Shown here: positions 1 to 64,000 of the stretch, in pieces
Position numbering within the stretch: the stretch's first letter is position 1
Layout: the number at the start of each line of letters is the position of its first letter
Assembly: GCF_050920415.1 (NCBI RefSeq)
Contig: NZ_CP169309.1
Source of the DNA: Escherichia coli
GTDB taxonomy: Bacteria > Pseudomonadota > Gammaproteobacteria > Enterobacterales > Enterobacteriaceae
Strand: one strand, 5' to 3'
DNA length: 64,000 nucleotides
The notes under the pieces: generated by a model
The model's database searches: none
Told to the model about the DNA's origin: nothing
Seen by the model: the letters and a program-made list of their open reading frames with translations, nothing else
Made by a program: the position numbers and the translations under genes

Positions 1-2
1 TT

Positions 3-245
3 GTGTCACTTTGGCAGGAGCACGGCTTTACCGTACTGTTGGTGACGCATGATGTGAGCGAAGCGGTAGCAATGGCGGACCGGGTGTTGTTAATTGAAGA
101 GGGAAAAATTGGTCTGGATTTGACGGTGGATATCCCCCGTCCGCGCCGATTAGGGTCGGTGCGATTAGCGGAGCTGGAAGCGGAAGTGTTGCAGCGGGTA
201 ATGCAGCGTGGGCATTCTGAACAACCGATTCGACGTCATGGTTAA
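3..245 (+). CDS. ssuB: Aliphatic sulfonate ABC transporter ATP-binding protein, C-terminal fragment (5' end lies outside window)
   Basis: ORF track 3..245; translation [28 protein letters not shown] is a typical ABC ATPase C-terminus (H-loop region); position next to convergent pepN matches the K-12 ssu-pepN junction. Identity from memory, no search run. Confidence 0.8.
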
Positions 246-248
246 TAT

Positions 249-443
249 GCCGGATGTGGCGCACAAAACCAGCGGTTTCAACGGATTGTAGGCCTGATAA
301 GACGCGTCAAGCGTCGCATCAGGCATTTGGGCACGGCTGCCGGATGCGGCGTGAACGCCTTATCCAGCCTACAAAACCAGCATTTTCAACGGACTTGTAG
401 GCCTGATAAGACGCGTCAAGCGTCGCATCCGGCATTTGGGCTC
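249..443. repeat. BIME-type cluster of REP (repetitive extragenic palindromic) elements between convergent ssuB and pepN
   Basis: Seen directly: two near-identical ~70-bp direct copies (approx 262-340 and 371-440) each containing the palindrome GCCTGATAAGACGCGTCAAGCGTCGCATC(A/C)GGC, plus a third REP-like palindrome GCCGGATGCGGCGTGAACGCCTTATCCAGCCTAC at approx 339-372; these match the enterobacterial REP consensus as I recall it. Confidence 0.85.
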
Positions 444-450
444 AAAAGTA

Positions 451-3063
451 TCAAGCCAGTGCTTTAGTTATCTTCTCGTACAGATCTCCAGAGAGATTTT
501 CCAGCCCTTTCAACTGCTCCAGCGCCGCGCGCATTTTCTCCTGACGTTTGGCATCGTAACGCTTCAGGCGAATCAGCGGTTCAATCAGACGTGAAGCCAC
601 CTGCGGGTTACGGCTGTTGAGGTCGGTAAGCATTTCCACCAGGAACTGGTAACCGCTGCCATCTTCGGCATGGAACGCTGCCGGGTTGCTGCCCGCAAAT
701 GCCCCAATCAACGAACGAATGCGGTTCGGGTTGCTCATGGTAAATGAGCGATGCTGCAACAGACCACGCACCGTCTCCAGCACATTTGCCGCCGGACTCG
801 TGGCTTGCAGGATAAACCATTTATCCATCACCAGACCGTCCTGATGCCACTTGTCGTCGTACTCCTGCATCAGCGCGTCACGGCATGGCAGCTGTGCGGC
901 AACCGCCGCAGAAAGCGCCGCCAGCGCATCGGTCATATTGTTTGCTTCATGGTACTGCTTGCTTACCAGCACGTCAGCCAGATGCGTTTCACCAAAAGCG
1001 AGGAAGCGCAGGCAGGCATTACGCAGAGTGCGTTTTGCAATATCTTCATGCTCAACGCGGTACTCGCTCTGATAATTTGCGTTATAAATAGCCAGCAGCT
1101 CATCCGCCAGTTCAGTCGCCAGAGTACGGGTAAGTGCTTCGCGTACTTCGGCAATAGCAATCGGGTCGATGATATCGAACAGTTCCGCCATTTCATTGAC
1201 GGATGGCAGCGTCAGAATTTCTGCCGCCAGTGCCGGGTCAATCTTCTCATCCAGCAGCACCGCGCGGAAAGCATCGGCAACGTGTGCGGGTAAAGACAAT
1301 GGTTGACCTTGCTGATGACGGGCGACGTTCAGTTTGATGTAGGTTGCCAGCAGGCTTTGTGCCGCATCCCAGCGGGAGAAATCATTACGCGCATGACGCA
1401 TCAGGAAGGTCAGTTGCTGATCGCTCCACTTATATTCCAGTTTCACTGGCGCAGAGAATTCACACAGCAGTGCGGGCACCGGCTGGAAGTAGACATTATC
1501 AAAGACAAAGGTCTGTTCCGCCTGGGTGACGTTCAGTACCGAATTCACCGGGTGACCGCCTTTCTGCAACGGGATCACTTTGCCTTCGTTGTCATACAGT
1601 TCAATGGCAAACGGAATATGCAGCGGCTGTTTTTCTGCCTGATCCGGCGTAGCAGGCGTGCGCTGGCTGATGGTCAGGGTGTACTGCTCGGTTTCCGGAT
1701 TATAGTCGTCTTTGACGGTCACAACCGGCGTACCGGACTGGCTGTACCAACGGCGGAAATGGGAGAGATCGACATTTGACGCATCTTCCATCGCCTGAAC
1801 AAAGTCGTCGCAGGTTGCCGCACTGCCATCATGGCGCTCGAAATAGAGCTGCATCCCTTTCTGGAAGTTTTCTTCGCCCAGCAGAGTGTGGATCATGCGA
1901 ATCACTTCCGCGCCCTTCTCATAAACGGTCAGGGTGTAGAAGTTGTTCATTTCAATAACCATATCCGGGCGGATCGGGTGCGCCATCGGGCTGGCGTCTT
2001 CCGCAAACTGCAATCCGCGCATGGTGCGCACGTTGTTGATACGGTTTACTGCGCGGGAACCAAGATCAGAGCTGAATTCCTGATCGCGGAAGACGGTTAA
2101 GCCTTCTTTCAGGCTGAGCTGGAACCAGTCGCGGCAGGTCACACGGTTACCGGTCCAGTTATGGAAATATTCATGACCAATAACGCGCTCAATATCGAGA
2201 TAATCTTTATCGGTCGCGGTATCGATGCGCGCCAGTACATACTTAGAGTTAAAGATGTTAAGACCTTTATTCTCCATTGCGCCCATATTGAAGAAATCCA
2301 CCGCGACTATCATATAGATGTCGAGGTCATACTCCAGACCGAAGCGTTCTTCATCCCACTTCATGGAATTTTTCAGCGAGGTCATCGCCCACGGTGCACG
2401 GTCGAGATTACCACGATCAACATACAGCTCTAGCGCCACTTCGCGACCAGAACGCGTGGTGAAGGTGTCGCGCAGTACATCAAAGTCACCTGCCACCAGC
2501 GCAAACAGGTAGCACGGTTTCGGGAACGGGTCCTGCCATTGTACCCAGTGGCGTCCGTTTTCCAGTTCGCCTTGCGCAACGCGGTTACCGTTGGAAAGCA
2601 GGAACGGGTATTTGGTTTTATCGGCAATAATTTTGGTGGTAAAACGCGCCAGCACGTCCGGGCGGTCGAGATAATACGTAATATGGCGGAAACCTTCGGC
2701 TTCACACTGGGTGCAAAGCGCATCGCCTGACTGATAAAGCCCTTCCAGCGCAGTATTCGCCGCTGGGCTAATTTCATTAACGATCTTGAGCGTAAAACGC
2801 TCCGGCAAATTACTGATGACCAGTGCGCCCTCTTCTTCTTTCCAGGCGGTCCACGGCTCATCATTAATATGAACAGAAACCAGTTTAAGATCTTCGCCAT
2901 CAAGACGAAGCGGAGCATCTGATGCACCATGACGGACAGCCTGGCTGACCGCGGTAACGACCGTCTTTTGCGCGTCCAGGTCAAAGGTCAAGTCAATATC
3001 AGTAATCTGGTAATCCGGCGCACGATAATCGTGACGGTATTTGGCTTGTGGCTGTTGAGTCAT
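451..3063 (-). CDS. pepN: Aminopeptidase N (M1 family zinc metallopeptidase)
   Basis: 870-aa ORF; GAMEN motif and HEYFH...E zinc-binding motif visible in the translation; length and N-terminus MTQQPQAKYRHDY match E. coli PepN as I recall it. Confidence 0.96.
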   Translation of the reverse strand: MTQQPQAKYRHDYRAPDYQITDIDLTFDLDAQKTVVTAVSQAVRHGASDAPLRLDGEDLKLVSVHINDEPWTAWKEEEGALVISNLPERFTLKIVNEISPAANTALEGLYQSGDALCTQCEAEGFRHITYYLDRPDVLARFTTKIIADKTKYPFLLSNGNRVAQGELENGRHWVQWQDPFPKPCYLFALVAGDFDVLRDTFTTRSGREVALELYVDRGNLDRAPWAMTSLKNSMKWDEERFGLEYDLDIYMIVAVDFFNMGAMENKGLNIFNSKYVLARIDTATDKDYLDIERVIGHEYFHNWTGNRVTCRDWFQLSLKEGLTVFRDQEFSSDLGSRAVNRINNVRTMRGLQFAEDASPMAHPIRPDMVIEMNNFYTLTVYEKGAEVIRMIHTLLGEENFQKGMQLYFERHDGSAATCDDFVQAMEDASNVDLSHFRRWYSQSGTPVVTVKDDYNPETEQYTLTISQRTPATPDQAEKQPLHIPFAIELYDNEGKVIPLQKGGHPVNSVLNVTQAEQTFVFDNVYFQPVPALLCEFSAPVKLEYKWSDQQLTFLMRHARNDFSRWDAAQSLLATYIKLNVARHQQGQPLSLPAHVADAFRAVLLDEKIDPALAAEILTLPSVNEMAELFDIIDPIAIAEVREALTRTLATELADELLAIYNANYQSEYRVEHEDIAKRTLRNACLRFLAFGETHLADVLVSKQYHEANNMTDALAALSAAVAAQLPCRDALMQEYDDKWHQDGLVMDKWFILQATSPAANVLETVRGLLQHRSFTMSNPNRIRSLIGAFAGSNPAAFHAEDGSGYQFLVEMLTDLNSRNPQVASRLIEPLIRLKRYDAKRQEKMRAALEQLKGLENLSGDLYEKITKALA

Positions 3064-3328
3064 AAATAACCTTTAGCATCTTTTATAGAGTCTGGTGTTC
3101 AGTCTATTCCTGTTGCGTAAATCGCGCTATGCAGAATCTTCATCTTTTCAGGTACAAACGCCTTTATTGCTACATTTTTATAACATACGCAGCGCAATAC
3201 CATCGACCAGAAAGGTGACATATGGTGTGATCGGGGTTCAATAAATTACGAAACAAGGTATACTCCAGCAGTTCCTGAAGATGTTTATTGTACTAAACGC
3301 TCCTGTACGAGGACGCTACTGCGCACCT

Positions 3329-4531
3329 ATGACACAATTCGCTTCTCCTGTTCTGCACTCGTTGCTGGATACAGATGCTTATAAGTTGCATATGCAGCAA
3401 GCCGTGTTTCATCACTATTACGATGTGCATGTCGCGGCGGAGTTTCGTTGCCGAGGTGACGATCTGCTGGGTATTTATGCCGATGCTATTCGTGAACAGG
3501 TTCAGGCGATGCAGCATCTGCGCCTGCAGGATGATGAATATCAATGGCTCTCAGCCCTGCCTTTCTTTAAAGCCGACTATCTTAACTGGCTACGCGAGTT
3601 CCGCTTTAACCCGGAACAAGTCACCGTGTCCAACGATAATGGCAAGCTGGATATTCGTTTAAGCGGCCCGTGGCGTGAAGTCATCCTCTGGGAAGTTCCT
3701 TTGCTGGCGGTTATCAGTGAAATGGTACATCGCTATCGCTCACCGCAGGCCGACGTTGCGCAAGCCCTCGACACGCTGGAAAGCAAATTAGTCGACTTCT
3801 CGGCATTAACCGCCGATCTTGATATGTCGCGCTTCCATCTGATGGATTTTGGCACCCGCCGCCGTTTTTCTCGCGAAGTACAAGAAACCATCGTTAAGCG
3901 TCTACAACAAGAATCCTGGTTCGTAGGCACCAGTAATTACGATCTGGCGCGTCGGCTTTCCCTCACGCCAATGGGAACACAAGCACACGAATGGTTCCAG
4001 GCACATCAGCAAATCAGCCCGGACCTTGCCAACAGCCAGCGAGCTGCACTTGCTGCCTGGCTGGAAGAATATCCTGACCAACTTGGCATTGCGTTAACCG
4101 ACTGTATTACCATGGATGCGTTCCTGCGAGATTTCGGCGTAGAATTTGCCAGCCGCTATCAGGGCCTGCGTCATGACTCTGGCGACCCGGTTGAATGGGG
4201 CGAAAAAGCCATTGCACATTATGAGAAGCTGGGAATTGATCCGCAGAGTAAAACGCTGGTTTTCTCTGACAATCTGGATTTACGCAAAGCGGTTGAGCTA
4301 TACCGGCACTTCTCCTCCCGTGTGCAATTAAGTTTTGGTATTGGGACTCGCCTGACCTGCGATATCCCCCAGGTAAAACCCCTGAATATTGTCATTAAGC
4401 TGGTGGAGTGTAACGGTAAACCGGTGGCGAAACTTTCTGACAGCCCTGGCAAAACTATCTGCCACGATAAAGCGTTTGTTCGGGCGCTGCGCAAAGCGTT
4501 CGACCTTCCGCATATTAAAAAAGCCAGTTAA
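3329..4531 (+). CDS. pncB: Nicotinate phosphoribosyltransferase
   Basis: ORF track 3281..4531; start chosen at internal ATG 3329 ([19 protein letters not shown]) giving 400 aa, the length I recall for PncB; divergent from pepN as in K-12. Confidence 0.93.
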
Positions 4532-4699
4532 TATCATCAGGGAGCTAATCGGCTCCCTTTTTTTACCTTTAATTCCGAAATCTTTCGCTGCATTTGCGAA
4601 TTCTGCTTGTCTGATTGCAGATGCCAGGTAACATAGGTATCCCCCCATTTACGGGTGGACAAGTGTTTATTTTTTCCGACTATTAACAGAGAGAATATT

Positions 4700-6100
4700 A
4701 TGAGCGTTGTGCCTGTAGCCGACGTACTCCAGGGCCGCGTAGCCGTTGACAGCGAAGTCACCGTGCGCGGATGGGTACGTACCCGCCGAGATTCAAAAGC
4801 TGGCATCTCCTTCCTCGCCGTTTATGACGGTTCCTGCTTTGATCCTGTACAGGCTGTCATCAATAATTCTCTGCCCAATTACAATGAAGACGTTCTGCGT
4901 CTGACCACCGGTTGCTCGGTCATTGTGACGGGTAAAGTCGTGGCATCGCCAGGCCAGGGGCAACAATTTGAAATTCAGGCCAGCAAGGTTGAAGTTGCTG
5001 GTTGGGTTGAAGATCCAGACACTTACCCGATGGCGGCAAAACGCCACAGCATTGAGTATCTGCGTGAAGTCGCTCACCTGCGTCCGCGCACAAACCTGAT
5101 TGGTGCCGTCGCGCGCGTTCGCCATACGCTGGCGCAGGCGCTGCATCGCTTCTTTAACGAGCAGGGATTCTTCTGGGTTTCAACGCCACTGATTACTGCG
5201 TCTGATACCGAAGGGGCTGGCGAAATGTTCCGCGTTTCTACGCTGGATCTGGAAAACCTGCCGCGTAACGATCAGGGCAAAGTGGATTTCGACAAAGACT
5301 TCTTTGGTAAAGAGTCTTTCCTGACCGTATCTGGCCAGTTGAACGGTGAAACCTACGCTTGCGCATTGTCCAAAATTTATACCTTCGGCCCGACTTTCCG
5401 TGCTGAAAACTCCAACACCAGCCGTCACCTGGCGGAATTCTGGATGCTGGAGCCGGAAGTGGCGTTTGCTAACCTGAACGATATCGCGGGTCTGGCTGAA
5501 GCCATGCTGAAATATGTCTTCAAAGCGGTTCTCGAAGAACGCGCTGACGACATGAAATTCTTCGCTGAACGCGTAGATAAAGATGCCGTTTCACGTCTGG
5601 AACGCTTTATTGAGGCCGATTTCGCGCAGGTGGATTACACCGACGCAGTGACCATTCTCGAAAACTGCGGCAGGAAGTTTGAAAACCCGGTTTACTGGGG
5701 CGTCGATCTCTCTTCTGAGCATGAGCGTTATCTGGCAGAAGAACACTTTAAAGCACCGGTAGTGGTTAAAAACTATCCGAAAGATATTAAAGCGTTCTAT
5801 ATGCGCCTTAACGAAGACGGTAAAACCGTTGCGGCTATGGATGTTCTGGCTCCGGGCATCGGTGAAATCATTGGTGGTTCTCAGCGTGAAGAGCGTCTGG
5901 ACGTGCTGGACGAGCGTATGCTGGAAATGGGCCTGAATAAAGAAGATTACTGGTGGTATCGCGATCTGCGTCGCTACGGTACTGTTCCGCATTCCGGTTT
6001 CGGTCTTGGTTTTGAACGCCTGATTGCTTACGTAACTGGCGTGCAAAACGTGCGTGATGTGATTCCGTTCCCACGTACTCCGCGTAACGCCAGCTTCTAA
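4700..6100 (+). CDS. asnS: Asparagine--tRNA ligase (class II aminoacyl-tRNA synthetase)
   Basis: ORF track 4655..6100; start chosen at ATG 4700 ([13 protein letters not shown]) giving 466 aa; class II motifs ([21 protein letters not shown]) visible. Confidence 0.95.
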
Positions 6101-6112
6101 TTTAGCGTCTTC

Positions 6113-6142
6113 AAGAGCCAGCACCCGCTGGCTCTTTTTTTA
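6113..6142 (+). terminator. Candidate rho-independent terminator downstream of asnS
   Basis: Seen directly: inverted repeat AGAGCCAGC-ACCC-GCTGGCTCT followed by a T-run (TTTTTTTAT) just after the asnS stop codon. Confidence 0.7.
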
Positions 6143-6490
6143 TCCTTTCTGTCAAGTTATCTGTTTGTTAAGTCAAGCAATCTATTTGCAACCCCGCCAT
6201 AACGATCATCCTGTTACGGAATATTACACTGCAACATTTGCGCACAAAAACTAATCCGCATTCTTATTGCGGATTAGTTTTTTCTTAGCTGATAGCACAA
6301 TTTTCATACTATTTTTTGGCGTTCTGGATGTCTGAACGAGGATTTAGTGTCAGGTCGATAAAGTTTCTATCAGAAACAAAATTTCCTTTTAGTTAATTTA
6401 AATATAAGGAAATCATATAAATAGATAAAAATTGCTGTAAATATCATCTCGCTTCTAAGGAAATATGACGGTGTTCACAAAGTTCCTTAA

Positions 6491-6557
6491 ATTTTACTTT
6501 TAGTTACATATTTTTTCTTTTTGAAACCAAATCTTTATCTTTGTAGCACTTTCACGG
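6491..6557 (+). promoter_or_regulatory. ompF promoter-proximal OmpR-binding region (F1-F3 boxes); candidate -10 AAAGAT around 6580; long 5' UTR at approx 6592-6701
   Basis: Sequence TTTACTTTTAGTTACATATTTTTTCTTTTTGAAACCAAATCTTTATCTTTGTAGCACTTTCACGG closely matches the ompF OmpR-box region as I recall it from the literature; sits about 150-210 bp upstream of the ompF ATG inside a ~600-bp AT-rich intergenic region. Confidence 0.6.
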
Positions 6558-6701
6558 TAGCGAAACGTTAGTTTGAATGGAAAGATGCCTGCAGACACAT
6601 AAAGACACCAAACTCTCATCAATAGTTCCGTAAATTTTTATTGACAGAACTTATTGACGGCAGTGGCAGGTGTCATAAAAAAACCATGAGGGTAATAAAT
6701 A

Positions 6702-7790
6702 ATGATGAAGCGCAATATTCTGGCAGTGATCGTCCCTGCTCTGTTAGTAGCAGGTACTGCAAACGCTGCAGAAATTTATAACAAAGATGGCAACAAAGTA
6801 GATCTGTACGGTAAAGCTGTCGGTCTGCATTATTTCTCCAAGGGTAACGGTGAAAACAGTTACGGTGGCAATGGCGACATGACCTATGCCCGTCTTGGTT
6901 TTAAAGGGGAAACTCAAATCAATTCCGATCTGACCGGTTATGGTCAGTGGGAATATAACTTCCAGGGTAACAACTCTGAAGGCGCTGACGCTCAAACTGG
7001 TAACAAAACGCGTCTGGCATTCGCGGGTCTTAAATACGCTGACGTTGGTTCTTTCGATTACGGCCGTAACTACGGTGTGGTTTATGATGCACTGGGTTAC
7101 ACCGATATGCTGCCAGAATTTGGTGGTGATACTGCATACAGCGATGACTTCTTCGTTGGTCGTGTTGGCGGCGTTGCTACCTATCGTAACTCCAACTTCT
7201 TTGGTCTGGTTGATGGCCTGAACTTCGCTGTTCAGTACCTGGGTAAAAACGAGCGTGACACTGCACGCCGCTCTAACGGCGACGGTGTTGGCGGTTCTAT
7301 CAGCTACGAATACGAAGGCTTTGGTATCGTTGGTGCTTATGGCGCCGCTGACCGTACCAACCTGCAAGAAGCTCAACCTCTTGGCAACGGTAAAAAAGCT
7401 GAACAGTGGGCTACTGGTCTGAAGTATGACGCGAACAACATCTACCTGGCAGCGAACTACGGTGAAACCCGTAACGCTACGCCGATCACTAATAAATTTA
7501 CAAACATCAGCGGCTTCGCCAACAAAACGCAAGATGTTCTGTTAGTTGCGCAATACCAGTTCGATTTCGGTCTGCGTCCGTCCATCGCTTACACCAAATC
7601 TAAAGCGAAAGACGTAGAAGATATCGGTGATGTTGATCTGGTGAACTACTTTGAAGTGGGCGCAACCTACTACTTCAACAAAAACATGTCCACCTATGTT
7701 GACTACATCATCAACCAGATCGATTCTGACAACAAACTGGGCGTAGGTTCAGACGACACCGTTGCTGTGGGTATCGTTTACCAGTTCTAA
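6702..7790 (+). CDS. ompF: Outer membrane porin F
   Basis: 362-aa ORF; signal peptide [22 protein letters not shown]; C-terminal Phe (VYQF) typical of beta-barrel porins; recognised as OmpF. Confidence 0.96.
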
Positions 7791-7814
7791 TAGCACACCT
7801 CTTTGTTAAATGCC

Positions 7815-7848
7815 GAAAAAACAGGACTTTGGTCCTGTTTTTTTTATG
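7815..7848 (+). terminator. Candidate rho-independent terminator downstream of ompF
   Basis: Seen directly: hairpin AACAGGAC-TTT-GGTCCTGTT followed by TTTTTTTT immediately after the ompF stop. Confidence 0.75.
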
Positions 7849-7974
7849 CCTTCCAGAGCAATCTCACGTCTTGCAAAAACAGCCTGCGTTTTCATCAGTA
7901 ATAGTTGGAATTTTGTAAATCTCCCGTTACCCTGATAGCGGACTTCCCTTCTGTAACCATAATGGAACCTCGTC

Positions 7975-9165
7975 ATGTTTGAGAACATTACCGCCGCTCC
8001 TGCCGACCCGATTCTGGGCCTGGCCGATCTGTTTCGTGCCGATGAACGTCCCGGCAAAATTAACCTCGGGATTGGTGTCTATAAAGATGAGACGGGCAAA
8101 ACCCCGGTACTGACCAGCGTGAAAAAGGCTGAACAGTATCTGCTCGAAAATGAAACCACCAAAAATTACCTCGGCATTGACGGCATCCCTGAATTTGGTC
8201 GCTGCACTCAGGAACTGCTGTTTGGTAAAGGTAGCGCCCTGATCAATGACAAACGTGCTCGCACGGCACAGACTCCGGGTGGCACTGGCGCACTACGCGT
8301 GGCTGCCGATTTCCTGGCAAAAAATACCAGCGTTAAGCGTGTGTGGGTGAGCAACCCAAGCTGGCCGAACCATAAGAGCGTCTTTAACTCTGCAGGTCTG
8401 GAAGTTCGTGAATACGCTTATTATGATGCGGAAAATCACACCCTTGACTTCGATGCACTGATTAACAGCCTGAACGAAGCTCAGGCTGGCGACGTAGTGC
8501 TGTTCCATGGCTGCTGCCATAACCCAACCGGTATCGACCCTACGCTGGAACAATGGCAGACACTGGCACAACTTTCCGTTGAGAAAGGCTGGTTACCGCT
8601 GTTTGACTTCGCTTACCAGGGGTTTGCCCGTGGTCTGGAAGAAGATGCTGAAGGACTGCGCGCTTTCGCGGCTATGCATAAAGAGCTGATTGTTGCCAGT
8701 TCCTACTCTAAAAACTTTGGCCTGTACAACGAGCGTGTTGGCGCTTGTACTCTGGTTGCTGCTGACAGTGAGACCGTTGATCGCGCATTCAGCCAAATGA
8801 AAGCGGCGATTCGCGCTAACTACTCTAACCCTCCAGCACACGGCGCTTCTGTTGTTGCCACCATCCTGAGCAACGATGCGTTACGTGCGATTTGGGAACA
8901 AGAGCTGACTGATATGCGCCAGCGTATTCAGCGTATGCGTCAGTTGTTCGTCAATACGCTGCAGGAAAAAGGCGCAAACCGCGACTTCAGCTTTATCATC
9001 AAACAGAACGGCATGTTCTCCTTCAGTGGCCTGACAAAAGAACAAGTGCTGCGTCTGCGCGAAGAGTTTGGCGTGTATGCTGTTGCTTCTGGTCGCGTAA
9101 ACGTGGCCGGGATGACACCAGATAATATGGCTCCGCTGTGCGAAGCGATTGTGGCAGTGCTGTAA
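7975..9165 (+). CDS. aspC: Aspartate aminotransferase (PLP-dependent, class I)
   Basis: 396-aa ORF; N-terminus [23 protein letters not shown] and [14 protein letters not shown] (PLP lysine region) recognised as AspC. Confidence 0.96.
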
Positions 9166-9180
9166 GCGTTAAAAACAATG

Positions 9181-9207
9181 AAGCCCGCTGAAAAGCGGGC
9201 TTTTTTA
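9181..9207. terminator. Candidate bidirectional terminator between convergent aspC and gloC
   Basis: Seen directly: hairpin AAGCCCGCT-GAAA-AGCGGGCTT flanked by an A-rich run upstream and a T-run downstream. Confidence 0.7.
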
Positions 9208-9214
9208 TGCGCCT

Positions 9215-9862
9215 TTACCAGACGGGCATTTCGTCTTGCAGGAAGGGATTATGCAGGCGCTCATAACCAAGTGTGGATAATGGTCCGTGACCCGGAATAA
9301 ATGTCACATCATCCCCCAGTGGCAGCAATTTATCTTTGATTGAAGAAATCAGTTGATTATGATCGCCACGCGGGAAGTCACTGCGCCCTACTCCACCTTT
9401 GAAAATAACGTCGCCAGAAATCAGCAGCCTTGCCCGCTCATCAAAAAACACGACATGACCCGGCGTATGCCCAGGGCAATGTAACACCTGTAAAGTCACA
9501 TTCCCTATGCTGATGGTATCGCCTTCGTTCAGCCAACGATCTGGCGTCAGCGGCTGGCACTCTTCCAGACCAAACATACGACTTTGCGCAGGCAAGCCTT
9601 GCAGCCAGAACTCATCTTCTTTTTCCGGGCCAAAAACCGGCACGCCGTAATGTTGCACCAGTTCCGCCGCTGCGCCAACGTGGTCCAGATGACCATGAGT
9701 CAGCAGGATCTGCATCAGTGTCAGGCCGCTGGCATCAACTTCCTGTTTGATTTTTTCCGCATCGCCGCCAGGATCGACCAGTGCGGCCAGACGGGTTTGT
9801 TCACACCAGATCAATGAACAGTTCTGGGAGAATGCGGTGACCGGAATAATACGATAGTTCAT
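9215..9862 (-). CDS. gloC: Metallo-beta-lactamase fold hydrolase, glyoxalase II family (hydroxyacylglutathione hydrolase GloC/YcbL)
   Basis: 215-aa ORF; THGHLDHVG (HxHxDH) metal-binding motif visible. Confidence 0.88.
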
Positions 9863-9888
9863 ACTGCCCCTGTTTCGTTAAGCGATTA

Positions 9889-10437
9889 CTACCAGTGCCG
9901 TGCTGGCCCGGTATCAATATGCACAAAGTTACTACGTGGGTAATATCCTACACCACCTGCGCGCATAGATAACGCGGCTTTGCGAATATTGCTTAACGCG
10001 ATACCTTCAATGTGGAAATCCATCGCCTGGCCTTTAGTGTGATAGCTTTTCTTCGCTACTCCACGGCTGCGGGCGCGTAGTTCATTGTTGGTATCAATGG
10101 AACGATAACCGGAAATGAGTTGCACCGGTTTGCGGGTGCCTAACAACCCTTGCAGGCGATACAACTGGTCGAATAATCCTGGGTCGATGGACTTTATTTT
10201 GTTCGCGCGGTAATCGCGGAAAAAATGGTTAAGTTTTGCCAATTCTTCCTGAATATAGCCTCTGCCATCGAAAAACTCCGCTTTGATTGACTCTCCGGTA
10301 TGAAGATTATTGAGTGTCAAAATGCGCGGGCGTGGGGTCGAGAGTGTTGCAAACGCCGGGGTCGGCAGGATGGCGGCACCGAGTGCAACGCCACCAAGCG
10401 CCAGCAGTTTGCGGCGATTAGCGTCGAATTTGTCCAT
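9889..10437 (-). CDS. mepK: Periplasmic murein endopeptidase MepK (YcbK), Tat-exported, peptidase M15-like
   Basis: ORF track 9889..10446 begins at a TTG; start chosen at the ATG at 10437 (MDKFDANRRKLLALGG), giving 182 aa with a twin-arginine signal. Confidence 0.85.
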   Translation of the reverse strand: MDKFDANRRKLLALGGVALGAAILPTPAFATLSTPRPRILTLNNLHTGESIKAEFFDGRGYIQEELAKLNHFFRDYRANKIKSIDPGLFDQLYRLQGLLGTRKPVQLISGYRSIDTNNELRARSRGVAKKSYHTKGQAMDFHIEGIALSNIRKAALSMRAGGVGYYPRSNFVHIDTGPARHW

Positions 10438-10617
10438 GATAATCAAGTCTACAGGTCAATGTTATCGTTTATATGCACTTCTGGCGCACAAGAGGCACCT
10501 TAACCGCCCGTAAAGCAGACGTCAAGATGACTCAACCCCAGCAGTGACGGGGGCTGCAGAGAAGCGCCCCCGATCATGCTAATTATTACGACAACTGATT
10601 TCCCCGAACTGCTTCAT

Positions 10618-12465
10618 TTACCTGATTAATTGTTCCGCTTTCGATACGATTTGCGAGCTGGATCGCGCAGGCAGATCATAATTGTAAATATCTGTACGAT
10701 ACTGGGTACGACCATCTGCACCAACAAAGGCCGTCAGATAGAAGAGATTCACCGGAATCGACTGCCGAATATTGACGTAACGCGTATCGCCCTGCTTCAG
10801 CGCATCAGAAATACGTTTGTCATTCCAGCCTGCATCCTGCAACAGCATATTCGCCAGATCGGAAGCTTTATTCACTCGTACACAGCCTGAGCTCAATGCG
10901 CGTGTATCACGCTTGAACAGATTGTGGTTCGGCGTGTCATGCAAATAAATGGCCTCTGAACTCGGCATATTGAATTTATAGCGCCCCAGCGAGTTCCGTG
11001 GGCCTGGAGCCTGCTGGAAGCGGAACGGTAAATTCGAGGCCGTGATTGTAGACCAGTCAACCTGCCACGGATCAATCGCCTCCCTGCTGTTCCAACCGCG
11101 CATCACCGTATAGCCATGGCTTTCGAGATATCCCGGATCGTTGCGCACTTTCGGCAGAATATCTTTGCGTGCCAGAGTTGGTGGTACATTCCACGGCGGG
11201 TTTACCACCACGTTGTTAAGGGCACTGCTCATCATTGGCGTTTTGCGATCGGGGCGACCGACAATGACTCGCGAATCCAGCACCTGATTGCCGTTCTGAT
11301 AGTAGACCAGCGAATAGGCCGGAATGTTAACCATGATCCCGGTAGAAAGCTCTGTTGGCAGCAAGCGCAATCGCTGGATGTTGAGTGCCAACACGCCAGC
11401 ACGCTGGGCGGGCGTTACGTTTAACCAGTCACGCGTTGCCGGGCCAATAGCACCATCTGCCCCCAATCCTTGCCATGCCTGAAAACGTTTAACGGCTTCC
11501 ACCAGTTCATTATCGTAGGCGGCACGAACGACAGGCGCAGGTTTACTACGAGACGTAGTTTGCTTGTCCATCGGCTTAGTTTCTGCTGTTTCAACAGTAA
11601 CAGCGGATGGGCTGACTACCGCGTCAGTTGGCGTGTCATCGCCAGGTAGCGTAATTTTCGGCCCCCCGTCCAGCATGCCTGTACGCTGCAATATTTCGCG
11701 CAACGCCGGTACGTCGTTACTCCACTGCCCTGGGCGCAACGTTGCTTTGCCGGTCAGTTGGGGCCACGGTTTGGTGTCACTGAGTAAGGCCAGTAAAGAT
11801 TCATGCATCGCCGCATATTGCGGATGCTGCGGTGCCAGTCCTGCAACAAACGTCGGCAATTGACCTTTATCCAGCGCCAGCTGCCATTGGTTAATCACCG
11901 AGAGCGGCGGCGTGGAAAGCGCATAAGGTTTACTGCTGTATAACCAGCGAGTGCCTTTGACTGGAATATTTGCGATGAAATGGAGATAGCCCATCATCGC
12001 ATCAGAGAGCACCACATCGCGTGCCATCCCGTTAATACCAGGATCGGTCAGCAACTCTACCCATTTATTAAACTGCGGCTGGAAACCGGCAATCGCCACT
12101 TCTGCCAGCTGTTGCTGGAAGGCTTTAACAGCATCACGGTTTTCCCACATGGGTTGCATATCGCGTGCGGCATACAACAGTTGAAGCTGGTTAAGATAAA
12201 CCGGCTTATAGCCTGCAGGTAATTGAGATTCGATTTGCGTGCGGGCTTTTTCTGCCGCACCTTCAGGCAATGGCTGGATCCCCGCCATTATTGCCGTGGC
12301 CTGCGCCTGCGGCAGTGCCTCGCCCTGTTCGCTGACAGCCACCGGGCTGTCGCCAGGGATTACTTCAGGCTCATCGGCCTGAGCATTGAACAGTGGAGCG
12401 AATGTTACGGCCACGCACAAACTGATTGCCGACAGCCGACGACCACACATCATATTAAGCAACAT
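10618..12465 (-). CDS. ldtD: L,D-transpeptidase LdtD (YcbB)
   Basis: 615-aa ORF; YkuD-type catalytic region [23 protein letters not shown] with the active-site Cys visible; N-terminal signal sequence. Confidence 0.9.
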
Positions 12466-12685
12466 CCCTTGCCCCCTGTTTTTATCATACTCTGAATAGC
12501 CAGGCTGTTATTTTACGACTTGCCTGTACAACGCCAATACTCACGAAAGTATGACGAGCAAGCCTGTTACTCATCAGGCTTATCTTCAGTATATAAACGC
12601 CGATACGTTTTTACATAACCTAATGTAAAGAAGTTTAAAGAAAAGCGCGCCAGAATGTGGCACTTTTTTAGTGCAGAAACGGAGT

Positions 12686-12719
12686 TTTCAGAAACAGGAA
12701 AGGCGGCATCGCTGCCGCC
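12686..12719 (-). terminator. Candidate rho-independent terminator downstream of mukB
   Basis: Seen directly: on the minus strand, hairpin GGCGGCAGCGATGCCGCC followed by a T-rich tract (TTTCCTGTTTCTG) just after the mukB stop. Confidence 0.6.
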
Positions 12720-12725
12720 TCAATC

Positions 12726-15700
12726 TTAACTCGCCTGGGAAGGCGCTTCGTCAGTTCCTGGAAGCGTTTCAGGGAGTTGCGGTGCAAAACCACGCAGACC
12801 GACTACGTGAACGTGTTCGGTATTCTGGAAGACTTTACGCACCAGTTTATAGGTGGTGCCTTTTTCCGGGCTGATATTTTCCGGCGCTGCGATGATGAGC
12901 TGCATTTGCAAACGCTCACACAATTCAAACAGCGTGGCGATGGAACGGGCATCCAGTCGCGCTGCTTCATCAAGGAACAGCAGACGGCAAGGAGAGATAT
13001 CTTTACCGCGCAAGCGGCGAGATTCATCTTCCCAACTCTGTACCACCATCACCAGAATCGACATACCGGTACCAATAGCCTCACCGGTCGACAATGCACC
13101 AGACTCCGCGCGCAACCAGCCATCGGAACCACGGTTAACCTCAACTTCCATTTCAAGATAGTTACGGTAATCCAGCAGTTCTTCACCGATGGTCTGCGGC
13201 GTGCGCTGCCCCATATCAATCTGCGGATTAAGGCGCTGATACAGTTTCGCCAGCGCTTCCGAGAAGGTCAGACGGTTGCTGTTAAACAGATCCTGATGTT
13301 GTTCGTGCTGTTCAGAGAGCACATCCAGCAGCATGGCGTGCGTTTCACGCACGTTCACGTTGAGGCGCACGCTGTTCACCTGACCGAACGATACGTTCTG
13401 CAAGCCCTGGTTGAGCATACGGATACGGTTCTGCTCGCGCTGAATAGTTTTACGGATGATGTTCGCCACGCTGCGGGAACTGATCGCCAGTTTCTGTTCG
13501 CGGGACGTTAACTCTTCAGTCAGACGGCTAAGTTCGATCTCCATCTGCTCGATAGCTTCAACCGGATCATCGGTACGAATAATATCCTGACGAATACGCT
13601 CGCGCAGATGCTGATAAACCGCCACGAAGAACTGAATTTTACGTTCCGGACGTTTTGGATCTTCCGACATACGCAGCACGTCGCGCAGATGTTCGTTATC
13701 CGCTACCGCGAGACGCAACGCACCCAACGCCTTATCCGACATGGAACGCAAATCATCAGCGGAGAGATAAGCCAGCTCACGACGGTGTAAGCGGCGCTCA
13801 ACACCGTTATCTTTCACCATGCGCATCACTGCACACCAGCCCGCTTTCGCGGTCACTACCTGCTCGCGCATCTCAAAGTAATCACGCTCCAGCTTGCGCA
13901 GTTTGCGGGTCAGGTTGTCCATCTCCGCTTCGCAGAAGGTAAGCGCTTTTTCCAGTTGGTTGCGACGTGAACGGTTATTGCTCAGCTGCGCATGTAACTC
14001 ATCACGGCGAATACGCGCCCGCTCTTCTGCCCCGCTATCAGCACGCACGCCGATATCCTGCAATTCACGTTGCAGATCGTTGAGTAGCTCTTTTTTGGTG
14101 TCATACGAACTTTTCAGCGAAGCCAGTACCTGATTGTACTGACTTAACTGCGCGGCGTGTCCGCGCAACGCTTCACGAGCGCGGGTACGCTCCGCTTCCG
14201 CCTGTTCCAGACGTTCACGCAGTTTTTCGTTGAGATCGCTGTTACCGCTAAGCATTTCTGCCGAGTCAGAGTAGCTAAAGTGCGCACGACGCTGCACCAC
14301 TTCCGTCAGGGCAAACGCCTGCTGACGGGCATCGCGCTGCATCTGCTGAGAGTACGCGTAATCTTCTTTTAACTGTTCGAACTGTTCCGGGTCACTCTGC
14401 AATACCGAAACGATCGGTTCCAGTTTCGCCAGTTGATTACCGAACTGCTGAACAAAACGCGCGGCTTCCTGGGCTTCATCCAGACGTTCGCGGATTTCAT
14501 CGACGCGATCCGCCAGGCTGTCATCAGCCAACAGGTTGAGACGCGGCAGAATGCGGTTCAGCGCCGTAACGCCTTCTTTCGCCTGCTCAAACTGAATACG
14601 CTGCTGCTGGTTATCATTTTCATGATTACTCAACGCCCGCTCCAGTTCGACGCGACGGCTGTTCAGTTGACGGATTTCGGCTTCCGGATCAGACTCAAAC
14701 GCCACCGCCAGATGGCTGCCGATAAAGCGGCTGAACGCCTGATGCAGACGCTGGGTTTTCTGTACATCAAAGGAGAGCGTGGCGAAGCGTTCGGAAAGCA
14801 CTTCACGCTCGGCATGGAGGCTTTCGATGCGGCTTTCGCGCGCCGCGCGTCCAAACAGCGGCACTTCCGGGAAACGTGAATAACGCCACTGACGATCGGC
14901 GATTTTCACCACTACCGCTTTTTCCAGCTCATCAACGCTGAACACGCTGTCATCGAATGACTGCGGATCCCCTTCGATCAGATAGAGATCTTCCGGGCAA
15001 TCGGTCAAGCCTTCCAGGTGTTCGGTTACCTGTGACAGATCTGGCACCACGATGGCGTGGCGTGACGGGCCATACAGCGCCGAGAAGTACGGCGCATCTT
15101 CCAGGCTAACATCGTCATAAATTTCTGACAGCAACACGCCGCCAAAACGCTCCGCCAGCGCATTCAGACGCTGGTCTTCAGAACCACCTGGCTGGCTTAA
15201 ACGTTCGATCTCTTCATCGACGGCGTTTTTGCGCGCGCCTACTTCATCGCGTTCAACAATCGCCTCGCGCTCACGCTCCAGCAACTGTTGCAGAAATTCG
15301 GTGACATCCTGGCTTGAGGAGAATTCTTCGCCGCACTGTTCGCTCAACTGGTTGAGACTGTTTTGCGCTGCCAGCCAAACCGGCGCACGCTGCATCAAAC
15401 TCTGAATGCGAGACTGCAGCTGTTCCTGCTCCTGGCGCAGTGCCATACGCTCTTCGCGGGCGTTAGACACGCTATTGGAAAGAGAGGCAATGCGCGCTTC
15501 CAGCTCCTGATGCAGAGCTTCCAGTTCATCAATATCAAAATTCTTGCCCTGACGTTTGCAGAAATCTGCCAGCAGACGCTCAGCTTCTTGCTGTTCGCGC
15601 AGACGCTGTTCCAGTTCGCTTAAGCGCATTCGCAACGGCTGAACCTGCTCTGCCAGGTGACGCTGATCGACCCCTTCGCGCAGCAGTTCGCGAGCGACAT

Positions 15701-17186
15701 CCCACGCCTCGTTACGCGCCAGCGGGCCGTTGATTGCCACCACCAGCTGATAAGCCTGCTCAAACTGGCTGTGCGCGGTTTGCGCCATGCTCATTTTCTG
15801 CTCAAGAGAGAGCATTTTTTCAGTCGCTTCCAGCTCTTTCGCCTGGAAGGTTTCCAGCCATTCGGCGGCGCTGTCGGCGGTTAAGTCCGGCAGATGGCAC
15901 AGTTCTTTGGCACGATTAAGCGCAGCAATCGCCTGGTTATACTGGATCGCGCGCGTTTGCTGGACGTCCAGCGCCTGCTGGTAGTCAGCAAGCTGGCTTT
16001 TCAGCTCGTCCACTTCCAGTTCGGCAGCTTCCGCACGAGCCTCATTCTCTTCCTGGCGTTCGATGGCTTCTGCCACCACTTCGTTTTGCTCTTCCAGACG
16101 GATCTGCAGCTCATCGAGATCCGCTTCGTAGCGTTCGATCTTCTCCTGCTGACGCAGTGCGGTTTGCACCAGGTTCAGGTGATCGCTGGCCGCCTGATAA
16201 TCCGCTTCCAGATCGCCTTCGGCACCGTTGTGCTCTGCCAGTTCACGCGCCATATCGACGTGTTTGTACTGCTCAGCCGCCAGTTGCTGACGCGAAGTGT
16301 GAAGCTCACGACGAAACTCCAGCGCTTTATCCAGGTGAACACGGCGCTCGTTGGCGTGGCGCATGTAGTCCGCCGCCACGTAGTTAGTCGCTTCGCTGAT
16401 CAGATGCTTGAACAAGTCACGGTCAGACTGGGTAACACGAATCGCTTCCAGCGTCATACGGTTTTCACGCAGCGCCGCTTCCATGTCCTGAAACGCTTTG
16501 CGCACGCCGCTATTTTCTGGCAACAGGTAGTCGCGCAGAGAACGGGTGATGGCGCTGGAAATCCCGCCGTACAGCGAAGCTTCAATCAGACGATAGAATT
16601 TACTACGATCAGACGCTGAGCGCAGACGACGTGCGATGATGCCCAGATCGAACATCAGCGAGTGGTAATCGGTAATGGAGTTGAACTGCTTAAACTGCAC
16701 GCCTTCCATCGCTTCGAGCTTGTCTTTCAGCTCGTTAAGCGGGAGCACGCGCGCCTGACGTTCATTCAGAGTTTCGGTCACCAGTTGTGTCGGCTGCACC
16801 GACATCGGCAAGCCCTGAATGGCAAATGGTTTGATATCAACTTTACGATCGCGCCCGGCAACCTGTTGCAGACGCACGCCGACCACCACGCGCTGATGGC
16901 GCGAGTTAATGGTGTCGAGCATCGAATAGCAGACACCCGCTTTCAGCTTACCGTGCAGACCTTTATCGCGCGAACCGCTGGTGGCCCCGGCTTCCGTGGT
17001 GTTACGGAAATGCAGCAGGGTCAGGTCGGGGATCAGCGCCGTAACGAACGCCGCCATGGTAGTAGATTTACCCGCACCGTTACCACCGGAGAGCGTCGTA
17101 ACCAGCTCATCGAGGTCAAAAGTTCGGGCAAAAAAGCCGTTCCAGTTAATCAGCGTCAGTGAGCGAAATTTACCGCGTTCAATCAT
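12726..17186 (-). CDS. mukB: Chromosome partition protein MukB (SMC-like condensin ATPase)
   Basis: 1486-aa ORF; Walker [10 protein letters not shown] near the N-terminus; long coiled-coil-type sequence; length matches MukB as recalled. Confidence 0.97.
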
Positions 17187-17890
17187 TATTCTTCCTCTCC
17201 GCTATCTGGCTGATTCTCTTCGGTTTCATCGTTGAGTTGCAGATGATTTTCAATCGGCATTGCTTCGCCATCACGAATCAGGCGACGCTGTGCTTCACGG
17301 GGATCGTCGCCAGCACGCACATCGGCTCCGAAGCGGAACACCGATTCGGTAATGCGGAACTTGCTGCTGTCGTGGCCCATAAACCACACCATGCCTAAAC
17401 GACGCAGACGGTTGAGCGAAGAACGTACTTTCTCCTGCAACTTCTGCCGGTCAACGTCTGAACCGGTTGAACGGTTGTTCACCAGTTTCAGCAGTTTCGC
17501 TTCATCGGCCAGGGTGAGCAGTTCATCGTACAGTTCCTGCTGGGTGAAAATCCCCTCATTCGCCAGCCGTTCCGGGCTGAGATAAAGATAACAGAGGATT
17601 TTCCCGACCATCATATCCAGTTCCGACAAGACGGAACGAGGGATAATAGTGGTGGAACGTGGGCGTAAATAGAAGAACCCCTCCGGTGCGCGAATAAGCT
17701 CAACGTTATAACGCGCGTAAAATTCTTCCAGATATTCCTGAAAATCCATCAGGAATGCATGATTATCCAGTTCGTCAAGGCCAATATGGCGGCCTGAACG
17801 TAAGGCGCTATCCAGCGCCGGAAATAACGGATTCGCCAGCGCCTGCGCCAGCTTAACCGGCATCACTTGTTCAATATTTGTCGATGACAT
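17186..17890 (-). CDS. mukE: Chromosome partition protein MukE
   Basis: ORF track 17186..17917; start chosen at the ATG at 17890 ([14 protein letters not shown]), giving 234 aa; overlaps the mukF 3' end and abuts the mukB start, consistent with translational coupling. Confidence 0.88.
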
Positions 17891-19193
17891 GCGCCTGTAC
17901 CTTGGCTCCGTAATCATTAATCGGCTGCCATTTCGCTGGCAGTCCGGTGAAATCTGCTTGCGCTACGCCAAGACGTACCGCCTGATCAATAACAATGCGC
18001 GCAACGTCAAAGTGACGTGCACGCGGATACTGTGACAGATATTCGCGTACCACCAGACCAAGATCCAACGGCACTTGTCTGGTTTTGTACACGGCAAGTT
18101 GTTCTTCGATGATCGCCGCCAGCTGTTCGCGGATCTCGTTAAACTCTTCGTACTCCAGATCCTCAGGAAGTTCCCCAGTCACCTCTTCATCGCGCAGTGC
18201 CATCTCTTCGTCACGCATATCCAGCAGACGATCGGCATTGGCATAAGTTAGCGCCCACGGTTCATCAAAATAGGTTTGTACCGACTGACGTAACCGCTGA
18301 GCAAAGACGCGGTTTTTATCCATATCGATAGCGGTACGAATAAATTTGTGTACGTGGCGGTCGTAGCCAATCCATAAGTCGATGGATTGCTGGCCCCAGC
18401 TGATAATACGGTCAAGTTTGCTTTGCAGATCGAACACCAGACGATCGACGAAATGCAGATCATCATGAGTCATCGTCGCATCCTGAATGCGTAACAGATT
18501 AGCCTGCAATTTATCACCTGCCGCTTCCAGCGTATCCTGCAATTCACGCAGCGTTCCGGAAGTTTCCGAAAGCAACAATTCGCAGCTGGAAATCGCCGCC
18601 CGCCAGTCTTTGTTCAGCAACTGGGCGATATCATCTTTCACCTGCTGCTGCTGTTCGTCCATCAGACGTTGCGTCAGGTCGATGCTGTCGAAAATTTCTG
18701 CTACCGAATATTTCAGTGGCGCATAGACATTACGGTGCCAGTGAAACTCATCACCGCCCTCTTCGGCGGCATCTGCCGCGCGTTTCAGTTCGCCCGCCAC
18801 AATCGACAACTGCATAGAAAGGCGCAGCGTCGAAAACTCGCGCTGACGGATGTAGTAATCGGTAATACCGATGCCAAGCGGCGTCAGACGGTAAATTGCG
18901 TTCCCTTCAGCCTGCTCGCTGGTAAAGCGGTTCAGCAGACGTTGACGCACCATGTCGTTGATCGCGTTGTTGGCGCGCACGCCGATGGTTTCGCTGGTTT
19001 GCTCAAACGCATCACTCACATGGCGGAATGCATCCACCAGCTCGCCTTCACTCATCTCACCATCCAGACGCTCGCCGTTCAGCGTGGCAACTGCCAGCAG
19101 AAAAGAGAGTCGGTCTACCGGCAGCGAGATGGAGAAGTCATTTTTTCTGGCCCAGGCAACCAGTTCGGGGACTGTCTGGGAAAATTCACTCAT
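17871..19193 (-). CDS. mukF: Chromosome partition protein MukF (kleisin)
   Basis: 440-aa ORF, N-terminus [20 protein letters not shown]; immediately upstream of mukE-mukB. Confidence 0.95.
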
Positions 19194-19975
19194 ACTTTAT
19201 CCTTGCTCTGCGGTTTGCGCGCGGTGACATGAATATAACGCCCCAGGGTAATATACGGTTCCTGACGGCAATAACGCGTTTCTAATTCAAGTAATGCTTC
19301 ATAGCAGTCGCGCTGCTGGTGCTTCTCGCGCAGGTAATCATGAAACACGCGAACGCCGGTCTTACCCATAATTTGCCAACCAGCTTCTTCCAGCCACAGA
19401 TAAACCTGCGCCGGGTCGCGTGGATAATCTGGCGAAAGCGTCCGTTTTTTCTTTTTCGGCATTCCCGCCTGCACGTAATCAAAATTCCCGGCGACCATGT
19501 TATGCATCAGCAAGCCGTGCGCATTGTAGAACATTAACGACAACACACCGCCTGGACGTAACACTGACCACAGGGTCTGCAATACGCTGCGGGGATCGGC
19601 CACCCACTCGAGCACCGCATGGAACAATATCAGATCAACGGGCGTTTCCAAATGCGAAGCAACATCCTGAGCGGCGCAATGTATAAATTGCATGTTGTCG
19701 CTCACACCTTTTGCTTCTGCCGCCTGTTTTGCGCGGTCGATCATCTGCGCTGAAAGATCGCATAAAATGACCTGATGCCCACGCTCGGCCATTTTGATTG
19801 CGGTCTGCCCTTCTCCACCGCCAGCATCCAGCACACGCAGTTTTTGCGAGCCCATTTCCGCCAGCACGCGATCGAGATCCTGCCACAGAATAGCCTGTCG
19901 AAGCTGCCCTTTGGTGGTGCCGTAAATGTTACGGGAAAACTTTTCCGCAATATCATCAAAATTGCGATCCTGCAT
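19190..19975 (-). CDS. cmoM: SAM-dependent methyltransferase CmoM (SmtA), tRNA cmo5U methyl ester formation
   Basis: ORF track 19190..19987; start chosen at the ATG at 19975 ([13 protein letters not shown]); SAM-binding motif VLDAGGGEG visible; stop overlaps the mukF start (ATGA). Confidence 0.88.
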
Positions 19976-20110
19976 TGCTTTCTCCACCGGTTGGCTAAGA
20001 CGTTTTCTGATAAAGACGCTATTTTGTCACAGCCACGGCGAGAATGAACCCGTCTGGTGTAATATCGCTGGCGATCCCTTGCTATATGGTCAAAAAAGGA
20101 ACCAGAAAGG

Positions 20111-20890
20111 ATGCTTTTTACACTGAAAAAAGTGATTGGCAATATGTTGCTGCCACTTCCGCTGATGTTGCTGATTATTGGCGCTGGCCTGGCGCTGCTG
20201 TGGTTTAGCCGTTTTCAAAAAACCGGGAAGATTTTTATTAGCATTGGGTGGCTGGCGCTCTTGTTATTGAGTTTGCAACCGATAGCCGACCGCCTGCTGC
20301 GTCCCATCGAAAGCACCTATCCGACATGGAATAATTCGCAAAAAGTGGACTATATCGTGGTGCTCGGAGGTGGTTATACCTGGAACCCGCAGTGGGCACC
20401 GAGCTCTAATTTAATCAATAACAGTCTGCCACGCCTGAATGAAGGTATCCGCTTATGGCGCGAAAATCCGGGATCAAAACTGATCTTCACGGGAGGCGTA
20501 GCAAAAACCAATACGGTGAGTACAGCCGAAGTAGGTGCCCGAGTTGCGCAATCGCTGGGCGTGCCGCGCGAGCAAATTATCACTCTGGATTTGCCAAAAG
20601 ATACCGAAGAAGAAGCTGCGGCAGTGAAACAGGCAATTGGTGACGCACCTTTCCTGCTGGTGACCTCCGCATCACATCTGCCGCGGGCGATGATCTTTTT
20701 TCAGCAGGAAGGGTTAAATCCGCTACCAGCCCCGGCGAATCAGTTGGCCATCGACTCGCCGCTTAATCCGTGGGAACGAGCTATCCCTTCTCCAGTCTGG
20801 TTAATGCATAGCGATCGTGTTGGATATGAAACGCTTGGCCGCATCTGGCAGTGGCTGAAAGGTTCGTCAGGCGAGCCACGGCAAGAGTGA
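20111..20890 (+). CDS. elyC: Envelope biogenesis factor ElyC (YcbC), DUF218 family inner-membrane protein
   Basis: 259-aa ORF with an N-terminal hydrophobic segment; divergent from cmoM as in K-12. Confidence 0.85.
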   Translation: MLFTLKKVIGNMLLPLPLMLLIIGAGLALLWFSRFQKTGKIFISIGWLALLLLSLQPIADRLLRPIESTYPTWNNSQKVDYIVVLGGGYTWNPQWAPSSNLINNSLPRLNEGIRLWRENPGSKLIFTGGVAKTNTVSTAEVGARVAQSLGVPREQIITLDLPKDTEEEAAAVKQAIGDAPFLLVTSASHLPRAMIFFQQEGLNPLPAPANQLAIDSPLNPWERAIPSPVWLMHSDRVGYETLGRIWQWLKGSSGEPRQE

Positions 20891-21760
20891 TTTTGATGCC
20901 AGATCGAAGTTGCGCCGACTAAATCGTCCGGTATTAACCAGTTGCGCAACTTCATCCCATAACACATACAACCAACGCCGCCAGATGAACGACTCCGCCA
21001 CTGGCGCGCGTTGCAGATAACTCCAGAGCAAATCTTCCGCCAGAGAATTATCCATTAGTCGGAACAGTTCGTATTCTCGCGGTGCCCAAAGCATTAGTCC
21101 CGGTCCGACCATCGCCAGTAACTGATCGCTGCGCGAATCTTTCAGCATGCTGCCTAAACAGAAGTTACCGTGAATCAGCACACAATTGTCGTTAAAGCCT
21201 TCAAATAATGCCGGGAGACATTCACGGGTGCGAAACAGGATCCGCTTATCTTGCATCGTTAGACCGGTGTTATTGAACTGATTGAGCGTAGTCCATAGCA
21301 CTTCAACATGTTGCCGGTACCATGAGGGCCAGAAATTTTCCTGAGTATTGTCGACCGCGCCGACGCAACCACGACTGTCCTGACGGTGCCAGGCCAGTAA
21401 GGCTTCAACGATTTGGTCTTTGAGTTGTTCCCAGCGTTCTGGTGTTCGGGCTGGTGCCTCCACCGAAACACCACGCATTCGCTCCAGTAGCAGGACATCG
21501 GGGCCGGGGTGTTCTTCATGCGTCATCACACCATAAATAGTCGGCATACGGACAGTCCCACTTCTTGCCAGCATGGTGGTTTTCCATGCCAGTTGTCGGG
21601 CTCTTCCGGGCGCACTAAAGCTTCTTGCCATTAACGGCATTGGGTTTCCCTGGCTGTCATACAAAGCCCACAACGCCGTATCCGCTTTTTCATTGACGCA
21701 CTCAATACGACTGAGTTTTTCGCCCAGTAAATGGCTTAATTCGGCACGCAGCTGTTCCAT
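20867..21760 (-). CDS. ycbJ: Uncharacterised protein kinase-like / aminoglycoside phosphotransferase-fold protein YcbJ
   Basis: 297-aa ORF; the HGNF...D pattern resembles the catalytic loop of APH/choline-kinase-like phosphotransferases (inference); 3' end overlaps elyC by 24 nt in convergent orientation. Confidence 0.8.
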   Translation of the reverse strand: MEQLRAELSHLLGEKLSRIECVNEKADTALWALYDSQGNPMPLMARSFSAPGRARQLAWKTTMLARSGTVRMPTIYGVMTHEEHPGPDVLLLERMRGVSVEAPARTPERWEQLKDQIVEALLAWHRQDSRGCVGAVDNTQENFWPSWYRQHVEVLWTTLNQFNNTGLTMQDKRILFRTRECLPALFEGFNDNCVLIHGNFCLGSMLKDSRSDQLLAMVGPGLMLWAPREYELFRLMDNSLAEDLLWSYLQRAPVAESFIWRRWLYVLWDEVAQLVNTGRFSRRNFDLASKSLLPWLA

Positions 21761-21913
21761 TCAGATTACCCTCATAAAAGCTACTGCTTTCATAATGAGC
21801 GCCAATATAAAAGATGTCACCTGAATGAGATCAATTGTTGAAAAGAAAAATTGAGGAAAATCGTAACGGTACGACACTCCTCCCAAAATTGGCTGGAGTG
21901 TCGTGAAGTGAAA

Positions 21914-22839
<926 letters not shown>

Positions 22840-22890
22840 AGTTCCTCCAGATGGATCGGGTTATGAATGCATAAATCTTATCATAATCAT

Positions 22891-24123
22891 TTATGCGACG
22901 GGGTCTATTTCCCAGCCGGCGCGGCAATCAGTAAAGAGGCCTTGCGGGCAGCGTCCTAATGTCACCCGCGTTGCCTGCTGCCAGTTAGCGAAATCAGTAA
23001 TCGCCTGACGTAACCCTTTTTGCAGCGTTGTCGTTGGTTTAATGCCTTCCTGTAACCACAGAGAGATAACTTCAAGGATGCCTGTCTGGCGATGCATTTT
23101 GGCATCCATTCGCCCAACTAATTGCCCACGATGTAATAACGGCAGAACAAAATAGCCATACTGGCGTTTCGGCGCTGGGGTATAGCACTCCAGCCGGTAG
23201 CTAAAATCAAAAAGCTGCTCCGCGCGTTTGCGATCCCAGACAACAGGATCAAAAGGCGAAAGTACCGCGCTGTGCGTTGCAGTGAGCTTTCCGGCGAGCG
23301 CGCGTTCGAGTAGCGGCAGCAAATCAGCATGCAGCCAAAGATTGCCCAATTTTTCAACATGCACAGCAATGATTTGCTGCTGTTCAGCCCTCGCTTCGCG
23401 CCAAGCCGCCAGTGCCGGACGTTTCAGCCGATAGTAATCTGCCAGCCACTGTTCGCGGAATATGCCCAGGCTACGCGCACTGTTATCCAGCATGATGATT
23501 TCTGCTTCTGTTTGCGAAACGAGATCGCGCTCATCATCCCAGTCAGGCATGACACGGTGGGTTAAATCATAAACGCGCTGGAAGTTGCGCCGTTCAATCA
23601 CCATCACCTTTCCGGCAGTAAATAAACCTTCCAGATGCCGTTTATGCGGCTTCCATTCCCACCAACCGCTTGCACCTTTACGAGAATGCTCGAAATCGGC
23701 TGAACGTACCGGCCCCTTATCATGAATATGTTGAATTAACTGTGCAATTTCTGCCGCATGTTCCTGCATCCAGGCGTCTTTGTATTTCCAGCCCATTTTT
23801 TCAGGTGCCAGCATGCGGTGGCGAATAAGACGAAAATCGCTACGTGGCATAAAGCAGGCTTCATGCGCCCAGTATTCCATTAATTCGCCACGCGCCAGAG
23901 ACTCATCCAACCACTGCGCAGGATAATTTCCCAGACGACTGAAAAGCACCAGATATGGACTACGGGCAACAATATTGATGGTATCGATTCGCAGCAAGGA
24001 CATGCGGGAGATCGTTGCCGGAATATCCTCCAACGACGCTCGACGGCGGGGTTTGTTTAACAGGCCTTGCGCGGCAAGGTGAAGATTACGCGCATCAGCA
24101 AGGGAGAGGTGCGGCAGCGACAT
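22891..24123 (-). CDS. ycaQ: Winged-helix DNA glycosylase-like protein YcaQ (HTH_42 / AlkZ-like family)
   Basis: 410-aa ORF positioned between lpxK and ycaR as in K-12; family assignment from memory of this locus, not from a motif I can verify by eye. Confidence 0.8.
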   Translation of the reverse strand: MSLPHLSLADARNLHLAAQGLLNKPRRRASLEDIPATISRMSLLRIDTINIVARSPYLVLFSRLGNYPAQWLDESLARGELMEYWAHEACFMPRSDFRLIRHRMLAPEKMGWKYKDAWMQEHAAEIAQLIQHIHDKGPVRSADFEHSRKGASGWWEWKPHKRHLEGLFTAGKVMVIERRNFQRVYDLTHRVMPDWDDERDLVSQTEAEIIMLDNSARSLGIFREQWLADYYRLKRPALAAWREARAEQQQIIAVHVEKLGNLWLHADLLPLLERALAGKLTATHSAVLSPFDPVVWDRKRAEQLFDFSYRLECYTPAPKRQYGYFVLPLLHRGQLVGRMDAKMHRQTGILEVISLWLQEGIKPTTTLQKGLRQAITDFANWQQATRVTLGRCPQGLFTDCRAGWEIDPVA

Positions 24124-24159
24124 TCATGACTCCGTCAATCGAACGCTGCCGCGGCGTAA

Positions 24160-25146
24160 CTAGTTGCCAGAAGCCAGCGAGGTTAGTTGCGCAAGCAGTT
24201 TCGCTGGTTCATCGCCTGAAAGCTGTGCGTCAACAGGCAAATACCACCAATTATCATCTGCAAAGGCCCGGCATTTCACCGCATCTTTTTCAGTCATAAC
24301 TAGCGTTTGCCCGTCGCTTACCAACGCGCTGACATCCGTATAATTCAAAGACTGATGATCGGCCAGTGGTACACATTTTTCCGGTTGTACGCCGCACATC
24401 TTCAGCGTGGCAAAAAAGCGCGGCGGATGCCCAATCCCCGCCATCGCCACCACATGTTCAAGTTGAGCAACGTCACAACGCGTACCGGTACGTAAATTCA
24501 CCGCCTGCCCCGGCAGCAGATGCATGGGGATTTCACCGCTGCGGGGGACACCGCCGTTGACGATTACCGCATCAACCGACTTTAAGCGCCCCGCTCGCTC
24601 ACGCATTGGCCCCGCCGGCAACCACCAGCCATTGCCAAAGCGACGCACGCCATCAATAACGACGATTTCAACATCACGCGCCAGACGATAATGCTGTAAA
24701 CCGTCGTCGGTTACGATGATCTGCACATCAGGGTGTTGCGCCAGAATGGCTTTTACCGCATCAGAACGCACGGGAGAAACCGCAACAGGCGCGCCAGTGC
24801 GTTGATAAATCAACACAGGTTCATCACCCGCCTGTGCTGTGGTGGTATCTACCGACAATAACAGCGGATACGATTCAGCCTTACCGCCATATCCCCGGGA
24901 CACGACTCCCACGCGAATACCGCGCTGTTGCAACTGTTCCACCAGCCAGACAACGACCGGAGTTTTTCCGTTGCCGCCAGCGGTGAGATTACCAACCACG
25001 ACAACCGGTACGGGGGCACGCCAGGCGCGCTTCAGTTTTAGTTTATAGCAAAGACGGATCGCGCCACTCACCAGACCATACAACCAGGAGAGTGGCAGCA
25101 ATAGCCGCCACAAAGGGGATTCACCAGACCAGATTTTTTCGATCAT
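24160..25146 (-). CDS. lpxK: Tetraacyldisaccharide 4'-kinase (lipid A biosynthesis)
   Basis: 328-aa ORF; P-loop [12 protein letters not shown] visible; start overlaps the msbA stop. Confidence 0.94.
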
Positions 25147-26891
25147 TGGCCAAACTGCATTTTGTGAAGTTGCGCGTAAACGCCACGGTGCTCAAGCAAA
25201 TCGTTATGCGTACCGCGTTCCACAATGACACCATCCTCGACGACCACGATTTCGTCTGCCTTTTCAATGGTAGACAAGCGGTGGGCAATCACCAGAGAGG
25301 TACGGTTTTTCTGCAACTCATCCAGTGCCGCCTGAATCGCACGTTCAGATTCGGTATCCAGCGCCGAGGTAGCTTCGTCCAGAATCAGAATCGGGCTATC
25401 ACGCAACAAGGCTCGAGCGATGGCAATACGCTGACGCTGACCGCCAGAGAGCAGCACGCCGTTTTCACCAATCACTGTATCGAGACCGTTATCCATCTTA
25501 TTGATGAAGTCCATGGCGTAGGCCATACGCGCCGCTTCTTCAATTTGCTCACGGCTGTACTGTTCTGTCCGTGCGTAAGCAATGTTGTTGGCAACCGTAT
25601 CGTTAAACAGATGGACATTCTGCGACACCAGAGCAACCTGGTTACGTAAAGACGCCAGGGTATACTCGCGCAGATCGTGACCATCCATCAGGATTTCGCC
25701 TTCATCAATATCGTAAAAACGTGTGATTAGGCTGGCGATGGTTGATTTACCTGAACCAGAGCGTCCAACCAGAGCAACCGTCTTCCCTGCCGGAATTTTC
25801 AGGTTGATGTTACGCAATGCGGGTACATCACGTCCCGGATAAGTAAAGGTGACATTGCGGAATTCTACGTCGCCAGTCGCACGCTCGATCACGCGCTTAC
25901 CTTCGTCTTTCTCCTGCTCACTGTCCAGAATGGTAAACAGCGTCTGACAAGCCGCCATACCGCGCTGGAACTGGGCGTTAACGTTGGTCAGCGATTTCAG
26001 CGGACGCATCAGTGCAATCATTGAAGAGAAAACAACGGTAATCGTACCGGCAGTCAGGCTATCCATGACGCTAGGGAAGCTCGCCGCATACAGAACAAAC
26101 GCCAGCGCTAAAGAGGCGATCAACTGAATGATCGGATCAGAGATGGAAGAGGCTGAAACCATTTTCATCCCCTGAAGACGCATTCGGTTACTGACTTTAT
26201 CGAAGCGTTTCGTTTCCACCTCCTGACCACCAAAAATCAATACTTCTTTGTGGCCCTTCAGCATTTGTTCTGCGCTGGTGGTCACCTGCCCCATGGTGTT
26301 CTGCATGTTTTTACTGATGTTGCGAAAACGCTTCGATACAACGCGAATCGCAATCGAAACAATCGGTGCCAGCACAATCAAAATGATCGACAGTTGCCAA
26401 CTGTAATAGAACATCATGATGAACAGGCCGATGATCGACGCACCTTCACGCACAACAGTAATCAGTGCGCCGGAAGAAGAAGAAGCAACCTGTTCGGAAT
26501 CGTAGGTGATACGTGACAACAGCGTACCCGTTGACTGTTTGTCAAAGAATGAAACTGGCATTCCCATCATGTGACCAAACAGGCGGCGACGCATGGTCAT
26601 TACCACCTTTCCTGATACCCAGGAGATACAGTAGCTGGAGACATAGCTGGTGATACCACGTAAAATCATCAGCCCGATCACCACCAGCGGCATCCACACC
26701 AGCACGGAGCGATCTGTTTTACCAAAGCCATCATCAAGAAGTGGCTTAAGGAGCGATAACATGAAGGTATCGCTGGCTGCGTTGAGGATTAACGCTACGC
26801 CCGCCACGATCAGACCCGCTTTAAAAGGCGCAATGGTTGGCCACAGTCGGCGGAACGTCTGCCACGTAGAGAGATCTTTGTCGTTATGCAT
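25143..26891 (-). CDS. msbA: Lipid A / LPS flippase MsbA (ABC exporter, fused permease-ATPase)
   Basis: 582-aa ORF; Walker [13 protein letters not shown] signature LSGGQRQR and six N-terminal TM segments visible. Confidence 0.97.
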
Positions 26892-26927
26892 TCAAAAAAC
26901 CAGCATTTGTTGAAATAGCCGCATATT

Positions 26928-29192
26928 CTACCCGTTATCCACTGGCACGCCAAACCACTGATGATACCAACGAGGTAAAATTTGCTCCCTGAGGCTGCTA
27001 ATCCGCCAGCCTTGCGCTGAAAAATCGACCGTTACTTGCCCCTGATGAGGAGTATCAAGCCACGTATAACCCTGTTGTTGATAGCGATGCTTAACTTTGT
27101 TAGAGGGCAGTCGCCATGCGTTATAGCGCGATGCCGATGCGAGTGCCACTTTTCCATTCACTCGCTGAATTAATGGCAACGATGATGAGGTATTACTGCC
27201 ATGGTGAGGTACCTGAAGTAATGTTGCCTGCATTTGCTGCCAGTAACGGCTTAGCATCTTTTGTTCAGCGGGGGCTTCAATATCACCGGTTAGAAGAATG
27301 CTATTCGTCCCGTCATCAATCTTAACCACACAGGAATGGTTATTTCCTTTATCGTTGCTACCTTGTAAAGGCCAGTGCGCGCTGAAACGCAATCCTTGCC
27401 ATTGCCACGCTTCGCCACGCACACAGGGCTGATGATGTTCCCAGCTTAAAGGGCTTCTGACCCATAACGTCGGCCAGGCTCGTAATATCGAGTCCAGCCC
27501 TCCCCGATGATCCAGATGTTCATGACTCAAAATGACGCCTTCTGGTTCAAGATTATGCCAGCGTAGCCAGGGGATAATCAGTTGTTGCCCACTATCCCCC
27601 TCCGGCCAGGCCAGTCCGGTGTCATAGAGAATCGCTTTACCGTTTCGCGCAATGACCATTGCCAGCCCTTGCCCGACATCAAGCATGTACACCTGCCACG
27701 CGTCAGGCCGAGGTTTTTGCCACAGCGGCCAGCACATCAGCAAGCCTCCAGCCACACACATTGCCGGCAACGCTCGCCAGGCGTTTAATCGCCATACCAC
27801 CAGTAAGAACCATGGGGAAAATGTTAGCCATTGCCAACGTTCAGCAATGTTGATCCACCCTTCCGGCAAACTCTTTAACCCCCAGAAAAGTAAAGCCAAA
27901 GACCGGTCGGCAAGAAACCATACTCCTTGTTCTACGATTAACGGCCCGCTTAAATGCATAACCATCGCTGCGAGGATCAACGGAACCGTGATAAATGTCA
28001 CCAGGGGAATTGCAAATAGGTTTGCAATAAACGAGGTCAGACTAATGCCATGAAATATGACGATTTGCACGGGCATAAGCAGGAGGGTGATTCCCAGTTG
28101 CAGATGGATGAGGGAAACAACCGCGCGCAATACCGGCGGCAGCTGCCACTCCGGACAGGGAAACCACTGATACCAAAAAATCAGTGCCGCGACCGCAGCG
28201 GCAGAGAGCCATAAACTTTGCGAGAGAATGGCAACAGGATCCATCAGCAAAATTGCCGCCAGACAACATATCCATACATCCCAGCCACTCCATTGTCGTC
28301 CACTTAACTTAAGCATTCCCCAAATGGCAAGCGCCACCACGGTACGCAATGCAGGAGGTTGCATTCCCGTTAGCCAGGCGTAAAAAGCAGCACAGCAGAT
28401 TCCACCAATTAATGGCATTTGCCAGTGGATCCAGCACCCAGGCAGAAAAACTTGCCCACCGCGAATGAGTCCTGCAGCCAGCAACGCCGCAAAAGCGATG
28501 TGCAATCCTGATATCGCCATTAAATGCGCCGTTCCAGTATCACGCATGATATTTTTGATTTCTTTGGGGACGGATAACCGTTCCCCCATACCTAATCCAA
28601 GAATAACCGCGTTCCACATATAGGGTTGCAGCGTTGTTTGTAGTGACGCCAGATACTGTGCACGCAGGCTACAATTCGGTTCAATGACACTTGCCTGCAG
28701 AAAACGCCCGGTGAGCGGTTGATGCTGGGCAATGGCATAACGCTGGCTATCAAAGCCGCCATCATTAAGTTGGCCATGAACTGCACGAACTTTGAGTTTC
28801 ATTGACCATACTTGTCCGGCACAAACCGCTTGCGGAAGATATTCGCCATACAGTACGAGGCCTGGCGCAGGGAATATACGTCGACCTTGTAGATGAGTAA
28901 TTTGACCGTAATGAGTGGTCATGCCGTCAGTAGCAATGATCTCAACAATTGCATCCTGCGTCGAGCCAGTTAAGGTTTCTCCTGCCCACAAAATTTGCTT
29001 TGCCGCTGATATGCCCCAAAGAAAAAACAGCAACGTCAGCGCGATATAACGGACGGCTTTAACACGAATAAATGCCAGTACGCAGGCGAAGATAGTCAGA
29101 AGCACAAGGGTTACTGTCCCTGGCAATTGGGGCAAAATCAGCAACGGAAAAATTCCGCAAATTATGCATACTCCGACTGTCGTTATTTTCAT
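26928..29192 (-). CDS. ycaI: ComEC/Rec2-family inner-membrane protein with C-terminal metallo-beta-lactamase domain (YcaI)
   Basis: ORF track 26928..29222; start chosen at the ATG at 29192 (MKITTVGVCIICGIF), giving 754 aa; polytopic membrane N-terminal part and C-terminal SHEHLDHRGG (HxHxDH) motif. Confidence 0.88.
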   Translation of the reverse strand: MKITTVGVCIICGIFPLLILPQLPGTVTLVLLTIFACVLAFIRVKAVRYIALTLLFFLWGISAAKQILWAGETLTGSTQDAIVEIIATDGMTTHYGQITHLQGRRIFPAPGLVLYGEYLPQAVCAGQVWSMKLKVRAVHGQLNDGGFDSQRYAIAQHQPLTGRFLQASVIEPNCSLRAQYLASLQTTLQPYMWNAVILGLGMGERLSVPKEIKNIMRDTGTAHLMAISGLHIAFAALLAAGLIRGGQVFLPGCWIHWQMPLIGGICCAAFYAWLTGMQPPALRTVVALAIWGMLKLSGRQWSGWDVWICCLAAILLMDPVAILSQSLWLSAAAVAALIFWYQWFPCPEWQLPPVLRAVVSLIHLQLGITLLLMPVQIVIFHGISLTSFIANLFAIPLVTFITVPLILAAMVMHLSGPLIVEQGVWFLADRSLALLFWGLKSLPEGWINIAERWQWLTFSPWFLLVVWRLNAWRALPAMCVAGGLLMCWPLWQKPRPDAWQVYMLDVGQGLAMVIARNGKAILYDTGLAWPEGDSGQQLIIPWLRWHNLEPEGVILSHEHLDHRGGLDSILRAWPTLWVRSPLSWEHHQPCVRGEAWQWQGLRFSAHWPLQGSNDKGNNHSCVVKIDDGTNSILLTGDIEAPAEQKMLSRYWQQMQATLLQVPHHGSNTSSSLPLIQRVNGKVALASASRYNAWRLPSNKVKHRYQQQGYTWLDTPHQGQVTVDFSAQGWRISSLREQILPRWYHQWFGVPVDNG

Positions 29193-29397
29193 GCACCCTC
29201 CCTGTTTATAGAAAGTGTGCAACTTTGTTGAATGGTTGTCTGGTGGAAGTTTTGCGTTCCCCGAGGCACGTTCAGAAGAATTTAACGACAGGGTGAAAAC
29301 TGCTCAAAACTCTGCGAGGCAGCTTCCAGTTCCAGATTAGAGAAATGAAAAAAGCACCCGACAGGTGCTTTTCTCGCGTTCAAGTTTGAGTAAAAAC

Positions 29398-29682
29398 TTA
29401 ACCGTAAATATTGGCGCGATCGCGCAGTTCTTTACCTGGTTTAAAGTGAGGAACGTATTTTCCTTCCAGTTCTACTTTATCGCCAGTCTTCGGATTACGT
29501 CCGGTACGTGGTGCGCGGTAGTGCAAAGAGAAACTGCCGAAACCGCGGATTTCAATACGCTCGCCCTGCGCAAGAGTCGAGGCCATATGCTCCAGCATCT
29601 CTTTTACTGCATCTTCAACCGTCTTGGCGGGAATGTGCGATTGCTGGGTGGCAAGTCTTTCTATCAATTCTGACTTGGTCAT
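29398..29682 (-). CDS. ihfB: Integration host factor subunit beta
   Basis: 94-aa [14 protein letters not shown]...; HU/IHF family. Confidence 0.96.
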
Positions 29683-29737
29683 GATTCCTCCGGTTCCTTA
29701 AAGGCAAATTTAGCGGCTGCTGTTGCTGCATTGATTA

Positions 29738-29762
29738 AGGGCGGCCGTAGCCGCCCTTAGTG
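29738..29762 (-). terminator. Candidate hairpin terminator/attenuator between rpsA and ihfB
   Basis: Seen directly: perfect 9-bp stem AAGGGCGGC-CGTA-GCCGCCCTT; the downstream T-run on the minus strand is weak, so this may be a partial terminator. Confidence 0.45.
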
Positions 29763-29841
29763 CTTGATTACAGGACGAAACCTGCAATCTGTCAAGTAAA
29801 CTCAACAAACTTCGGAATAAAAATCCCGAAGAGTCAGAGAA

Positions 29842-31515
29842 TTACTCGCCTTTAGCTGCTTTGAAAGCTTCAGCCATTGCGTTGTTGGAGAAGTTTGCAT
29901 CTTCCTGTTTGTTAACAGTTGCGATTGCATCTTTCTCGTCAGCTTCGTCTTTCGCACGAACAGACAGGCTGATTGCGCGGTTTTTACGATCAACGCCGGT
30001 GAATTTAGCTTCAACTTCGTCGCCAACGCTCAGAACCAGGGTAGCGTCTTCAACGCGGTCACGGGATGCTTCAGAAGCACGCAGGTAACCTTCTACGCCG
30101 TCAGCCAGTTCTACGGTTGCGCCTTTAGCGTCAACTGCAGTTACTTTACCGGTTACGATAGCGCCTTTCTTGTTCAGAGCAACCCAGTTGTTGAACGGAT
30201 CTTCTGCGAGCTGTTTAACGCCCAGGGAGATACGTTCACGTTCTGCGTCAACCTGCAGAACAACTGCAGCGATTTCGTCGCCTTTTTTGTATTCACGAAC
30301 TGCTTCTTCGCCTGCAACGTTCCAGGAGATGTCAGACAGGTGAACCAGGCCGTCGATGCCGCCGTCCAGGCCGATGAAGATACCGAAGTCAGTGATAGAC
30401 TTGATTTTACCTTCAACACGGTCACCCTTGTTGTGGGTTTCCGCGAACTGCTGCCACGGGTTAGCTTTGCACTGTTTCAGACCCAGGGAGATACGACGAC
30501 GTTCTTCGTCGATATCCAGAACCATAACTTCCACTACATCGCCAACGTTAACAACTTTGGACGGGTGGATGTTTTTGTTGGTCCAATCCATTTCGGAAAC
30601 GTGTACCAGGCCTTCAACGCCTTCTTCGATTTCAACGAAGCAGCCGTAGTCGGTCAGGTTGGTCACGCGACCAGTCAGTTTGGTACCTTCCGGATAACGT
30701 TTAGCGATAGCTACCCACGGATCTTCGCCCAGCTGTTTCAGGCCCAGGGATACACGGGTACGTTCGCGGTCGAACTTCAGCACTTTAACAGTGATTTCGT
30801 CGCCCACGTTGACGATTTCGCTCGGATGCTTAACACGTTTCCAGGCCATATCAGTGATGTGCAGCAGGCCGTCAACGCCGCCCAGATCAACGAATGCACC
30901 GTAGTCAGTGAGGTTCTTAACGATACCTTTAACTTCCATGCCTTCCTGCAGGTTTTCCAGCAGCTGATCGCGCTCTGCGCTGTTTTCGGATTCGATAACG
31001 GCACGACGAGAAACAACAACGTTGTTGCGCTTCTGATCCAGCTTGATTACTTTGAATTCAAGCTCTTTGCCTTCCAGGTGCAGAGTGTCACGCACCGGAC
31101 GAACGTCTACCAGAGAACCTGGCAGGAACGCACGAATACCGTTCAGCTCAACAGTGAAGCCGCCCTTAACTTTGCCGTTGATAACACCGGTAACAGTTTC
31201 AGCATCTTCGTAAGCTTTTTCCAGCGTGATCCAGGCTTCGTGACGTTTAGCTTTCTCACGGGACAGCAGAGTTTCACCGAAGCCGTCTTCTACTGCGTCC
31301 AGAGCAACGTCAACTTCGTCACCTACCTGGATTTCCAGCTCGCCCTGGGCGTTTTTGAACTGCTCAGCCGGGATGGCGGACTCAGATTTCAGACCAGCGT
31401 CAACCAGTACTACGTCTTTGTCGATAGCAACAACAACGCCACGAACGATAGAACCCGGGCGGGTTTCGATTTCTTTTAAGGACTCTTCAAAGAGTTGAGC
31501 AAAAGATTCAGTCAT
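29842..31515 (-). CDS. rpsA: 30S ribosomal protein S1
   Basis: 557-aa ORF with six repeated S1 domains, N-terminus [24 protein letters not shown]. Confidence 0.97.
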
Positions 31516-31625
31516 GTTTAATCTTCAGGTTTATATTTAACGTCCACCTGGCTCCATGCCGGATGGGGTTGTTTAACATACCCGCTGTCATTCCATTGCA
31601 ACGGGGGTACTGCAAATTCGGTCGC

Positions 31626-32309
31626 TTATGCGAGAGCCAATTTCTGGCGCGCGTATTGTAGCGCTTTTTCAATCACTTGCTCAATGCTTAAGGTGGTGGA
31701 ATCCAACACTAAAGCATCGGCTGCCGGAACCAGTGGCGCTACCGCTCGGTTACGATCGCGGTCGTCGCGTTCTTTGATCTCGGCCAAAAGGCGCTCAAAG
31801 TTAACACTAAAGCCCTTCTCCTGCAACTGTAGCATGCGGCGATGCGCACGTTCTTCCGAGGAGGCGTCAAGGAAAATTTTCACTGGCGCATCAGGGAATA
31901 CCACCGTTCCCATATCGCGGCCATCGGCAATCAAGCCTGGTAATTCGCGAAACGCGCGTTGGCGACGCAATAATGCTTCACGAACGCGTGGGAATGCCGC
32001 GACTTGTGAAGCAGCATTCGCCACTTCCTGAGTACGAATTTCGCCGCTGACATCTTCCCCTTCGAGGATCACTTCCAGATTGCCATTGGTCGACACAAAA
32101 CGTACATCCAGATGGGATGCCAGCGGCACGAGCGCATCTTCCGTTGCAACATCAACATGGTGATGTAATGCCGCCAGTGCCAGTACGCGATAAATTGCAC
32201 CCGAGTCCAGCAGATGCCATTGCAACGCTTCCGCCATAGCCTTACACAAGGTGCCTTTCCCTGCACCGCTTGGGCCATCAATGGTAATAACCGGGGCAAT
32301 TGCCGTCAT
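31626..32309 (-). CDS. cmk: Cytidylate kinase
   Basis: 227-aa ORF; P-loop GPSGAGKGT visible. Confidence 0.95.
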
Positions 32310-32481
32310 CTTTATCTCCTTAAAACAGGCGTACCGTTAACATAACCGCGCGCATTATACGCGCCGACGCCACAAATCGTTAACGTTGTGTGCAAAAACC
32401 AGTTTTGTCTGTATTCAGATGGGGATTTATTGCGCAATTATAGCGGGCTGGCAGAAGACCAGCCCGAAAGATGACAATGAT

Positions 32482-33246
32482 TTACTTACCAGAGGCGATA
32501 CGATCACGGATGTGTTGCGCACGCTCTGTTGATGGTGGATGAGAGTCAAACATGGACTGGGTACGGCCGCCATCCAGGCTGGCCAATTTTTCAAAGCTGC
32601 CAACCAGCCCCTGGGTGCTGATGCCACGTTTCTTCAACAGATCAAAGGAGAAATCATCTGCTTCGGACTCTTTATCGCGGGAGTATTTAGCATTGATCGC
32701 GCCTTCTGCGATATCACCTAATTGTGAGCGAGAAAGCTGGGAAGCCACACCGCTGGTAGCGGAAATCGCATCACGTGCGGCAACGATCGCATAAGAAGCT
32801 TTCATTTCAGCCAGCGAGTGACCCAACGCGACGTGGCCCAGTTCATGACCCAGAACGCCTTCAATTTCGTTGTCGTTCATCATGTCCATCAGGCCACTGT
32901 AGACACGAACACAGCCGTTCGCCATCGCCCATGCGTTGACGTCGCTGGTCATATAAACCTTATAGTTGACCGGCGTGCCATTAATATTGTTACCCAATGC
33001 TTTGGCGATTTTTGCCAGACGTTTACCGTACTTGCTGGATTTACTTGCGACTTGATTGCCGCTGTCCATTTCGGCACAGCCCTGATTGGCAATCGCTTTT
33101 GCATCAGCATCGCTTAACGTTGCTGCTTTATAGGCATTTAAACCTGAGCTGATAGCCATATTGGTATCAATACCGTGGGTATTCTGACACCCTGTCAGTA
33201 AAGCTGCAGAGGCCGCAATCGCCAGCAGTAATTTAGTATTCTTCAT
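32482..33246 (-). CDS. ycaL: Putative M48-family zinc metalloprotease lipoprotein YcaL
   Basis: ORF track 32482..33270; start chosen at the ATG at 33246 (MKNTKLLLAIAASAALLTGC, lipobox); HELGH zinc motif (GVLGHELGHVALGH). Confidence 0.88.
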   Translation of the reverse strand: MKNTKLLLAIAASAALLTGCQNTHGIDTNMAISSGLNAYKAATLSDADAKAIANQGCAEMDSGNQVASKSSKYGKRLAKIAKALGNNINGTPVNYKVYMTSDVNAWAMANGCVRVYSGLMDMMNDNEIEGVLGHELGHVALGHSLAEMKASYAIVAARDAISATSGVASQLSRSQLGDIAEGAINAKYSRDKESEADDFSFDLLKKRGISTQGLVGSFEKLASLDGGRTQSMFDSHPPSTERAQHIRDRIASGK

Positions 33247-33414
33247 GTGAATCATCCGTTGATTAATCATATATAAATATTATGTATCAATAACTTACAT
33301 CGACAAACGACGCTACCATTAATCAAAATGACTCACAAGGTCCGAAAAAAAACGCCGGCAATGTGCCGACGTATTGATAAAGAAAGATTTGGCTATTTAT
33401 TGCACGTTGTTCAT

Positions 33415-34698
33415 TCAGGCTGCCTGGCTAATCCGCGCCAGCTGCTCGAAATAATCCGGAAATGTTTTGGCCGTGCATTTGGGATCAAGAATCGTCACTG
33501 GTGTATCTGACAACGCCACCAGCGAGAAACACATCGCCATCCGGTGATCATTGTATGTTGCGATCTCGGCAAAGTTCAGTTTTTCCGGTGGAGTGATACG
33601 AATGTAATCGTGCCCCTCTTCTACTTCCGCGCCGACTTTACGTAGCTCTGTTGCCATCGCAAACAGGCGATCGGTCTCTTTAACACGCCAGTTATAGATA
33701 TTGCGCAGCGTGGTAGTGCCTTTTGCAAATAATGCCGCCGTGGCAATGGTCATCGCCGCATCGGGAATATGGTTCATATCCATATCAATAGCGTTCAGTT
33801 CACCACGCGTGCAGGAAATATAATCATCGCCCCAGCAAATGGTCGCGCCCATTTTTTCCAGCACATCAGCAAAGCGAATATCACCCTGCATACTGTTGCG
33901 TCCAATGCCGGTCACTTTTACAGTGCCGCCTTTGATTGCTGCTGCTGCCAGGAAGTAAGAAGCCGAAGATGCATCGCCTTCGACCAAATAAGTACCCGGA
34001 GACTGATAAGACTGCCCGCCTTTTACGACAAATTGTTGATAGTGCTGATTTTCAATTTCAACACCAAACGTCTTCATCAGATTGAGTGTGATGTCGATAT
34101 AAGGTTTAGAGACCAGATCGCCTTTAATACGAATCACCGTATCTTCCGGTGCAAGAGGCGCAGTCATTAACAGTGCGGTGAGGAACTGGCTGGAAACGGA
34201 GCCATCAACGTCAACGTTGCCGCCAGTAAAGCCGCCCTGTAAACGCAATGGTGGATAATTTTCTTGTTCCAGGTAAGTGATCTTCGCCCCGCCCAGGCGC
34301 AGCGCATCCACCAGATGACCAATGGGGCGTTCTTTCATACGCGGTTCACCGGTCAGCACAATATCATTGCTACCCAGACAAAGAGCTGCCGCCAGCGGAC
34401 GCATTGCCGTTCCGGCGTTACCGAGGAACAACTCCAGGGCACTTTTTGCGTGTAATGGACCGCCGTTACCGATGATTTCGCAACGCGTACGATCGGCTGA
34501 AAGCGTATAGCTTACCCCTAACGCTGTTAATGCATTCAGCATATGGCGCACGTCATCGCTATCCAGCAGATTGGTTAATACTGTTTTGCCGTGTGCTAAT
34601 GCCGCCAGCAATAAAGCGCGGTTAGAAACGCTCTTGGAACCGGGCAGATTAATGGTGCCATCGACACGAGCGATGGGTTGTAACGTCAGGGATTCCAT
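33415..34698 (-). CDS. aroA: 3-phosphoshikimate 1-carboxyvinyltransferase (EPSP synthase)
   Basis: 427-aa ORF, N-terminus [35 protein letters not shown]. Confidence 0.97.
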
Positions 34699-34768
34699 GA
34701 ACTCAACTCTCTACAACAGAAATAAAAACCCCACAGGCTGGCTGTGGGGATTAAGCAAAATTTCGGCA

Positions 34769-35857
34769 TTAGCCGTGACGGCGTTCGAACTCAATCATGA
34801 AGTCTGTCAGCGCTTTAACGCCTTCCAGAGGCATTGCGTTATAAATTGACGCACGCATACCGCCGACCACACGATGCCCTTTCAGGGCATGCAGCCCCGC
34901 AGCAAAAGACTCTTCAAGGAACAATTTGTCAAGCGCACTGTCCGCCAACTGGAACGGCACGTTCATCCGCGAACGGTTAGCTTTCGCCACGTCATTGCGG
35001 TAGAAATCGCTGTTATCAATCACCCCATACAGCAGTTCTGCTTTTTGCTGATTGATTTTATCCATTGCAGCCACGCCGCCGTTCGCTTTCAGCCATTTGA
35101 ATACCAGACCGGACAGGTACCAGGCAAATGTCGGCGGCGTGTTAAACATTGAGTCGTTATCGTTAAGGATGGAATAATCCAGAATCGACGGACAAGCGAT
35201 ATTCGCTTTACCCAGTAAGTCTTCACGAACGATGACGATTGTCAGGCCCGCCGGGCCGATATTTTTCTGTGCGCCAGCATAAATCACACCGTAACGACTG
35301 ACGTCAATTGGACGGGAAAGAATCGTTGAAGAGAAGTCGGCTGCAACCACCACTTCTTTACCAAAGTCTGGCGTTTCGTCGATGGCGATACCATCGATGG
35401 TCTCATTTGGGCAGTAATGCATATAAGCGGCATTATCAGAGAGCTGCCATTCACGCATTGGCTTAACCGCACGAAGACCATCAACAGTCACTTTGGCGTC
35501 AAAGACATTTGGCTTGCAGTATTTTTTCGCTTCTTTAATGGCACTTGCCGCCCAGTAACCGGCATCAACATAATCTGCAGTGGTTTTATCACCAAGAATA
35601 TTCAGCGGAACAGCAGCAAACTGACCGCGACCACCGCCGTGGCAGAACAATACTTTATAGTTGGAGGGGATATTAAGAAGATCGCGAAAATCCTTCTCGG
35701 CTTCCTCTGCAACCTGAATGAACTCTTTACCACGGTGGCTCACTTCCATCACCGACGTACCAAGACCGTTCCAGTCGCGCAGTTCCTGTTGAGCCTGTTT
35801 AAGCACCTCTGCCGGTAGCATTGCCGGACCAGAACTAAAATTGAAGATTTGAGCCAT
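34769..35857 (-). CDS. serC: Phosphoserine aminotransferase
   Basis: 362-aa ORF, N-terminus [15 protein letters not shown]; upstream of aroA in the serC-aroA operon arrangement. Confidence 0.96.
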
Positions 35858-36055
35858 TTCCCCTCACCACGTTGCGTTGCCATTAACCCACGGACAATCG
35901 ATTGCGACCGCGGGTAATACATTATTCCTGTGGCTATCGGTTTTATCATTCAGTGGCGCGCATCGCAATGGGTAAAACAGTCGAGGGCAAAAATGCGGCA
36001 CGCGTCACACAATAGAATCTCTCGGATTATTGTCCAAAAACCGATTTTTTTGCTG

Positions 36056-36748
36056 TCAGGTCACCCGTTTAGCCCGACTTGCCTTCGTCCATTCTGGATT
36101 TGCACAGCGCGGACATAATTGTTTTTCCCCTGCGTTCATATGAATGATCTCACTGCAACGGATGCAAGCATAGTCCGCCGACTCAGGCACCACTTTGTAA
36201 CGCTGAGTACAGTCACTGGGTAAAATAAGTAATCCCGGTTTGACCTTGTCATCTTCAAAGAAATAGACACTGATTTGCCCGTTGGTTTCGAGAATCGCCA
36301 GACGTACCTGCCCCAACTGCTCCACTCCACGCAGTCGCAGCTCCATAAAGAACTCAAATTCCGTCATGTTGGAGTTATTAAGTTTCGACCAGGCCAGCTC
36401 ACCATCCTCAATAATGACAACCGGCTTGCCTTCCAGAAGATCCTCCAGTTTTTCACTGTGCGCCATCAACCACATTACCAGACGGTATAACAACGCCAGA
36501 GTAATAAAGACGATAAGCACCGGAACCATCGGCACATCATCATAAAACGCCACATCCCCCGCCGCTGACCCCAGCGTCAGAATGATTAACACTTCAAAAA
36601 GCGACATCTGCCGCACACCGCGTCTTCCGGTCATTTTGAGGAACAAAAAAACCAGTACAAAGGTATAAAGACTACGTAGTGCAACTTCGCCAAGGAAATC
36701 AAAAGGCACTTTATCAAGTGCCATACGGTGGAGATCGAACGCCTTCAT
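36056..36748 (-). CDS. ycaP: DUF421 (YetF-like) family membrane protein YcaP
   Basis: 230-aa ORF with N-terminal TM segments; position between serC and ycaO. Confidence 0.85.
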   Translation of the reverse strand: MKAFDLHRMALDKVPFDFLGEVALRSLYTFVLVFLFLKMTGRRGVRQMSLFEVLIILTLGSAAGDVAFYDDVPMVPVLIVFITLALLYRLVMWLMAHSEKLEDLLEGKPVVIIEDGELAWSKLNNSNMTEFEFFMELRLRGVEQLGQVRLAILETNGQISVYFFEDDKVKPGLLILPSDCTQRYKVVPESADYACIRCSEIIHMNAGEKQLCPRCANPEWTKASRAKRVT

Positions 36749-36877
36749 TTTTATGCTCTTATCGTGGTTTATCCACTAAAAGCATAGTCAACAGTTCATC
36801 GGCATGGCGGCGGTGATAGCGCCTTTGAGATAAAACCCGTATTATTGCGCGCTTTCCGTACGACTAAAGTGATTTTC

Positions 36878-38638
36878 ATGACGCAAACATTTATCCCCGG
36901 CAAAGATGCCGCTCTGGAAGATTCCATCGCTCGCTTCCAGCAAAAACTTTCAGACCTCGGTTTTCAGATTGAAGAGGCCTCCTGGCTGAATCCCGTGCCT
37001 AACGTCTGGTCTGTACATATTCGCGACAAAGAGTGCGCACTGTGTTTTACCAACGGTAAAGGCGCAACCAAAAAAGCGGCGCTGGCTTCTGCACTCGGTG
37101 AATATTTCGAGCGTCTGTCTACCAACTACTTTTTTGCTGACTTCTGGCTGGGCGAAACCATCGCCAACGGTCCATTCGTGCATTATCCCAACGAAAAATG
37201 GTTCCCACTGACCGAAAACGACGATGTACCAGAAGGGCTGCTCGATGACCGTCTGCGCGCATTTTACGATCCGGAGAATGAACTGACCGGCAGCATGCTG
37301 ATTGACCTACAATCTGGTAACGAAGATCGTGGTATTTGCGGTCTGCCGTTTACGCGCCAGTCCGACAATCAGATCGTTTATATTCCGATGAATATCATTG
37401 GTAACCTGTACGTTTCTAACGGTATGTCCGCTGGCAATACCCGAAACGAAGCACGCGTCCAGGGGTTGTCCGAAGTTTTCGAACGCTACGTGAAAAACCG
37501 GATTATTGCTGAAAGCATCAGCCTGCCAGAGATCCCGGCAGACGTGCTGGCGCGTTATCCAGCGGTGGTTGAAGCGATCGAAACACTGGAAGCGGAAGGT
37601 TTCCCGATCTTCGCTTATGATGCCTCGCTTGGCGGTCAATATCCGGTGATCTGCGTGGTACTGTTCAATCCAGCTAACGGTACCTGCTTTGCATCCTTCG
37701 GTGCACATCCTGATTTTGGCGTTGCACTGGAACGTACCGTGACCGAGTTGCTGCAAGGCCGCGGTCTGAAAGATTTGGATGTGTTTACTCCGCCAACCTT
37801 CGATGATGAAGAAGTCGCTGAACATACTAACCTCGAAACGCACTTTATCGATTCCAGCGGTTTAATCTCCTGGGACCTATTCAAGCAGGATGCTGATTAT
37901 CCGTTTGTGGACTGGAGCTTCTCAGGCACCACGGAAGAAGAGTTTGCTACGCTGATGGCTATCTTCAACAAAGAAGATAAAGAAGTTTATATTGCCGATT
38001 ACGAGCATCTGGGCGTTTATGCTTGCCGCATTATCGTGCCTGGCATGTCCGATATTTATCCGGCAGAAGATCTGTGGCTGGCGAATAACAGCATGGGCAG
38101 CCATTTACGTGAAACGATTCTTTCACTCCCAGGCAGCGAGTGGGAAAAAGAAGATTACCTGAACCTCATCGAGCAACTGGATGAAGAAGGTTTTGATGAC
38201 TTTACTCGCGTGCGTGAGCTGTTGGGTCTGGCGACCGGGTCGGATAACGGTTGGTACACCCTGCGTATCGGAGAATTAAAAGCCATGCTGGCGCTGGCTG
38301 GTGGCGATCTGGAACAGGCTCTGGTCTGGACCGAATGGACGATGGAGTTTAACTCATCAGTATTTAATCCGGAACGCGCCAACTATTATCGCTGTCTGCA
38401 AACGTTGTTATTACTGGCACAGGAAGAAGACCGCCAACCACTGCAATATCTGAATGCCTTCGTTCGTATGTATGGCGCAGATGCCGTAGAAGCCGCCAGT
38501 GCGGCAATGAGCGGTGAATCGGCGTTTTATGGCTTGCAACCCGTAGATAGCGATCTGCACGCGTTTGCTGCACATCAGTCGTTGTTGAAGGCCTACGAAA
38601 AGCTGCAGCGCGCCAAAGCAGCATTCTGGGCAAAATAA
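36878..38638 (+). CDS. ycaO: YcaO-domain protein (ATP-dependent; implicated with RimO in ribosomal protein S12 methylthiolation)
   Basis: ORF track 36845..38638; start chosen at the ATG at 36878 (MTQTFIPGKDAALEDS), giving 586 aa; function from literature recall. Confidence 0.9.
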   Translation: MTQTFIPGKDAALEDSIARFQQKLSDLGFQIEEASWLNPVPNVWSVHIRDKECALCFTNGKGATKKAALASALGEYFERLSTNYFFADFWLGETIANGPFVHYPNEKWFPLTENDDVPEGLLDDRLRAFYDPENELTGSMLIDLQSGNEDRGICGLPFTRQSDNQIVYIPMNIIGNLYVSNGMSAGNTRNEARVQGLSEVFERYVKNRIIAESISLPEIPADVLARYPAVVEAIETLEAEGFPIFAYDASLGGQYPVICVVLFNPANGTCFASFGAHPDFGVALERTVTELLQGRGLKDLDVFTPPTFDDEEVAEHTNLETHFIDSSGLISWDLFKQDADYPFVDWSFSGTTEEEFATLMAIFNKEDKEVYIADYEHLGVYACRIIVPGMSDIYPAEDLWLANNSMGSHLRETILSLPGSEWEKEDYLNLIEQLDEEGFDDFTRVRELLGLATGSDNGWYTLRIGELKAMLALAGGDLEQALVWTEWTMEFNSSVFNPERANYYRCLQTLLLLAQEEDRQPLQYLNAFVRMYGADAVEAASAAMSGESAFYGLQPVDSDLHAFAAHQSLLKAYEKLQRAKAAFWAK

Positions 38639-38969
38639 AATCAAATAGCCTACGCAATGTAGGCTTAATGATTCGTCTGAGTTATATTACGGGGCGTTTT
38701 TTTAATGCCCCGCTTTACATATATTTGCATTAATAAAATAATTGTAATTATAAAGTTAAATATCGGTAATTTGTATTTAATAAATACGATCGATATTGTT
38801 ACTTTATTCGCCTGGTGCTCCCTTTTAATTAACTGTTTTAGCGGAGGATGCGGAAAAAATTCAACTCATTTGTTAATTTTTAAAATTTATTTTTATTTGG
38901 ATAATCAAATATTTACTCCGTATTTGCATAAAAACCATGCGAGTTACGGGCCTATAAGCCAGGCGAGAT

Positions 38970-38998
38970 ATGATCTATATCAATTTCTCATCTATAAT
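38970..38998 (+). promoter_or_regulatory. Candidate FNR half-site palindrome (ATGATctatATCAA) with adjacent TATAAT -10 hexamer in the focA-pflB upstream promoter region
   Basis: Seen directly: near-consensus TTGAT-N4-ATCAA at 38970-38983 and TATAAT at 38993-38998 in a ~400-bp AT-rich region upstream of focA; the pfl operon is known to be FNR-activated from multiple promoters. The spacing to the -10 is not classical, so the exact assignment is uncertain. Confidence 0.4.
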
Positions 38999-39043
38999 GC
39001 TTTGTTAGTATCTCGTCGCCGACTTAATAAAGAGAGAGTTAGT

Positions 39044-39901
39044 GTGAAAGCTGACAACCCTTTTGATCTTTTACTTCCTGCAGCAATGGCCAAAGTGGCC
39101 GAAGAGGCAGGTGTCTATAAAGCAACGAAACATCCGCTTAAGACTTTCTATCTGGCGATTACCGCCGGTGTTTTCATCTCAATCGCATTCGTCTTCTATA
39201 TCACAGCAACCACTGGCACAGGAACAATGCCCTTCGGCATGGCAAAACTGGTTGGCGGCATTTGCTTCTCTCTGGGGCTGATTCTTTGTGTTGTCTGCGG
39301 AGCCGATCTCTTTACTTCCACAGTGTTGATTGTTGTTGCTAAGGCGAGTGGGCGCATCACCTGGGGTCAGTTGGCGAAAAACTGGCTAAATGTCTATTTT
39401 GGCAACCTGGTCGGCGCACTGCTGTTTGTACTTTTAATGTGGCTTTCCGGCGAGTATATGACCGCGAATGGTCAATGGGGACTAAACGTCCTACAAACCG
39501 CCGACCACAAAGTGCACCATACTTTTATTGAGGCCGTCTGTCTTGGTATCCTGGCAAACCTGATGGTATGTCTGGCAGTATGGATGAGTTATTCTGGCCG
39601 CAGCCTGATGGATAAAGCGTTCATTATGGTGCTGCCGGTCGCGATGTTTGTTGCCAGCGGTTTTGAGCACAGTATCGCAAACATGTTTATGATCCCGATG
39701 GGTATTGTAATCCGCGACTTCGCATCTCCGGAATTCTGGACCGCTGTCGGTTCTGCACCGGAAAATTTTTCTCACCTGACCGTGATGAACTTCATCACTG
39801 ATAACCTGATTCCGGTTACGATCGGTAATATTATCGGCGGTGGTTTGTTGGTTGGGTTGACATACTGGGTCATTTACCTGCGTGAAAACGATCACCATTA
39901 A
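39044..39901 (+). CDS. focA: Formate channel FocA (formate-nitrite transporter family)
   Basis: ORF track 38705..39901 extends far upstream; start chosen at GTG 39044 (VKADNPFDLLLPAAMAK), giving 285 aa; FNT-family polytopic membrane protein. Confidence 0.88.
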   Translation: MKADNPFDLLLPAAMAKVAEEAGVYKATKHPLKTFYLAITAGVFISIAFVFYITATTGTGTMPFGMAKLVGGICFSLGLILCVVCGADLFTSTVLIVVAKASGRITWGQLAKNWLNVYFGNLVGALLFVLLMWLSGEYMTANGQWGLNVLQTADHKVHHTFIEAVCLGILANLMVCLAVWMSYSGRSLMDKAFIMVLPVAMFVASGFEHSIANMFMIPMGIVIRDFASPEFWTAVGSAPENFSHLTVMNFITDNLIPVTIGNIIGGGLLVGLTYWVIYLRENDHH

Positions 39902-39955
39902 TGGTTGTCGAAGTACGCAGTAAATAAAAAATCCACTTAAGAAGGTAGGTGTTAC

Positions 39956-42238
39956 ATGTCCGAGCTTAATGAAAAGTTAGCCACAGCCTGGGAAGGTTTT
40001 ACCAAAGGTGACTGGCAGAATGAAGTAAACGTCCGTGACTTCATTCAGAAAAACTACACTCCGTACGAGGGTGACGAGTCCTTCCTGGCTGGCGCTACTG
40101 AAGCGACCACCACCCTGTGGGACAAAGTAATGGAAGGCGTTAAACTGGAAAACCGCACTCACGCGCCAGTTGACTTTGACACCGCTGTTGCTTCCACCAT
40201 CACCTCTCACGACGCTGGCTACATCAACAAAGCGTTGGAAAAAGTTGTTGGTCTGCAGACTGAAGCTCCGCTGAAACGTGCTCTTATCCCGTTCGGTGGT
40301 ATCAAAATGATCGAAGGTTCCTGCAAAGCGTACAACCGCGAACTGGACCCGATGATCAAAAAAATCTTCACTGAATACCGTAAAACTCACAACCAGGGCG
40401 TGTTCGACGTTTACACTCCGGACATCCTGCGTTGCCGTAAATCCGGTGTTCTGACCGGTCTGCCAGATGCTTATGGCCGTGGTCGTATCATCGGTGACTA
40501 CCGTCGCGTTGCGCTGTACGGTATCGACTACCTGATGAAAGACAAATACGCTCAGTTCACCTCTCTGCAGGCTGATCTGGAAAACGGCGTAAACCTGGAA
40601 CAGACTATCCGTCTGCGCGAAGAAATCGCTGAACAGCACCGCGCTCTGGGTCAGATGAAAGAAATGGCTGCGAAATACGGCTACGACATCTCTGGTCCGG
40701 CTACCAACGCTCAGGAAGCTATCCAGTGGACTTACTTCGGCTACCTGGCTGCTGTTAAGTCTCAGAACGGTGCTGCAATGTCCTTCGGTCGTACCTCCAC
40801 CTTCCTGGATGTGTACATCGAACGTGACCTGAAAGCTGGCAAGATCACCGAACAAGAAGCGCAGGAAATGGTTGACCACCTGGTCATGAAACTGCGTATG
40901 GTTCGCTTCCTGCGTACTCCGGAATACGATGAACTGTTCTCTGGCGACCCGATCTGGGCAACCGAATCTATCGGTGGTATGGGCCTCGACGGTCGTACCC
41001 TGGTTACCAAAAACAGCTTCCGTTTCCTGAACACCCTGTACACCATGGGTCCGTCTCCGGAACCGAACATGACCATTCTGTGGTCTGAAAAACTGCCGCT
41101 GAACTTCAAGAAATTCGCTGCTAAAGTGTCCATCGACACCTCTTCTCTGCAGTATGAGAACGATGACCTGATGCGTCCGGACTTCAACAACGATGACTAC
41201 GCTATCGCTTGCTGCGTAAGCCCGATGATCGTTGGTAAACAAATGCAGTTCTTCGGTGCGCGTGCAAACCTGGCGAAAACCATGCTGTACGCAATCAACG
41301 GCGGCGTTGACGAAAAACTGAAAATGCAGGTTGGTCCGAAATCTGAACCGATCAAAGGCGACGTCCTGAACTACGATGAAGTGATGGAGCGCATGGATCA
41401 CTTCATGGACTGGCTGGCTAAACAGTACATCACTGCACTGAACATCATCCACTACATGCACGACAAGTACAGCTACGAAGCCTCTCTAATGGCGCTGCAC
41501 GACCGTGACGTTATCCGCACCATGGCATGTGGTATTGCTGGTCTGTCCGTTGCTGCTGACTCCCTGTCTGCAATCAAATATGCGAAAGTTAAACCGATTC
41601 GTGACGAAGACGGTCTGGCTATCGACTTCGAAATCGAAGGCGAATACCCGCAGTTTGGTAACAACGACCCGCGTGTAGATGACCTGGCGGTTGACCTGGT
41701 AGAACGTTTCATGAAGAAAATTCAGAAACTGCACACCTACCGTGACGCAATCCCGACTCAGTCTGTTCTGACCATCACTTCTAACGTTGTGTATGGTAAG
41801 AAAACTGGTAACACCCCAGACGGTCGTCGTGCTGGCGCGCCGTTCGGACCGGGTGCTAACCCGATGCACGGTCGTGACCAGAAAGGTGCTGTAGCATCTC
41901 TGACTTCCGTTGCTAAACTGCCGTTTGCTTACGCTAAAGATGGTATCTCCTACACCTTCTCTATCGTTCCGAACGCACTGGGTAAAGACGACGAAGTTCG
42001 TAAGACCAACCTGGCTGGTCTGATGGATGGTTACTTCCACCACGAAGCATCCATCGAAGGTGGTCAGCACCTGAACGTTAACGTGATGAACCGTGAAATG
42101 CTGCTCGACGCGATGGAAAACCCGGAAAAATATCCGCAGCTGACCATCCGTGTATCTGGCTACGCAGTACGTTTCAACTCGCTGACTAAAGAACAGCAGC
42201 AGGACGTTATTACTCGTACCTTCACTCAATCTATGTAA
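39956..42238 (+). CDS. pflB: Pyruvate formate-lyase (glycyl radical enzyme)
   Basis: 760-aa ORF; C-terminal glycyl-radical motif RVSGYAVRF; N-terminus [15 protein letters not shown]. Confidence 0.97.
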
Positions 42239-42280
42239 TTAGTTTTGACTGAAATCGTACAGTAAAAAGCGTACAATAAA

Positions 42281-42307
42281 GGCTCCACGAAAGTGGGGCC
42301 TTTTTTA
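42281..42307 (+). terminator. Candidate rho-independent terminator downstream of pflB
   Basis: Seen directly: GGCTCCAC-GAAA-GTGGGGCC stem-loop followed by TTTTTT. Confidence 0.65.
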
Positions 42308-42429
42308 GCACGAGAGCCTTTTTTGTCAGCTATCTATACTTTAAGGTGACTGCCAAAACAGACTCGACGTAGCCTTCGAGCTGCGCACCAACACGGCCTC
42401 AGATGGGCCACATCTGGAGAAACACCGCA

Positions 42430-43170
42430 ATGTCAGTTATTGGTCGCATTCACTCCTTTGAATCCTGTGGAACCGTAGACGGCCCGGGTATTCGCTTTAT
42501 CACCTTTTTCCAGGGCTGCCTGATGCGCTGCCTGTATTGTCATAACCGCGACACCTGGGACACGCATGGCGGTAAAGAAGTTACCGTTGAAGATTTGATG
42601 AAGGAAGTGGTGACCTATCGCCACTTTATGAACGCTTCCGGCGGCGGCGTTACCGCATCCGGCGGTGAAGCAATCCTGCAAGCTGAGTTTGTTCGTGACT
42701 GGTTCCGCGCCTGCAAAAAAGAAGGCATTCATACCTGTCTGGATACCAACGGTTTTGTTCGTCGTTACGATCCGGTGATTGATGAACTGCTGGAAGTAAC
42801 CGACCTGGTAATGCTCGATCTCAAACAGATGAACGACGAGATCCACCAAAATCTGGTTGGAGTTTCCAACCACCGCACGCTGGAGTTTGCTAAATATCTG
42901 GCGAATAAAAATGTGAAGGTGTGGATCCGCTACGTTGTTGTCCCAGGCTGGTCTGACGATGACGATTCAGCGCATCGCCTCGGTGAATTTACCCGTGATA
43001 TGGGCAACGTTGAGAAAATCGAGCTTCTCCCCTACCACGAGCTGGGCAAACACAAATGGGTGGCGATGGGTGAAGAATACAAACTTGATGGTGTTAAACC
43101 ACCGAAGAAAGAGACCATGGAACGCGTGAAAGGCATTCTTGAGCAGTACGGTCATAAGGTAATGTTCTAA
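42430..43170 (+). CDS. pflA: Pyruvate formate-lyase activating enzyme (radical SAM)
   Basis: ORF track 42403..43170; start chosen at the ATG at 42430 ([23 protein letters not shown]), giving 246 aa; radical-SAM CxxxCxxC ([10 protein letters not shown]). Confidence 0.95.
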
Positions 43171-43251
43171 TTTCCCCGTAAAGCGGCAACTTTATTGAGT
43201 TGCCGCTTTGTTATTCCGCGCTTCATTCTGCTACAGCGTTTTTAACACATC

Positions 43252-43842
43252 TTATAGTGCATCTACCATATCCCGTACCTGAGATAATAACGACTGATAA
43301 TAGCTCGCGTGAAGTTCTTCCCCATCGAATACCACTGTATTACACAAGAAAGTGACATCGGCATCTTCAATACCAAGATAACTGCACATATTTATCAAAT
43401 AATCGCTTATATTTTTTTCCCAGCCTATCTGGACAAATGATTCTTTGTCTCCTCCAACCAGCGCCACCCAACGAACTTTATTGAATGGTAATTTGTGCCC
43501 ATCTCCATAAGCCAGCCCATTATTCCATACTCTGTCAATATATCCTTTTAGCATTGCTGGGAAGCTGTACCACCAGAGAGGAAAAACCACCACTAACGTG
43601 TCATGTTCAAGCAGCTCTGAATAAAGCTGATGAACCTCTGGAGAATAACGTTTATCCATATTCTTCCAGTCTGGTTCATCTTCCGGCGTCATCACCGGGT
43701 TGAAATTACGCCGATATAAATCGAGTTCCGTCACCTGTATTTTCCGCTCCATTGCCCGCTGATGGATCGCATCAGCAATATGTGCGGTCAATGAATCATG
43801 ACGAGGATGGGCCCATACCAAATAAATACGTTCAGACTGCAT
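43252..43842 (-). CDS. ycaK: Flavodoxin-like-fold NAD(P)H oxidoreductase family protein YcaK
   Basis: 196-aa ORF; N-terminal pattern IYLVWAHPRHDSLT resembles NAD(P)H:quinone oxidoreductase / KefF-MdaB-like proteins (inference). Confidence 0.8.
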   Translation of the reverse strand: MQSERIYLVWAHPRHDSLTAHIADAIHQRAMERKIQVTELDLYRRNFNPVMTPEDEPDWKNMDKRYSPEVHQLYSELLEHDTLVVVFPLWWYSFPAMLKGYIDRVWNNGLAYGDGHKLPFNKVRWVALVGGDKESFVQIGWEKNISDYLINMCSYLGIEDADVTFLCNTVVFDGEELHASYYQSLLSQVRDMVDAL

Positions 43843-43941
43843 AATTTTACCTCCACGTTAAGTTCTGGAGCGCACTTTACGCAGGCGGCATCATCCTGTA
43901 AACGTGATGATTCAGGATGAGTTAATGAAGGATTTTCACTA

Positions 43942-44850
43942 ATGCGGATGAATATGTCTGACTTTGCCACTTTCTTTGCCGTGGCCCGTAATCAAAGCTT
44001 TCGTGCAGCAGGCGATGAGTTAGGCTTATCTTCGTCCGCCATTAGCCATAGTATTAAAACACTGGAACAACGTCTTAAAATTCGCTTATTCAATCGGACA
44101 ACCCGAAGCGTATCGTTAACGGAAGCGGGTTCTAATCTCTATGAACGATTGCGCCCAGCTTTCGACGAAATTCAGATCATGTTAGATGAGATGAATGATT
44201 TTCGTCTGACACCGACAGGTACGCTCAAAATCAATGCCGCCCGGGTAGCTGCACGTATATTTTTAATACCTTTACTGGTTGGTTTCACACGTGAATATCC
44301 TGATATTAAAGTCGAGCTCACAACTGACGACTCTCTTGTTGATATCGTCCAGCAGGGCTTTGACGCTGGCGTTCGACTTAGTGGCATCGTCGAAAAAGAT
44401 ATGATCAGCGTGGCGATCGGCCCGCCAGTGAAATTATGTGTAGCAGCAACGCCAGAGTACTTTGCAAGATATGGCAAACCCCGCCATCCTCATGATCTGC
44501 TTAATCATCAATGTGTTGTTTTTCGTTATCCCAGCGGCAAACCTTTCCACTGGCAATTTGCAAAGGAGCTGGAAATTGCTGTCGCAGGAAATATCATTCT
44601 GGATGATGTTGATGCTGAACTGGATGCCGTTTTGATGGGTGCTGGTATCGGGTATCTGCTCTATGAACAGATCAAGGAGTACCTTGATACCGGTCGTTTA
44701 GAATGTGTACTGGAAGACTGGATCACAGAGCGTCCAGGCTTCCAGATCTATTACCCAAACCGCCAGTATATGTCCTGCGGCTTGCGCGCATTTCTCGATT
44801 ATGTAAAAACGGGTCAGATCTGCCAGAGTCAGCGTCACCGACCACAATAA
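43942..44850 (+). CDS. ycaN: LysR-type transcriptional regulator YcaN
   Basis: 302-aa ORF; N-terminal HTH typical of LTTRs (FRAAGDELGLSSSAISHSIKTLEQRLKIRLFNRTTR); divergent from ycaK. Confidence 0.88.
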   Translation: MRMNMSDFATFFAVARNQSFRAAGDELGLSSSAISHSIKTLEQRLKIRLFNRTTRSVSLTEAGSNLYERLRPAFDEIQIMLDEMNDFRLTPTGTLKINAARVAARIFLIPLLVGFTREYPDIKVELTTDDSLVDIVQQGFDAGVRLSGIVEKDMISVAIGPPVKLCVAATPEYFARYGKPRHPHDLLNHQCVVFRYPSGKPFHWQFAKELEIAVAGNIILDDVDAELDAVLMGAGIGYLLYEQIKEYLDTGRLECVLEDWITERPGFQIYYPNRQYMSCGLRAFLDYVKTGQICQSQRHRPQ

Positions 44851-46281
44851 TTATTTGCTATTCGCTTTACGCGCCAGCAGCGGGAATATCAGCCCTAATC
44901 CCACCAGCACAAACGGCGTTGCAACATTCAGCGCCAACTGGAATGTCCACTCTGCGGTGAAGGCTTCCATTTTCGGGAAAATACCCGTCAGGCAGGCAAA
45001 AGCGGTAAAGGCAAAACACCAAATTCCGACGGTCATTGCCAGCGGCTTATTACGAATAAAGACATATTCCGGCTTATATTTCTGCGCCAGGCGAACAACT
45101 GCAATAAATGCAACAAATACCCATAAATAACGCAGCGGCATCACTACCGAGTTAAGGTTCAACAGCCATTTATAGAGATTGTTCATATCACCGATGCCGA
45201 GAGTCGGCAGCATAATCAGGATCGCCACCAGCACCAGGGTCAGAAAATAGCCATTAACGGGCGTACCAGATGCGTTGGTACGACATAAACTGGCAGGAAT
45301 ATATTTGCTGTCAGCATCGCCTAATAATACTTTAAGCGGCGCATCAATCGAGAATACCAGCGCAGCTACTTGACCCAGAGTATTCGCAATGGCGTAAATC
45401 ACCATTAAAGTATTACCCATGCTGTAATACTCGCCCAGCTTCTGGAAGGCGTAATACTGGCCGTTGGTCATTAAGTCATCGGGAATATTGCGGGAGTCAA
45501 ACATCATCCCCATTGCAAGCGATCCAAGGATCGCGCACACCGCAACCATCACCGCCAGGCATAACATCCCTTTTGGAAATTCTTTTCCTGGGTTGCGCGT
45601 TTGATTAACGTAGGGAGAAATCTTCTCTGCTCCACCAACCGCAAAGACCAGCATTGAAATAGTGGTAATGTAGGTAAAGTCGATATGAGGAATAAACGTT
45701 TCCCAGGTAATGTTTGTGGTCGCAATATGCACTTCAGTAATCGCAGGCGCGGTTACCGCCATCGCCACATACAGGAGCGACATAACAAACATCGCAATCC
45801 CTGCCACAGAACCGACGATTTTCAGCGATTTCATACCGCGTGAAGCAACCCACATAAAGAAGACAAACAGCACCAGCGTTAACCCCTGTAACGCTACGAC
45901 GGAATATTCTTTGATTAGCGAACCGTCGCCTTTCATCGCCCAACCGAGCGCAATCAGTATTGCCTGGGGTTTTTGTGCCAGATAGGGAATATGCACTACC
46001 CAGTAGGTCCACGCGGCGAGGTAAGCCAGTCCGGGTCCCATCGTGTGTTTAATCCAGGTACTGACCCCGCCCTTCCCATCTTTGAAGGTCGAGCCTAACT
46101 GACCAACAATTAGCGCATAAGGTGTGAAATAGAGCGCAAAGATAAACACCCATGAAAAAACAACCACCAGCCCCTGGTTGGCGTAGTTATTAACAACGTT
46201 GCCAAAACCCCAGACAGTGATAAAAGACATCAGCGCAATGTTGTACCATCGCAGCTGTTTTTCCTGAACATTCCCAGCCAT
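44851..46281 (-). CDS. ycaM: APC-superfamily putative amino acid / polyamine transporter YcaM
   Basis: ORF track 44851..46473; start chosen at the ATG at 46281 (MAGNVQEKQLRWYNIALMSF), giving 476 aa; about 12 TM segments. Confidence 0.82.
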   Translation of the reverse strand: MAGNVQEKQLRWYNIALMSFITVWGFGNVVNNYANQGLVVVFSWVFIFALYFTPYALIVGQLGSTFKDGKGGVSTWIKHTMGPGLAYLAAWTYWVVHIPYLAQKPQAILIALGWAMKGDGSLIKEYSVVALQGLTLVLFVFFMWVASRGMKSLKIVGSVAGIAMFVMSLLYVAMAVTAPAITEVHIATTNITWETFIPHIDFTYITTISMLVFAVGGAEKISPYVNQTRNPGKEFPKGMLCLAVMVAVCAILGSLAMGMMFDSRNIPDDLMTNGQYYAFQKLGEYYSMGNTLMVIYAIANTLGQVAALVFSIDAPLKVLLGDADSKYIPASLCRTNASGTPVNGYFLTLVLVAILIMLPTLGIGDMNNLYKWLLNLNSVVMPLRYLWVFVAFIAVVRLAQKYKPEYVFIRNKPLAMTVGIWCFAFTAFACLTGIFPKMEAFTAEWTFQLALNVATPFVLVGLGLIFPLLARKANSK

Positions 46282-46490
46282 AGACAAATCCTTCGCCAAA
46301 ATTAAAGGGGCATCTGTAAAACGAGGGATTATGCGCGGCAAATAAGAAGTGCGGAAATAGCGAAATGCAAAATTATAACCTGCTGCACATTTTATTTTGA
46401 AACGAATAAAATTTTGAAAAAAGCAAGTCAGAGAGAAGAAACAAAAAAGCAGAGTGTGAAACAGTAAGTTCACACTCTGCGTTAATTCAT

Positions 46491-47639
46491 TTACACGTGA
46501 GCAACGGGTTTCGGCGTATGACCGGCGTTGCGAAGCAGCATCAGCAAATAGATAAATGATACGCTGGCGATCATGATAAACAATAAATTATCGGAGAAAT
46601 TCTGCATTAGCATGGCAGTAAATGACGGACCAAGCAGGCTTCCCACAGTATAGCTCAACAGTAAGGCCTGGTTCATCGCCACCAGTTGATGATGTTCAAC
46701 TTTCTCGCAAGCCCATGCCATCGCCACCGGATATAGCGTAAAGCCAGCGGCACCGAGGATGAATAAAGCCGGGGCCATCGCCGCCTGGCTAAGCATCGCG
46801 ATACTGCCGAGAATGACGACAAAGACCTGAACACGCAACACCAGCAGTCGACCAAACTTATCCGCCAGACGTCCAATCGGCCATTGTCCAAGGATACCCG
46901 CACTGACCAGGACCGCCATCCAGAAACCAATGCTGGCATTGCTCACCCCTTTGTGATTGAGGTACAGCGGCATCAGGCCATATAGAGATCCCAGAACGAT
47001 TCCTGAGATAATGCAGCCATTCACGCCAAGCCGCGCCTGACGGAGTTTTAGCATTGACGTAATTGACGTCGAATCATGGTTTTCAGCCTGCTGATTCAGC
47101 ACACGCGTAAACAACAGCGGTAAGATCCCTGCCAACGTCAAACCTGTAACCCACGGCAATACGGACATCAGCTCGGTTGAAACTTTGCTGACCAGTAACT
47201 GGCCTAAAAACGTTCCCACGTAATAAACCATCATATACGCAGCAAGCAAACGACCACGGTTACGTGACGTCCCACTGCACATCAGCGCGCTCTCAACGAC
47301 CACCCAAATCATGGCACAGCCGACACCCGCTACAAAACGCCACGCCAACCAGCTCCAGAAACCAATCATCAGGCCAAGACCTGCACAGCCAGCGGCAAAA
47401 ATGAAGGAGGCCAGATAATAGCTGCGGTTAAAGCCAATGCGCTTAATGACATACCCTGTCAGCAATGTACCGACCAGGTTGCCGGTAAAATAGGATGAGC
47501 TGACAACGCCTACCTGCCATGTGGACATATGTTCCTGGGCGAGCCAAAGCGGCACGAGCGTATTTAACACTGCGATCGCCAAAGTCAACAAAAGCAGGCC
47601 AGACAGCAAAAGCATGACAGGCCGGGTATACGTGGACAT
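46491..47639 (-). CDS. ycaD: Major facilitator superfamily transporter YcaD
   Basis: 382-aa ORF, polytopic membrane protein with MFS-like organisation. Confidence 0.85.
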
Positions 47640-47953
47640 GAATTAAAACCGTGAGGAAGTTCAAATTTCATGCGCATCATGCCACCGCCAAAAACATTGT
47701 CAATGGGTGAAAATACGCGCATATCGCAGCTGAGGTATTATCGATTTATATTACTCATTCATAACGCTAATGCTGGAGAGACGATTAATCTCATCTGATT
47801 GTTTTTATTGATCTAACACAAATTTCATACGCTTCGTTCAGTCGAAAAATTTCATGGTCACAGCAAACTCATATTTCCCGTCTATGCTTTCAGAGCAATG
47901 CATCGCGTCTGACCGATTTCAGACGTACCGCTGACTCTCGAAAGGAGAAGAGG

Positions 47954-48580
47954 ATGACCAAACCGTATGTTCGTCTCGATAAAAATGATGCTGCCGTTTT
48001 GCTTGTTGATCACCAGGCTGGTTTACTTTCCCTTGTACGGGATATCGAACCCGATAAGTTTAAAAATAACGTGCTGGCGCTGGGTGATCTGGCTAAGTAT
48101 TTCAACTTATCTACTATTCTTACCACCAGTTTTGAAACCGGTCCTAACGGCCCATTAGTTCCAGAACTGAAAGCACAGTTCCCCGATGCACCTTACATTG
48201 CTCGCCCGGGAAATATTAACGCCTGGGATAACGAAGATTTTGTGAAAGCGGTAAAAGCGACAGGTAAAAAACAATTGATTATCGCTGGTGTGGTAACCGA
48301 AGTTTGCGTTGCGTTCCCGGCACTTTCGGCAATTGAAGAAGGGTTTGATGTCTTTGTCGTGACTGACGCGTCAGGGACCTTTAATGAAATTACCCGGCAT
48401 TCGGCGTGGGATCGAATGTCGCAAGCGGGTGCGCAATTGATGACATGGTTCGGCGTGGCGTGCGAGCTGCATCGCGACTGGCGTAATGATATTGAAGGAC
48501 TGGCGACGTTGTTCTCTAACCATATTCCTGATTATCGTAATTTGATGACCAGTTATGACACGTTAACGAAGCAGAAATAA
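47954..48580 (+). CDS. ycaC: Isochorismatase-family cysteine hydrolase YcaC
   Basis: 208-aa ORF; VLLVDHQAG near the N-terminus and a conserved Cys (VTEVCVAFP) typical of the isochorismatase-like family. Confidence 0.88.
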   Translation: MTKPYVRLDKNDAAVLLVDHQAGLLSLVRDIEPDKFKNNVLALGDLAKYFNLSTILTTSFETGPNGPLVPELKAQFPDAPYIARPGNINAWDNEDFVKAVKATGKKQLIIAGVVTEVCVAFPALSAIEEGFDVFVVTDASGTFNEITRHSAWDRMSQAGAQLMTWFGVACELHRDWRNDIEGLATLFSNHIPDYRNLMTSYDTLTKQK

Positions 48581-48615
48581 AAGAGAACCGGGGCCGAAAC
48601 CCCGGTTGTTACTCA

Positions 48616-49479
48616 TTAACTTGCGACGGCCATCCCCACGGTCATATGCAAACCATAGAATACGCCACGACCGATTAATTCCCCTGCCAGAAGCAGAATG
48701 AATGATACAGAAAGTAGCGGAACTGCAGGCTGATAACCTTTTAGCTGTGGGGCAATCCACAAGCACAGGGCAACAGCCAAAAGTACGATACGCCAGGACA
48801 TCAGCGCACCATAGTCCGGCACCAGCGCTGCAGCCTGCTGCACAGAGCTATGAATAGTCGCCAGCTCTGCGCCCTGCATCACTGACACCACGCCACTCAC
48901 TACCAGGGCCAGTACAGAAATAGCTGGCAGCAGACGCATCGCCCAGCCATCGACGCCAGCCAGACTCAGTAACAGGTAACCCAGTAACGGGCCGCCCATG
49001 AACATCGTCAGGAAGAAGCCCATCGGTGTCCAGATGCTGTACCAGGTGGGTACGGTATCGATGCTGTTATAAACGCGCACCATCATCCAGACAAAGACTA
49101 CGCCAAGAACCATCGTCACCACCAGCCACAGCGTACGCAGTGCTGGCGACAGCTTTTTCAGTATTGCCAGCACCCAACCGATGCCACCAACGGCAAAAAA
49201 GATCGAACCGCTGGCGATTTCGTTACTGAGTGCTGAAGCCCCTACCCGGTTGAGCGAGTTAAAAGCGCGCATCGGCGAACCAAGATGGAGCATAGAGGCG
49301 ATAAAGCCAATACCCATCAGCACCCATAAGCCAAACATACAGGCAATAACACGCTGCTGGGCTTCTGCTCGCAGGTCGCCTTTGAGCAGCGCCAAAGCCA
49401 GAACGATAAAACCACCTGCTACACATTGCCCGAAGACCGTGAAGATCATCAGCGGCCATTCATGCCATCCACTTCCCAT
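48616..49479 (-). CDS. dmsC: DMSO reductase membrane anchor subunit
   Basis: ORF track 48616..49542; start chosen at the ATG at 49479 (MGSGWHEWPLMIFTV), giving 287 aa; 8-TM type hydrophobic protein. Confidence 0.9.
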   Translation of the reverse strand: MGSGWHEWPLMIFTVFGQCVAGGFIVLALALLKGDLRAEAQQRVIACMFGLWVLMGIGFIASMLHLGSPMRAFNSLNRVGASALSNEIASGSIFFAVGGIGWVLAILKKLSPALRTLWLVVTMVLGVVFVWMMVRVYNSIDTVPTWYSIWTPMGFFLTMFMGGPLLGYLLLSLAGVDGWAMRLLPAISVLALVVSGVVSVMQGAELATIHSSVQQAAALVPDYGALMSWRIVLLAVALCLWIAPQLKGYQPAVPLLSVSFILLLAGELIGRGVFYGLHMTVGMAVAS

Positions 49480-49480
49480 C

Positions 49481-50098
49481 TCACACCTCCTTCGGGTTTG
49501 CCAGATAGCCAGTGGTATCCCCGGTCGGGCGGCTGTTGGCATTGGGTTTGATCACAATATTCGGTTTGGTAAAGTGAGCTCGCGGCAACGGCGCAACAGC
49601 CGCCAAATCGCCATGTTTTTTACGCAGCTCGTCGATAGGGCCGAAATCCAGCGCCCGCAGCGGGCAGGATTCTACGCAGATCGGTTTTTTCCCCTCCGCA
49701 ACACGGTCATAACAACCATCGCATTTGGTCATATGGCCTTTCGTTTCGTTATATTGCGGTGCGCCGTACGGGCAAGCCATATGGCAGTAACGGCAGCCAA
49801 TGCATACATCTTCATCGACCACAACAAAACCATCTTCACGTTTATGCATCGCACCGCTCGGGCAGACTTTAGTACAAGCCGGATCTTCGCAGTGGTTACA
49901 TGAAATCGACAGATAGTAGGCAAACACGTTCTGATGCCAGACACCGTTATCTTCCTGCCAGTCACCGCCAGCATATTCATAAATGCGGCGGAAGCTGACT
50001 TCCGGCGTCAGATCTTTATAGTCTTTACAGGCCAGCTCGCAGGTTTTGCAACCGGTGCAACGGCTGGAATCAATAAAAAATCCATACTGGGTTGTCAT
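49481..50098 (-). CDS. dmsB: DMSO reductase iron-sulfur subunit (4x [4Fe-4S] ferredoxin)
   Basis: 205-aa ORF with four Cys clusters (e.g. CTGCKTCELAC, CNHCEDPACTKVCP, CIGCRYCHMACP). Confidence 0.96.
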   Translation of the reverse strand: MTTQYGFFIDSSRCTGCKTCELACKDYKDLTPEVSFRRIYEYAGGDWQEDNGVWHQNVFAYYLSISCNHCEDPACTKVCPSGAMHKREDGFVVVDEDVCIGCRYCHMACPYGAPQYNETKGHMTKCDGCYDRVAEGKKPICVESCPLRALDFGPIDELRKKHGDLAAVAPLPRAHFTKPNIVIKPNANSRPTGDTTGYLANPKEV

Positions 50099-50108
50099 CG
50101 GTTACTCC

Positions 50109-52553
50109 TTACACCTTTTCAACCTGAACCAGGTTTGTATGTGACGGATTCCCCTTAGCGAGAGGAGACGGACGTTGAGTGGTCAGTACGTTAATACAAC
50201 CGCCCTTATCGACACGTTTTGCATCCGGGTCATACCAGGCACCTTCACCCAGTGCGACCACACCCGGCATCATTCGTGGCGTCACTTTTGCCTCAATGTG
50301 AACCTCACCACGGTCGTTAAAGATCCTGACCTTATCGCCGTTGTTGATACCGCGTTTTTGTGCATCAAGCGGGTTGATCCACATTTCCTGACGGCAAGCT
50401 GCTTTCAGCACATCAACGTTGCCGTAAGTTGAGTGAACGCGAGATTTGTAGTGGAAGCCAGTAAGCTGCAGCGGATATTGTTTGTTCAGCGGATCCTGAT
50501 AACTTTCAAAGCCCGGCGTGTAGATCGGCAGTGGATCGATCACGTCGCCTTCTGGCAATTCCCAGGTCGCGGCAATGTCAGCAAGCGCCTGCGAATAAAT
50601 CTCAATTTTACCCGATGGCGTGGTCAGTGGATTTGCCTGCGGATCTTCACGGAAGGCTTTATAAGCAACGTGATGCCCTTGTGGGTCGCGCTTTTTAAAG
50701 ATCCCCTGCTTGCGGAACTCTTCAAACGTTGGCAGTTCAGGAATCGCTTCCCGCGACTGGGCATACAGATGCCGCATCCACTCTTCCTGGGTACGGCCTT
50801 CGGTGAACTGCTGCTCGACGCCAAGACGTTTTGCCAGTTCACTGGTCATCTCATAGATGGTCTTACATTCAAAGCGCGGTTTAATCACCTGGTCGTTGAA
50901 AATCACATAAGACATATTCCCGCAGGATGCATCCAGCGCAAAGTCCATCTGTTCGGAAGCAGTGCAGTCAGGCAGCAGGATGTCAGCATATTTCGCCGAT
51001 GAGGTCATGTGGCAGTCGATAACCACAATCAGCTCGCACTTCTTATCATCCTGGAGGATTTCATGAGTACGGTTGATTTCAGAATGCTGGTTAATCAGGC
51101 AGTTACCGGCATAGTTCCAGATCATTTTGATCGGCACATCAAGCTTATCTTTCCCGCGCACCCCATCACGCAGCGCTGTCATTTCCGGGCCACGTTCAAT
51201 GGCATCGGTCCACATAAACATCGAAATGCTGGTCTGGATCGGGTTTTCGAGGGTCGGCATACGGACAAAAGGTAAGCTGTATGAACCTTCACGCGCGCCG
51301 CTGTTGCCCCCGTTAATACCAACGTTACCGGTCAGAATCGCCAGCATTGAGATAGCACGGGTTGCGATTTCACCGTTAGCGTGACGCTGCGGCCCCCATC
51401 CCTGACTGATAAACGCGGGTTTAGTACTGCCGATCTCACGTGCCAGTTTGACGATTTTGTCTGCCGGAACACCGGTAATTTGCGAGGCCCATTCCGGTGT
51501 TTTGGCCACGCCATCTGGCCCTTCCCCCAGAATATAAGCTTTATAGTGACCATTTTTCGGTGCACTGGCTGGCAGGGTTTTCTCGTCGTAGCCAACGCAA
51601 TATTTATCGAGGAATTCCTGATCAACCAGATTTTCGCTGATCATGACGTACGCCAGACCATTAACCAGTGCGGCATCTGTTCCCGGACGAATGGGGATCC
51701 ACTCATCTTCACGCCCTGCACCGGTGTCGGTATAGCGCGGATCGATAATGATCATACGAGCGTTGGATTTCTGACGAGCCTGCTCAAGGTAATAAGTCAC
51801 CCCACCACCGCTCATTCGCGTTTCGCCAGGGTTATTACCAAACAGTACCACCAGCTTACTGTTTTCAATATCTGACGGGCTATTACCATCCGCCCAGCCG
51901 CCGTAGGTATAGTTCAAACCTTCCGCAATTTGCGCGGAAGAGTAGTCACCGTAATGGTTCAGATAACCGCCGCAGCAGTTCATCAGGCGAGCGACCAGGG
52001 TATTTCCCGGCGGCCAGGAGCGGGTCATGGTGCCGCCCAGCGTACCGGTACCATAGTTCAGATAGATAGACTCGTTGCCGTACTCTTTGATCAGACGCTG
52101 CATGTTCGTGGCGATAATGTCGTAGGCTTCTTCCCAGCTAATGCGCTCGAATTTGCCTTCGCCGCGCGCCCCAACTCGTTTCATCGGATATTTCAGGCGG
52201 TCAGGGTTATAAACGCGGCGACGCATGGAACGCCCACGCAGGCAGGCGCGTACCTGGTGCAGCCCGTCGTAATTATCATCGCCGGTATTGTCTGTTTCGA
52301 CATATTTGATTTCACCGTCCACTACGTGCATACGTAGCGGGCAGCGGCTACCACAGTTAACTGTACAGGCGCTCCAGATAACCTTTTCGTCTGACTTTGC
52401 CGGAAGGGCACTATCAACAGCGTGCGCAATCCGACTAAAAGGTAAGGTTAATGCGCTGCTGGCCATTGCCAGGCCGCCGATCGCTGTCGTTTTTACCAAA
52501 CCACGGCGACTCACCTCAGCAGCCAATACCGCATCAGGGATTTTCGTTTTCAT
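50109..52553 (-). CDS. dmsA: DMSO reductase catalytic subunit (molybdopterin guanine dinucleotide enzyme), Tat-exported
   Basis: 814-aa ORF; twin-arginine signal (SRRGLVKTTAIGGLAMASSALTLPFSRIAHA); N-terminal Cys cluster CTVNCGSRCPLR. Confidence 0.95.
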   Translation of the reverse strand: MKTKIPDAVLAAEVSRRGLVKTTAIGGLAMASSALTLPFSRIAHAVDSALPAKSDEKVIWSACTVNCGSRCPLRMHVVDGEIKYVETDNTGDDNYDGLHQVRACLRGRSMRRRVYNPDRLKYPMKRVGARGEGKFERISWEEAYDIIATNMQRLIKEYGNESIYLNYGTGTLGGTMTRSWPPGNTLVARLMNCCGGYLNHYGDYSSAQIAEGLNYTYGGWADGNSPSDIENSKLVVLFGNNPGETRMSGGGVTYYLEQARQKSNARMIIIDPRYTDTGAGREDEWIPIRPGTDAALVNGLAYVMISENLVDQEFLDKYCVGYDEKTLPASAPKNGHYKAYILGEGPDGVAKTPEWASQITGVPADKIVKLAREIGSTKPAFISQGWGPQRHANGEIATRAISMLAILTGNVGINGGNSGAREGSYSLPFVRMPTLENPIQTSISMFMWTDAIERGPEMTALRDGVRGKDKLDVPIKMIWNYAGNCLINQHSEINRTHEILQDDKKCELIVVIDCHMTSSAKYADILLPDCTASEQMDFALDASCGNMSYVIFNDQVIKPRFECKTIYEMTSELAKRLGVEQQFTEGRTQEEWMRHLYAQSREAIPELPTFEEFRKQGIFKKRDPQGHHVAYKAFREDPQANPLTTPSGKIEIYSQALADIAATWELPEGDVIDPLPIYTPGFESYQDPLNKQYPLQLTGFHYKSRVHSTYGNVDVLKAACRQEMWINPLDAQKRGINNGDKVRIFNDRGEVHIEAKVTPRMMPGVVALGEGAWYDPDAKRVDKGGCINVLTTQRPSPLAKGNPSHTNLVQVEKV

Positions 52554-52723
52554 AATGGCTCACTCAAGCTTGCTCACGATTGATTCCAGTAACAAACCGT
52601 ATTGTGTAATTATTTCTATAGCAGGTCGCTATATAGGTTTGTATACATCGAATGATTTGAAAATCAAAGAGATAGGCAGATTTTCACTCGAAAGTAGTAT
52701 TACGTGTAAGTGAGGAGTAATTA

Positions 52724-52737
52724 TTGTTCGGTATCAA
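52724..52737 (-). promoter_or_regulatory. Candidate FNR box of the dmsABC promoter (minus-strand TTGATaccgAACAA)
   Basis: Seen directly: TTGTTcggtATCAA on the plus strand, a near-consensus FNR site (TTGAT-N4-ATCAA) in the serS-dmsA intergenic region; the dms operon is known to be FNR-dependent. The distance to the dmsA ATG (~170 bp) implies a long leader. Confidence 0.45.
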
Positions 52738-52745
52738 AGGGAGAC

Positions 52746-52771
52746 AAAAAAAGCGCCCGAAGGCGCTTTTT
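52746..52771 (-). terminator. Candidate rho-independent terminator downstream of serS (symmetric, possibly bidirectional)
   Basis: Seen directly: AAAAAAAGCGCCCGAAGGCGCTTTTTAG, a GC stem flanked by A- and T-runs, just after the serS stop. Confidence 0.7.
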
Positions 52772-52791
52772 AGATTCAGAAAAATTGGGTA

Positions 52792-54105
<1,314 letters not shown>

Positions 54106-54174
54106 TTAAATGGGAGATGTGGCCACAGCCTGCGACCACAGGGATACAGTAACAACATTACCGCAACGATAACA

Positions 54175-55518
54175 TTAACGGTAGCGTTTTATGGGGCTAT
54201 TTTGATCCTGTTCAGCCAGCCAGGCGAGCTTTTCGCCAATCTTGCCTTCAAGGCCCCTGTTTGTCGGGAAATAATAGCGTGTTTGTGCTATTTCCGGCGG
54301 GAAGTAAACCTCACCGGCAGCATAAGCGTTTGCTTCATCATGAGCATAACGATATTCCTGACTGTAGCCCATTTCCTTCATTAATTTTGTCGGCGCATTA
54401 CGCAAATGAACCGGCACGTCATAATCCGGACGTTCGCGAGCATCGGCCAGCGCGGCTTTAAATGCGGTATAGACAGCGTTACTTTTTGGCGCGCAGGCCA
54501 GGTAAACAATCGCCTGAGCAATGGCACGTTCACCTTCAGCCGGACCAACTCGAGTAAAGCAATCCCAGGCCGCAATAGCCACCTGCATCGCCCGTGGGTC
54601 AGCATTACCCACATCTTCAGACGCAATCGCCAGGCAGCGACGCGCGACATATAACGGATCTCCACCGGCGGTAATAATTCGCGCATACCAGTACAGCGCC
54701 GCATCGGGTGCGCTCCCACGCACCGATTTATGCAGTGCAGAGATCAGATCGTAAAAGCGATCGCCTTTGTTATCAAAGCGGGCGCTACGCTCACCGGCGA
54801 TTTCGGTCAGTAATTCAGGCTTCAGGACCCGCTTACCGCTATCATCGACTTCGGCCATATCCGCCATCATTTCCAGCGTATTTAACGCCCGGCGCGCGTC
54901 GCCATTCACCAGTTCAGCAATGGCGCGTCGTGTTTCATCTGGCAGAACAATATCCTGACCACCATAGCCACGGGTTTTGTCTTCCATCGCCTGAGTCAGT
55001 ACTTGCTCAATATCCTCTGTACTGAGGGATTTCAGCAGATAGACACGGGCACGGGAAAGCAGCGCCGAATTAAGCTCAAACGACGGGTTTTCAGTCGTCG
55101 CACCAATAAAAGTGATGGTGCCGTCTTCAATATGTGGCAGAAATGCATCCTGCTGGCTTTTGTTGAAACGGTGAACTTCGTCAACAAAAAGAATAGTGCG
55201 GCGACCAGCATTGCGGTTTTGCCGAGCGCGCTCGATCGCCTCGCGAATCTCTTTCACGCCAGAGGTGACGGCAGAAATACGTTCCACATCAGCGTTCGCA
55301 TAACGGGCTATAACTTCAGCGAGGGTTGTTTTGCCGGTACCCGGTGGCCCCCAGAGGATCATAGAATGCAAATGCCCAGCTTCGATAGCGCGCGGCAATG
55401 GCTTCCCGGCAGCCAGCAAATGTTGCTGGCCGATATACTGTGCTAAATTTTCTGGCCGCATACGCGCGGCCAGAGGTTGAAAAGTATTATCCGAAAAATC
55501 GAGCGACAGATTGCTCAC
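54175..55518 (-). CDS. rarA: Replication-associated recombination protein A (AAA+ ATPase, MgsA/RarA)
   Basis: 447-aa ORF; Walker [10 protein letters not shown] and Walker [10 protein letters not shown] visible. Confidence 0.95.
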
Positions 55519-55528
55519 TCAGGTGCCT

Positions 55529-56140
55529 CTACTTACGTTGATCATCTACCGTGACGCCTTGCGGCGGGGTGAAGGTAAATTTCGCTGCATCCACAGCCCC
55601 ATTTTGCTGGGATTTCAGCTGATAACTGCTGCGCTGATCGTCCTGCTCCACCGCGCTAAACTGATGGATTGTGCCATCACGCCCTACGTTAATGGTGAAC
55701 TGCTTCAAATTGCCATTGCTGGCTTTCGGCGTCAGGACAAAGTCATCGCCATTCTGTTTGATATTGTACTGCTGCCAGTCGCTGGACTGGTTGCGGGCAA
55801 TCAGCATAAACGGCGTATTACCGGTGGCATCTTTCAGCCAGGTTGCCGTAGCTTGCTCAACGAACGGGTTATAGAACCACAGTGTTTTACCGTCAGAAAC
55901 CAGAATGCTTTCATCAGGTTGAGTCATATGCCAGTTGAATAAGTTTGGACGTTTCACCCACAGATCGCCCTGACCTTCCTGCACCGCAGCGCCGCTACCG
56001 TCAGTCACTTTTTGTGTGAAGCTGGCGTGGAAGCTGCTGACTTTATCCAGACGGCTTTTCAGATCGCTTGCGGCATCAGCCCAAACACTGGACGCCACTA
56101 AACTTGAGAGTAATGCACAGGTGATGGCAATTTTTTTCAT
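55529..56140 (-). CDS. lolA: Outer-membrane lipoprotein carrier protein LolA
   Basis: ORF track 55529..56143 (MMKK...); second Met chosen, giving 203 aa with signal peptide [21 protein letters not shown]. Confidence 0.93.
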
Positions 56141-56252
56141 CATTGTTCCTCAAATTACGTCACTCCCGATCGGGAGTTCCCTCTACTCTCTATTCCAGGC
56201 TAATAATCAGCTTGAGGAAAGAAGAAAATACTGAATTTTCAGTTGATAGAGT

Positions 56253-56287
56253 GCCGGATGCAACGCTACCTCGCCTTATCCGGCCTA
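56253..56287. repeat. REP-like palindromic element in the ftsK-lolA intergenic region
   Basis: Seen directly: GCCGGATGCAACGCTACCTCGCCTTATCCGGCCTAC resembles the REP consensus (GCCGGATG...CTTATCCGGCCTAC). Confidence 0.65.
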
Positions 56288-56298
56288 CGATGCATTAA

Positions 56299-59200
56299 TT
56301 AGTCAAACGGCGGTGGGGCCAGCACTTCACGATTACCGTTGTGCCCCTGTTCGCTGACAATCCCTTGCGCTTCCATCTGTTCGATAATACGCGCTGCACG
56401 GTTATAACCAATGCGGAACTGACGCTGTACGCCTGAAATTGACGCTTTGCGTTTTTCAGTGACAAACTGCACTGCCTGATCGAACAACGGATCCAATTCT
56501 TCAGCGCCATCGAAACCACCCGCACCACCTTCGCTTTCGCTGTCGGAGGTGATGCCGTCAACATACTGTGGGCGACCACGCGCTTTCCAGTCCTGCACCA
56601 CGGCATGAACTTCCTGATCGCGAACAAAAGCACCGTGGACACGTACTGGCAGCGTGGAGTTCGGCCCAGAGTAGAGCATATCCCCCATACCCAGCAGGGA
56701 TTCCGCGCCAGCCTGATCAAGAATGGTACGTGAGTCAATCTTACTGGATACGGTAAAGGCGATACGGGTCGGAATATTCGCTTTAATCAGACCAGTAATA
56801 ACATCAACCGATGGACGCTGAGTTGCCAGTACGAGGTGGATACCTGCAGCACGGGCTTTTTGCGCCAGACGTGCTATCAGCTCTTCCACTTTTTTACCTA
56901 CCGTCATCATCAGGTCGGCAAATTCGTCCACCAACACCACAATGTACGGTTCTTTTTTCAGCACCGGATGCTGGGCATCCATACTGTCACCCGGCTTCCA
57001 GTACGGGTCTGGAATCGGACGCATCATGCGATCGGCTTCAGCAATTTTTTCGTTATAACCCGCCAGATTACGCACACCCAGCGCAGACATCAGTTTGTAA
57101 CGACGCTCCATCTCGTTAACACACCAGCGCAGCGCGTTGGCGGCATCTTTCATATCGGTAACAACTTCCGTTAACAGGTGCGGAATGCCTTCATAAACCG
57201 AAAGCTCCAGCATTTTCGGGTCGATCATGATGAAACGCACATCTTCTGGCTGTGCTTTATAAAGCATGCTCAGGATCATCGCGTTCACACCGACAGATTT
57301 ACCGGAACCGGTAGTCCCCGCAACCAACAAGTGCGGCATCTTCGCCAGATCGGCAACCACCGGCTCACCGGCGATATCTTTACCCAGCACCACAGTTAAT
57401 GGTGACGGATTATCGCGGAACTTCGCATTATCAAGCACTTCGCGCAGATAAACGGTTTGTCGTTTTTTATTCGGTAACTCCAGACCTACATAAGGTTTGC
57501 CAGGAATAACTTCAACGACACGCACCGCCACCGTCGAAAGTGAACGGGCAAGGTCACGAGACAAGTTAGAAATGCGCGCCGCTTTTACGCCCGGTGCCAG
57601 ATTCAATTCAAAGCGAGTGATAACCGGTCCCGGAGAGTAATTGACGACATCGGCTTTAATACGGAAATCAGCCAGACGCGCTTCCACCAGGCGCGCCATT
57701 TGTTCAAGCGCAAAGGTATCTACCGGTTCCACTTCGCTCGGTGGCGGTGTCAGCAAATCCAGAGAAGGCAGCGGCGTCGTCGGTTTATGCAACGGACGGC
57801 TGTCGCCATTGCGCATCAACAGTGGATGAAGCAGGGTATCCTGCGGCTGCGGCGCAACCGGTTGTTGTGGCTGCTGATACTGCGGCTGCGGCGCAACTGG
57901 CTGTTGCGGCTGCTGATATTGCTGCTGTGGTGCAACCGGCTGTTGTGGCTGCTGATACTGCGGCTGTGGTGCAACCGGCTGTTGCGGCTGCTGATATTGC
58001 GGCTGCTGTGCAACCGGTTGTTGCGGCTGCTGGTATTGCTGCTGCGGCGCTATCGGTTGTTGCGGCTGCTGATACTGCGGCTGCGGCACTACCGGTTGTT
58101 GCGGCTGCTGTACAGGTTCAACAATTGGCGTAAACAGCGGTTCGTGTGGCCCATCATCCAGCAAAGCTTTCATTGGCGAAAATTCGAAATCATCCAGCGA
58201 GAACGGATTCGCCCCAGCTGGTTGTTCGCCCGAATAACGTTGCTGTTGAGTTTGAGCAAACTGACGAGCCAGTTCTGCCTCTGCTACAGCATCTGTATCT
58301 TCTGCGTTGACTGGCACATCATGTTGATACTGTTCGCCATAGCGTTGCTGCTGCGTCTGGGCGAACTGACGCGCCAGTTCATCCTGCTGCATCGCATCGA
58401 TTTCATCATCGTTATACTGATCGCCGGAATCGTACTGATTGCGCTGGGCTTCACGGGCTTTTTCTTCTGCTGCACGCTGTGAGGGCAGCTTAATGCCATA
58501 TGACGCCAGTTCACGACGAGTTGGCACGCGGATACGTTTCGGTCGTGGCAACTGCGGGCCAATCCCCTCTTTAACCTGCGGACGCGGTCCACCGCTATTT
58601 GCCAGACTGAAGACTGGTGCGGCAACGGTTGCGGCAGCCCCCGTCGCCAATGTCGCTTTTTTCACGCCAGATGCCAGAGGGGAAACAGCGGCAGCGGCTT
58701 CCACTGGAGGTACTGCTGCAACAGAAGGTGCTTTCAGCGAAGATTTGATCGGTTCTGGTTCTTTAACCGGTTCAGGAATCGGTTGATACCAGGCCGCAAG
58801 TTGTTCACGTTCACGGGCACGCTTCTCTTCCACTTCTTCAAAATAGTAAAGCGGCGGACGCGCGGGTTTTGTCTCTTCTACAATGGGTTCAGGCTCCACA
58901 ACAGGCTGCTGTTCAACGGGTTGCGGCTGTTGGTACAACGGCTCCTGAGCGGCTGGCTGCTGATAAGTTTGCTCAGTCTGGTATGTAGACTGTGGAGCAA
59001 AAGTGGATTGCTGCTCTTCGGCTTGCCAGGCGTTACCTGCCATCGATTGTTCTGGCGCAGGGGCGTAATACGGCTGTTGCGCAGACTGTTCCGCCGCAGT
59101 TGTGTAATACGGCTGCTGAACAGGTTGTTCCGGCGCAGGAGCGTAGTAAGGTTGTTGCACAGGCTGTTCAGCTGCAGGCGCATAATACGGCTGCTGTGGC

Positions 59201-60405
59201 TGTACAGGTTGTTGCAGCGGCTCATTATATTGCTCTGCAGGCTGCGCATATTGTGACTGCTGTGGGTAACCTTCCGGTGCAGGTGCAATAACCGGTTCTC
59301 CCGTTTGCGGCCCCGGTACAGGCTGCCAGGCTACTGTAGGTTGCGTAGGTGGAACATCAACAGAGGCAACTGGCGGCGTCTGAGTCACAGGTTCAACCGG
59401 TGCAGCCCAGCTTTGTGTCGCCGTGGTAGCAGCAGCTGCTACAGCAACAGGTTCGGTAATTGGCGCACCGTTTAATAATGGATCGTATTCGTCATATTCT
59501 GGCTGCGTTGCACGATTGCCCGAAAAGAGGACGTCGTCAGGGTCGGCAGCCACACCGCGTGCAGTGTAGGTAATCTCTTCTTCATCATCCATCCGCTTAC
59601 CGGAGAACAACGCAGCATCTGTTTGCCGCCCCATCGGATTAATAAATTTTTCCGCCAACCGTTTACGACGCGCTAACGCGCCGCGAAGAATACGGGCACG
59701 GCGCGATTCATGCTGTTTGCCGTGATTTTCATCTTCATATTCTTCGTCGTCTTCATACTCATCTTCATCGACCCAGGTATCATCGCGACGGGTACGATTA
59801 CTGGCGAAGGTGAGAATGTTTAAAATCCAGCCGCCAAGTTTTTCAGCAATGGTCACCCATGACCAACCGGTAAACAGTGTCAGGCCCGCCGCCCAAACGC
59901 AGAGCAGCGCAATAGTTCCCCCGCTACTGTGTAGCAGTGGTTGTAGCGTAGTGCTTAGTAAGCTGCCGATGACGCCACCGGAGGCAAAATACCAGATATC
60001 GTCAGCGTTGATTGCCGCCAGACCACAAGAGGTAAGGATGAGCGCCAAAACGCCAATGATGCGTAGCGAAACGGCAAAATAATCAATGTATTCGTCACTG
60101 GACTGATGACGCCAGGCAAACCAACAGCCGCCGACGATAATGACGGGAATGGTGTAAGCCATCACGCCAAAAATAAAGAACAGCGTATCTGCCAGCCACG
60201 CACCGGGCATCCCACCTAAATTATGGATAGGTTCATGCCAGGCCGTTTGCGACCAGCTGGGGTCCGAAGGGTTAAAGCTTAGTAAGGCAGCCATCAACCA
60301 GACGGCAAACAGGACAATAAGGATCAGCAACGCCTCCAGAAGGCGGCGGCCGCTACTTAACTTTGTCAATGTGACTTCTTTGTCTTCAGTGTATTCCTGG
60401 CTCAA
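56299..60405 (-). CDS. ftsK: DNA translocase FtsK
   Basis: 1368-aa ORF; N-terminal 4-TM domain ([31 protein letters not shown]), long Pro/Gln-rich linker with tandem repeats, C-terminal motor with Walker A GTTGSGKS. Confidence 0.96.
57841..58115 (-). repeat. In-frame tandem repeat array (~33-bp unit, about 8 copies) encoding the FtsK linker [11 protein letters not shown] repeats
   Basis: Seen directly: repeated CTGCGGCTGCGGCGCAACCGGTTGTTGTGGCTGCTGATA-like units on the plus strand; translation shows [13 protein letters not shown] repeated about 8 times. Confidence 0.9.
59050..59230 (-). repeat. Second in-frame tandem repeat array (~39-bp unit, about 4 copies) encoding [13 protein letters not shown] repeats of the FtsK linker
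   Basis: Seen directly: repeated ...GGCGCAGGAGCGTAATACGGCTGCTGAACAGGTTGTTC... units; translation shows QQPYYAPA(A/P)EQ repeated four times. Confidence 0.85.
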
Positions 60406-60483
60406 GAAAGGCTCTCCAGGTTACAGGCTTTTCCTGCCCGATGCTAAAACGGACAACAGTACCAGGTTACCCCAGTACTGTTG

Positions 60484-60499
60484 CTGTATGGATTAACAG
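60484..60499 (-). promoter_or_regulatory. Candidate LexA (SOS) box upstream of ftsK
   Basis: Seen directly: CTGTATGGATTAACAG fits the CTGT-N8-ACAG LexA consensus, ~80 bp upstream of the ftsK start; ftsK (dinH) is a known SOS-inducible gene. Confidence 0.55.
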
Positions 60500-60539
60500 G
60501 AGTGTAATCAAAATACGCCGATTTTGCACCTGTTCCGTG

Positions 60540-61034
60540 TTAGCGCGTCTTAATAACCAGACGATTACTCTGCTTGACTTCTTCCATAACAACGTATGTC
60601 CGCGTGTCATTGACGCCAGGCAGACGCAGCAGGGTTTCCCCCAGCAACTTACGGTAAGCTGACATATCCGGCACGCGTGTTTTCAACAGGTAGTCGAAAT
60701 CGCCGGATACTAAATGACACTCCTGAATTTCTTCAAGTTTTTGTACAGCAGTATTGAATTGTTCAAACACATCCGGTGCGCCACGATTCAGAGTAATCTC
60801 AACGAATACCAGAAGTGATGCATCCAGATAATGGGGGTTCAGCAGCGCTGTATAGCCCTGAATAAACCCTTGTCTTTCCAGCCGACGCACACGCTCAAGG
60901 CACGGCGTTGGGGAAAGTCCCACACGTTTAGAAAGCTCGACGTTAGAAATACGCCCATCCTTTTGCAACTCATTAAGAATGTTACGATCGATACGGTCGA
61001 GATCTTTGCCAGGGCGCTTCTTGCTATCTACCAT
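60540..61034 (-). CDS. lrp: Leucine-responsive regulatory protein (AsnC/Lrp family)
   Basis: ORF track 60540..61088; start chosen at the ATG at 61034 (MVDSKKRPGKDLDRIDRNILNELQKDGRISNVELSKRVGLSPTPC), giving 164 aa. Confidence 0.96.
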   Translation of the reverse strand: MVDSKKRPGKDLDRIDRNILNELQKDGRISNVELSKRVGLSPTPCLERVRRLERQGFIQGYTALLNPHYLDASLLVFVEITLNRGAPDVFEQFNTAVQKLEEIQECHLVSGDFDYLLKTRVPDMSAYRKLLGETLLRLPGVNDTRTYVVMEEVKQSNRLVIKTR

Positions 61035-61460
61035 TATTATTGTCTCTCTGTATTCCTTCCCTACTCCTGTCTGACCCTGAAACATCACTGTTCAGAGTCG
61101 CTACCCGTCACGATAGACCGAAATCATTAAGATTCACGGCGCGCAATGCCTGGTCTACGGTGAGAAGACCGTTGCCTGGTGGCAGCTATCGACATCACGA
61201 ATGGCGTCTGTCCACGCCATACGTAGATTTCACTAGCACGGTAAACATGGTATTTACATGCATGGTTATGCGCATATAAGAATACTGTTTTTTTTCTTCC
61301 TCGAATGTTTTCGCAAAACACCAGGGGATTGTCAAAGCAAAACATCGATTTTTAGTACAACATGCCAGATATTCATTAACAGGGGCGTTTATTCATCATT
61401 TAATCGGCTTATAAAGCGGGAAATTTAAGTAGCAGAGGTGATAATGACTGGAGAATTTGA

Positions 61461-62543
<1,083 letters not shown>

Positions 62544-62570
62544 TTTTACAAATCAGTAACAAAAGTAAAG

Positions 62571-62610
62571 AAGGCGACACCATGCGACTATGGGTCGCCT
62601 TTATTTTTTC
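62571..62610 (+). terminator. Candidate rho-independent terminator downstream of trxB
   Basis: Seen directly: AGGCGAC-...-GTCGCCT stem followed by TTATTTTTTC. Confidence 0.6.
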
Positions 62611-62665
62611 CCCGTTGTAACATTGCTCTGCAAATAATTCTGATAACTCACCTGCTAAGCGTGCA

Positions 62666-64000
62666 ATGAATAAATCCCGTCAAAAAGAGTTAACCCGCTG
62701 GTTAAAACAGCAAAGCGTCATCTCCCAACGTTGGCTGAATATTTCTCGTCTACTGGGCTTTGTGAGCGGCATATTGATCATTGCCCAGGCCTGGTTCATG
62801 GCGCGTATTCTGCAACATATGATTATGGAGAGTATTCCCCGTGAAGCCCTGCTGCTTCCCTTTACGTTACTGGTTCTGACCTTTGTACTGCGCGCATGGG
62901 TGGTCTGGTTACGCGAACGAGTGGGTTATCACGCCGGGCAGCATATCCGCTTTGCCATCCGCCGTCAGGTTCTCGACCGTCTGCAACAAGCAGGGCCAGC
63001 GTGGATTCAGGGTAAACCGGCGGGGAGCTGGGCGACGCTGGTACTCGAGCAAATTGACGATATGCATGATTACTATGCACGCTACCTGCCGCAAATGGCG
63101 CTGGCAGTGTCGGTGCCGTTGCTGATTGTGGTGGCTATCTTCCCCTCTAACTGGGCTGCGGCGCTCATTCTGCTGGGCACTGCTCCGTTAATTCCGTTAT
63201 TTATGGCGCTGGTTGGAATGGGGGCTGCCGATGCTAACCGACGCAACTTTCTCGCTCTTGCTCGCTTAAGTGGGCATTTTCTCGATCGCCTGCGCGGCAT
63301 GGAAACATTGCGTATTTTTGGTCGTGGTGAAGCTGAAATTGAAAGTATTCGTTCTGCTTCGGAAGATTTCCGCCAACGGACAATGGAAGTGCTACGGCTG
63401 GCGTTTTTATCCTCCGGCATTCTCGAATTTTTTACCTCGCTGTCAATTGCTCTGGTCGCGGTCTACTTTGGTTTTTCCTATCTCGGTGAGCTGGATTTTG
63501 GGCACTACGATACTGGCGTGACGCTGGCTGCGGGGTTTCTGGCCCTGATCCTTGCGCCGGAGTTTTTCCAGCCATTGCGCGATCTGGGTACGTTTTATCA
63601 TGCTAAAGCCCAGGCTGTTGGCGCGGCAGACAGTCTGAAAACGTTTATGGAAACCCCGCTCGCCCATCCGCAGCGCGGTGAGGCTGAATTAACGTCGGCC
63701 GATCCGGTGACCATTGAGGCCGAGGATCTGTTTATCACGTCGCCGGAAGGTAAAACGCTGGCCGGACCGTTGAACTTTACTTTGCCAGCAGGCCAACGAG
63801 CGGTGTTGGTTGGTCGTAGCGGTTCAGGTAAAAGCTCACTACTGAATGCGCTTTCCGGTTTTCTTTCATATCAGGGATCGCTACGAATCAACGGAATAGA
63901 ATTACGTGATTTATCACCGGAATCATGGCGTAAGCATCTCTCCTGGGTTGGTCAAAATCCACAATTACCAGCAGCAACACTACGAGATAACGTACTGCTG
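62666..64000 (+). CDS. cydD: Glutathione/cysteine ABC exporter CydD, N-terminal 445 codons (3' end outside window)
   Basis: Not in the ORF track because it has no stop in the window. My own translation from the ATG at 62666 gives MNKSRQKELTRWLKQQSVISQRWLNISRLLGFVSGILIIAQAW; a Walker A ([10 protein letters not shown]) is encoded near 63810-63840; frame stays open to the window end. Confidence 0.9.
   Translation, partial: MNKSRQKELTRWLKQQSVISQRWLNISRLLGFVSGILIIAQAWFMARILQHMIMESIPREALLLPFTLLVLTFVLRAWVVWLRERVGYHAGQHIRFAIRRQVLDRLQQAGPAWIQGKPAGSWATLVLEQIDDMHDYYARYLPQMALAVSVPLLIVVAIFPSNWAAALILLGTAPLIPLFMALVGMGAADANRRNFLALARLSGHFLDRLRGMETLRIFGRGEAEIESIRSASEDFRQRTMEVLRLAFLSSGILEFFTSLSIALVAVYFGFSYLGELDFGHYDTGVTLAAGFLALILAPEFFQPLRDLGTFYHAKAQAVGAADSLKTFMETPLAHPQRGEAELTSADPVTIEAEDLFITSPEGKTLAGPLNFTLPAGQRAVLVGRSGSGKSSLLNALSGFLSYQGSLRINGIELRDLSPESWRKHLSWVGQNPQLPAATLRDNVLL

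Follow-up and report, generated by a model that had tools for sequence, protein, structure and literature searches.

What kind of DNA fills the gap between the convergent genes ssuB and pepN in some strains of Escherichia coli, and what, if anything, does it do for the two transcripts that run toward each other across it? We have considered this question for a window of 64,000 nucleotides of E. coli contig NZ_CP169309.1 (assembly GCF_050920415.1), the positions of which are used throughout. Our answer, which we hold with considerable confidence, is that positions 246-450 are a BIME that fills the whole of the convergent ssuB-pepN spacer, would place REP stem-loops at the 3' ends of both mRNAs, serves in other strains as a target of IS1397, and is probably a site of gyrase action. 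The kind of element is already known, REP/BIME clusters having been described since the 1980s, and this is a typical member. A literature search for papers that pair pepN or ssuB with a BIME, with IS1397, or with a REP found none, a result that says little about the wider literature.

The spacer and its repeats

The window opens inside ssuB, the ATPase gene of the aliphatic sulfonate ABC transporter, of which the last 80 codons are present on the plus strand (3-245). Its identity follows from a profile match of the SsuB C terminus (NF008420, E 1.4e-39) and from the annotation of matching genomes; the encoded protein ends in ...SEQPIRRHG, and the TAA stop codon occupies 243-245. On the other side, pepN encodes aminopeptidase N (870 amino acids; TIGR02414, 1257 bits) on the minus strand, from 451 to 3063, with its TGA stop at 453-451. 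The spacer between the two stop codons is thus 205 bp long (246-450), and the element within it begins 3 nt past the ssuB stop and has its final edge 16 nt from the stop of pepN. Two plus-strand open reading frames in a mechanically produced list (254-400 and 327-467) were rejected as artefacts of the repeat.

The element is built of alternating REPs, in the order truncated Y, Z2, Y, and Z2, which form two tandem units of ∼109 bp (period 108-109 bp). Read along the plus strand, the ssuB stop is followed by a Y head arm, a linker, Z2, a head-to-head linker, Y, a second copy of the first linker, Z2, and a 16-nt flank that leads to the pepN stop. The first of these components is a Y-type REP of which only the head arm is present (GCCGGATGTGGCG, 249-261, plus strand), recognized by the repeat finder, by its head motif, and by the alignment of the two units; relative to the full Y at 339-372, whole-unit alignment finds one C in place of the 19 nt that make up the loop and 3' arm, such that this copy is shorter by 18 nt. 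Copy 1 of the tail-to-tail linker (ACAAAACCAGCGGTTTCAACGGATT, 263-287, plus strand), delimited by the sequence itself, the repeat finder, and linker alignment, leads to Z2 REP no. 1 (288-325, plus strand). Beyond it, a head-to-head linker (TTTGGGCACGGCT, 326-338) that is kin to the Y-Z2 linker of the Rfam naRNA4 model joins this REP to the full Y (339-372), which lies on the minus strand and in which A365 adds one stem mismatch to those of the consensus. Copy 2 of the tail-to-tail linker (AAAACCAGCATTTTCAACGGACTT, 373-396, plus strand), where an extra C394 disrupts the TTCAA-N4-TTG spacing, and Z2 REP no. 2 (397-434, plus strand), with a GTCA loop at 414-417, complete the second unit. The original prediction, made from the sequence alone, had counted three REP palindromes at this locus; three full ones are indeed found, but the truncated Y at 249-261 had been missed.

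The two long direct repeats that it had placed at 262-340 and 371-440 are real, although the first copy ends at 332, the two intervals are of unequal length (79 versus 70 nt), and an indel of 1 nt had escaped notice. The repeat finder and global alignment put the copies at 263-332 (70 nt) and 371-441 (71 nt), both on the plus strand. Between them, the global alignment contains three substitutions (GG at 274-275 versus AT at 382-383, and A321 versus C430) and a single 1-nt indel, the extra C394, such that the differences that had been named, GCGG/GCAT and A/C in the palindrome arm, are both correct. The individual pairs returned by the repeat finder were 286-332 with 395-441 (47 nt, 98%), 263-285 with 371-393 (23 nt, 91%), and 248-261 with 338-351 (14 nt, 93%). 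The longest exact direct repeat within positions 1-900 measures 35 nt, the maximum in 1000 Markov resamples being 14, which confirms that the repeats are far beyond chance. Judged from these alignments, the internal duplication of ∼70 bp is the second BIME unit, that is, the better-kept part of a two-unit tandem array.

REP family and BIME class

Assignment of the ssuB-pepN element to the REP/BIME family is supported by several features of its sequence. REPs are characterized by a conserved GTAG tetranucleotide 5' of the foot of the stem (PMC3333891), and such feet are present at 288-291 and 397-400 on the plus strand and, for the minus-strand Y, as CTAC at 369-372. A search of the window matched the Y consensus at 339-372 (one mismatch) and the Z2 consensus at 288-325 (no mismatch) and 397-434 (one mismatch), and neither consensus was matched in 100 shuffles; the head motif was also found at 249-261, and the foot motif at 288-301, 359-372, and 397-410. 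Of the consensus strings used, the part that comprises the Y foot, the L linker, and the Z1 head was checked on genomes, and real K-12 Y and Z2 REPs were read. In addition, the Rfam model RF02564 (naRNA4/CssrE) matches 291-369 on the minus strand, across the head-to-head Y-Z2 pair, with 82.2 bits against a gathering threshold of 59.5. The model derives from REP325 and essentially describes a head-to-head pair of one Y and one Z2 REP.

The element is extragenic, lying wholly between two stop codons, and its kind is present in high copy number: when 5426 complete E. coli genomes were searched with a query of 501 nt that includes it, 5425 returned matches, at a median of at least 35 related places in each, a number that is due to the REPs within the query. 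The original prediction had named a lack of similarity in a genome-wide repeat search as the outcome that would speak against the REP family, and the abundance of related places, together with the agreement with consensus to within one mismatch, is the reverse of that outcome. Its reading of the ssuB-pepN spacer as a composite REP/BIME element is likewise borne out by the Y and Z2 matches, the GTAG feet, the bulged hairpins described below, the genome-wide copies, and the naRNA4 match. Elsewhere in the 64 kb there is just one other REP, a single Y-type unit at 56253-56288.

The class to which the BIME belongs is a more subtle matter. BIME-1 elements combine Y with Z1 in single copy, around a long L linker that often contains an IHF site; BIME-2 elements are tandem repeats of Y and Z2, separated by a short S linker and flanked by s, l, or r, although the linkers vary; and atypical BIMEs are chimeric, mixing motifs of both classes (y, z1, z2, L, S, s, l, r) within a multicopy element (PMC3333891). 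Like the BIME-2 elements of K-12, of which those at sucB-sucC and REP325 (yjdM-yjdN) are examples, the element here consists of inverted, alternating Y and Z2 REPs in tandem copies and is extragenic, at 3' ends; its head-to-head linker is, moreover, related to that of REP325 in the Rfam naRNA4 alignment. It differs from BIME-2 in having only two units, the first with a truncated Y, and in its tail-to-tail linker. In the sucB-sucC element, the one canonical BIME-2 with which it was compared, this linker is a 12-nt S (GGGACCACCAAT) and the head-to-head linkers are of 6 nt, whereas here the tail-to-tail linker is of 23-24 nt, bears no resemblance to S, and aligns with L. With BIME-1, or RIP/RIB, elements, the locus shares polarity (Y ...CCTAC, linker, GTAG...) as well as the opening 18 nt of the linker (AAAACC.GCA..TTCAA). 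However, both partners are Z2 (38 nt, GACGC...GCGTC) instead of the shorter Z1 of L024, two tandem units stand in place of a single copy, and some 10 nt of L are missing, including the native 3' half of its IHF site.

A Y-L-Z1 consensus, of which one real copy was read, is found at ≥80% coverage in every genome (median of at least 38 places), and the linker of the present locus reaches ≥80% coverage in 2221 genomes, at two places in each, which correspond to the two copies at the locus. The closest paralogue found is the K-12 ettA-nadS BIME, which comprises Y, a linker beginning AAAACCAGCAATTTCAAT, and Z2, and in which the head-to-head linkers are similar (TTGAGCACCGAA versus TTTGGGCACGGC), while the tail-to-tail linkers of the two elements can be aligned; it differs in lying at another locus and in a linker of 31 nt, longer by 7 nt. 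With Y and Z2 REPs, an L-like linker, and a REP325-like head-to-head linker repeated over two units, the element at 246-450 fits most readily among the "atypical" BIMEs: its REP types and tandem layout resemble those of BIME-2, and its linker is derived from L.

The resemblance to L bears directly on the claim that this element binds IHF, which the sequence does not support. It is the long L linker of BIME-1 that carries IHF sites (PMC3333891); the linker here is a shortened relative of L, and the exact IHF consensus (WATCAANNNNTTR) does not occur within 246-450. The nearest approach to it is in linker copy 1, where TTTCAACGGATTG (276-288), extending one base into the GTAG of the Z2 REP, is a single mismatch away, the mismatch falling where the canonical L motif, too, differs from the consensus; in linker copy 2, the spacing of the corresponding site is broken by the extra C. 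Were the element an IHF-binding RIP/RIB of the BIME-1 type, the 18 nt shared with L and this one near-match would be accounted for, but the Z2 partner, the tandem arrangement, the loss of the 3' half-site, and the disrupted second copy would not, and we regard such a function as highly improbable.

Predicted RNA structure and the 3' ends of the transcripts

Each full REP, folded alone, is predicted to form a bulged hairpin on either strand, with free energies of -15.1 to -21.8 kcal/mol and the internal mismatches expected of REPs. The hairpin of Z2 no. 1 is predicted at -21.8 kcal/mol and that of Z2 no. 2 at -17.1 kcal/mol, the weaker value accompanying C430, which gives the second Z2 a Y-like head (GCCGGATG). 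In the long Y:Z2 hairpin, by contrast, the same C430 is predicted to improve the pairing, with G-C in place of a G.A mismatch. Folding of the complete spacer is much more stable than that of its shuffles (z scores of -7.2 and -6.8 for the two strands), and the folding of the convergent 3' regions that had been proposed as a check thus yielded strong predicted structure on both. The single-sequence minimum free energy fold joins Y and Z2 no. 2 into one long hairpin on both strands, whereas in the consensus fold of seven lineages the partner of Y is Z2 no. 1; because Y has a different Z2 partner in the two predictions, several foldings are likely to compete within the spacer. In a REPIN, two inverted REPs pair across a short spacer into one long hairpin, and it is on the identity of such a pair that the two predictions disagree here. 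Compensatory base changes were found at none of 60 pairs across the seven lineages, the divergence of which is too low for a real test.

The first full stem lies 16 nt from the pepN stop and 42 nt from that of ssuB, near which there is only the weak half-Y. On the pepN strand, the flank that separates the BIME from the pepN stop (435-450) is predicted to fold into a 7-bp hairpin (GGCUUGA/UUGAGCC) that includes the stop codon. Translation is reportedly decreased by a REP that lies no more than about 15 nt from a stop codon, a finding attributed to Liang, Rudd and Deutscher in 2015; a literature search for a citable source for this distance rule found none. In positions 1-1000 of the window, there is no site with the pattern of an intrinsic terminator (a GC-rich hairpin followed by a T/U run), nor is there a promoter-like site.

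Where the element lies, how it is predicted to fold, and what has been published on other REPs make a role as a 3'-end stem-loop for both convergent mRNAs likely. Both transcripts would run into the element, and their 3' ends would fold into REP stem-loops of -15 to -22 kcal/mol each, or into the longer Y:Z2 hairpins. By analogy with other REPs, these structures would hinder 3'→5' exonucleases and would also stop transcription, although leakily and in part through Rho. REP325 is both a terminator and a stabilizer, the presence of REPs between convergent genes is associated with increased expression of the two, and 78 REPs are found in bidirectional terminators (bioRxiv 10.64898/2026.03.23.713779).

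The RF02564 match, which lies above the gathering score on the minus strand, might be taken to point elsewhere, namely to a nucleoid-associated noncoding RNA resembling naRNA4 that would condense the chromosome together with HU, naRNA4 itself having been described from REP325 (PMC4550694). The model would, however, in effect recognize any head-to-head Y-Z2 pair, and no promoter-like site from which such an RNA could start is present within 1-1000. Furthermore, a 2026 preprint reports that REP325/naRNA4 gives no measurable nucleoid compaction and is a local 3'-UTR element (bioRxiv 10.64898/2026.03.23.713779). Of all of the readings considered here, we find this one the hardest to credit.

Alleles of the ssuB-pepN junction

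The extent to which E. coli makes use of the BIME at this position was assessed across 5,426 complete genomes, a biased sequenced collection, the counts from which are not population frequencies. The BIME allele, defined as ≥80% of the 501-nt query, was present in 2062 genomes (38.0%), and the locus-specific linker in 2221 (40.9%). The remainder is largely accounted for by an allele with a simple hairpin at the junction, which was found in 3166 genomes (58.3%). Over positions 100-600, the window is 100% identical to strain MFDS1022581, and identity of ≥99% was seen in only 10 records.

K-12 MG1655 is without the BIME at this junction and has instead a 42-bp spacer with a GC-rich hairpin (CCGAATGGCGGC-GCTATT-GCCGCCATTCGG, then TTATTTAT) of 13 bp, with a T-run, that scores as an intrinsic terminator; the K-12-type segment can be described as ACTCGCCTGAGAAAACAGGGGTAA plus this hairpin. 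In O157:H7, the palindrome at the junction is longer and perfect. The bidirectional terminator of K-12 and O157:H7 resembles the BIME in occupying the same spot between the same two stop codons and in forming a stable stem-loop on both strands. It differs in being a single perfect hairpin of 12-19 bp with flanking A/T runs, 42 bp in all, and in not being repeated elsewhere (median of 1 place per genome, highest 2). Where it is present, the BIME would do the job that a classical bidirectional terminator hairpin does in the alternative allele.

The two alleles differ also in the gene that precedes them. The last seven codons of ssuB encode the end of ...SEQPIRRHG in the window and that of ...SETRLRKQG in K-12, the QPIRRHG tail going with the BIME and TRLRKQG with the terminator, and the breakpoints between the alleles fall near window positions 222 and 444. 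Only ∼11-13 of the last 24 nt of ssuB are identical between the two, as counted from the sequences, a difference too great for simple point mutation to be the origin of the K-12 end.

It had been proposed that the copy number of the internal duplication commonly differs between strains. Within complete E. coli genomes this is not so, the two-unit form being nearly invariant, but between Escherichia species the number of units does differ. The BIME alleles sampled span 499-502 bp, or 490 bp where a 12-nt deletion has removed part of the last Z2 (Nissle 1917 and SCU-176), and strain S1-SRL-01-C has an extra partial Y. As the linker occupies 5332 places in total, no more than a few dozen genomes can have a number of linker copies other than two, and variation in copy number appears to be rare within the species. 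A set of 35 genomes at ≥80% coverage that seemed to hold three-unit alleles was rejected, the signal being two overlapping BLAST pieces with a span in the record of 290 bp, which corresponds to two units. The comparison of the intergenic region across E. coli that the original prediction had called for thus returned a near-constant two units, together with the hairpin in 3166 of the 5426 genomes. From the sequences, the main polymorphism of the locus is replacement of the entire BIME by a terminator hairpin, not a change in the number of units.

For other species, a degenerate pattern for the PepN C terminus was applied to contigs from one genome per species and returned 13 loci. A two-unit BIME that includes the truncated Y is present in E. 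whittamii, in Escherichia sp. E1V33, and in strain E69, whereas strain SCPM-O-B-8794 has three units with the same Y truncation, and E. albertii has one decayed unit, with a full-length Y, beside an ssuB remnant of ∼100 bp. The E. albertii form would arise from a two-unit array if the half-Y were to recombine with the full Y. In Citrobacter amalonaticus, the spacer is different, but EQPIRRHG is encoded, in one frame, at the 3' end of ssuB. Because the BIME occurs in other Escherichia species, the allele that combines it with the QPIRRHG tail is probably ancestral in the genus, the K-12-type hairpin allele having probably replaced it later.

It is conceivable that two regulatory alleles have long coexisted at the junction and are possibly maintained there, with the ancestral BIME and QPIRRHG on the one hand and the derived terminator and TRLRKQG on the other, at a ratio of ∼41:58. 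The alleles may then set different expression of the sulfonate-utilisation operon and pepN, or different read-through. We offer this as a speculation that is, at present, quite unlikely to be correct.

IS1397 insertion and decay of the element

IS1397 is known to insert specifically into the REPs of E. coli (PMC1525189), and the expectation that the ssuB-pepN element would be a target for insertion sequences is realized. Annotated copies of IS1397 lie between ssuB and pepN in strains 118UI and S1-SRL-01-C, inside the BIME, which thereby resembles other palindromic units targeted by this IS; the window itself differs in having none. The junction sequences place the insertions in the loop of the pepN-proximal Z2 REP (GACGC GTCA AGCGTC). 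The target duplications are of 4 bp (GTCA) and 3 bp (TCA), and the orientations in 118UI and S1-SRL-01-C are opposite, so at least two independent insertions into the same REP loop are indicated by the sequences. Junction-specific queries found 149 complete genomes with the IS in one orientation and 45 with it in the other. In all, about 194 genomes have IS1397 in the element, corresponding to ∼3.6% of the total and ∼9% of BIME carriers.

Substitutions and deletions in the element mostly break its stems, as illustrated by R1, by SCU-176 and Nissle 1917, both of which have the 12-nt deletion, and by the decayed copy of E. albertii. Such broken stems, along with the lack of compensatory changes, the 58% of genomes that are without the element, and the ∼3.6% that carry a 1.4-kb IS within it, fit weak or no selection on the element. 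These are the observations from which one could argue that it is selfish or neutral DNA, spread by TnpA-REP and retained through inertia, with no locus-specific host function and with any terminator or stabilizer effect being incidental. Outright replacement by a 42-bp hairpin in over half of the genomes, interruption by IS1397, partial deletion of stems in several lineages, and the absence of covariation (albeit at low divergence) are all in keeping with this, as is the ability of TnpA-REP to cleave and recombine BIMEs in vitro (PMC3333891). It is less easily reconciled with the retention of the same arrangement, down to the truncated Y, in several Escherichia species, or with the location of the element just where convergent genes need a terminator, in a region (1-1000) that has no other terminator-like site. 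We consider the argument a serious one, although on balance we doubt its conclusion. It and our preferred reading, a BIME that furnishes both mRNAs with 3' stem-loops, are not mutually exclusive, and multiplication of the units in the latter case, too, may have proceeded via TnpA-REP/RAYT or by unequal recombination.

A possible role at the DNA level

In K-12, gyrase cleaves a subset of BIME-2 elements, mainly at Y REPs and independently of transcription (PMC6379681). The Y REP of the ssuB-pepN BIME would probably be such a site, as Y/Z2 BIMEs are, and this forms part of the reading that we prefer. A stronger proposition is that the element acts principally on DNA, as a strong site of gyrase binding and cleavage that relieves positive supercoiling between the convergent units. 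The tandem Y and Z2 REPs are as in BIME-2, the class that is enriched for gyrase cleavage (PMC6379681), and a location between convergent genes is one at which positive supercoils accumulate. Nevertheless, just a subset of BIME-2 elements is cleaved (PMC6379681), and this one has a single intact Y REP, with the additional stem mismatch at A365, and non-canonical linkers. The absence of the element from 58% of genomes also counts against such a role, which we judge to be unlikely.

Concluding remarks

In itself, the BIME between ssuB and pepN matters little. K-12, the source of the cited gyrase map and of the REP expression data, is without it, and it therefore lies outside the K-12 REP catalogue. 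Through it, repeated independent insertion of IS1397 into one REP loop is documented in natural isolates. With the same two convergent genes separated by a BIME in some strains and by an intrinsic terminator in others, the locus also allows a clean natural comparison, one that could be used to test the proposal that REPs are both terminators and stabilizers. If the two-allele polymorphism outlined above proves to be true, the ssuB-pepN junction would be a natural experiment in which a REP cluster is set against an ordinary terminator.

Allelic variation at the ssuB-pepN junction

Sequence comparison identifies a two-allele polymorphism at the junction of the convergent ssuB and pepN genes, in which positions 222-450 of the window correspond to positions 422-488 of the K-12 locus (L001). 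The BIME, together with the last seven codons of ssuB (encoding QPIRRHG), is replaced in K-12, in O157:H7, and in 58% of the 5426 complete E. coli genomes by a 42-bp spacer that carries a bidirectional terminator hairpin, and the SsuB tail then reads TRLRKQG. At its right edge, the BIME allele also forms a 7-bp hairpin (GGCUUGA/UUGAGCC; window 441-457, minus strand) that takes in the stop codon of pepN and is absent from the K-12 allele.

The Z2 REP nearer to pepN carries IS1397 in its loop both in strain S1-SRL-01-C (L006, 2864-4293) and in a second IS1397-bearing locus (L005, 2820-4251). The two IS1397 copies lie in opposite orientations, with target duplications of 3 bp (TCA) and 4 bp (GTCA), respectively. 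Junction queries placed IS1397 at this REP loop in 149 complete genomes for the L005 type and 45 for the L006 type.

The locus in other species

Downstream of pepN in Escherichia albertii NBRC 107761 (L011), the 3' end of ssuB is reduced to ~100 bp and adjoins a decayed, one-unit BIME. Because the sequence beyond this remnant resembles that adjoining pepN in Salmonella arizonae, most of the ssu operon appears, from sequence, to have been deleted from this genome. At the 3' end of ssuB in Citrobacter amalonaticus AUH_CA_2023_1 (L019), a run of seven G residues shifts the frame just ahead of a would-be EQPIRRHG*, reflecting either a homopolymer error in the assembly or a real frameshift.

Related elements

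Apart from the ssuB-pepN cluster, a single REP was detected in the 64-kb window, a solitary Y-type element (GCCGGATGCAACGCTACCTCGCCTTATCCGGCCTAC) at 56253-56288 on the plus strand. The enterobacterial small RNA STnc130 is matched on the same strand at 52644-52778 (Rfam RF02084; score 138.8 bits, threshold 55).

In strain S1-SRL-01-C, an additional, partial hybrid REP (TTGCCGGATGCGCGTAAACGCCTTATCAGGAAGTTGGGCACGGC; L006, 2720-2770) separates the first Z2 from the Y REP, giving a BIME of unusual length that is rarely seen. Among the paralogues found, the one closest to the ssuB-pepN element is the BIME between ettA and nadS of K-12 JM83 (L007, 580-700), which consists of a Y REP, a 31-nt L-like linker (AAAACCAGCAATTTCAATACGTTGTAAAACT), and a Z2 REP, its head-to-head linker being similar to that of the ssuB-pepN element. 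This suggests that the two belong to a sub-family of atypical BIMEs.

Follow-up and report, generated by a model that had tools for sequence, protein, structure and literature searches.

The OmpR boxes F1 to F4 of the Escherichia coli K-12 ompF promoter have been published by Gao et al. 2011 (Additional file 3; PMC3050692), with K-12 F4 reading GTTACGGAATATTACATTGC. Within F1, the bases described as crucial for OmpR are A4, C5, A14 and C15, together with a G11NNNC15 motif (PMC1489923), and the same paper describes a 5' UTR built of a stem-loop and a linker and a conserved 5' 13-mer of MicF that provides a major part of its pairing to ompF. OmpR is described as binding mainly through the DNA backbone, with few base contacts and degenerate sites, in the portion of PMC4397060 that cites Rhee et al. 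2008. In the established picture of the system, cooperative binding of OmpR-P at F1-F3 activates ompF transcription at low osmolarity, occupation of F4 at high osmolarity leads to repression, and MicF blocks ompF translation. The promoter itself is weak and dependent on its activator.

The locus described here lies in a 64-kb stretch of an E. coli genome (hereafter the window). Positions 6101-6701 of the window are an ordinary, textbook E. coli ompF regulatory region, one of the best-studied of bacterial promoters. The A found at 6502, within F1, is an allele of a common three-allele polymorphism that is already present in hundreds of public genomes.

The asnS-ompF spacer and its regulatory elements

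The upstream neighbour of the spacer is asnS (asparagine--tRNA ligase; 4700..6100, + strand), whose translation matches E. coli AsnS exactly. Downstream lie an intact ompF CDS of 362 aa (6702..7790, + strand, ATG at 6702) and aspC (7975-9165, + strand). This gene order is confirmed in the window by the ORFs and by the annotation of an identical record, NZ_CP169399.1, in which asnS is annotated up to the start of a 601-bp spacer and the downstream gene encodes porin OmpF WP_000977917.1; asnS-ompF-aspC is also the order in the Salmonella and Citrobacter loci. The initial annotation had placed the region between asnS and ompF, and ORFs, annotation and synteny all agree with that placement. It had further described a large AT-rich control region of ~560 bp, of which the AT-richness holds and the extent does not. 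The G+C content of 6143-6701 is 33.3%, against 50.8% window-wide, and is essentially the lowest among 559-bp stretches of the window sampled every 25 bases, so the description of a large AT-rich control region is accurate. However, the full spacer runs from 6101 to 6701 (601 bp), and the later start at 6143 is explained by the asnS intrinsic terminator having been skipped. That terminator (6113..6141, + strand) was found by a terminator scan and features a 10-bp G+C-rich stem, a 4-nt loop and a T-run, with a predicted fold of -17.8 kcal/mol (z -7.7). Next to it in AT-richness within the window, at ~35% G+C, comes the sequence between ycaO and focA (~38626-39200), which precedes focA-pflB.

Over its first 25 kb (1-25000) the window matches the chromosome of MFDS1022581 at 100% identity (NZ_CP169399.1, from its position 3,194,702), an E. 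coli strain from an animal-source food in South Korea. Identity of at least 99% over these 25 kb was found in only 9 of 5,426 genomes, which indicates that the strain is a member of a sparsely sampled lineage.

Box coordinates were obtained by alignment and by comparison with the published K-12 boxes, all on the + strand. F1, TTTACTTTTAGTTACATATT, occupies 6493..6512 (-100 to -81), and is followed by F2, TTTTCTTTTTGAAACCAAAT (6513..6532), and F3, CTTTATCTTTGTAGCACTTT (6533..6552), both of which are the same as in K-12. The three boxes are contiguous, at 20 bp each, and span -100 to -41 when numbered from the K-12 start site. The OmpR cluster reported in the initial annotation is thus present, with 59 of the 60 bases of 6493-6552 matching published K-12 F1+F2+F3; the box carrying the difference, which had been called proximal, is F1 and therefore the promoter-distal member of the cluster. 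Matrix scores in the window are 19.4 for F1, 8.95 for F2 and 11.0 for F3, and F3 is unchanged across all eight E. coli sequences aligned. The distal box F4, GTTACGGAATATTACACTGC, is found at 6213..6232 (about -380 to -361), 260 bp upstream of F1, and matches K-12 F4 at 19 of 20 bases.

In the interval from F4 to F1, at a distance of 105 bp from the asnS terminator on its downstream side, folding detects an inverted repeat (6246..6282, both strands) whose 15-bp arms pair perfectly around a loop of 7 nt and are flanked by A- and T-runs. Its predicted fold reaches -20.1 kcal/mol on the + strand and -19.7 on the - strand (z -7.7 and -6.7), and it looks like a bidirectional terminator. The right arm, TTATTGCGGATTAG, is kept in Salmonella and differs by one base in Citrobacter. 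Position 6251 is C in the window and A in most other E. coli sampled, where the A produces a mismatch at the base of the stem with no compensating change.

In K-12 the transcription start of ompF is taken to precede the ATG by 110 nt, which would place it at A6593 in the window. The core promoter (6581..6593, + strand), with its -10 hexamer AAAGAT at 6581-6586, was assigned by identity to K-12, and the alignment is the same as K-12 both at the hexamer and around the inferred start. A sigma-70 consensus scan did not detect the ompF promoter, as expected for a promoter that depends on an activator. The same scan returned a minus-strand match at 6441-6412 (TTTACA, 18-nt spacer, TATGAT; 10/12) that faces the opposite way to ompF; in a region as AT-rich as this one, as many matches of the kind would be expected by chance.

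From the alignment and the inferred start site, the ompF 5' UTR comprises 6593..6701 (+ strand), or 109 nt compared with 110 in K-12. Its predicted fold consists of a long imperfect stem-loop, then an A-run linker (6677-6683) and then the SD GAGG, with the A-run lying 2 nt upstream of the MicF target. The run is A7 in the window and A8 in K-12, and is polymorphic, with A7 also in IAI39, PA45B and 09A19CPO009, and A8 also in O104:H4, O157:H7 and NC101. The predicted UTR fold (-23.9 kcal/mol) is the same with A7 or A8, and the predicted MicF duplex is also unaltered. Duplex prediction places the MicF target at 6685..6712 (+ strand), a stretch that takes in the SD, the end of the UTR and the start of the ompF CDS and does not differ from K-12. 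K-12 MicF nt 1-33 is predicted to pair with 6685-6712 at -27.1 kcal/mol; this value applies to nt 1-33, as unrestricted prediction on full-length MicF makes the duplex too long. The initial annotation had equated a long 5' UTR with the MicF target. The long UTR (~109 nt) and the pairing at its 3' end are both recovered, but the target is not the whole UTR, since pairing is limited to its last 17 nt and to the 11 nt with which the ompF CDS begins. A search against Rfam found no RNA family in 5800-7000, even at E<=1, and no MicF match within the 64-kb window; the latter is expected, as micF adjoins ompC, far beyond the window. Gathering-level Rfam matches elsewhere in the window are STnc130 (52644-52778, + strand, 138.8 bits) and naRNA4/CssrE (291-369, - strand, 82.2 bits).

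Alleles at position 10 of F1

In the window, TTTACTTTTAGTTACAT has a single match, at 6493-6509 (+ strand), against 0 expected by chance. Pairwise alignment to K-12 MG1655 (NC_000913.3) gives TTTACTTTTGGTTACAT, with G in K-12 at the base that is A at window position 6502. This base is position 10 of F1, about -91 from the inferred ompF start, and is the sole difference from K-12 within the box. The initial annotation had suspected a one-base difference in F1 from the K-12 sequence that it gave and had proposed the alignment as the check, with identity as the refuting outcome; the K-12 sequence given proves to be correct, the two are not identical, and the observation stands. Over the 601-bp spacer there are 19 substitutions and one 1-nt indel relative to K-12 (96.7% identity). 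All but one of the 19 lie upstream of 6459, and 6459-6704 is the same as K-12 except for base 6502 and one A lost from the 6677-6683 run. The two regions share synteny, box positions, F2, F3, the -10 hexamer, the region of the inferred start and the MicF target, and, within the boxes and the UTR, differ at F1 position 10 (6502), at F4 position 17 (6229) and in the length of the A-run.

When the spacers of eight E. coli strains (the window, K-12, O104:H4, IAI39, O157:H7, PA45B, NC101 and 09A19CPO009) are aligned, three alleles are seen at -91. G is found in K-12 and O104:H4, and the exact 36-mer carrying it is present in 3,228 of 5,426 complete genomes. A is found in the window, IAI39 and O157:H7, and its exact 36-mer (6492-6527) is present in 833 of the 5,426 (~15%), including many O157:H7 genomes (e.g. 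EDL933), IAI39, an ST69 strain and ECONIH1. T is found in PA45B, NC101 and 09A19CPO009, and is the allele of the sampled B2 strains; one T haplotype, searched as an exact 81-mer, is present in 232 genomes, among them that of the type strain DSM 30083. The exact T-allele 36-mer gave no match, which is probably an effect of low-complexity masking of so T-rich a query, and the frequency of T is accordingly only bounded by the ~1,365 or fewer genomes in which the exact 36-mers of both A and G are absent. The substitution had initially been called strain-specific, which the breadth of the A 36-mer contradicts: an A at -91 in 833 genomes of several lineages is a lineage marker and not a private mutation.

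The window's exact 81-mer around F1 is found in 212 genomes, including IAI39 and CE10. IAI39, which is taken to belong to phylogroup F (the phylogroup labels of the sampled strains are our own assignments), shares with the window the A at -91, the ACC of F2, the C at F4 position 17 and the A7 run, and differs from it at six spacer positions (6123, 6251, 6350, 6368, 6449 and 6458). K-12's own exact 81-mer around F1-F2 is found in only 1,549 of 5,258 genomes, with other lineages differing at up to six positions.

Spacers of Salmonella enterica and Citrobacter werkmanii, taken from contigs of the AsnS 90% cluster, served as outgroups together with F1 of Yersinia pestis. Position 10 of F1 is A in Salmonella enterica (ATAACATTTATTTACATATT) and T in both Citrobacter werkmanii (ATAACATTTTGTTACACATT) and Yersinia pestis (TTTACATTTTGTAACACATA). 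As none of the three outgroups carries G, the allele of K-12 and of phylogroups A and B1 has probably arisen secondarily, and the A of the window would be of the ancestral type. From F1b to the ATG the region is nearly invariant across Escherichia, Salmonella and Citrobacter, which marks where constraint is strong, and position 10 is among the few columns that vary. At 6528 in F2, the window, K-12 and IAI39 have GAAACC and O104:H4, O157:H7, the B2 strains, Salmonella and Citrobacter have GAAACT; with GAAACT in both of these outgroups as well as in other E. coli, the K-12-type F2 also looks derived.

A scan of genome contigs with the pattern TTTACTTTTNGTTACATATTT returned 73 loci, mostly from Nostocales cyanobacteria and other AT-rich genomes, and none from Escherichia. 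The pattern occurs by coincidence inside a dispersed Nostocales repeat (Dolichospermum, Nostoc, Anabaena and Trichormus) that is unrelated to ompF, and of which one contig holds five copies ~109 bp apart (L069 3146-3601 is an example locus).

OmpR recognition of F1 and the significance of the variants

In the matrix of 24 OmpR sites of Gao et al. 2011 (PMC3050692), position 10 has the counts A6, C3, G3 and T12. Its information content is 0.25 bit of a possible 2, and few columns carry less. The F1 score is 19.0 for the G allele, 19.4 for A and 20.4 for T, so that G->A amounts to +0.4 bit, in a matrix that is built from only 24 sites, K-12 F1 among them, and that treats positions as independent; A and T score above G even though K-12 F1 belongs to the training set. 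Position 10 is also A in OmpR sites that have been defined experimentally, among them csgD GTTACATTTAGTTACATGTT and ompC C3/micF AAAAGTTTTAGTATCATATT (PMC3050692). The csgD site has TTTAGTTACAT in common with window F1, ompC C3 has TTTTAGTATCAT, and TTTAG is shared, whereas the sequences of half-site a differ and the sites belong to other promoters and contexts. The crucial bases A4, C5, A14 and C15 and the G11NNNC15 motif are all kept in window F1.

Position 6502 directly adjoins G11 of the GNNNC motif in F1b, where two OmpR protomers meet. DNA shape at this junction could matter for 6502, and OmpR may conceivably touch base pair 10 directly. Because of this proximity to G11 at the protomer junction, a small chance of a small real effect is retained. 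A literature search for the exact F1 string in its G, A and T variants found no paper, a search for ompF promoter variation in natural or ECOR isolates found nothing relevant, and PMC2763269 and PMC8597738 mention ompF and contain nothing on base 6502.

Two readings of the A at 6502 would confine it to this genome or to its assembly, and both can be set aside with near certainty. A substitution private to this strain would fit the rarity of the 601-bp haplotype, which reaches at least 99% identity in only 16 of 5,424 genomes, with a single identical copy (MFDS1022581). That rarity, however, stems from other positions, namely 6350, 6368, 6449 and 6458 (-243 to -135), where the window has substitutions found in no other of the eight aligned strains, and not from the F1 base; the A itself is carried by at least 833 genomes of several lineages and by Salmonella, so that the eight-strain alignment, the 36-mer count and the Salmonella sequence jointly refute a private origin. 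A sequencing or assembly error, for which no point in favour was found, is refuted by the occurrence of the same base in hundreds of independent complete genomes and by the 25 kb of the window that are 100% identical to the finished MFDS1022581 chromosome.

A third reading deserves more weight, and is nevertheless unlikely. The G, A and T alleles at -91, perhaps with linked variants in F4 and F2, may be functional cis-regulatory variants that tune the affinity of OmpR-P for F1 and thereby make OmpF levels or osmotic set-points differ between phylogroups. The site is next to the conserved G11, in the OmpR box of highest affinity, and the alleles follow the phylogroup labels assigned to the sampled strains, although a neutral marker would follow phylogeny too. 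The window itself carries a second change, the C at F4 position 17 (6229) that it shares with IAI39 where K-12 has T; in the matrix this position is T16 and C3, and the F4 score falls from 9.44 in K-12 to 7.67. For some further natural alleles of these boxes, larger effects are predicted. In the sampled B2 strains, the GTCAC form of F1 scores 15.3, or 9.3 in NC101, and F4 has a G at the nearly invariant position 16, with a score of ~1.5 (1.46) compared with 9.4 in K-12. Against a functional role for -91 stand the gain of only +0.4 bit at a position of 0.25 bit and the presence of A, T and G alike in functional OmpR sites. In 09A19CPO009 (L081), F1 reads TTTGCTTTTTGTCACACATT, with G at the "crucial" position 4 and a score of 11.0 compared with 19.0 in K-12, and the spacer lacks 21 bp immediately after the asnS terminator.

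The preferred reading, which is held with considerable confidence on the basis of sequence comparison, is that this is an ordinary ompF region in which A at 6502 is a common allele, at a position almost uninformative for OmpR, and most likely neutral or nearly so for binding and osmoregulation. Synteny, the F1-F3 cluster, the critical F1 bases, F4 and MicF complementarity, the defining sequence features examined, are all found in the window. The comparisons show that the sequences differ, how the alleles are distributed, which bases the outgroups carry and how little information the position holds; binding and regulation would be expected to be unchanged. The earlier suggestion that the substitution could subtly alter osmoregulation of ompF finds no support, as position 10 is nearly uninformative, the change is +0.4 bit and proven OmpR sites carry A.

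The significance of the 6502 variant is accordingly very small, since it is a common variant of a well-known promoter, at a position that OmpR barely reads. The B2 alleles of F1 and F4, with their larger predicted changes, are better candidates for variation in porin regulation than 6502, and could interest studies of such natural variation. It is also unlikely that the -91 site and the linked variants in F4 (positions 16 and 17) and F2 constitute phylogroup-specific cis-regulatory haplotypes, with the K-12 G derived and unrepresentative; if they did, E. coli lineages would have different OmpF expression levels or osmotic switch points. For the OmpR boxes of this promoter, K-12 appears to be neither an ancestral nor a universal reference.

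Follow-up and report, generated by a model that had tools for sequence, protein, structure and literature searches.

Compact overlapping junctions in the cmoM-mukF-mukE-mukB, msbA-lpxK and ycaR-kdsB units of Escherichia coli

Genes and junctions in the window

[quoted passage not shown] It is followed by mukF (17871-19193; 440 aa, the kleisin of MukBEF), mukE (17186-17890; 234 aa) and mukB (12726-17186; 1486 aa, an SMC-like ATPase). SmtA is said to have been renamed CmoM by Sakai et al. in 2016. All four genes are called by PGAP, cmoM, mukF and mukB also directly as open reading frames, and a profile search identified their products well above the NCBIfam equivalog cut-offs: CmoM with 504 bits against a cut-off of 366 (NF008264, over residues 1-261 of 261), MukF with 845 against 407 (NF003615, 1-440 of 440), MukE with 412 against 250 (NF003602, profile position 2 falling on residue 4) and MukB with 2646 against 699 (NF003422). 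The other two units on this strand are msbA (25143-26891) with lpxK (24160-25146) and ycaR (22657-22839) with kdsB (21914-22660), and all eight proteins encoded at the five junctions exceed their cut-offs. The record used as annotation reference, a co-linear E. coli sequence of 99.1% identity annotated by RefSeq/PGAP, agrees at all five junctions.

Of the 35 pairs of neighbouring genes on the same strand in the window, five overlap. This share is close to the roughly 15% that PMC6728339 gives for co-directional pairs in most prokaryotic groups, and the window is thus typical and not enriched in overlaps. In E. coli, -4 and -1 are the most common spacings, and 707 of the 2,987 unidirectional pairs fall within -8 to +6. 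From cmoM to mukB, all on one strand, the distances are -4, -20 and -1, which leaves no space for intergenic terminators or promoters. In a scan for consensus promoters and terminators, the matches were not above those in shuffled sequence, and the sole convincing one was a terminator-like hairpin of 9 pairs (6 of them G-C) just 3' of the mukB stop (12700-12721, minus strand), detected by this consensus scan alone. An Rfam search of all three operons gave no family match.

Of 5426 complete E. coli genomes, 5425 carry the cmoM-mukF-mukE-mukB locus with at least 95% identity. The allele in the window is a rarer one: over a 3-kb stretch, just 8 genomes match it with 99% identity or more. The gene order is kept in those Enterobacteriaceae loci that extend far enough upstream and also in Erwinia, Rahnella, Mixta and Ca. 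Symbiodolus. The comparisons across Enterobacteriaceae species below are based on 80 loci, whose upstream reach ends short of msbA/lpxK. Very probably, the five overlaps are the ordinary compact cistron junctions of three known units, cmoM-mukF-mukE-mukB, (ycaI-)msbA-lpxK and ycaR-kdsB.

Conservation of the junctions

At the cmoM/mukF junction, the ATGA at 19190-19193 is read on the minus strand, with the mukF ATG at 19193-19191 and the cmoM TGA at 19192-19190, and the 4-nt overlap that the original prediction had placed there agrees with the open reading frames and with RefSeq/PGAP. The cmoM start itself is the ATG at 19975, which is preceded by a GGAG Shine-Dalgarno (SD) motif, and a GTG at 19987 has none. 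For mukF, an AAGGA SD sequence lies inside the final cmoM codons (19200-19204, minus strand; anti-SD duplex -5.2 kcal/mol), and in 77 sequences positions -11 to -7 are invariant and the flanks variable. The ATGA is lineage-specific and not conserved: across Enterobacteriaceae species the spacing is +3 in 34, -8 in 32 and -4 in 10, and the CmoM C-terminus ends in three different frames among close relatives. The predicted fold of 131 nt of RNA spanning the mukF start is not significant (z = +0.79).

Such alternation is what would be expected if overlaps simply arose from the turnover of stop and start codons and from genome compaction, being selectively neutral and without effect on expression. 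Overlap length classes have reportedly been explained by codon turnover in a simulation study, and also the mukF/mukE spacing varies: two other MukE lineages have +34 and +85, and further ones +1, -8 and -32. Neutrality is nevertheless an unlikely explanation. The -20 geometry of mukF/mukE is found in 79 of 79 Enterobacteriaceae species (and in Erwinia, Rahnella, Mixta and Ca. Symbiodolus as well), and the ATGA of ycaR/kdsB in all 73 species loci that carry both genes, despite a median difference of 37% at mukF third codon positions between the window and other species. The region around the embedded mukE start is under strong synonymous constraint, and even at cmoM/mukF every variant stays within -8 to +3. 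At mukE/mukB the genes overlap in all 79 species, by -1 in 72, by -4 in 3 and by -8 in 4. Conservation of the geometry thus goes well beyond drift at mukF/mukE, ycaR/kdsB and mukE/mukB, with cmoM/mukF as the exception.

The mukE/mukB junction is a TAATG (17184-17188, minus strand), in which the mukE TAA (17188-17186) and the mukB ATG (17186-17184) share the base 17186. The original prediction had the position right, whereas its description of the mukE stop as abutting the mukB start is inexact, the two overlapping by 1 nt. The SD sequence for mukB, GGAGAGGAAGA (17190-17200, minus strand; -7.2 kcal/mol), lies in the codons for the acidic C-terminus of MukE, and it is conserved across species as GGAGGAAGA/GGAGAGGAAGA.

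The ATGA junctions of msbA/lpxK (25143-25146, a 4-nt overlap) and ycaR/kdsB (22657-22660) are likewise where they had been predicted, sequence and annotation being in agreement. The lpxK start has no SD (duplex just -1.5 kcal/mol) and that of kdsB is weak (-3.2 kcal/mol). Both the -4 spacing of msbA/lpxK and the ycaR/kdsB junction are found also in Rahnella and Mixta, which for msbA/lpxK are the two further genera compared. To our knowledge, no complex formation is known for CmoM or for the msbA/lpxK and ycaR/kdsB partners.

The mukF/mukE overlap and the start of MukE

The overlap of mukF and mukE, originally given as about 20 nt, comprises exactly 20 nt of dual-coding sequence (17871-17890, minus strand) between the mukE ATG at 17890-17888 and the mukF TGA at 17873-17871, provided that MukE starts at ATG 17890. 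Directly upstream of this ATG (SD duplex -5.8 kcal/mol) lies a near-invariant block of 25 nt at the 3' end of mukF, GATTACGGAGCCAAGGTACAGGCGC (17891-17915, minus strand), which contains a GGAG and an AAGG motif and is the probable ribosome-binding region of mukE. Together with the ATG, the block forms a 28-mer that 69 species loci share without a mismatch. In mukF, codons 427-433 have seven successive third positions that are invariant in 76 species, compared with 4.2% of degenerate codons gene-wide, and codons 428-433 read GGAGCCAAGG. This region has the lowest variability of all 431 ten-codon windows of mukF (0.04 bit, the mean being 0.93 bit), and the 24 nt preceding ATG 17890 are the mukF stretch under the strongest synonymous constraint. 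From their sequences, the putative ribosome-binding sites of mukF, mukE and mukB each lie within the 3' end of the gene upstream, and that of mukE is strongly constrained at synonymous sites.

The mukF/mukE overlap is the only one exposed to a reassignment of start codons, which the original prediction had named as the change that would remove the overlaps, and the PDB entries include MukE of both 234 aa and 225 aa. A start at ATG 17863 would give the 225-aa protein, leave a gap of 7 nt between mukF and mukE instead of an overlap, and make the 234-aa annotation over-extended. This form is used by the two PDB entries 7V8P and 3RPU (the latter as a tag followed by MPVK...), Met10 of the long form is invariant among the aligned Enterobacterales sequences, and several distant MukE homologues have been called with shorter N-termini. 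Nevertheless, the shorter start is highly improbable, as ATG 17863 has no SD (-1.2 kcal/mol) and the constrained block is 28-52 nt upstream of it, too distant to serve that start. Ca. Symbiodolus keeps the -20 ATG and has no Met at position 10, Ser2, Asn5 and Glu7 of the long form are invariant in an alignment of 15 sequences, and the NCBIfam profile and the PDB chains of Photorhabdus and H. ducreyi open at an N-terminus of the 234-aa type. The length of 234 aa is that of the 3EUH and 9GMB chains (residue 82 is Ile in the window and Leu in 3EUH). It is therefore most likely, judging from these comparisons, that MukE starts at ATG 17890, and with this start the 20-nt overlap would be real and stay. 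The first ATG of the open reading frame, at 17917 (243 aa), was rejected as a start: it has no SD (-1.8 kcal/mol), and 14 of 76 species have ACG in its place and still show the downstream constraint. A search of the TRAINSPOTTER supplements for the MukE N-terminus found zero muk entries.

It is conceivable, if rather improbable, that the GATTACGGAGCCAAGGTACAGGCGC block and the dual-coding overlap go beyond an ordinary embedded ribosome-binding site and form a dedicated control element through which the MukE:MukF ratio required for the 4:4:2 complex is set or regulated, possibly with a second element in the first 15 codons of mukF, where constraint is similar to that in the mukE start block. 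Such an element may be a standby site with a small hairpin that is opened by ribosomes translating mukF, or it may be the target of a regulator. Masking of the start sites by RNA structure was considered and rejected: as at the mukF start, the predicted fold of 121 nt of RNA spanning the mukE start is not significant (z = -1.0), and because the sequence is near-invariant there is nothing to test for covariation.

Protein output across the junctions

The original prediction took the overlaps to indicate a fixed stoichiometry and proposed a comparison of ribosome-profiling data across the junctions. Such a comparison can be made with the synthesis rates of Li et al. 2014 as given in Dataset EV6 of Mori 2021 (for the three muk junctions and msbA/lpxK), and it speaks against equal output. 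The rates per generation are 69 for CmoM, 204 for MukF, 263 for MukE and 356 for MukB, with downstream/upstream ratios of 2.96 (mukF/cmoM), 1.29 (mukE/mukF) and 1.35 (mukB/mukE), whereas MsbA with 242 and LpxK with 57 show a 4-fold drop, to 0.24. The output of neighbouring overlapped genes is thus unequal and not equimolar. Also the complex itself is not 1:1:1 but B4:E4:F2, that is 2:2:1 (PMC6765140). For B:E:F, profiling gives 1.75:1.29:1 and mass spectrometry 3.3:3.0:1 (MukE:MukF 1.3 versus 3.0), so that the methods disagree in size, but both rank the subunits as expected and their values lie on either side of 2:2:1. An internal promoter in cmoM is another possible cause of MukF exceeding CmoM; the consensus scan, which is weak evidence, found none there.

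These rates bear on the view that strict termination-reinitiation coupling produces equimolar subunits, with the downstream protein made solely by ribosomes that have finished the upstream gene. The ATGA and TAATG geometry is present, four of five tested native E. coli ATGA pairs, as examples of short -4 and -1 overlaps, showed strict translational coupling (PMC6728339), genes for subunits of one complex have such overlaps more often than others (PMC10666635), and lpxK, having no SD and 0.24 of the MsbA rate, is compatible with inefficient reinitiation. If reinitiation were the sole source, however, the downstream rate should not exceed the upstream one, which holds for msbA to lpxK only; as each muk gene exceeds its upstream neighbour, pure termination-reinitiation cannot be the sole source there. 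The 4:4:2 composition of MukBEF contradicts equimolarity, the cmoM/mukF geometry is not conserved, and the -20 distance of mukF/mukE is outside the -8 to +10 for which reinitiation has been demonstrated (PMC10666635), a range into which the other four junctions fall. Strict coupling is thus very unlikely.

For the preferred reading as ordinary compact junctions, ribosomes that end the upstream gene would aid the next gene, either through reinitiation or because their passage prevents the embedded start from folding. For the muk genes, de novo initiation at the embedded SD sites would account for most of the downstream translation, because the output climbs from CmoM over MukF and MukE to MukB, and lpxK would be the gene most likely to need reinitiation after msbA for its translation. 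The overlaps may accordingly be expected to give ratios that are reproducible yet unequal, tuned by each start site, and would not enforce a 1:1 stoichiometry.

Relation to known operons and coupled genes

The operons, the overlaps and the general link between overlap and coupling are already known, being textbook knowledge or recently reviewed, and as a discovery they have little significance. The grouping of the genes in the original prediction is borne out by the literature: the smtA(cmoM)-mukF-mukE-mukB operon was described by Yamanaka in 1996, as cited in PMC4255302, a promoter replacement upstream of smtA gave more MukBEF, with the genes treated as a single promoter unit (PMC7163298), and also the ycaI-msbA-lpxK operon has been described (PMC3001078). 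An smtA-mukFEB operon has been predicted also in Vibrio fischeri. A literature search for translational coupling in mukFEB gave no match, and it brought up no experiment on any of the five junctions. More useful are three practical points. The comparative support for the 234-aa start of MukE is relevant since structural studies used both the 234-aa and the 225-aa form, any recoding or tagging of the mukF 3' end should allow for the constrained mukE start region, and an overlap does not mean equal output, as rates rise 3-fold across the ATGA of cmoM/mukF and fall 4-fold across that of msbA/lpxK.

Compared with the known E. coli smtA(cmoM)-mukF-mukE-mukB operon, the genes, their order, strand and lengths (261, 440, 234 and 1486 aa) are identical and nothing material differs, and the ycaI-msbA-lpxK and ycaR-kdsB transcription units have the same genes and the same ATGA junctions, without any difference found. 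Like the coupled pairs of Huber et al. 2019 and 2023, the pairs described here are co-directional with ATGA or TAATG junctions and an SD inside the upstream gene, and as in those systems some partners (MukF, MukE and MukB) share one complex. None of the five pairs was among those tested there; the 20-nt overlap of mukF/mukE lies outside their -8 to +10 class, and at the three muk junctions the downstream output exceeds the upstream one.

The overlapping junctions and their locus

Reading the minus strand directly confirms, with minor corrections, that the genes overlap at all five junctions and that these overlaps had been placed correctly. The cmoM stop and the mukF start share an ATGA (19193-19190), as do msbA and lpxK (25146-25143) and ycaR and kdsB (22660-22657), and the annotated mukE start ATG (17890-17888) and the mukF stop TGA (17873-17871) enclose an overlap of exactly 20 nt. 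Only mukE and mukB, which had been said to abut, actually overlap by one base, as the mukE stop TAA (17188-17186) and the mukB start ATG (17186-17184) form a TAATG.

The whole window is co-linear with its closest genome, strain N96 (NZ_CM169999.1), from which it differs by 565 mismatches and no indels, and therefore the PGAP coordinates of N96 carry over directly. The minus-strand genes are then mukB (12726-17186), mukE (17186-17890), mukF (17871-19193), cmoM (19190-19975), kdsB (21914-22660), ycaR (22657-22839), lpxK (24160-25146) and msbA (25143-26891), and all eight products pass the curated NCBIfam equivalog cut-offs at full length. The mismatches to N96 are clustered in regions 1-2000 (221 of the 565 lie within the first 2 kb), 10000-16000 and 50000-60000, which suggests recombination patches. 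Of 5426 complete E. coli genomes, 5425 contain the 3 kb from cmoM to mukE (17100-20100) with at least 95% identity, two with 100%; as at least 99% is reached in only 8 of the 5425, the allele is an uncommon one. MukE residue 82 is Ile in the window and Leu in the PDB 3EUH sequence.

The start codon of mukE

The only junction at real risk from a start reassignment, which would remove the overlap, is that of mukE. Its minus-strand ORF offers ATG 17917 (243 aa), ATG 17890 (234 aa) and ATG 17863 (225 aa), the last of which would put a 7-nt gap after mukF, and the E. coli MukE chains in the PDB differ: 3EUH and 9GMB contain 234 residues, 7V8P contains 225, and 3RPU has a tag followed by MPVK.... 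When the locus was compared among 79 Enterobacteriaceae species and several more distant lineages, the ATG equivalent to 17890 and its -20 geometry were found in 79 of 79 Enterobacteriaceae and also in Erwinia, Rahnella, Mixta and the insect symbiont Ca. Symbiodolus. In 14 of 76 species an ACG takes the place of the upstream ATG 17917, and as the MukE N-terminus of Ca. Symbiodolus (MSSITTENPPVE) has no Met at position 10, only the -20 ATG is usable there. Among the three candidates, SD-like motifs (GGAG, AAGG) precede ATG 17890 only, whose anti-SD duplex energy is -5.8 kcal/mol versus -1.8 for ATG 17917 and -1.2 for ATG 17863, and the long-form N-terminus is shared by the Photorhabdus and H. 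ducreyi MukE structures and by the NCBIfam MukE profile. Comparative and SD evidence thus favour ATG 17890, and on these sequence grounds it is very likely that the 20-nt mukF/mukE overlap stands.

Immediately 5' of this ATG lie mukF codons 427-433 (GAT TAC GGA GCC AAG GTA CAG), the third positions of which are invariant in 76 species, while gene-wide only 4.2% of the degenerate codons of mukF have an invariant third position. The mukE start stretch is the lowest of 431 ten-codon windows in mukF (0.04 bit versus a gene mean of 0.93 bit), and since codons 427-433 are not dual-coding, the constraint is suggestive of a mukE initiation region embedded there. Second in constraint within mukF are codons 2-15 (19149-19190, minus strand), with third positions almost invariant in 76 Enterobacteriaceae species; dual coding with cmoM is possible there for the first 8 nt only. 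Folding gave no significant RNA structure around the mukE start (z = -1.0) or the mukF start (z = +0.79); for codons 2-15, too, a stable fold is not predicted.

Conservation of the junctions

The ycaR/kdsB ATGA is present in 73 of 73 loci containing both genes, msbA/lpxK is at -4 also in Rahnella and Mixta, and mukE and mukB overlap in every one of the 79 species, mostly as TAATG (-4 in 3, -8 in 4). Between cmoM and mukF, 34 species have a spacing of +3, 32 have -8 and just 10 have -4, among them Escherichia, K. pneumoniae, Raoultella and Leclercia; these variants reflect three reading frames of the CmoM C-terminal tail. An invariant AAGGA motif lies 7 nt upstream of the mukF ATG. Junctions are thus tight as a rule, with the ATGA at cmoM/mukF being specific to certain lineages. 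Beyond Enterobacterales the mukF/mukE geometry has drifted more: the gap is +34 in L084 (4632-6738, 11452-12737) and +85 in L086 (129-2418), fetched loci of two distant metagenomic lineages with 69% and 57% MukE identity, the former without an upstream cmoM; it is +1 in Psittacicella, and two other distant lineages have overlaps of 8 and 32 nt. Both metagenomic loci have A-rich mukF/mukE spacers and retain the TAATG between mukE and mukB, and in L084 ParE and MazE/PIN toxin-antitoxin genes lie directly downstream of mukB.

Possible translational coupling and protein output

The mukB gene forms an operon with mukE and mukF that begins with smtA (Yamanaka 1996, as cited in PMC4255302); SmtA is the cmo5U34 methyltransferase CmoM (PMC4737166), and a promoter replacement upstream of smtA increases MukBEF (PMC7163298). 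Also ycaI-msbA-lpxK has been handled as an operon (PMC3001078). The ycaI ORF (26928-29222) reaches TTG 29222 (764 aa), and the annotated start is ATG 29192 (754 aa), with a strong SD (GGGAGGG, -11.6 kcal/mol). Rfam has no family within these operons; above the gathering score it places the sRNA STnc130 between dmsA and serS (52644-52778, plus strand, 138.8 bits) and naRNA4/CssrE between ssuB and pepN (291-369, minus strand, 82.2 bits).

The literature search found no coupling test for any of the five pairs. Of five native E. coli pairs with an ATGA junction, 4 have been reported as strictly coupled (PMC6728339), and coupling falls off sharply with distance, pairs at short distance being 4.5-fold enriched for complex subunits (PMC10666635). 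The original prediction of coupling with fixed stoichiometry can be compared with the ribosome-profiling synthesis of Li et al. 2014 (MG1655, glucose minimal medium), as carried in Dataset EV6 of Mori et al. 2021, where the values are copies times mass and were divided by the listed masses. Copies per generation are 69 for CmoM, 204 for MukF, 263 for MukE, 356 for MukB, 242 for MsbA, 57 for LpxK and 899 for KdsB. By these rates output increases 2.96-fold at cmoM/mukF, 1.29-fold at mukF/mukE and 1.35-fold at mukE/mukB, so reinitiation after the upstream stop cannot be its sole source. Part of the muk output must come from de novo initiation at embedded SD sites or, in the case of mukF, from an internal promoter; promoter- and terminator-like matches are at background level, except for a good hairpin directly after mukB. 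An equimolar stoichiometry is contradicted by these published rates, and mass-spectrometry fractions of CmoM:MukF:MukE:MukB (0.61:1:2.96:3.34; Mori et al. 2021) together with the MukB4:MukE4:MukF2 complex (PMC6765140) are compatible with a tuned, roughly proportional synthesis. The lpxK gene has no recognisable SD (-1.5 kcal/mol) and LpxK is synthesised at 0.24 of the MsbA rate in the same dataset, the pattern expected for reinitiation-dependent translation, which makes it the best candidate in the window. Coupling at these junctions is plausible, best supported at msbA/lpxK, and the interpretation as a whole is partly supported. Everything essential was already known and the cmoM/mukF ATGA is unconserved; mild novelty is confined to comparative findings, namely the backing for a MukE start that gives 234 aa, the strongly constrained mukE initiation block in mukF, and a second constrained stretch, mukF codons 2-15.

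Comparison with other junctions

The five junctions are the only overlaps among the 35 same-strand neighbour pairs of the window (14%). The share is about 15% in most prokaryotic groups (PMC6728339), and in E. coli a spacing of -4 is commonest, followed by -1 and -8, with 707 of 2,987 unidirectional pairs within -8 to +6 (PMC10666635), so the window is typical. Of its convergent pairs, elyC (plus strand) and ycbJ (minus strand) overlap by 24 nt at their annotated 3' ends (20867-20890; in Rahnella they lie 1 nt apart), and ycaN/ycaM have a 0-nt gap (44850/44851). Further tight junctions are dmsB/dmsC at +1 (49479-49481) and dmsA/dmsB (50098-50109) and lolA/rarA (55518-55529), both at +10; for E. 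coli this spacing has been described as the '+10' class.

Follow-up and report, generated by a model that had tools for sequence, protein, structure and literature searches.

Escherichia coli YcbJ, a conserved kinase-fold protein encoded convergently with elyC, is most likely a pseudokinase

Kinase-fold proteins that lack canonical residues and yet catalyse a reaction or bind ATP include CASK, SelO, SidJ, HER3 and the JH2 domain of JAK2. HER3, with the motif 'HRN', and JAK2 JH2, with 'HGN', are eukaryotic pseudokinases that carry an Asn in the catalytic loop and work through binding rather than catalysis; both retain the β3 Lys and the DFG Asp, bind ATP, and belong to the branch of the protein kinases, not to that of the small-molecule kinases. 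Few pseudoenzymes have been described in bacteria. The best structural and sequence relative of E. coli YcbJ is the fructosamine-3-kinase family (human FN3K, 9CX8/9CXM; T. fusca, 3F7W; H. somnus, 3JR1; PF03881), and in the human enzyme either of the changes D217N and D234N is by itself enough to abolish kinase activity in vitro (PMC11754801). For the gene arrangement, the described systems are the convergent excludons, which have overlapping 3' transcripts and mutually exclusive expression as their hallmark. The core excludome that ExcludonFinder gives for E. coli MG1655 contains 165 convergent pairs, the criterion being presence in 50% or more of 58 RNA-seq samples, and ycbJ-elyC is one of them (PMC12288877).

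The window analysed here is a 64,000-nucleotide stretch of E. coli DNA, and the features of the locus are collected in Table 1. The 297-residue minus-strand frame, which starts with ATG in the ORF listing of the window, had been called ycbJ in the preliminary description, and NCBIfam NF007890 (PRK10593) confirmed this assignment: the protein scored 565.9 bits on the equivalog HMM, whose cutoff is 319, and its residues 1-297 covered model positions 1-297, indicating that the product is a full-length member of the YcbJ family. ElyC scored 512.1 bits against NCBIfam NF007794, and in the identical stretch of E. coli MFDS1022581, RefSeq calls elyC, ycbJ and kdsB. The NCBIfam matches and the RefSeq annotation together indicate that elyC and ycbJ are both real genes. 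ycbJ lies downstream of kdsB in the window, in L001, in the Plesiomonas locus (L002) and in L003, and L005 begins just upstream of ycbJ; the order kdsB, ycbJ and then convergent elyC was kept in the loci compared, L003 being without elyC. The gene belongs to the chromosomal core, is limited to the Enterobacterales, where roughly 289 species have it, and has no known tie to resistance or mobile elements. Codon 203 (21152..21154, minus strand) reads GGC (Gly) here and CGC (Arg) in other E. coli, a difference private to this strain. The 'ycbJ' of B. subtilis is an unrelated gene that shares the name.

Table 1. Features of the ycbJ-elyC locus, in window coordinates.
Feature	Positions	Strand	Description
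elyC CDS	20111..20890	+	259 aa + stop; DUF218 envelope biogenesis factor; convergent with ycbJ
ycbJ CDS	20867..21760	-	297 aa + stop; FN3K/APH-like kinase fold, predicted pseudokinase
ycbJ/elyC CDS overlap	20867..20890	both	24 nt, both stop codons included
Codon 219	21104..21106	-	Gly for DFG-type metal-binding Asp (FN3K Asp234); alignments
Codon 204	21149..21151	-	Ser for metal-binding catalytic-loop Asn (FN3K Asn222); alignments
Codon 199	21164..21166	-	Asn for catalytic Asp of HGD (FN3K Asp217); alignments
Codon 57	21590..21592	-	Leu for αC Glu; alignments
Codon 46	21623..21625	-	Arg for ATP-anchoring β3 Lys (FN3K Lys41); alignments
Shine-Dalgarno-like GAGGG	21769..21773	-	8 nt upstream of ycbJ ATG; read from sequence
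Predicted sigma-70 promoter of ycbJ	21792..21820	-	-35 GTGACA, 17-nt spacer, -10 CATTAT
Conserved TTGATCTCAT element	21821..21834	-	adjoins -35; resembles FNR/CRP-family half-site
Stem-loop just after kdsB	21871..21904	-	-22.2 kcal/mol, z -4.8; separates kdsB from ycbJ promoter

The AlphaFold2 model of YcbJ (pLDDT 93.6, pTM 0.89) shows a bilobal kinase fold, and its best Foldseek matches were 3f7w, human FN3K, 3jr1, APH(2'')-Ia and APH(4)-Ia (E 6e-14 to 1e-10, TM 0.67-0.74). The Pfam APH family (PF01636) scored 28.8 bits over residues 63-249 (E 1.3e-6), above its gathering score of 23.2, and a profile of the YcbJ family and its relatives matched human FN3K at 1.4e-14. The APH/choline-kinase-like look noted earlier from the sequence is thus borne out for the fold by all three approaches, Pfam, structure prediction and Foldseek, and the statement that the protein has no known substrate also stands.

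YcbJ and FN3K share the bilobal fold and a length of about 290-310 aa, and are alignable at the catalytic-loop HG, at the Pro after the DFG-type position and over the C-terminal helices; the Glu of the FN3K-family '(S/R)E(F/Y)(E/D)L' segment aligns with YcbJ E229. Fructosamin_kin is the assignment obtained for relatives further removed from YcbJ (24-28% identity) and for many orthologues in Yersinia, Serratia and Erwinia, whereas E. coli YcbJ itself gave no match to PF03881 at E <= 1. In addition, FN3K W219, N284, N287 and H288, which contact the substrate or the γ-phosphate, correspond to C201, D269, A272 and Q273 in YcbJ. The ketosamine-binding residues are therefore not kept, and YcbJ does not fall within the fructosamine-3-kinases. 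It resembles the aminoglycoside/antibiotic phosphotransferases (APH(2'')-Ia, APH(4)-Ia, APH(3')) in the Pfam match and the TM scores, but lacks their Brenner motif HxDxxxxN and metal-binding Asp, and scored only 12.4 bits against the NCBIfam APH(3') equivalog, for which the cutoff is 205.

Alignments with about 35 canonical relatives, which carry VxK / E / HGDxxxxN / IDP, showed that all five catalytic hallmarks are replaced in E. coli YcbJ, which reads R46 / L57 / HGN199xxxxS204 / VG219P at these positions. The 'HGNF...D' segment had been described as catalytic-loop-like. It does not make a working catalytic loop: 'HGNF' corresponds to residues 197-200 of a loop that reads H197-G-N199-F-C-L-G-S204, the counterpart of the family's HGDxxxxN, and the DFG-equivalent Asp (IDP/YDP in the relatives) is replaced within V218-G219-P220. 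The glycine-rich loop is also gone. YcbJ thus lacks the β3 Lys/αC Glu pair, HxDxxxxN and the DFG-equivalent Asp by which an active APH/FN3K-type phosphotransferase is recognised. The absence of catalytic residues had been set beforehand as evidence against the kinase reading, and they were found absent; the kinase fold stands, and a phosphotransferase function is unlikely. The Asn at the position of the catalytic Asp, in a well-folded and conserved domain, is shared with HER3 and JAK2 JH2, whereas the β3 Lys and DFG Asp that those two keep are both lost in E. coli YcbJ.

The comparison of orthologues showed that the catalytic residues were lost stepwise across the Enterobacterales. In Plesiomonas, where the gene order is the same as in E. 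coli, the orthologue keeps every canonical residue. In 90 clusters from the Yersiniaceae, Pectobacteriaceae and Erwiniaceae, the pocket is an invariant Lys/Glu/Asn/Asn (K46, E57, N199, N219), indicating that the pocket itself is selected there. In 78 species of the Enterobacteriaceae, the pocket positions vary (R/Q/K/H; N/S/H; G/N/S/D) and lie between the 59th and 79th percentile of variability, and 145 of the 297 sites of the protein, H197, G198, S204, P220 and G221 among them, are invariant. Over the five hallmark positions, the sets are K/E/D/N/D in Plesiomonas, K/E/N/S/N in Yersinia or Serratia and R/L/N/S/G in E. coli. An intermediate, P0126, carries HGN together with DPG, and the best named relatives (Sodalis, Erwinia) are only 48-49% identical. 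The gene context gave no ancestral function, since the canonical relatives P0217 and P0222 (22% identity) have unrelated neighbours. Nature thus provides a graded series within the family, from fully canonical through Asn/Asn to degenerate, which is open to direct laboratory comparison.

YcbJ is under strong purifying selection, with a dN/dS of 0.02-0.06; the values for elyC (mostly 0.04-0.06) and for cmoM (mostly 0.05-0.07) were similar. That ycbJ is instead a decaying, functionless remnant of a kinase, a pseudogene in the making, would agree with the loss of all its catalytic residues and with the lack of a phenotype separable from elyC: the standard Keio deletion of ycbJ also inactivates elyC (bioRxiv 10.1101/2025.02.11.637708), so that published ycbJ phenotypes are not interpretable. 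However, the selection analysis contradicts decay, the 297-aa frame is intact in 78 of 80 species loci, and the gene is present in all but one of 5,426 complete E. coli genomes (5,425). The promoter and the ribosome-binding site are likewise conserved, and regulated expression has been documented (PMC3349551, PMC3688515). We therefore consider decay extremely improbable.

A pseudokinase is taken here as a kinase fold that lacks at least one of the β3 Lys, the catalytic Asp and the DFG Asp; YcbJ lacks all three, and is a gene under selection rather than a pseudogene. The replacement of all five hallmarks in a conserved kinase fold indicates that E. coli YcbJ is most likely a pseudokinase, which has kept the fold, lost the catalytic machinery, and would have a role in binding a ligand or partner. 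By analogy with D217N and D234N of FN3K, phosphotransfer has presumably been lost. The ancestor would have been a fructosamine-3-kinase-like small-molecule kinase, and the present product, a soluble protein by this reading, would by default bind a ligand or partner instead of transferring phosphate; a non-catalytic binding role is what we infer. A literature search found no functional or pseudokinase study of YcbJ and no phosphotransfer assay. The gene has no assigned function in the best-studied bacterium, and thousands of genomes name its product 'YcbJ family phosphotransferase'. Should YcbJ be unable to transfer phosphate, this name misleads, and to look for a 'substrate' is to ask the wrong question.

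Several points count against the pseudokinase reading. Proteins such as CASK, SelO and SidJ show that a kinase fold can lack canonical residues and still catalyse a reaction or bind ATP. The strict Lys/Glu/Asn/Asn outside the Enterobacteriaceae would also fit unconventional chemistry or nucleotide sensing, and His197-Gly198, Ser204 and Pro220-Gly221 are still invariant within the Enterobacteriaceae. These two patterns of invariance agree with YcbJ still being an enzyme, whose non-canonical site (Asn/Ser/Gly for Asp/Asn/Asp) would modify or phosphorylate a small molecule; the neighbouring genes would suggest a link of this molecule to Kdo/LPS or to enterobacterial common antigen. The Pfam APH score above the gathering threshold and the order beside kdsB and elyC, kept in the loci examined apart from the missing elyC of L003, point the same way. 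Conversely, a single Asp-to-Asn change at either position is enough to kill human FN3K, the FN3K residues in contact with the substrate are not kept, the glycine-rich loop has gone, and in the Enterobacteriaceae the pocket drifts within an otherwise conserved protein, which is unexpected for catalytic residues. These results make a retained enzymatic activity unlikely, though it carries some weight beside the pseudokinase reading.

At their 3' ends, the two coding sequences overlap as the preliminary description had stated, and the ORF coordinates agree with its 24 nt. The overlap encodes the YcbJ tail KSLLPWLA on one strand, which is conserved (51 of 76 loci), and the ElyC tail SGEPRQE on the other, which is variable, with 48 variants among the 76 loci and no such tail in the Citrobacter freundii group. 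Among the related Enterobacteriaceae loci examined, 70 had an overlap of 24 nt, five had one of 21 nt and two had one of 36 nt, so that the 24-nt overlap is not peculiar to one strain; among the loci compared, four of the C. freundii group, Plesiomonas and L005 had no overlap. The overlap is best read as a passive by-product, because the unconstrained C-terminal tail of ElyC enters the constrained 3' end of ycbJ with no terminator between the genes. The expected overlap of the transcripts in vivo is reported in the published excludon list (PMC12288877), and is thus already on record and not new. Antisense or interference effects, which the preliminary description had raised, would be a hypothetical consequence of it. 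The pair resembles other convergent excludons in the reported overlap of its 3' transcripts, and the coding sequences themselves overlap as well; it differs in that elyC does not figure among the oxygen-responsive operons that include ycbJ.

The expression of ycbJ responds to oxygen. In E. coli, the absence of oxygen raises the sigma-70 ChIP signal at ycbJ from 36.8 to 572.8 (PMC3688515 Table S2), and the aerobic/anaerobic mRNA ratio is 0.216, a 4.6-fold change (PMC3688515 supplement). Low-oxygen induction was 6.1-fold in Dickeya, 4.9-fold in Pectobacterium and 3.3-fold in E. coli (PMC3349551), and across the literature the gene is reported to rise several-fold when oxygen is absent, the organisms being E. 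coli, Dickeya, Pectobacterium and Yersinia. The -35 and -10 hexamers of the predicted ycbJ promoter are conserved across about 20 genera.

Direct control of ycbJ by FNR was considered and rejected on the site statistics, the conservation of the half-sites and the published FNR data. The FNR-like TTGATCTCATTCAG (21821-21834) has two mismatches to TTGATN4ATCAA, and only its distal half is conserved; two-mismatch matches numbered 43 in the window against 33.6 expected, which is about chance. In PMC3688515, ycbJ appears neither among the FNR ChIP peaks nor among the predicted sites or the fnr-dependent operons, whereas an older compilation marks it as FNR-activated (PMC2634741). The distance of TTGATCTCATTCAG from the predicted start, about 41.5-42.5 bp on the upstream side, speaks for FNR control. 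The ArcA supplements contained no entry for ycbJ.

Transcription itself might be what matters, with the oxygen-regulated convergent ycbJ excludon lowering ElyC in the absence of oxygen and the YcbJ protein being secondary. The place of ycbJ-elyC in the core excludome and the anaerobic induction of ycbJ are consistent with this, as is a consensus scan in which no intrinsic terminator was found between or just beyond the two stop codons. Furthermore, the defects of elyC mutants vanish without oxygen (PMC8849086), so that ElyC would be dispensable exactly when ycbJ is on. However, elyC/ycbC is absent from the table of aerobic-versus-anaerobic operons that lists ycbJ (PMC3688515 Table S12), and ycbJ persists without elyC in L003 and without the overlap in Plesiomonas, the C. 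freundii group and L005. The low dN/dS and the 145 invariant residues, moreover, indicate that the YcbJ protein sequence is itself selected. A mainly transcriptional role is accordingly very unlikely.

The two processes might also be joined, in a reading that we regard as quite doubtful. The family would then record a three-stage passage from kinase to pseudokinase within one order: an active FN3K-like enzyme in Plesiomonas; a 'double-dead' Asp-to-Asn form in the Yersiniaceae, Pectobacteriaceae and Erwiniaceae, whose Lys/Glu/Asn/Asn pocket would sense a nucleotide or metabolite; and the form of the Enterobacteriaceae, including E. coli, in which the pocket positions are no longer fixed. Oxygen-controlled transcription of ycbJ into elyC would at the same time tune down an envelope factor that is required only in air. 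If so, the locus would be an oxygen switch for envelope biogenesis at both the protein and the transcript level. Linking the anaerobic induction of ycbJ to the oxygen-dependent elyC phenotype requires clean alleles.

A hairpin inside ycbJ, 15 nt past the stop codon of elyC (within 20891-20980; -21.4 kcal/mol, z -3.4), was considered as an elyC terminator and rejected, since its conservation is at the level of shuffled alignments. Pairing was kept in 69.3% of cells across 31 species and in 68.7% in the shuffles, 78 of 500 shuffles did equally well, and most genera have a disrupted central stem. The region past the ycbJ stop codon folded no better than shuffles (z -0.66). Hairpins after kdsB, like the one in Table 1, also occur in other genera, but with a different sequence.

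YcbJ of E. coli is probably a pseudokinase, that is, a stable, anaerobically induced protein with a kinase fold that is predicted to act by binding rather than by phosphotransfer. The observations behind this reading are the fold, the missing catalytic residues, the order of their loss, the selection on the gene, the gene order, and the conservation of the promoter; the literature contributes the effects of the equivalent mutations in human fructosamine-3-kinase (FN3K), the anaerobic induction, and the transcript overlap. From these, we infer that YcbJ lacks activity and acts by binding.

The 297-aa ycbJ ORF and its 3' overlap with elyC, noted in the preliminary description, are both present, and each product gave a full-length match to its NCBI equivalog model (PRK10593/YcbJ, 565.9 bits; ElyC, 512.1 bits). 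The RefSeq gene order is mukB-mukE-mukF-cmoM, elyC on the opposite strand, and ycbJ-kdsB-ycaR-ycaQ-lpxK-msbA. ycbJ was found in 5,425 of 5,426 complete E. coli genomes, and the 2-kb stretch around ycbJ and elyC (window 20000–22000) is 100% identical to that of E. coli MFDS1022581 and 95–99% identical to that of 5,423 others. Identity of at least 99% over this stretch was seen in just 2 of 5,425 complete genomes. Some E. coli-labelled records are quite divergent at this locus, given a ycbJ dS of 0.59 for the GTDB representative named 'E. coli E69'. Nearby, cmoM and mukF overlap by 4 nt (window 19190–19193), as is typical of translational coupling, and within 19975–19987 the cmoM ORF call opens with a GTG (19987) that precedes the annotated ATG by four codons.

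Coordinates of features at the ycbJ locus
Feature	Window position	Strand	Remark
ycbJ	20867-21760	minus	297-aa ORF
elyC	20111-20890	plus	259-aa ORF
Coding bases shared by ycbJ and elyC	20867-20890		24 nt, both stop codons included
ycbJ codon 203	21152-21154		GGC (Gly) in this strain, CGC (Arg) in other E. coli
Promoter-like element	21820-21792	minus	-35 GTGACA, 17 nt, -10 CATTAT; downstream of the kdsB stem-loop
Conservation island upstream of ycbJ	21821-21834 and 21792-21820	minus	TTGATCTCAT..GGTGACATC..N..CGCTCATTAT, about 20 genera
Stem-loop directly after kdsB	21871-21904	minus	-22.2 kcal/mol, z -4.8

The Pfam model for aminoglycoside phosphotransferases (APH) matched YcbJ just over its gathering score (28.8 versus 23.2 bits, E = 1.3e-6), and the sole match in a PDB sequence search was human FN3K (E = 0.008), which a profile built from YcbJ and more distant relatives retrieved at 1.4e-14, together with several APH enzymes. 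The AlphaFold2 model, calculated from a 42-sequence alignment, was confident (mean pLDDT 93.6, pTM 0.89), and Foldseek matched it to the FN3K-like structures 3F7W, 9CXO, and 3JR1, as well as to APH(2'')-Ia and APH(4)-Ia, with E values of 6e-14 to 1e-10 and TM scores of 0.67–0.74. The Pfam match and the modelled structure concur, indicating that the predicted APH-type, kinase-like fold of YcbJ is real.

The catalytic residues were compared with those of about 35 relatives with 19–28% identity to YcbJ, several of them labelled fructosamine-3-kinase by metagenome annotators, which carry the canonical set of V-x-K (beta3), alphaC Glu, HGDxxxxN, and I-D-P. In E. coli YcbJ, the beta3 Lys (FN3K Lys41) is Arg46 (LMARSF), its alphaC Glu partner is Leu57, the catalytic Asp of HGD (FN3K Asp217) is Asn199 (HGN), the metal-binding Asn (FN3K Asn222) is Ser204, the DFG-type Asp (FN3K Asp234) is Gly219 (VGP), and the glycine-rich loop is unrecognisable in the alignments. 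HMMER alignments of YcbJ with FN3K gave equivalences that agree with those from the relatives. For human FN3K, no kinase activity is seen with D234N, and D217N 'completely abolishes' it; the sugar substrate or gamma-phosphate is contacted by Trp219, Asn284, Asn287, and His288 (PMC11754801), which align with Cys201, Asp269, Ala272, and Gln273 of YcbJ. Because the canonical residues are absent at the aligned positions, the HGNF...D segment, previously described as catalytic-loop-like, is a relic of a catalytic loop with its key residues replaced; under the refuting condition given in that description, missing catalytic residues, its phosphotransferase part falls, whereas the fold part stands. 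Arg203 lies within the relic loop and is shared by 73 of 78 species of Enterobacteriaceae and by Plesiomonas; a 61-nt stretch spanning the Gly codon of this strain matched exactly in one of 5,410 genomes, namely the source strain, and differs from that of strain 7/2 solely at 21154 (C versus G).

The family is narrow, with 201 matches among 1.84 billion representative proteins (E <= 0.001), and a pattern scan of one genome per species found a relative in 289 of 100,044 species. The best 80 of these 289 are all labelled Enterobacteriaceae, except for a 'Chryseobacterium sp.' record and a 'Proteobacteria bacterium' metagenome bin. Named orthologues also occur in Serratia, Yersinia, Rahnella, Brenneria, Pectobacterium, Dickeya, Erwinia, Sodalis, and Plesiomonas, the last of which shares the order kdsB-ycbJ-elyC.

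Residues at the catalytic positions across the YcbJ family
Lineage	beta3	alphaC	Catalytic loop	DFG-type position
Plesiomonas shigelloides	K	E	HGD..N	DPG
Unplaced metagenomic lineage (YcbJ relative P0126)	K	E	HGN..T	DPG
Yersiniaceae, Pectobacteriaceae, Erwiniaceae	K	E	HGN..S	NPG
Cronobacter, Dryocola	R or K	Q	HGN	NPG
Escherichia, Salmonella, Enterobacter	R	L	HGN	GPG

In 90 non-Enterobacteriaceae clusters, Lys46, Glu57, Asn199, and Asn219 are invariant, as are just 67 of 297 columns overall, whereas the 78 Enterobacteriaceae species carry R, Q, K, or H at 46, N, S, or H at 199, and G, N, S, or D at 219, and the pocket positions fall in the 59th–79th percentile of variability while 145 of 297 sites are invariant. 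The invariance outside and the variation within the Enterobacteriaceae indicate that the catalytic residues were lost stepwise, in two phases. An early change to an Asn/Asn pocket was thereafter held fixed, and later, in the Enterobacteriaceae, the constraint on the pocket was relaxed while the remainder of YcbJ stayed constrained. The Lys/Glu/Asn/Asn invariance leaves some room, at least in the lineages outside the Enterobacteriaceae, for the main alternative that YcbJ is an unconventional enzyme, which we consider improbable. For a pseudokinase, the family-invariant D212-Q213-L214, W124-H125, A226-P227-x-E229, and C-terminal L-x-P-W are candidate functional surfaces.

In comparisons with seven genomes from the genera Escherichia, Salmonella, Citrobacter, Enterobacter, and Leclercia, whole-gene dN/dS was 0.02–0.06 for ycbJ, 0.04–0.06 for elyC, 0.05–0.12 for cmoM, and 0.01–0.03 for the essential kdsB. 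ycbJ is not decaying, and these data make it very unlikely that only its transcription matters and leave hardly any room for a decaying gene.

ycbJ also has transcription signals of its own. The strong stem-loop after kdsB is without a canonical U-tract and was overlooked by the terminator scan. At the matching position, GC-rich palindromes or hairpins of different sequence occur in other genera, suggesting that a structural function is conserved there, for instance in terminating the kdsB mRNA or protecting its 3' end. Across about 20 genera, conservation covers the -35, the -10, the TTGATCTCAT element next to them, and a GAGGG ribosome-binding site, but not the flanking intergenic sequence. 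The arms of GATCTCA-N6-TGACATC are imperfect inverted copies of each other (6 of 7), and FNR, CRP, and ArcA consensus sites fit this repeat and the conserved island poorly.

Under anaerobic conditions, the sigma-70 occupancy of ycbJ in ChIP-seq data increases from 36.8 to 572.8, and its mRNA has an aerobic/anaerobic ratio of 0.216 (PMC3688515 Tables S2 and S12). ycbJ is one of the few orthologues induced by oxygen limitation in Dickeya (6.1-fold), Pectobacterium (4.9-fold), and E. coli (3.3-fold) (PMC3349551), and that of Yersinia intermedia responds too (PMC3792023). FNR may control this induction, as an older compilation lists ycbJ as FNR-activated (PMC2634741) and a TTGAT element would occupy a class II position at the promoter. 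However, only one half-site of this element is conserved, the window contains 43 two-mismatch FNR matches, close to the 33.6 expected by chance, and ycbJ is not among the FNR ChIP-seq peaks, predicted sites, or fnr-dependent operons (PMC3688515). The ArcA supplements contained no ycbJ entry.

According to published RNA-seq analysis, the convergent transcripts overlap in vivo, as had been supposed: ExcludonFinder lists ycbJ-elyC as one of 165 convergent pairs detected in half or more of 58 MG1655 RNA-seq samples (PMC12288877), so this overlap is already published. In agreement, scans recognised no intrinsic terminator near either stop codon. A hairpin lying 15 nt beyond the stop codon of elyC appeared significant in E. 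coli (z -3.4), yet is not conserved. In related loci, the coding overlap is 24 nt (n = 70), 21 nt (n = 5), or 36 nt (n = 2); it is missing in the Citrobacter freundii group (gaps of 35–117 nt), Plesiomonas (30 nt), and the lineage of the YcbJ relative P0139 (107 nt), and one lineage (L003) has ycbJ with elyC absent at that position. In the overlap, the last eight residues of YcbJ show strong conservation, with KSLLPWLA at 51 of 76 loci, those of ElyC take 48 different forms, and in species without the overlap ElyC merely stops earlier. On the simplest reading, the ElyC tail is unconstrained and runs into the constrained 3' end of ycbJ; the overlap would then be a by-product of the tight packing of two genes that lack a terminator, rather than a coding arrangement favoured by selection. 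Convergent ycbJ transcription may regulate elyC, since elyC mutant defects disappear without oxygen (PMC8849086), precisely when ycbJ is induced; against this, the oxygen-responsive operons tabulated with ycbJ do not include elyC/ycbC (PMC3688515), and the YcbJ protein is under strong selection, indicating that the locus does more than act through its transcription. The Citrobacter freundii-group loci (L011, L021, L023, and L035, approximately 3894–3990), where elyC ends before ycbJ with the tail ...QWLKGxEH, are natural controls for any role given to the overlap. On an unplaced Enterobacterales metagenome contig (L003, 3944–6787), ycbJ (P0126) lies between kdsB and cmoM without elyC, indicating that ycbJ is able to persist without a convergent partner at that position.

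Already on record are ycbJ itself with its annotation, its overlap with elyC at the coding and transcript levels, and its induction without oxygen. No paper describing YcbJ as a pseudokinase or assaying its activity was found in a search whose coverage excluded most subscription journals; YcbJ would be a bacterial variant of the known pseudokinases, derived from the FN3K/APH branch of small-molecule kinases and showing a stepwise loss that is unusually clear to follow.

The standard Keio design reportedly leaves the last 21 nt of the deleted gene in place. The ycbJ deletion would then drop the elyC stop codon (window 20888–20890) and extend ElyC into the scar, which would explain the like behaviour of ycbJ and elyC deletion strains. 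The Keio ycbJ deletion is described as inactivating elyC as well (bioRxiv 10.1101/2025.02.11.637708), and overexpression of ycbJ led to a glycogen-excess phenotype in an ASKA screen (PMC2853380).

Follow-up and report, generated by a model that had tools for sequence, protein, structure and literature searches.

YcaQ of Escherichia coli was shown by Bradley et al. 2020 (PMC7367128) to be a monofunctional glycosylase that acts on cationic N7-alkylguanines and unhooks the interstrand crosslinks made by azinomycin and nitrogen mustard. According to published work, the wild-type enzyme binds duplex DNA through a concave surface of winged-helix domains and hydrolyses the N-glycosidic bond of cationic N7-alkylguanines without base flipping; its substrates include 7-methylguanine and, in crosslinks made by nitrogen mustard or azinomycin, the adducts on both sides. 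Endo IV and base excision repair then process the resulting abasic sites, in a pathway secondary to UvrA-dependent repair. Alanine replacement of either polar residue of the Q-phi-D motif (Q45A and D47A) abolished 7mG excision and NM-ICL unhooking, D47N was active and described as fully active, and exposure to MMS or mechlorethamine (HN2) did not induce ycaQ (PMC7367128). The AlkX proteins of Acinetobacter baumannii and Thermobifida fusca, of the YQL subfamily, share with YcaQ the family, the fold and the position of the motif, which reads QxD. AlkX Q39A was left with 3% of 7mG excision, and the AlkX alanine mutants kept partial ICL unhooking of ∼50% after 1 h (PMC11228520). In the structure of T. 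fusca AlkX with DNA the QxD side chains touch the phosphates flanking the lesion, the motif Gln of the product complex forming a hydrogen bond with the 5' backbone phosphate and not with C1' (PMC13303869). AlkZ of Streptomyces sahachiroi and the AZL proteins, which are self-resistance glycosylases, have PF06224 and the non-base-flipping glycosylase architecture in common with YcaQ; however, AZL proteins have a (Q/H)-phi-Q motif, act on one natural-product lesion and are encoded in biosynthetic clusters, none of which applies to ycaQ, and the related subfamilies have only Gln or His at the position of the motif Gln (PMC9040887).

The window analysed here is a stretch of 64,000 nucleotides from E. 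coli contig NZ_CP169309.1. An open reading frame on the minus strand at 22891..24123, with an ATG start and 410 codons plus stop, had been called ycaQ in a sequence-only reading that gave the coordinates exactly and did not name the strand; the ORF list, the translation and the family match agree in identifying it as a real gene. The product matched Pfam PF06224 (AlkZ-like) over all 329 positions of the profile (1-329; E=2.2e-77), scoring 261 bits where the cut-off is 25.9, which bears out the AlkZ-like (HTH_42) membership proposed in that reading. A phmmer comparison aligned residues 6-381 with PDB 9zd6 (E=1e-49), the T. fusca AlkX-DNA complex (PMC13303869), so that homology to a solved tandem winged-helix structure of the family is established at the level of sequence. 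The protein is identical to K-12 YcaQ (b0916) at 404 of 410 residues and equal to it in length, and the gene has the same neighbours and intergenic distances, the same ycaI-msbA-lpxK-ycaQ operon and the same position within lpxK-ycaQ-ycaR-kdsB as in K-12. The RefSeq product name is 'crosslink repair DNA glycosylase YcaQ'. The 5.2-kb region was found in 5,425 of 5,426 complete E. coli genomes, far beyond chance, and was always annotated msbA, lpxK, ycaQ, ycaR and kdsB. The GC content of ycaQ, inspected for a signature of horizontal transfer, was 0.50-0.54, the same as that of its neighbours. These results indicate that the gene is almost certainly ycaQ and occupies the distal end of the msbA-lpxK operon. 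Very probably a single account holds for the locus, in which the open reading frame encodes an HTH_42/AlkZ-like DNA glycosylase of the YcaQ-like (YQL/AlkX) branch and the operon and catalytic-site features are as described below. From 2020 onwards the literature has covered the activity of YcaQ, its family, its position in the msbA-lpxK operon and its constitutive expression; all that is new here is one private substitution, Q45R, judged from these comparisons to be probably inactivating unless it is a sequencing error.

Six residues differ between the window protein and K-12 YcaQ. Five of the differences (E122A, P147S, D266A, C391R and T401A) are common to a parent allele present on 87 contigs, which is otherwise identical to the window protein and has Gln at position 45. 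The sixth, Q45R, falls in the catalytic motif, for which the codons 45-47 (23983..23991, minus strand) read CGA ATC GAT, encoding R-I-D in the context ...SRMSLL-R-I-D-TIN..., compared with Q45-I46-D47 in K-12. Codon 45 (23989-23991) is CGA (Arg) here and CAA (Gln) in both K-12 and the nearest genome, the plus-strand base at 23990 being C in the window and T in the other two. Thus the window copy, though a ycaQ ortholog by descent, departs from the Q-phi-D motif of active YQL enzymes, and it reads RxD where AlkX reads QxD. A 71-mer centred on the R45 codon had no exact match among the 5,426 complete E. coli genomes, the best match being 70/71, while the same 71-mer with the base reverted to CAA was exact in 3,210 of them. 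Among ∼15 billion proteins the exact R45 protein occurred on one contig only (WP_432780807.1 / XVM70925.1, 5.31 Mb). The Gln and Asp of the motif were invariant in 124/124 full-length representatives of clusters at 50% identity, and QID was present in the Enterobacterales loci, with three apparent exceptions, two of which look like one-residue index shifts and the third like an assembly in which the gene matches are fragmented.

Across 62.7 kb, 8 SNPs separate the window, a segment of the E. coli chromosome, from its nearest complete genome, MFDS1022581 (NZ_CP169399.1), which has an IS2 copy that the window is without; the element splits an NAD(P)H oxidoreductase gene in NZ_CP169399.1 (3238344-3239571), at a point corresponding to window position ∼43631. 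Three of the 8 SNPs change an amino acid with the window allele as the candidate derived state, namely OmpF G307D, GloC A69V and YcaQ Q45R.

The rarity of the allele invites the explanation that Q45R arose as an error of sequencing or assembly and that the strain truly encodes wild-type YcaQ, since the R45 protein is known from that single contig, is absent from all 5,426 complete genomes and belongs to a sequence whose nearest relative is just 8 SNPs away in 62.7 kb. However, the change is a simple transition rather than a homopolymer indel, its context ATCGATTCGCAGC, as read from the sequence, contains neither a homopolymer nor a GATC or CCWGG (Dam/Dcm) motif of the kind that gives rise to systematic long-read miscalls, and the other seven SNPs, being synonymous, conservative and non-conservative, look like ordinary strain SNPs. 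An error is therefore regarded as unlikely, and Q45R as likely real, the Gln45 codon having presumably been converted to Arg by a single private transition. A genuine substitution might still be harmless, or might alter the enzyme, if Arg45 keeps the phosphate contact so that the enzyme remains active, perhaps with tighter binding of DNA. Compatible with such tolerance are the contact of the motif Gln with the 5' phosphate instead of C1' in the T. fusca complex (PMC13303869), the full activity of D47N, by which the motif allows some change (PMC7367128), and the partial ICL unhooking left in AlkX Q39A (PMC11228520). It is nevertheless quite unlikely in view of the invariance of Gln in all 124 diverse family representatives, the restriction of related subfamilies to Gln or His at that position (PMC9040887), and the near abolition of 7mG excision in Q45A of YcaQ and Q39A of AlkX (PMC7367128, PMC11228520).

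Because these two alanine substitutions nearly abolish 7mG excision, the R45 allele, if real, would quite probably be strongly impaired in catalysis. The loss may be partial since Arg could also bind phosphate and the AlkX alanine mutants keep ICL unhooking. Folding of the R45 product is most likely preserved, and DNA binding may be too, but most of its base-excision and unhooking activity would be lost; the source strain would then lean on nucleotide excision repair for N7-alkylguanine and crosslink lesions. A natural single-residue change in the active-site region, A89P, has been described for the YQL protein of Salmonella enterica and impairs ICL unhooking (PMC13303869), and is a precedent for natural loss-of-function alleles of enterobacterial YcaQ orthologs. 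The two cases differ in that A89P, assayed biochemically in AlkX, perturbs the beta-sheet supporting the motif, whereas Q45R replaces the motif residue itself with an effect predicted by comparison. The chances are about even that the source strain carries a genuine natural allele of ycaQ that is catalytically null or strongly impaired, with transcription of the surrounding essential operon untouched.

The genes around ycaQ all lie on the minus strand. Each was identified by Pfam and NCBIfam equivalog models and by the RefSeq annotation of a near-identical genome. Upstream are ycaI/comEC (26928..29222) and the essential genes msbA (25143..26891) and lpxK (24160..25146), matched by the NCBIfam equivalogs NF008381 and TIGR00682; downstream are ycaR (22657..22839) and kdsB (21914..22660), matched by NF008806 and TIGR00466, followed by ycbJ (20867..21760). 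For ycaI/comEC the mechanical start on the minus strand is a TTG at 29222 (764 aa), and the RefSeq start is 30 bp downstream at 29192 (754 aa). The genes elyC (plus strand) and ycbJ (minus strand) are convergent and their 3' ends overlap by 24 bp (window 20867-20890), like in K-12. By coordinates, 36 bp separate ycaI from msbA, and msbA and lpxK overlap by 4 bp, as do ycaR and kdsB. The spacers flanking ycaQ are 36 bp on the lpxK side (24124..24159) and 51 bp on the ycaR side (22840..22890), so that the 36-51 bp gaps or overlaps put forward in the sequence-only reading were accurate. An Rfam search of 19000..31000 gave no match.

The placement of ycaQ in the operon ycaI-msbA-lpxK-ycaQ has been stated in PMC7367128, PMC4421995, PMC13287592 and PMC11228520 and restated in PMC9040887 and PMC11228520. 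In K-12-type strains, CRISPRi directed against msbA lowered ycaQ mRNA 3.6-fold and against lpxK 11-fold (PMC10328246), and the promoter msbAp, located among recoded (coding) positions, has been described as driving the 'msbA-ycaQ operon' (PMC13287592). In the window, a candidate msbA promoter, TTGGCG-17-TAGAAT (26925..26953, minus strand; consensus match only), overlaps the 3' end of ycaI and spans its stop codon. The lpxK-ycaQ spacer at 24124..24159 (minus strand) holds the ycaQ Shine-Dalgarno sequence GGAG, 7 nt before the ATG, and lacks a terminator; with both genes on the same strand, short gaps or overlaps throughout and no terminator-like site in between, lpxK and ycaQ have the organisation of an operon. 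None of 11 terminator-like sites, a number equal to the shuffle expectation, fell in the gap after lpxK or in that after ycaQ, and neither gap contained significant RNA structure, the fold of the lpxK-ycaQ spacer having z=-1.33. Promoter-like sites totalled 6, below the shuffle mean of 9. A candidate internal ycaQ promoter within lpxK (24279..24250) was set aside, being only a consensus match with 9/12 positions. The 11-fold fall of ycaQ on lpxK knockdown argues that most ycaQ transcripts come from upstream. Accordingly, ycaQ is the last cistron of ycaI-msbA-lpxK-ycaQ. Neither a promoter nor a terminator is evident for ycaQ alone, so that its expression, shared with two essential lipid A genes, is constitutive and low and not damage-induced. 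The mix of DNA repair and envelope functions, which the sequence-only reading had thought unusual, is already discussed in the literature, where the operon is the reason given for ycaQ being constitutive and not damage-induced.

A 9-bp GC-rich stem, GCGGCAGCG / CGCUGCCGC (24112-24152, minus strand), encloses the Shine-Dalgarno sequence and AUG of ycaQ and occurs in Escherichia and Citrobacter, with no wider conservation. As a conserved translation brake the hairpin was rejected: it folds in the window, but with the z of -1.33 given above; RNAalifold gave no consensus pairs across 28 genera, and no covariation was found; only 57% of cells pair, and a slide of -3 is equally good. Poor expression of ycaQ from T7 vectors has been ascribed to GC-rich first codons (PMC12661326), and the GC-rich hairpin or first codons may be related to that behaviour, with which they are compatible.

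On the downstream side, the 51-bp ycaQ-ycaR spacer (22840..22890, minus strand) contains the core of a putative ycaR-kdsB promoter and the ycaR Shine-Dalgarno sequence GGAGG. An alignment of the ycaQ 3' end and the gap revealed an extended -10 element, TGnTAnnnT (22883..22875), conserved in 18 genera of Enterobacteriaceae and followed by the ycaR Shine-Dalgarno sequence, and an independent consensus scan returned TAGACC-16-TATGAT at 22907..22880. The -35 element would fall within the last codons of ycaQ (22875-22907 region, minus strand). A 'well defined' promoter for ycaR-kdsB has been placed at position 969865 (PMC5954155, Supplementary Data 1), which coincides with the extended -10 element and corresponds to window position ∼22870, within the gap, when converted with the 777-bp offset inferred from the lpxK coordinates of that study relative to NC_000913.3; the spacing between the converted position and either candidate -10 deviates a little from the ideal. 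The same study reported polar CRISPRi effects inside 'the ycaR-kdsB operon' (PMC5954155), and ycaR-kdsB has been used as a 'simple TU' in Northern blots (bioRxiv 10.1101/2021.11.18.469045). Transcription of ycaR-kdsB would accordingly start at its own promoter in the 51-bp gap, and kdsB is independent of read-through from ycaQ; some read-through into ycaR-kdsB is possible because the gap has no terminator-like site. The proposal that ycaQ is co-transcribed with the surrounding LPS genes therefore holds for msbA-lpxK, where it is backed by the CRISPRi data (PMC10328246), and finds no such support for ycaR-kdsB, which the literature treats as a unit of its own with a promoter in the 51-bp gap.

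Conservation of the arrangement was evaluated by scanning one genome per species with K-12 YcaQ, from which 80 loci were kept, belonging to Enterobacteriaceae, Erwiniaceae, Yersiniaceae and Hafniaceae together with one MAG labelled Rhodocyclaceae. In tblastn with the neighbours from the window, 79/80 loci kept both the order and the orientation of lpxK-ycaQ-ycaR-kdsB, shorter gene patterns among these being explained by contig ends. In Enterobacteriaceae and Erwiniaceae the gaps were 11-56 bp between lpxK and ycaQ and 31-108 bp between ycaQ and ycaR. In Serratia, Rahnella, Rouxiella, Hafnia and one Enterobacterales MAG the corresponding distances were 0.76-2.7 kb and 113-408 bp. The longer lpxK-ycaQ interval of one Serratia and one Rahnella locus contains two cold-shock-domain genes upstream of ycaQ, to which the Serratia locus adds an oppositely oriented HGLS (dioxygenase) gene. 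In locus L085, which encodes a YcaQ relative of 54% identity, csp-csp-ycaQ is followed by two xanthine-dehydrogenase-like genes on the opposite strand and then by ycaR-kdsB. The slot contents of the Serratia, Rahnella and related lineages lie at L071 3315-5890, L076 5168-5905, and L085 4215-4863 and 6508-10201. Transcription of E. coli ycaQ reportedly rises on heat and cold shock in published transcriptomics. Outside the Enterobacterales arrangement, the three relatives examined, namely the Rhodocyclaceae locus (L082) and P0137 and P0138 (49% and 44% identity), have no LPS neighbours and lie in unrelated contexts. The L082 protein (6001-7179) is from the MAG labelled Rhodocyclaceae (Betaproteobacteria) and is 54% identical to the E. 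coli protein, unusually close for that family, which may reflect transfer or a binning artefact.

One explanation for the position of ycaQ in the LPS string is a functional coupling of crosslink repair with envelope biogenesis or with the control of growth rate, as the sequence-only reading had supposed for growth rate and repair capacity. The order kept in 79 of 80 loci, the tight spacing in Enterobacteriaceae and Erwiniaceae, and the co-transcription with msbA-lpxK shown experimentally (PMC10328246) speak for such coupling. However, the linkage is missing in L082, P0137 and P0138, and the slot also accommodates cold-shock genes in the Serratia and Rahnella loci, an HGLS gene in the Serratia locus and xanthine-dehydrogenase-like genes in L085. 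Moreover, alkX of A. baumannii is a monocistronic gene inducible by mechlorethamine, in contrast to the operon-embedded and constitutive ycaQ (PMC11228520), the conserved neighbourhood of the Streptomyces YQL genes is a different one (PMC9040887), and the published phenotypes of ycaQ concern DNA damage only. Coupling is therefore considered very unlikely, and its growth-rate form found no support, the linkage being restricted to Enterobacterales and the slot holding unrelated genes in some families. Judging from gene content, the lpxK-ycaR interval behaves as a permissive slot in Enterobacterales, with ycaQ one of several unrelated passengers. Since other genes occupy the slot and the linkage is limited to Enterobacterales, hitch-hiking of ycaQ on a constitutive essential operon is preferred over a link to LPS synthesis. 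Under hitch-hiking, the arrangement fixed in Enterobacterales would most likely go back to an insertion at a permissive site flanked by two conserved LPS units.

The comparative result provides modestly useful context that argues against a functional tie of crosslink repair to LPS synthesis. The significance of Q45R is local and of minor interest; it illustrates that an allele without activity can go unnoticed under the annotation 'crosslink repair DNA glycosylase'. If real, R45 is a natural catalytic-site mutant that could be used to ask what the enzyme contributes to fitness outside the laboratory. Glycosylase-mediated ICL repair would then have been knocked out naturally in an E. coli lineage associated with food animals, a sign that this repair may be dispensable, or even costly, in some niches.

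Follow-up and report, generated by a model that had tools for sequence, protein, structure and literature searches.

The nuclease domain of ComEC has been dissected by mutagenesis in M. glycerini, for which nuclease activity is lost or strongly reduced upon the substitutions H598A, D600A, D602A, H603A, and D700A, and residues H725 and S728 are known as substrate contacts (PMC12455585). With the exception of S728, the equivalent ComEC mutations abolish transformation in vivo, as found in the same work on M. glycerini and L. pneumophila (PMC12455585). In E. coli, ycaI has been named the ComEC/Rec2 homologue ever since competence regulons were compared (PMC1635313), and most competence homologues of this bacterium carry CRP-S sites and are induced by Sxy and CRP (PMC1635313, PMC6728893). 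The initial annotation of the DNA described here referred to E. coli as a species not regarded as naturally transformable. This description needs to be relaxed in part, because expression of Sxy gives rise to DNA uptake, which is low in level, hofQ-dependent as assayed using a hofQ mutant, and barely detectable even under Sxy over-expression (PMC3330819).

With respect to YcaI itself, neither a biochemical or genetic test in Sxy-induced DNA uptake nor a report of metal-dependent DNase activity was found in the searched literature. Spontaneous transformation with plasmids on agar, believed to follow a dsDNA route, does not require ycaI. A nutritional role proposed for the competence homologues is disputed (PMC6135910), and whether and why E. 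coli uses its intact competence genes in nature is a long-standing question, to which the ycaI locus adds no new handle. Here we describe this locus within a stretch of 64,000 nucleotides of E. coli DNA (GCF_050920415.1, NZ_CP169309.1), hereafter the window, with positions counted from its first letter.

Gene organization of the ycaI locus

By ORF search and translation, the ycaI coding sequence was located on the minus strand at 26928..29192, encoding 754 amino acid residues plus the stop codon. The longest frame begins at a TTG codon at 29222, but a Shine-Dalgarno sequence, GGGAGGG at 29196..29202 on the same strand, lies ahead of the ATG at 29192. This Shine-Dalgarno sequence is kept in five genera, as is the stretch ACAGGGAGG together with the ATG in the alignment. 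The ATG at 29192 is also the RefSeq start on the 100%-identical E. coli strain MFDS1022581 (WP_001354880.1, 2265 nt), and RefSeq gives the label "ycaI: ComEC family protein" at exactly these coordinates. The identity and the family assignment of ycaI as the ComEC/Rec2 homologue of E. coli are already known from both the literature and RefSeq.

The ycaI gene is flanked by msbA (25143-26891) on its downstream side and by ihfB (29398-29682) on its upstream side, all on the same strand, and the order in the direction of transcription is cmk, rpsA, ihfB, ycaI, msbA, lpxK, and ycaQ. Altogether the ORF, Pfam, and RefSeq data bear out the initial annotation, which gave no strand, with respect to a ComEC-like protein of 754 residues, its location between msbA and ihfB, and its SHEHLDHRGG sequence. 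The adjacency to ihfB had also been pointed out as a curiosity. Between ihfB and ycaI, however, lies a strong intrinsic terminator of ihfB at 29347..29375 (minus strand), consisting of a 13-pair stem followed by a T-run and kept in all genera aligned. As this terminator splits ihfB from ycaI, the adjacency of the two genes carries no functional signal.

Several other features were noted elsewhere in the window. At about 43250-45180, in the pflA-ycaN interval, an NAD(P)H oxidoreductase gene is interrupted by an IS2 element (IS3 family) whose transposase is frameshifted, leaving two pseudogene fragments; the coordinates were transferred from the identical RefSeq record. Rfam searches gave naRNA4, a REP-derived nucleoid-associated ncRNA, at 291-369 on the minus strand, and the enterobacterial sRNA STnc130, matched over its full length, at 52644-52778 on the plus strand (138.8 bits). 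The 16-mer CGCGTCAAGCGTCGCA is found at both 303-318 and 412-427, 109 nt apart, and this recurrence suggests a tandem REP/BIME-type repeat cluster in the naRNA4 region. The difference in length of ycaL, 262 versus 254 residues, comes only from an upstream in-frame ATG, and RefSeq gives 765 nt in both cases.

Domain organization of YcaI

YcaI was matched over its entire length (residues 1-754) by the enterobacterial ComEC family model NF008580, with a score of 1304.6 bits against the cutoff of 969, and the TIGR00361 ComEC_Rec2 model was covered completely (model positions 1-663 of 663) at 1090.9 bits against the cutoff of 190. The family is large, and 43,339 cluster representatives were detected at E values of 0.001 or less. 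Among Pfam domains, the Competence domain PF03772 was found at residues 201-467 (27792..28592, minus strand) with an E value of 1.3e-52, and this segment carries the channel signature TGTAHLMAISGLH. Lactamase_B (PF00753) was found at residues 505-686 with an E value of 3.7e-24. The initial annotation had proposed a competence domain and a metallo-beta-lactamase (MBL) domain, and had taken truncation of the former as evidence against its reading. Both domains were found, and the Competence domain is complete, the match to PF03772 extending from model position 2 to 265 of 270.

The structure of YcaI was then modelled with AlphaFold2 using an alignment of 80 sequences, and the model had a mean pLDDT of 93.4 and a pTM of 0.90. 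It consists of three N-terminal helices, a five-stranded domain at residues 78-171, a helical bundle at 176-491, and an alpha/beta domain at 499-737; the block pLDDT was 85-95 over the N-terminal helices and the OB region. The N-terminal helices (3-18, 26-40, and 45-73) coincide with hydropathy peaks and are predicted to form three transmembrane (TM) helices within residues 1-73 (28974..29192, minus strand). The five-stranded domain (28680..28961, minus strand), with strands at 78-88, 93-101, 111-115, 128-137, and 160-171 and a short helix at 149-155, is predicted to be the periplasmic OB fold. In Pfam, this DUF4131 match reached an E value of 5.2e-6 and 26.7 bits, which is below the gathering score of 31.6. 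An OB fold preceded by three TM helices, the arrangement that marks a ComEC protein, was thus found in the AlphaFold model, the DUF4131 match itself being sub-threshold.

[quoted passage not shown] Asn143 of the OB fold is invariant in the 80 homologues, and N143, G145, D148, Q150, and R151 are invariant in 21 Enterobacteriaceae sequences. In the Competence domain, H223, I227, S228, G229, H231, Y271, R283, P319, N391, and P404 are invariant in all 80 homologues.

The C-terminal domain at residues 499-737 (26982..27698, minus strand) was assigned as an MBL-like nuclease domain by PF00753, by phmmer matches to 9ic4 and 30bt, and by Foldseek. In the Foldseek search against PDB, the best match was 9ic4, the nuclease domain of M. 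glycerini ComEC, with a target TM score of 0.82 and an rmsd of 2.6 A over 264 columns; the superposition with ComEC refers to this domain only. The matches following 9ic4 were phosphorylcholine esterase Pce, RNase J/CPSF73-type nucleases, and a phosphodiesterase. These results identify YcaI as a full-length member of the ComEC/Rec2 family.

Metal ligands of the nuclease domain

For the examination of the metal ligands, we used as comparator the nuclease domain 9ic4 of M. glycerini ComEC, which has been both crystallised and mutagenised, in place of B. subtilis ComEC. The sequence SHEHLDHRGG corresponds to YcaI residues 556-565. Within it, HEHLDH (27507..27524, minus strand) represents MBL motif 2, H557-x-H559-x-D561-H562, and is aligned with H598-x-D600-x-D602-H603 of M. 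glycerini. By phmmer alignment, the M. glycerini residues H598, D600, D602, H603, D700, H725, and S728 correspond to H557, H559, D561, H562, D637, H663, and S666 of YcaI, respectively. Six of these, H557, D561, H562, D637, H663, and S666, are invariant in the 80 homologues, which are 25-73% identical, and the same holds for D505, D524, N617, and S620. Both the alignment with 9ic4 and the set of 80 homologues indicate that the metal ligands are intact, with His in place of Asp at position 559; the loss of metal-binding residues, which had been considered a sign against the ComEC reading, was not observed.

Position 559 (codon 27516-27518) is occupied by Asp in 58 of the 80 homologues and by His in the other 22, and the His variant belongs essentially to an Enterobacterales-like clade. 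The E. coli YcaI protein has the canonical MBL sequence HxHxDH, whereas most ComEC proteins have HxDxDH, and His and Asp are both able to bind metal. With His instead of Asp at the second residue of motif 2, the nuclease could differ in its metal preference or its regulation. The replacement might contribute to the inefficiency of Sxy-induced uptake, or mark a shift to DNA scavenging instead of transformation, and we consider such an effect unlikely.

Conservation and selection of ycaI

Compared with the K-12 sequence, ycaI shows 94.7% nucleotide identity and 44 amino acid changes, with dN/dS of 0.20 and dS of 0.146. Both values are the highest of the neighborhood, in which dN/dS against K-12 ranges from 0 (msbA, ihfB, and rpsA) to 0.10 (lpxK and ycaQ). 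None of the 44 substitutions falls on an invariant site, and their density is highest within the first 70 residues. Homologues of 60-73% identity from Citrobacter, Enterobacter, Kosakonia, Lelliottia, and other genera also have 754 residues.

The 2.8-kb region was found in one piece, to at least 80%, in 5424 of 5426 complete E. coli genomes. One of the two genomes lacking the region in one piece is E. coli 90-3040 (NZ_CP027459.1, 2296142-2299779), whose split copy was the one inspected. Here the end of a Mu-like prophage carrying Com and a DNA cytosine methyltransferase interrupts ycaI after about 408 codons. Sporadic truncated ycaI alleles also occur, and these truncations together with the prophage-disrupted allele indicate that ycaI is dispensable in some lineages. 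Shorter protein clusters of 611, 528, and 481 residues, with hundreds to thousands of members, were considered as evidence of a lineage-wide pseudogene. This interpretation was rejected because the members of these clusters are fragments of various kinds, often labelled partial, and each of them occurs on few contigs; they reflect contig ends and sporadic mutations. Altogether these observations indicate that ycaI is under purifying selection, which is weaker than that on its neighbors, and is lost occasionally.

Putative regulatory sequences at both ends of ycaI

The E. coli CRP-S motif is asymmetric, T4G5C6G7A8-N6-T15T16C17C18A19, as Sinha 2009 is quoted in PMC6728893. An exact match, TGCGAGGCAGCTTCCA, was identified at 29313..29328 on the plus strand, with GGCAGC between TGCGA and TTCCA, as a candidate site for Sxy-dependent CRP. 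The site lies in the 205-nt spacer separating ihfB and ycaI, downstream of the ihfB terminator, and its center is located about 128 nt upstream of the ycaI ATG. This is the only exact match of TGCGA-N6-TTCCA in the 64-kb window, the calculated chance expectation being about 0.1 matches in 128 kb of sequence. K-12, Citrobacter, and the locus of a 70%-identical homologue (L002) have an exact match equally far from the start codon, and the footprint with its GAA...CGCA core persists in Klebsiella and Enterobacter in the five-genus alignment. For a palindromic pattern, TGCGA-N6-TCGCA with up to two mismatches, 42 matches were obtained where 45 were expected; this pattern was uninformative and was dropped for the asymmetric published motif. 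By consensus scan, no good sigma-70 promoter was found between the CRP-S site and the ycaI ATG. The candidate site fits the published induction of E. coli competence homologues by Sxy and CRP, and we infer that ycaI itself would be Sxy-dependent.

At the other end of the gene, a consensus scan predicted a sigma-70-like promoter for msbA-lpxK at 26925..26953 (minus strand), composed of the -35 sequence TTGGCG, a 17-nt spacer, and the -10 sequence TAGAAT, of which TAG is the stop codon of ycaI. In five genera, the DNA of the last 70 nt or so of the gene and of the 36-nt spacer leading to msbA (26892-26927) is almost invariant, and the promoter stretch and spacer are largely kept even where the adjacent homologue has only 36% protein identity. 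The two elements probably act as promoter and 5' leader of msbA-lpxK. Knock-outs of ycaI are viable, and ycaI has been used as a neutral marker site (PMC8151780). The predicted internal promoter would explain why insertions in ycaI are tolerated despite the essential nature of msbA (PMC8151780).

Such a conserved control region raises the question whether ycaI is a decaying relic without protein function of its own, kept for the promoter and 5' region of the essential msbA-lpxK genes and for read-through transcription into this operon. The near-invariant DNA around the promoter overlapping its stop codon agrees with this interpretation, and so do the dN/dS and dS values being the highest of the neighborhood, the viability of knock-outs with use of the gene as a neutral marker site (PMC8151780), and the sporadic truncated alleles. 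The constraint by the promoter, however, covers only the last 25 codons or so, while the entire frame of 754 codons remains open and unchanged in length in genera with identities as low as 60%. Its dN/dS of 0.20 is far below neutrality, and the invariant catalytic and channel residues are spread over 500 codons. Conservation of the competence-type candidate CRP-S site upstream of ycaI also argues against decay. A relic of this kind is quite improbable, and the evidence for it is weak.

Proposed role of YcaI in DNA uptake

With its orthology, complete domains, intact ligands, purifying selection, and conserved CRP-S motif, all observed in this analysis, YcaI is probably the functional inner-membrane ssDNA importer and nuclease of the cryptic, Sxy-induced competence system of E. 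coli. Both its nuclease activity and its ssDNA translocation are proposed here by analogy, the mechanism being modelled on solved and mutagenised ComEC proteins. As the inner-membrane part of the type-IV-pilus-dependent DNA-uptake machinery, YcaI would engage, through its periplasmic OB fold, the dsDNA brought into the periplasm. One strand would be degraded by the MBL-fold domain via a binuclear metal center formed by H557, H559, D561, H562, and D637, with H663 and S666 contacting the substrate, and the other strand may pass as ssDNA into the cytoplasm through the channel of the Competence-domain helices. Expression of ycaI is probably low unless cAMP-CRP and Sxy (TfoX) act at the upstream CRP-S site. 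The ycaI transcript may read into msbA-lpxK-ycaQ, while msbA would also be served by its own predicted promoter inside the 3' end of ycaI. The initial annotation suggested that nuclease or DNA-import activity could be retained by the protein, and at the sequence level this suggestion has good support.

The linkage with msbA could also be read in a different way. Since ycaI shares a transcript with lipid A genes (PMC10328246), YcaI of Enterobacteriaceae might have been re-purposed for an envelope role tied to msbA/lpxK, for instance as a phosphodiesterase whose substrate is a lipid or another envelope component and not DNA. After the ComEC domain, Pce and a phosphodiesterase are indeed the nearest structural neighbors of the MBL domain, and the clade carries His for Asp at the second position of motif 2. 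In addition, a 2026 study reported for a ycaI nonsense mutant of DH5alpha a lower efficiency of both chemical and ultrasound transformation, together with altered permeability read-outs (PMC12844161). These phenotypes of the mutant, however, could be polar effects on msbA. The order ihfB-comEC-(msbA-like), including the 36-nt spacer, is also found for the 36%-identical homologue, which has an ordinary HxDxDH motif. Likewise, rec-2 of H. influenzae, whose role in DNA uptake is proven, was described along with an msbA homologue, according to the title of Clifton 1994 as given in PMC5031224. The synteny with msbA is thus ancestral and gives no sign of a new function. Furthermore, the OB-fold and channel residues common to true ComEC proteins are all retained in YcaI. 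Re-purposing for the envelope is very improbable and, as with the relic, the case for it is weak.

For YcaI as a DNA importer, the intact set of residues bears on the low DNA uptake of E. coli. Since none of the known catalytic or channel residues is missing from YcaI, an obviously defective ComEC is an unlikely cause of this low uptake. Beyond what was known, the present analysis makes minor additions, namely the ligand-by-ligand check, the Asp-to-His variant of the clade, and the exact and conserved CRP-S match with the embedded msbA promoter.

Comparison with known ComEC proteins

Among proteins of known structure, the gamma-proteobacterial ComEC/Rec2 entries 9vc9, 9vcb, and 9vcf (cf. H. 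influenzae Rec2) align with YcaI over residues 108-747 or so at an E value of 2e-77. They share with YcaI the three domains, the (T/A)GTxHLxAISGLH signature, the PHHGS motif, and the C-terminal WY motif. At motif 2, the deposited chains read SHGANAH, whereas their natural relatives read SHGDNDH (HxDxDH) and YcaI has HxHxDH. Natural loss of the motif in these closest PDB relatives was considered and rejected in view of the SHGDNDH sequence of the natural relatives. The SHGANAH sequence is probably an engineered, catalytically dead Asp-to-Ala double mutant of SHGDNDH, and caution is needed before 9vc9, 9vcb, and 9vcf are cited as natural motif loss.

For the Moorella/Neomoorella ComEC, represented by the nuclease domain 9ic4 and the full-length cryo-EM structure 30bt, the MBL domain of YcaI superposes on 9ic4, and all the mutagenised catalytic and substrate positions are conserved except for His in place of Asp at 559. 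The identity between the Moorella nuclease domain and YcaI is only about 26%. As the Moorella residue D600, a ligand of Mn2+, corresponds to H559 of YcaI, the Mn2+ dependence of the Moorella enzyme cannot be assumed for YcaI. In the cryo-EM structure of N. carbonis ComEC, the OB fold follows three TM helices and has a helix inserted between its strands IV and V, and the same arrangement is found in the model of YcaI. With respect to regulation, the site upstream of ycaI matches exactly the asymmetric motif of the E. coli CRP-S regulon, which includes ppdD, hofMNOPQ, ybaV/comEA, sxy, and others.
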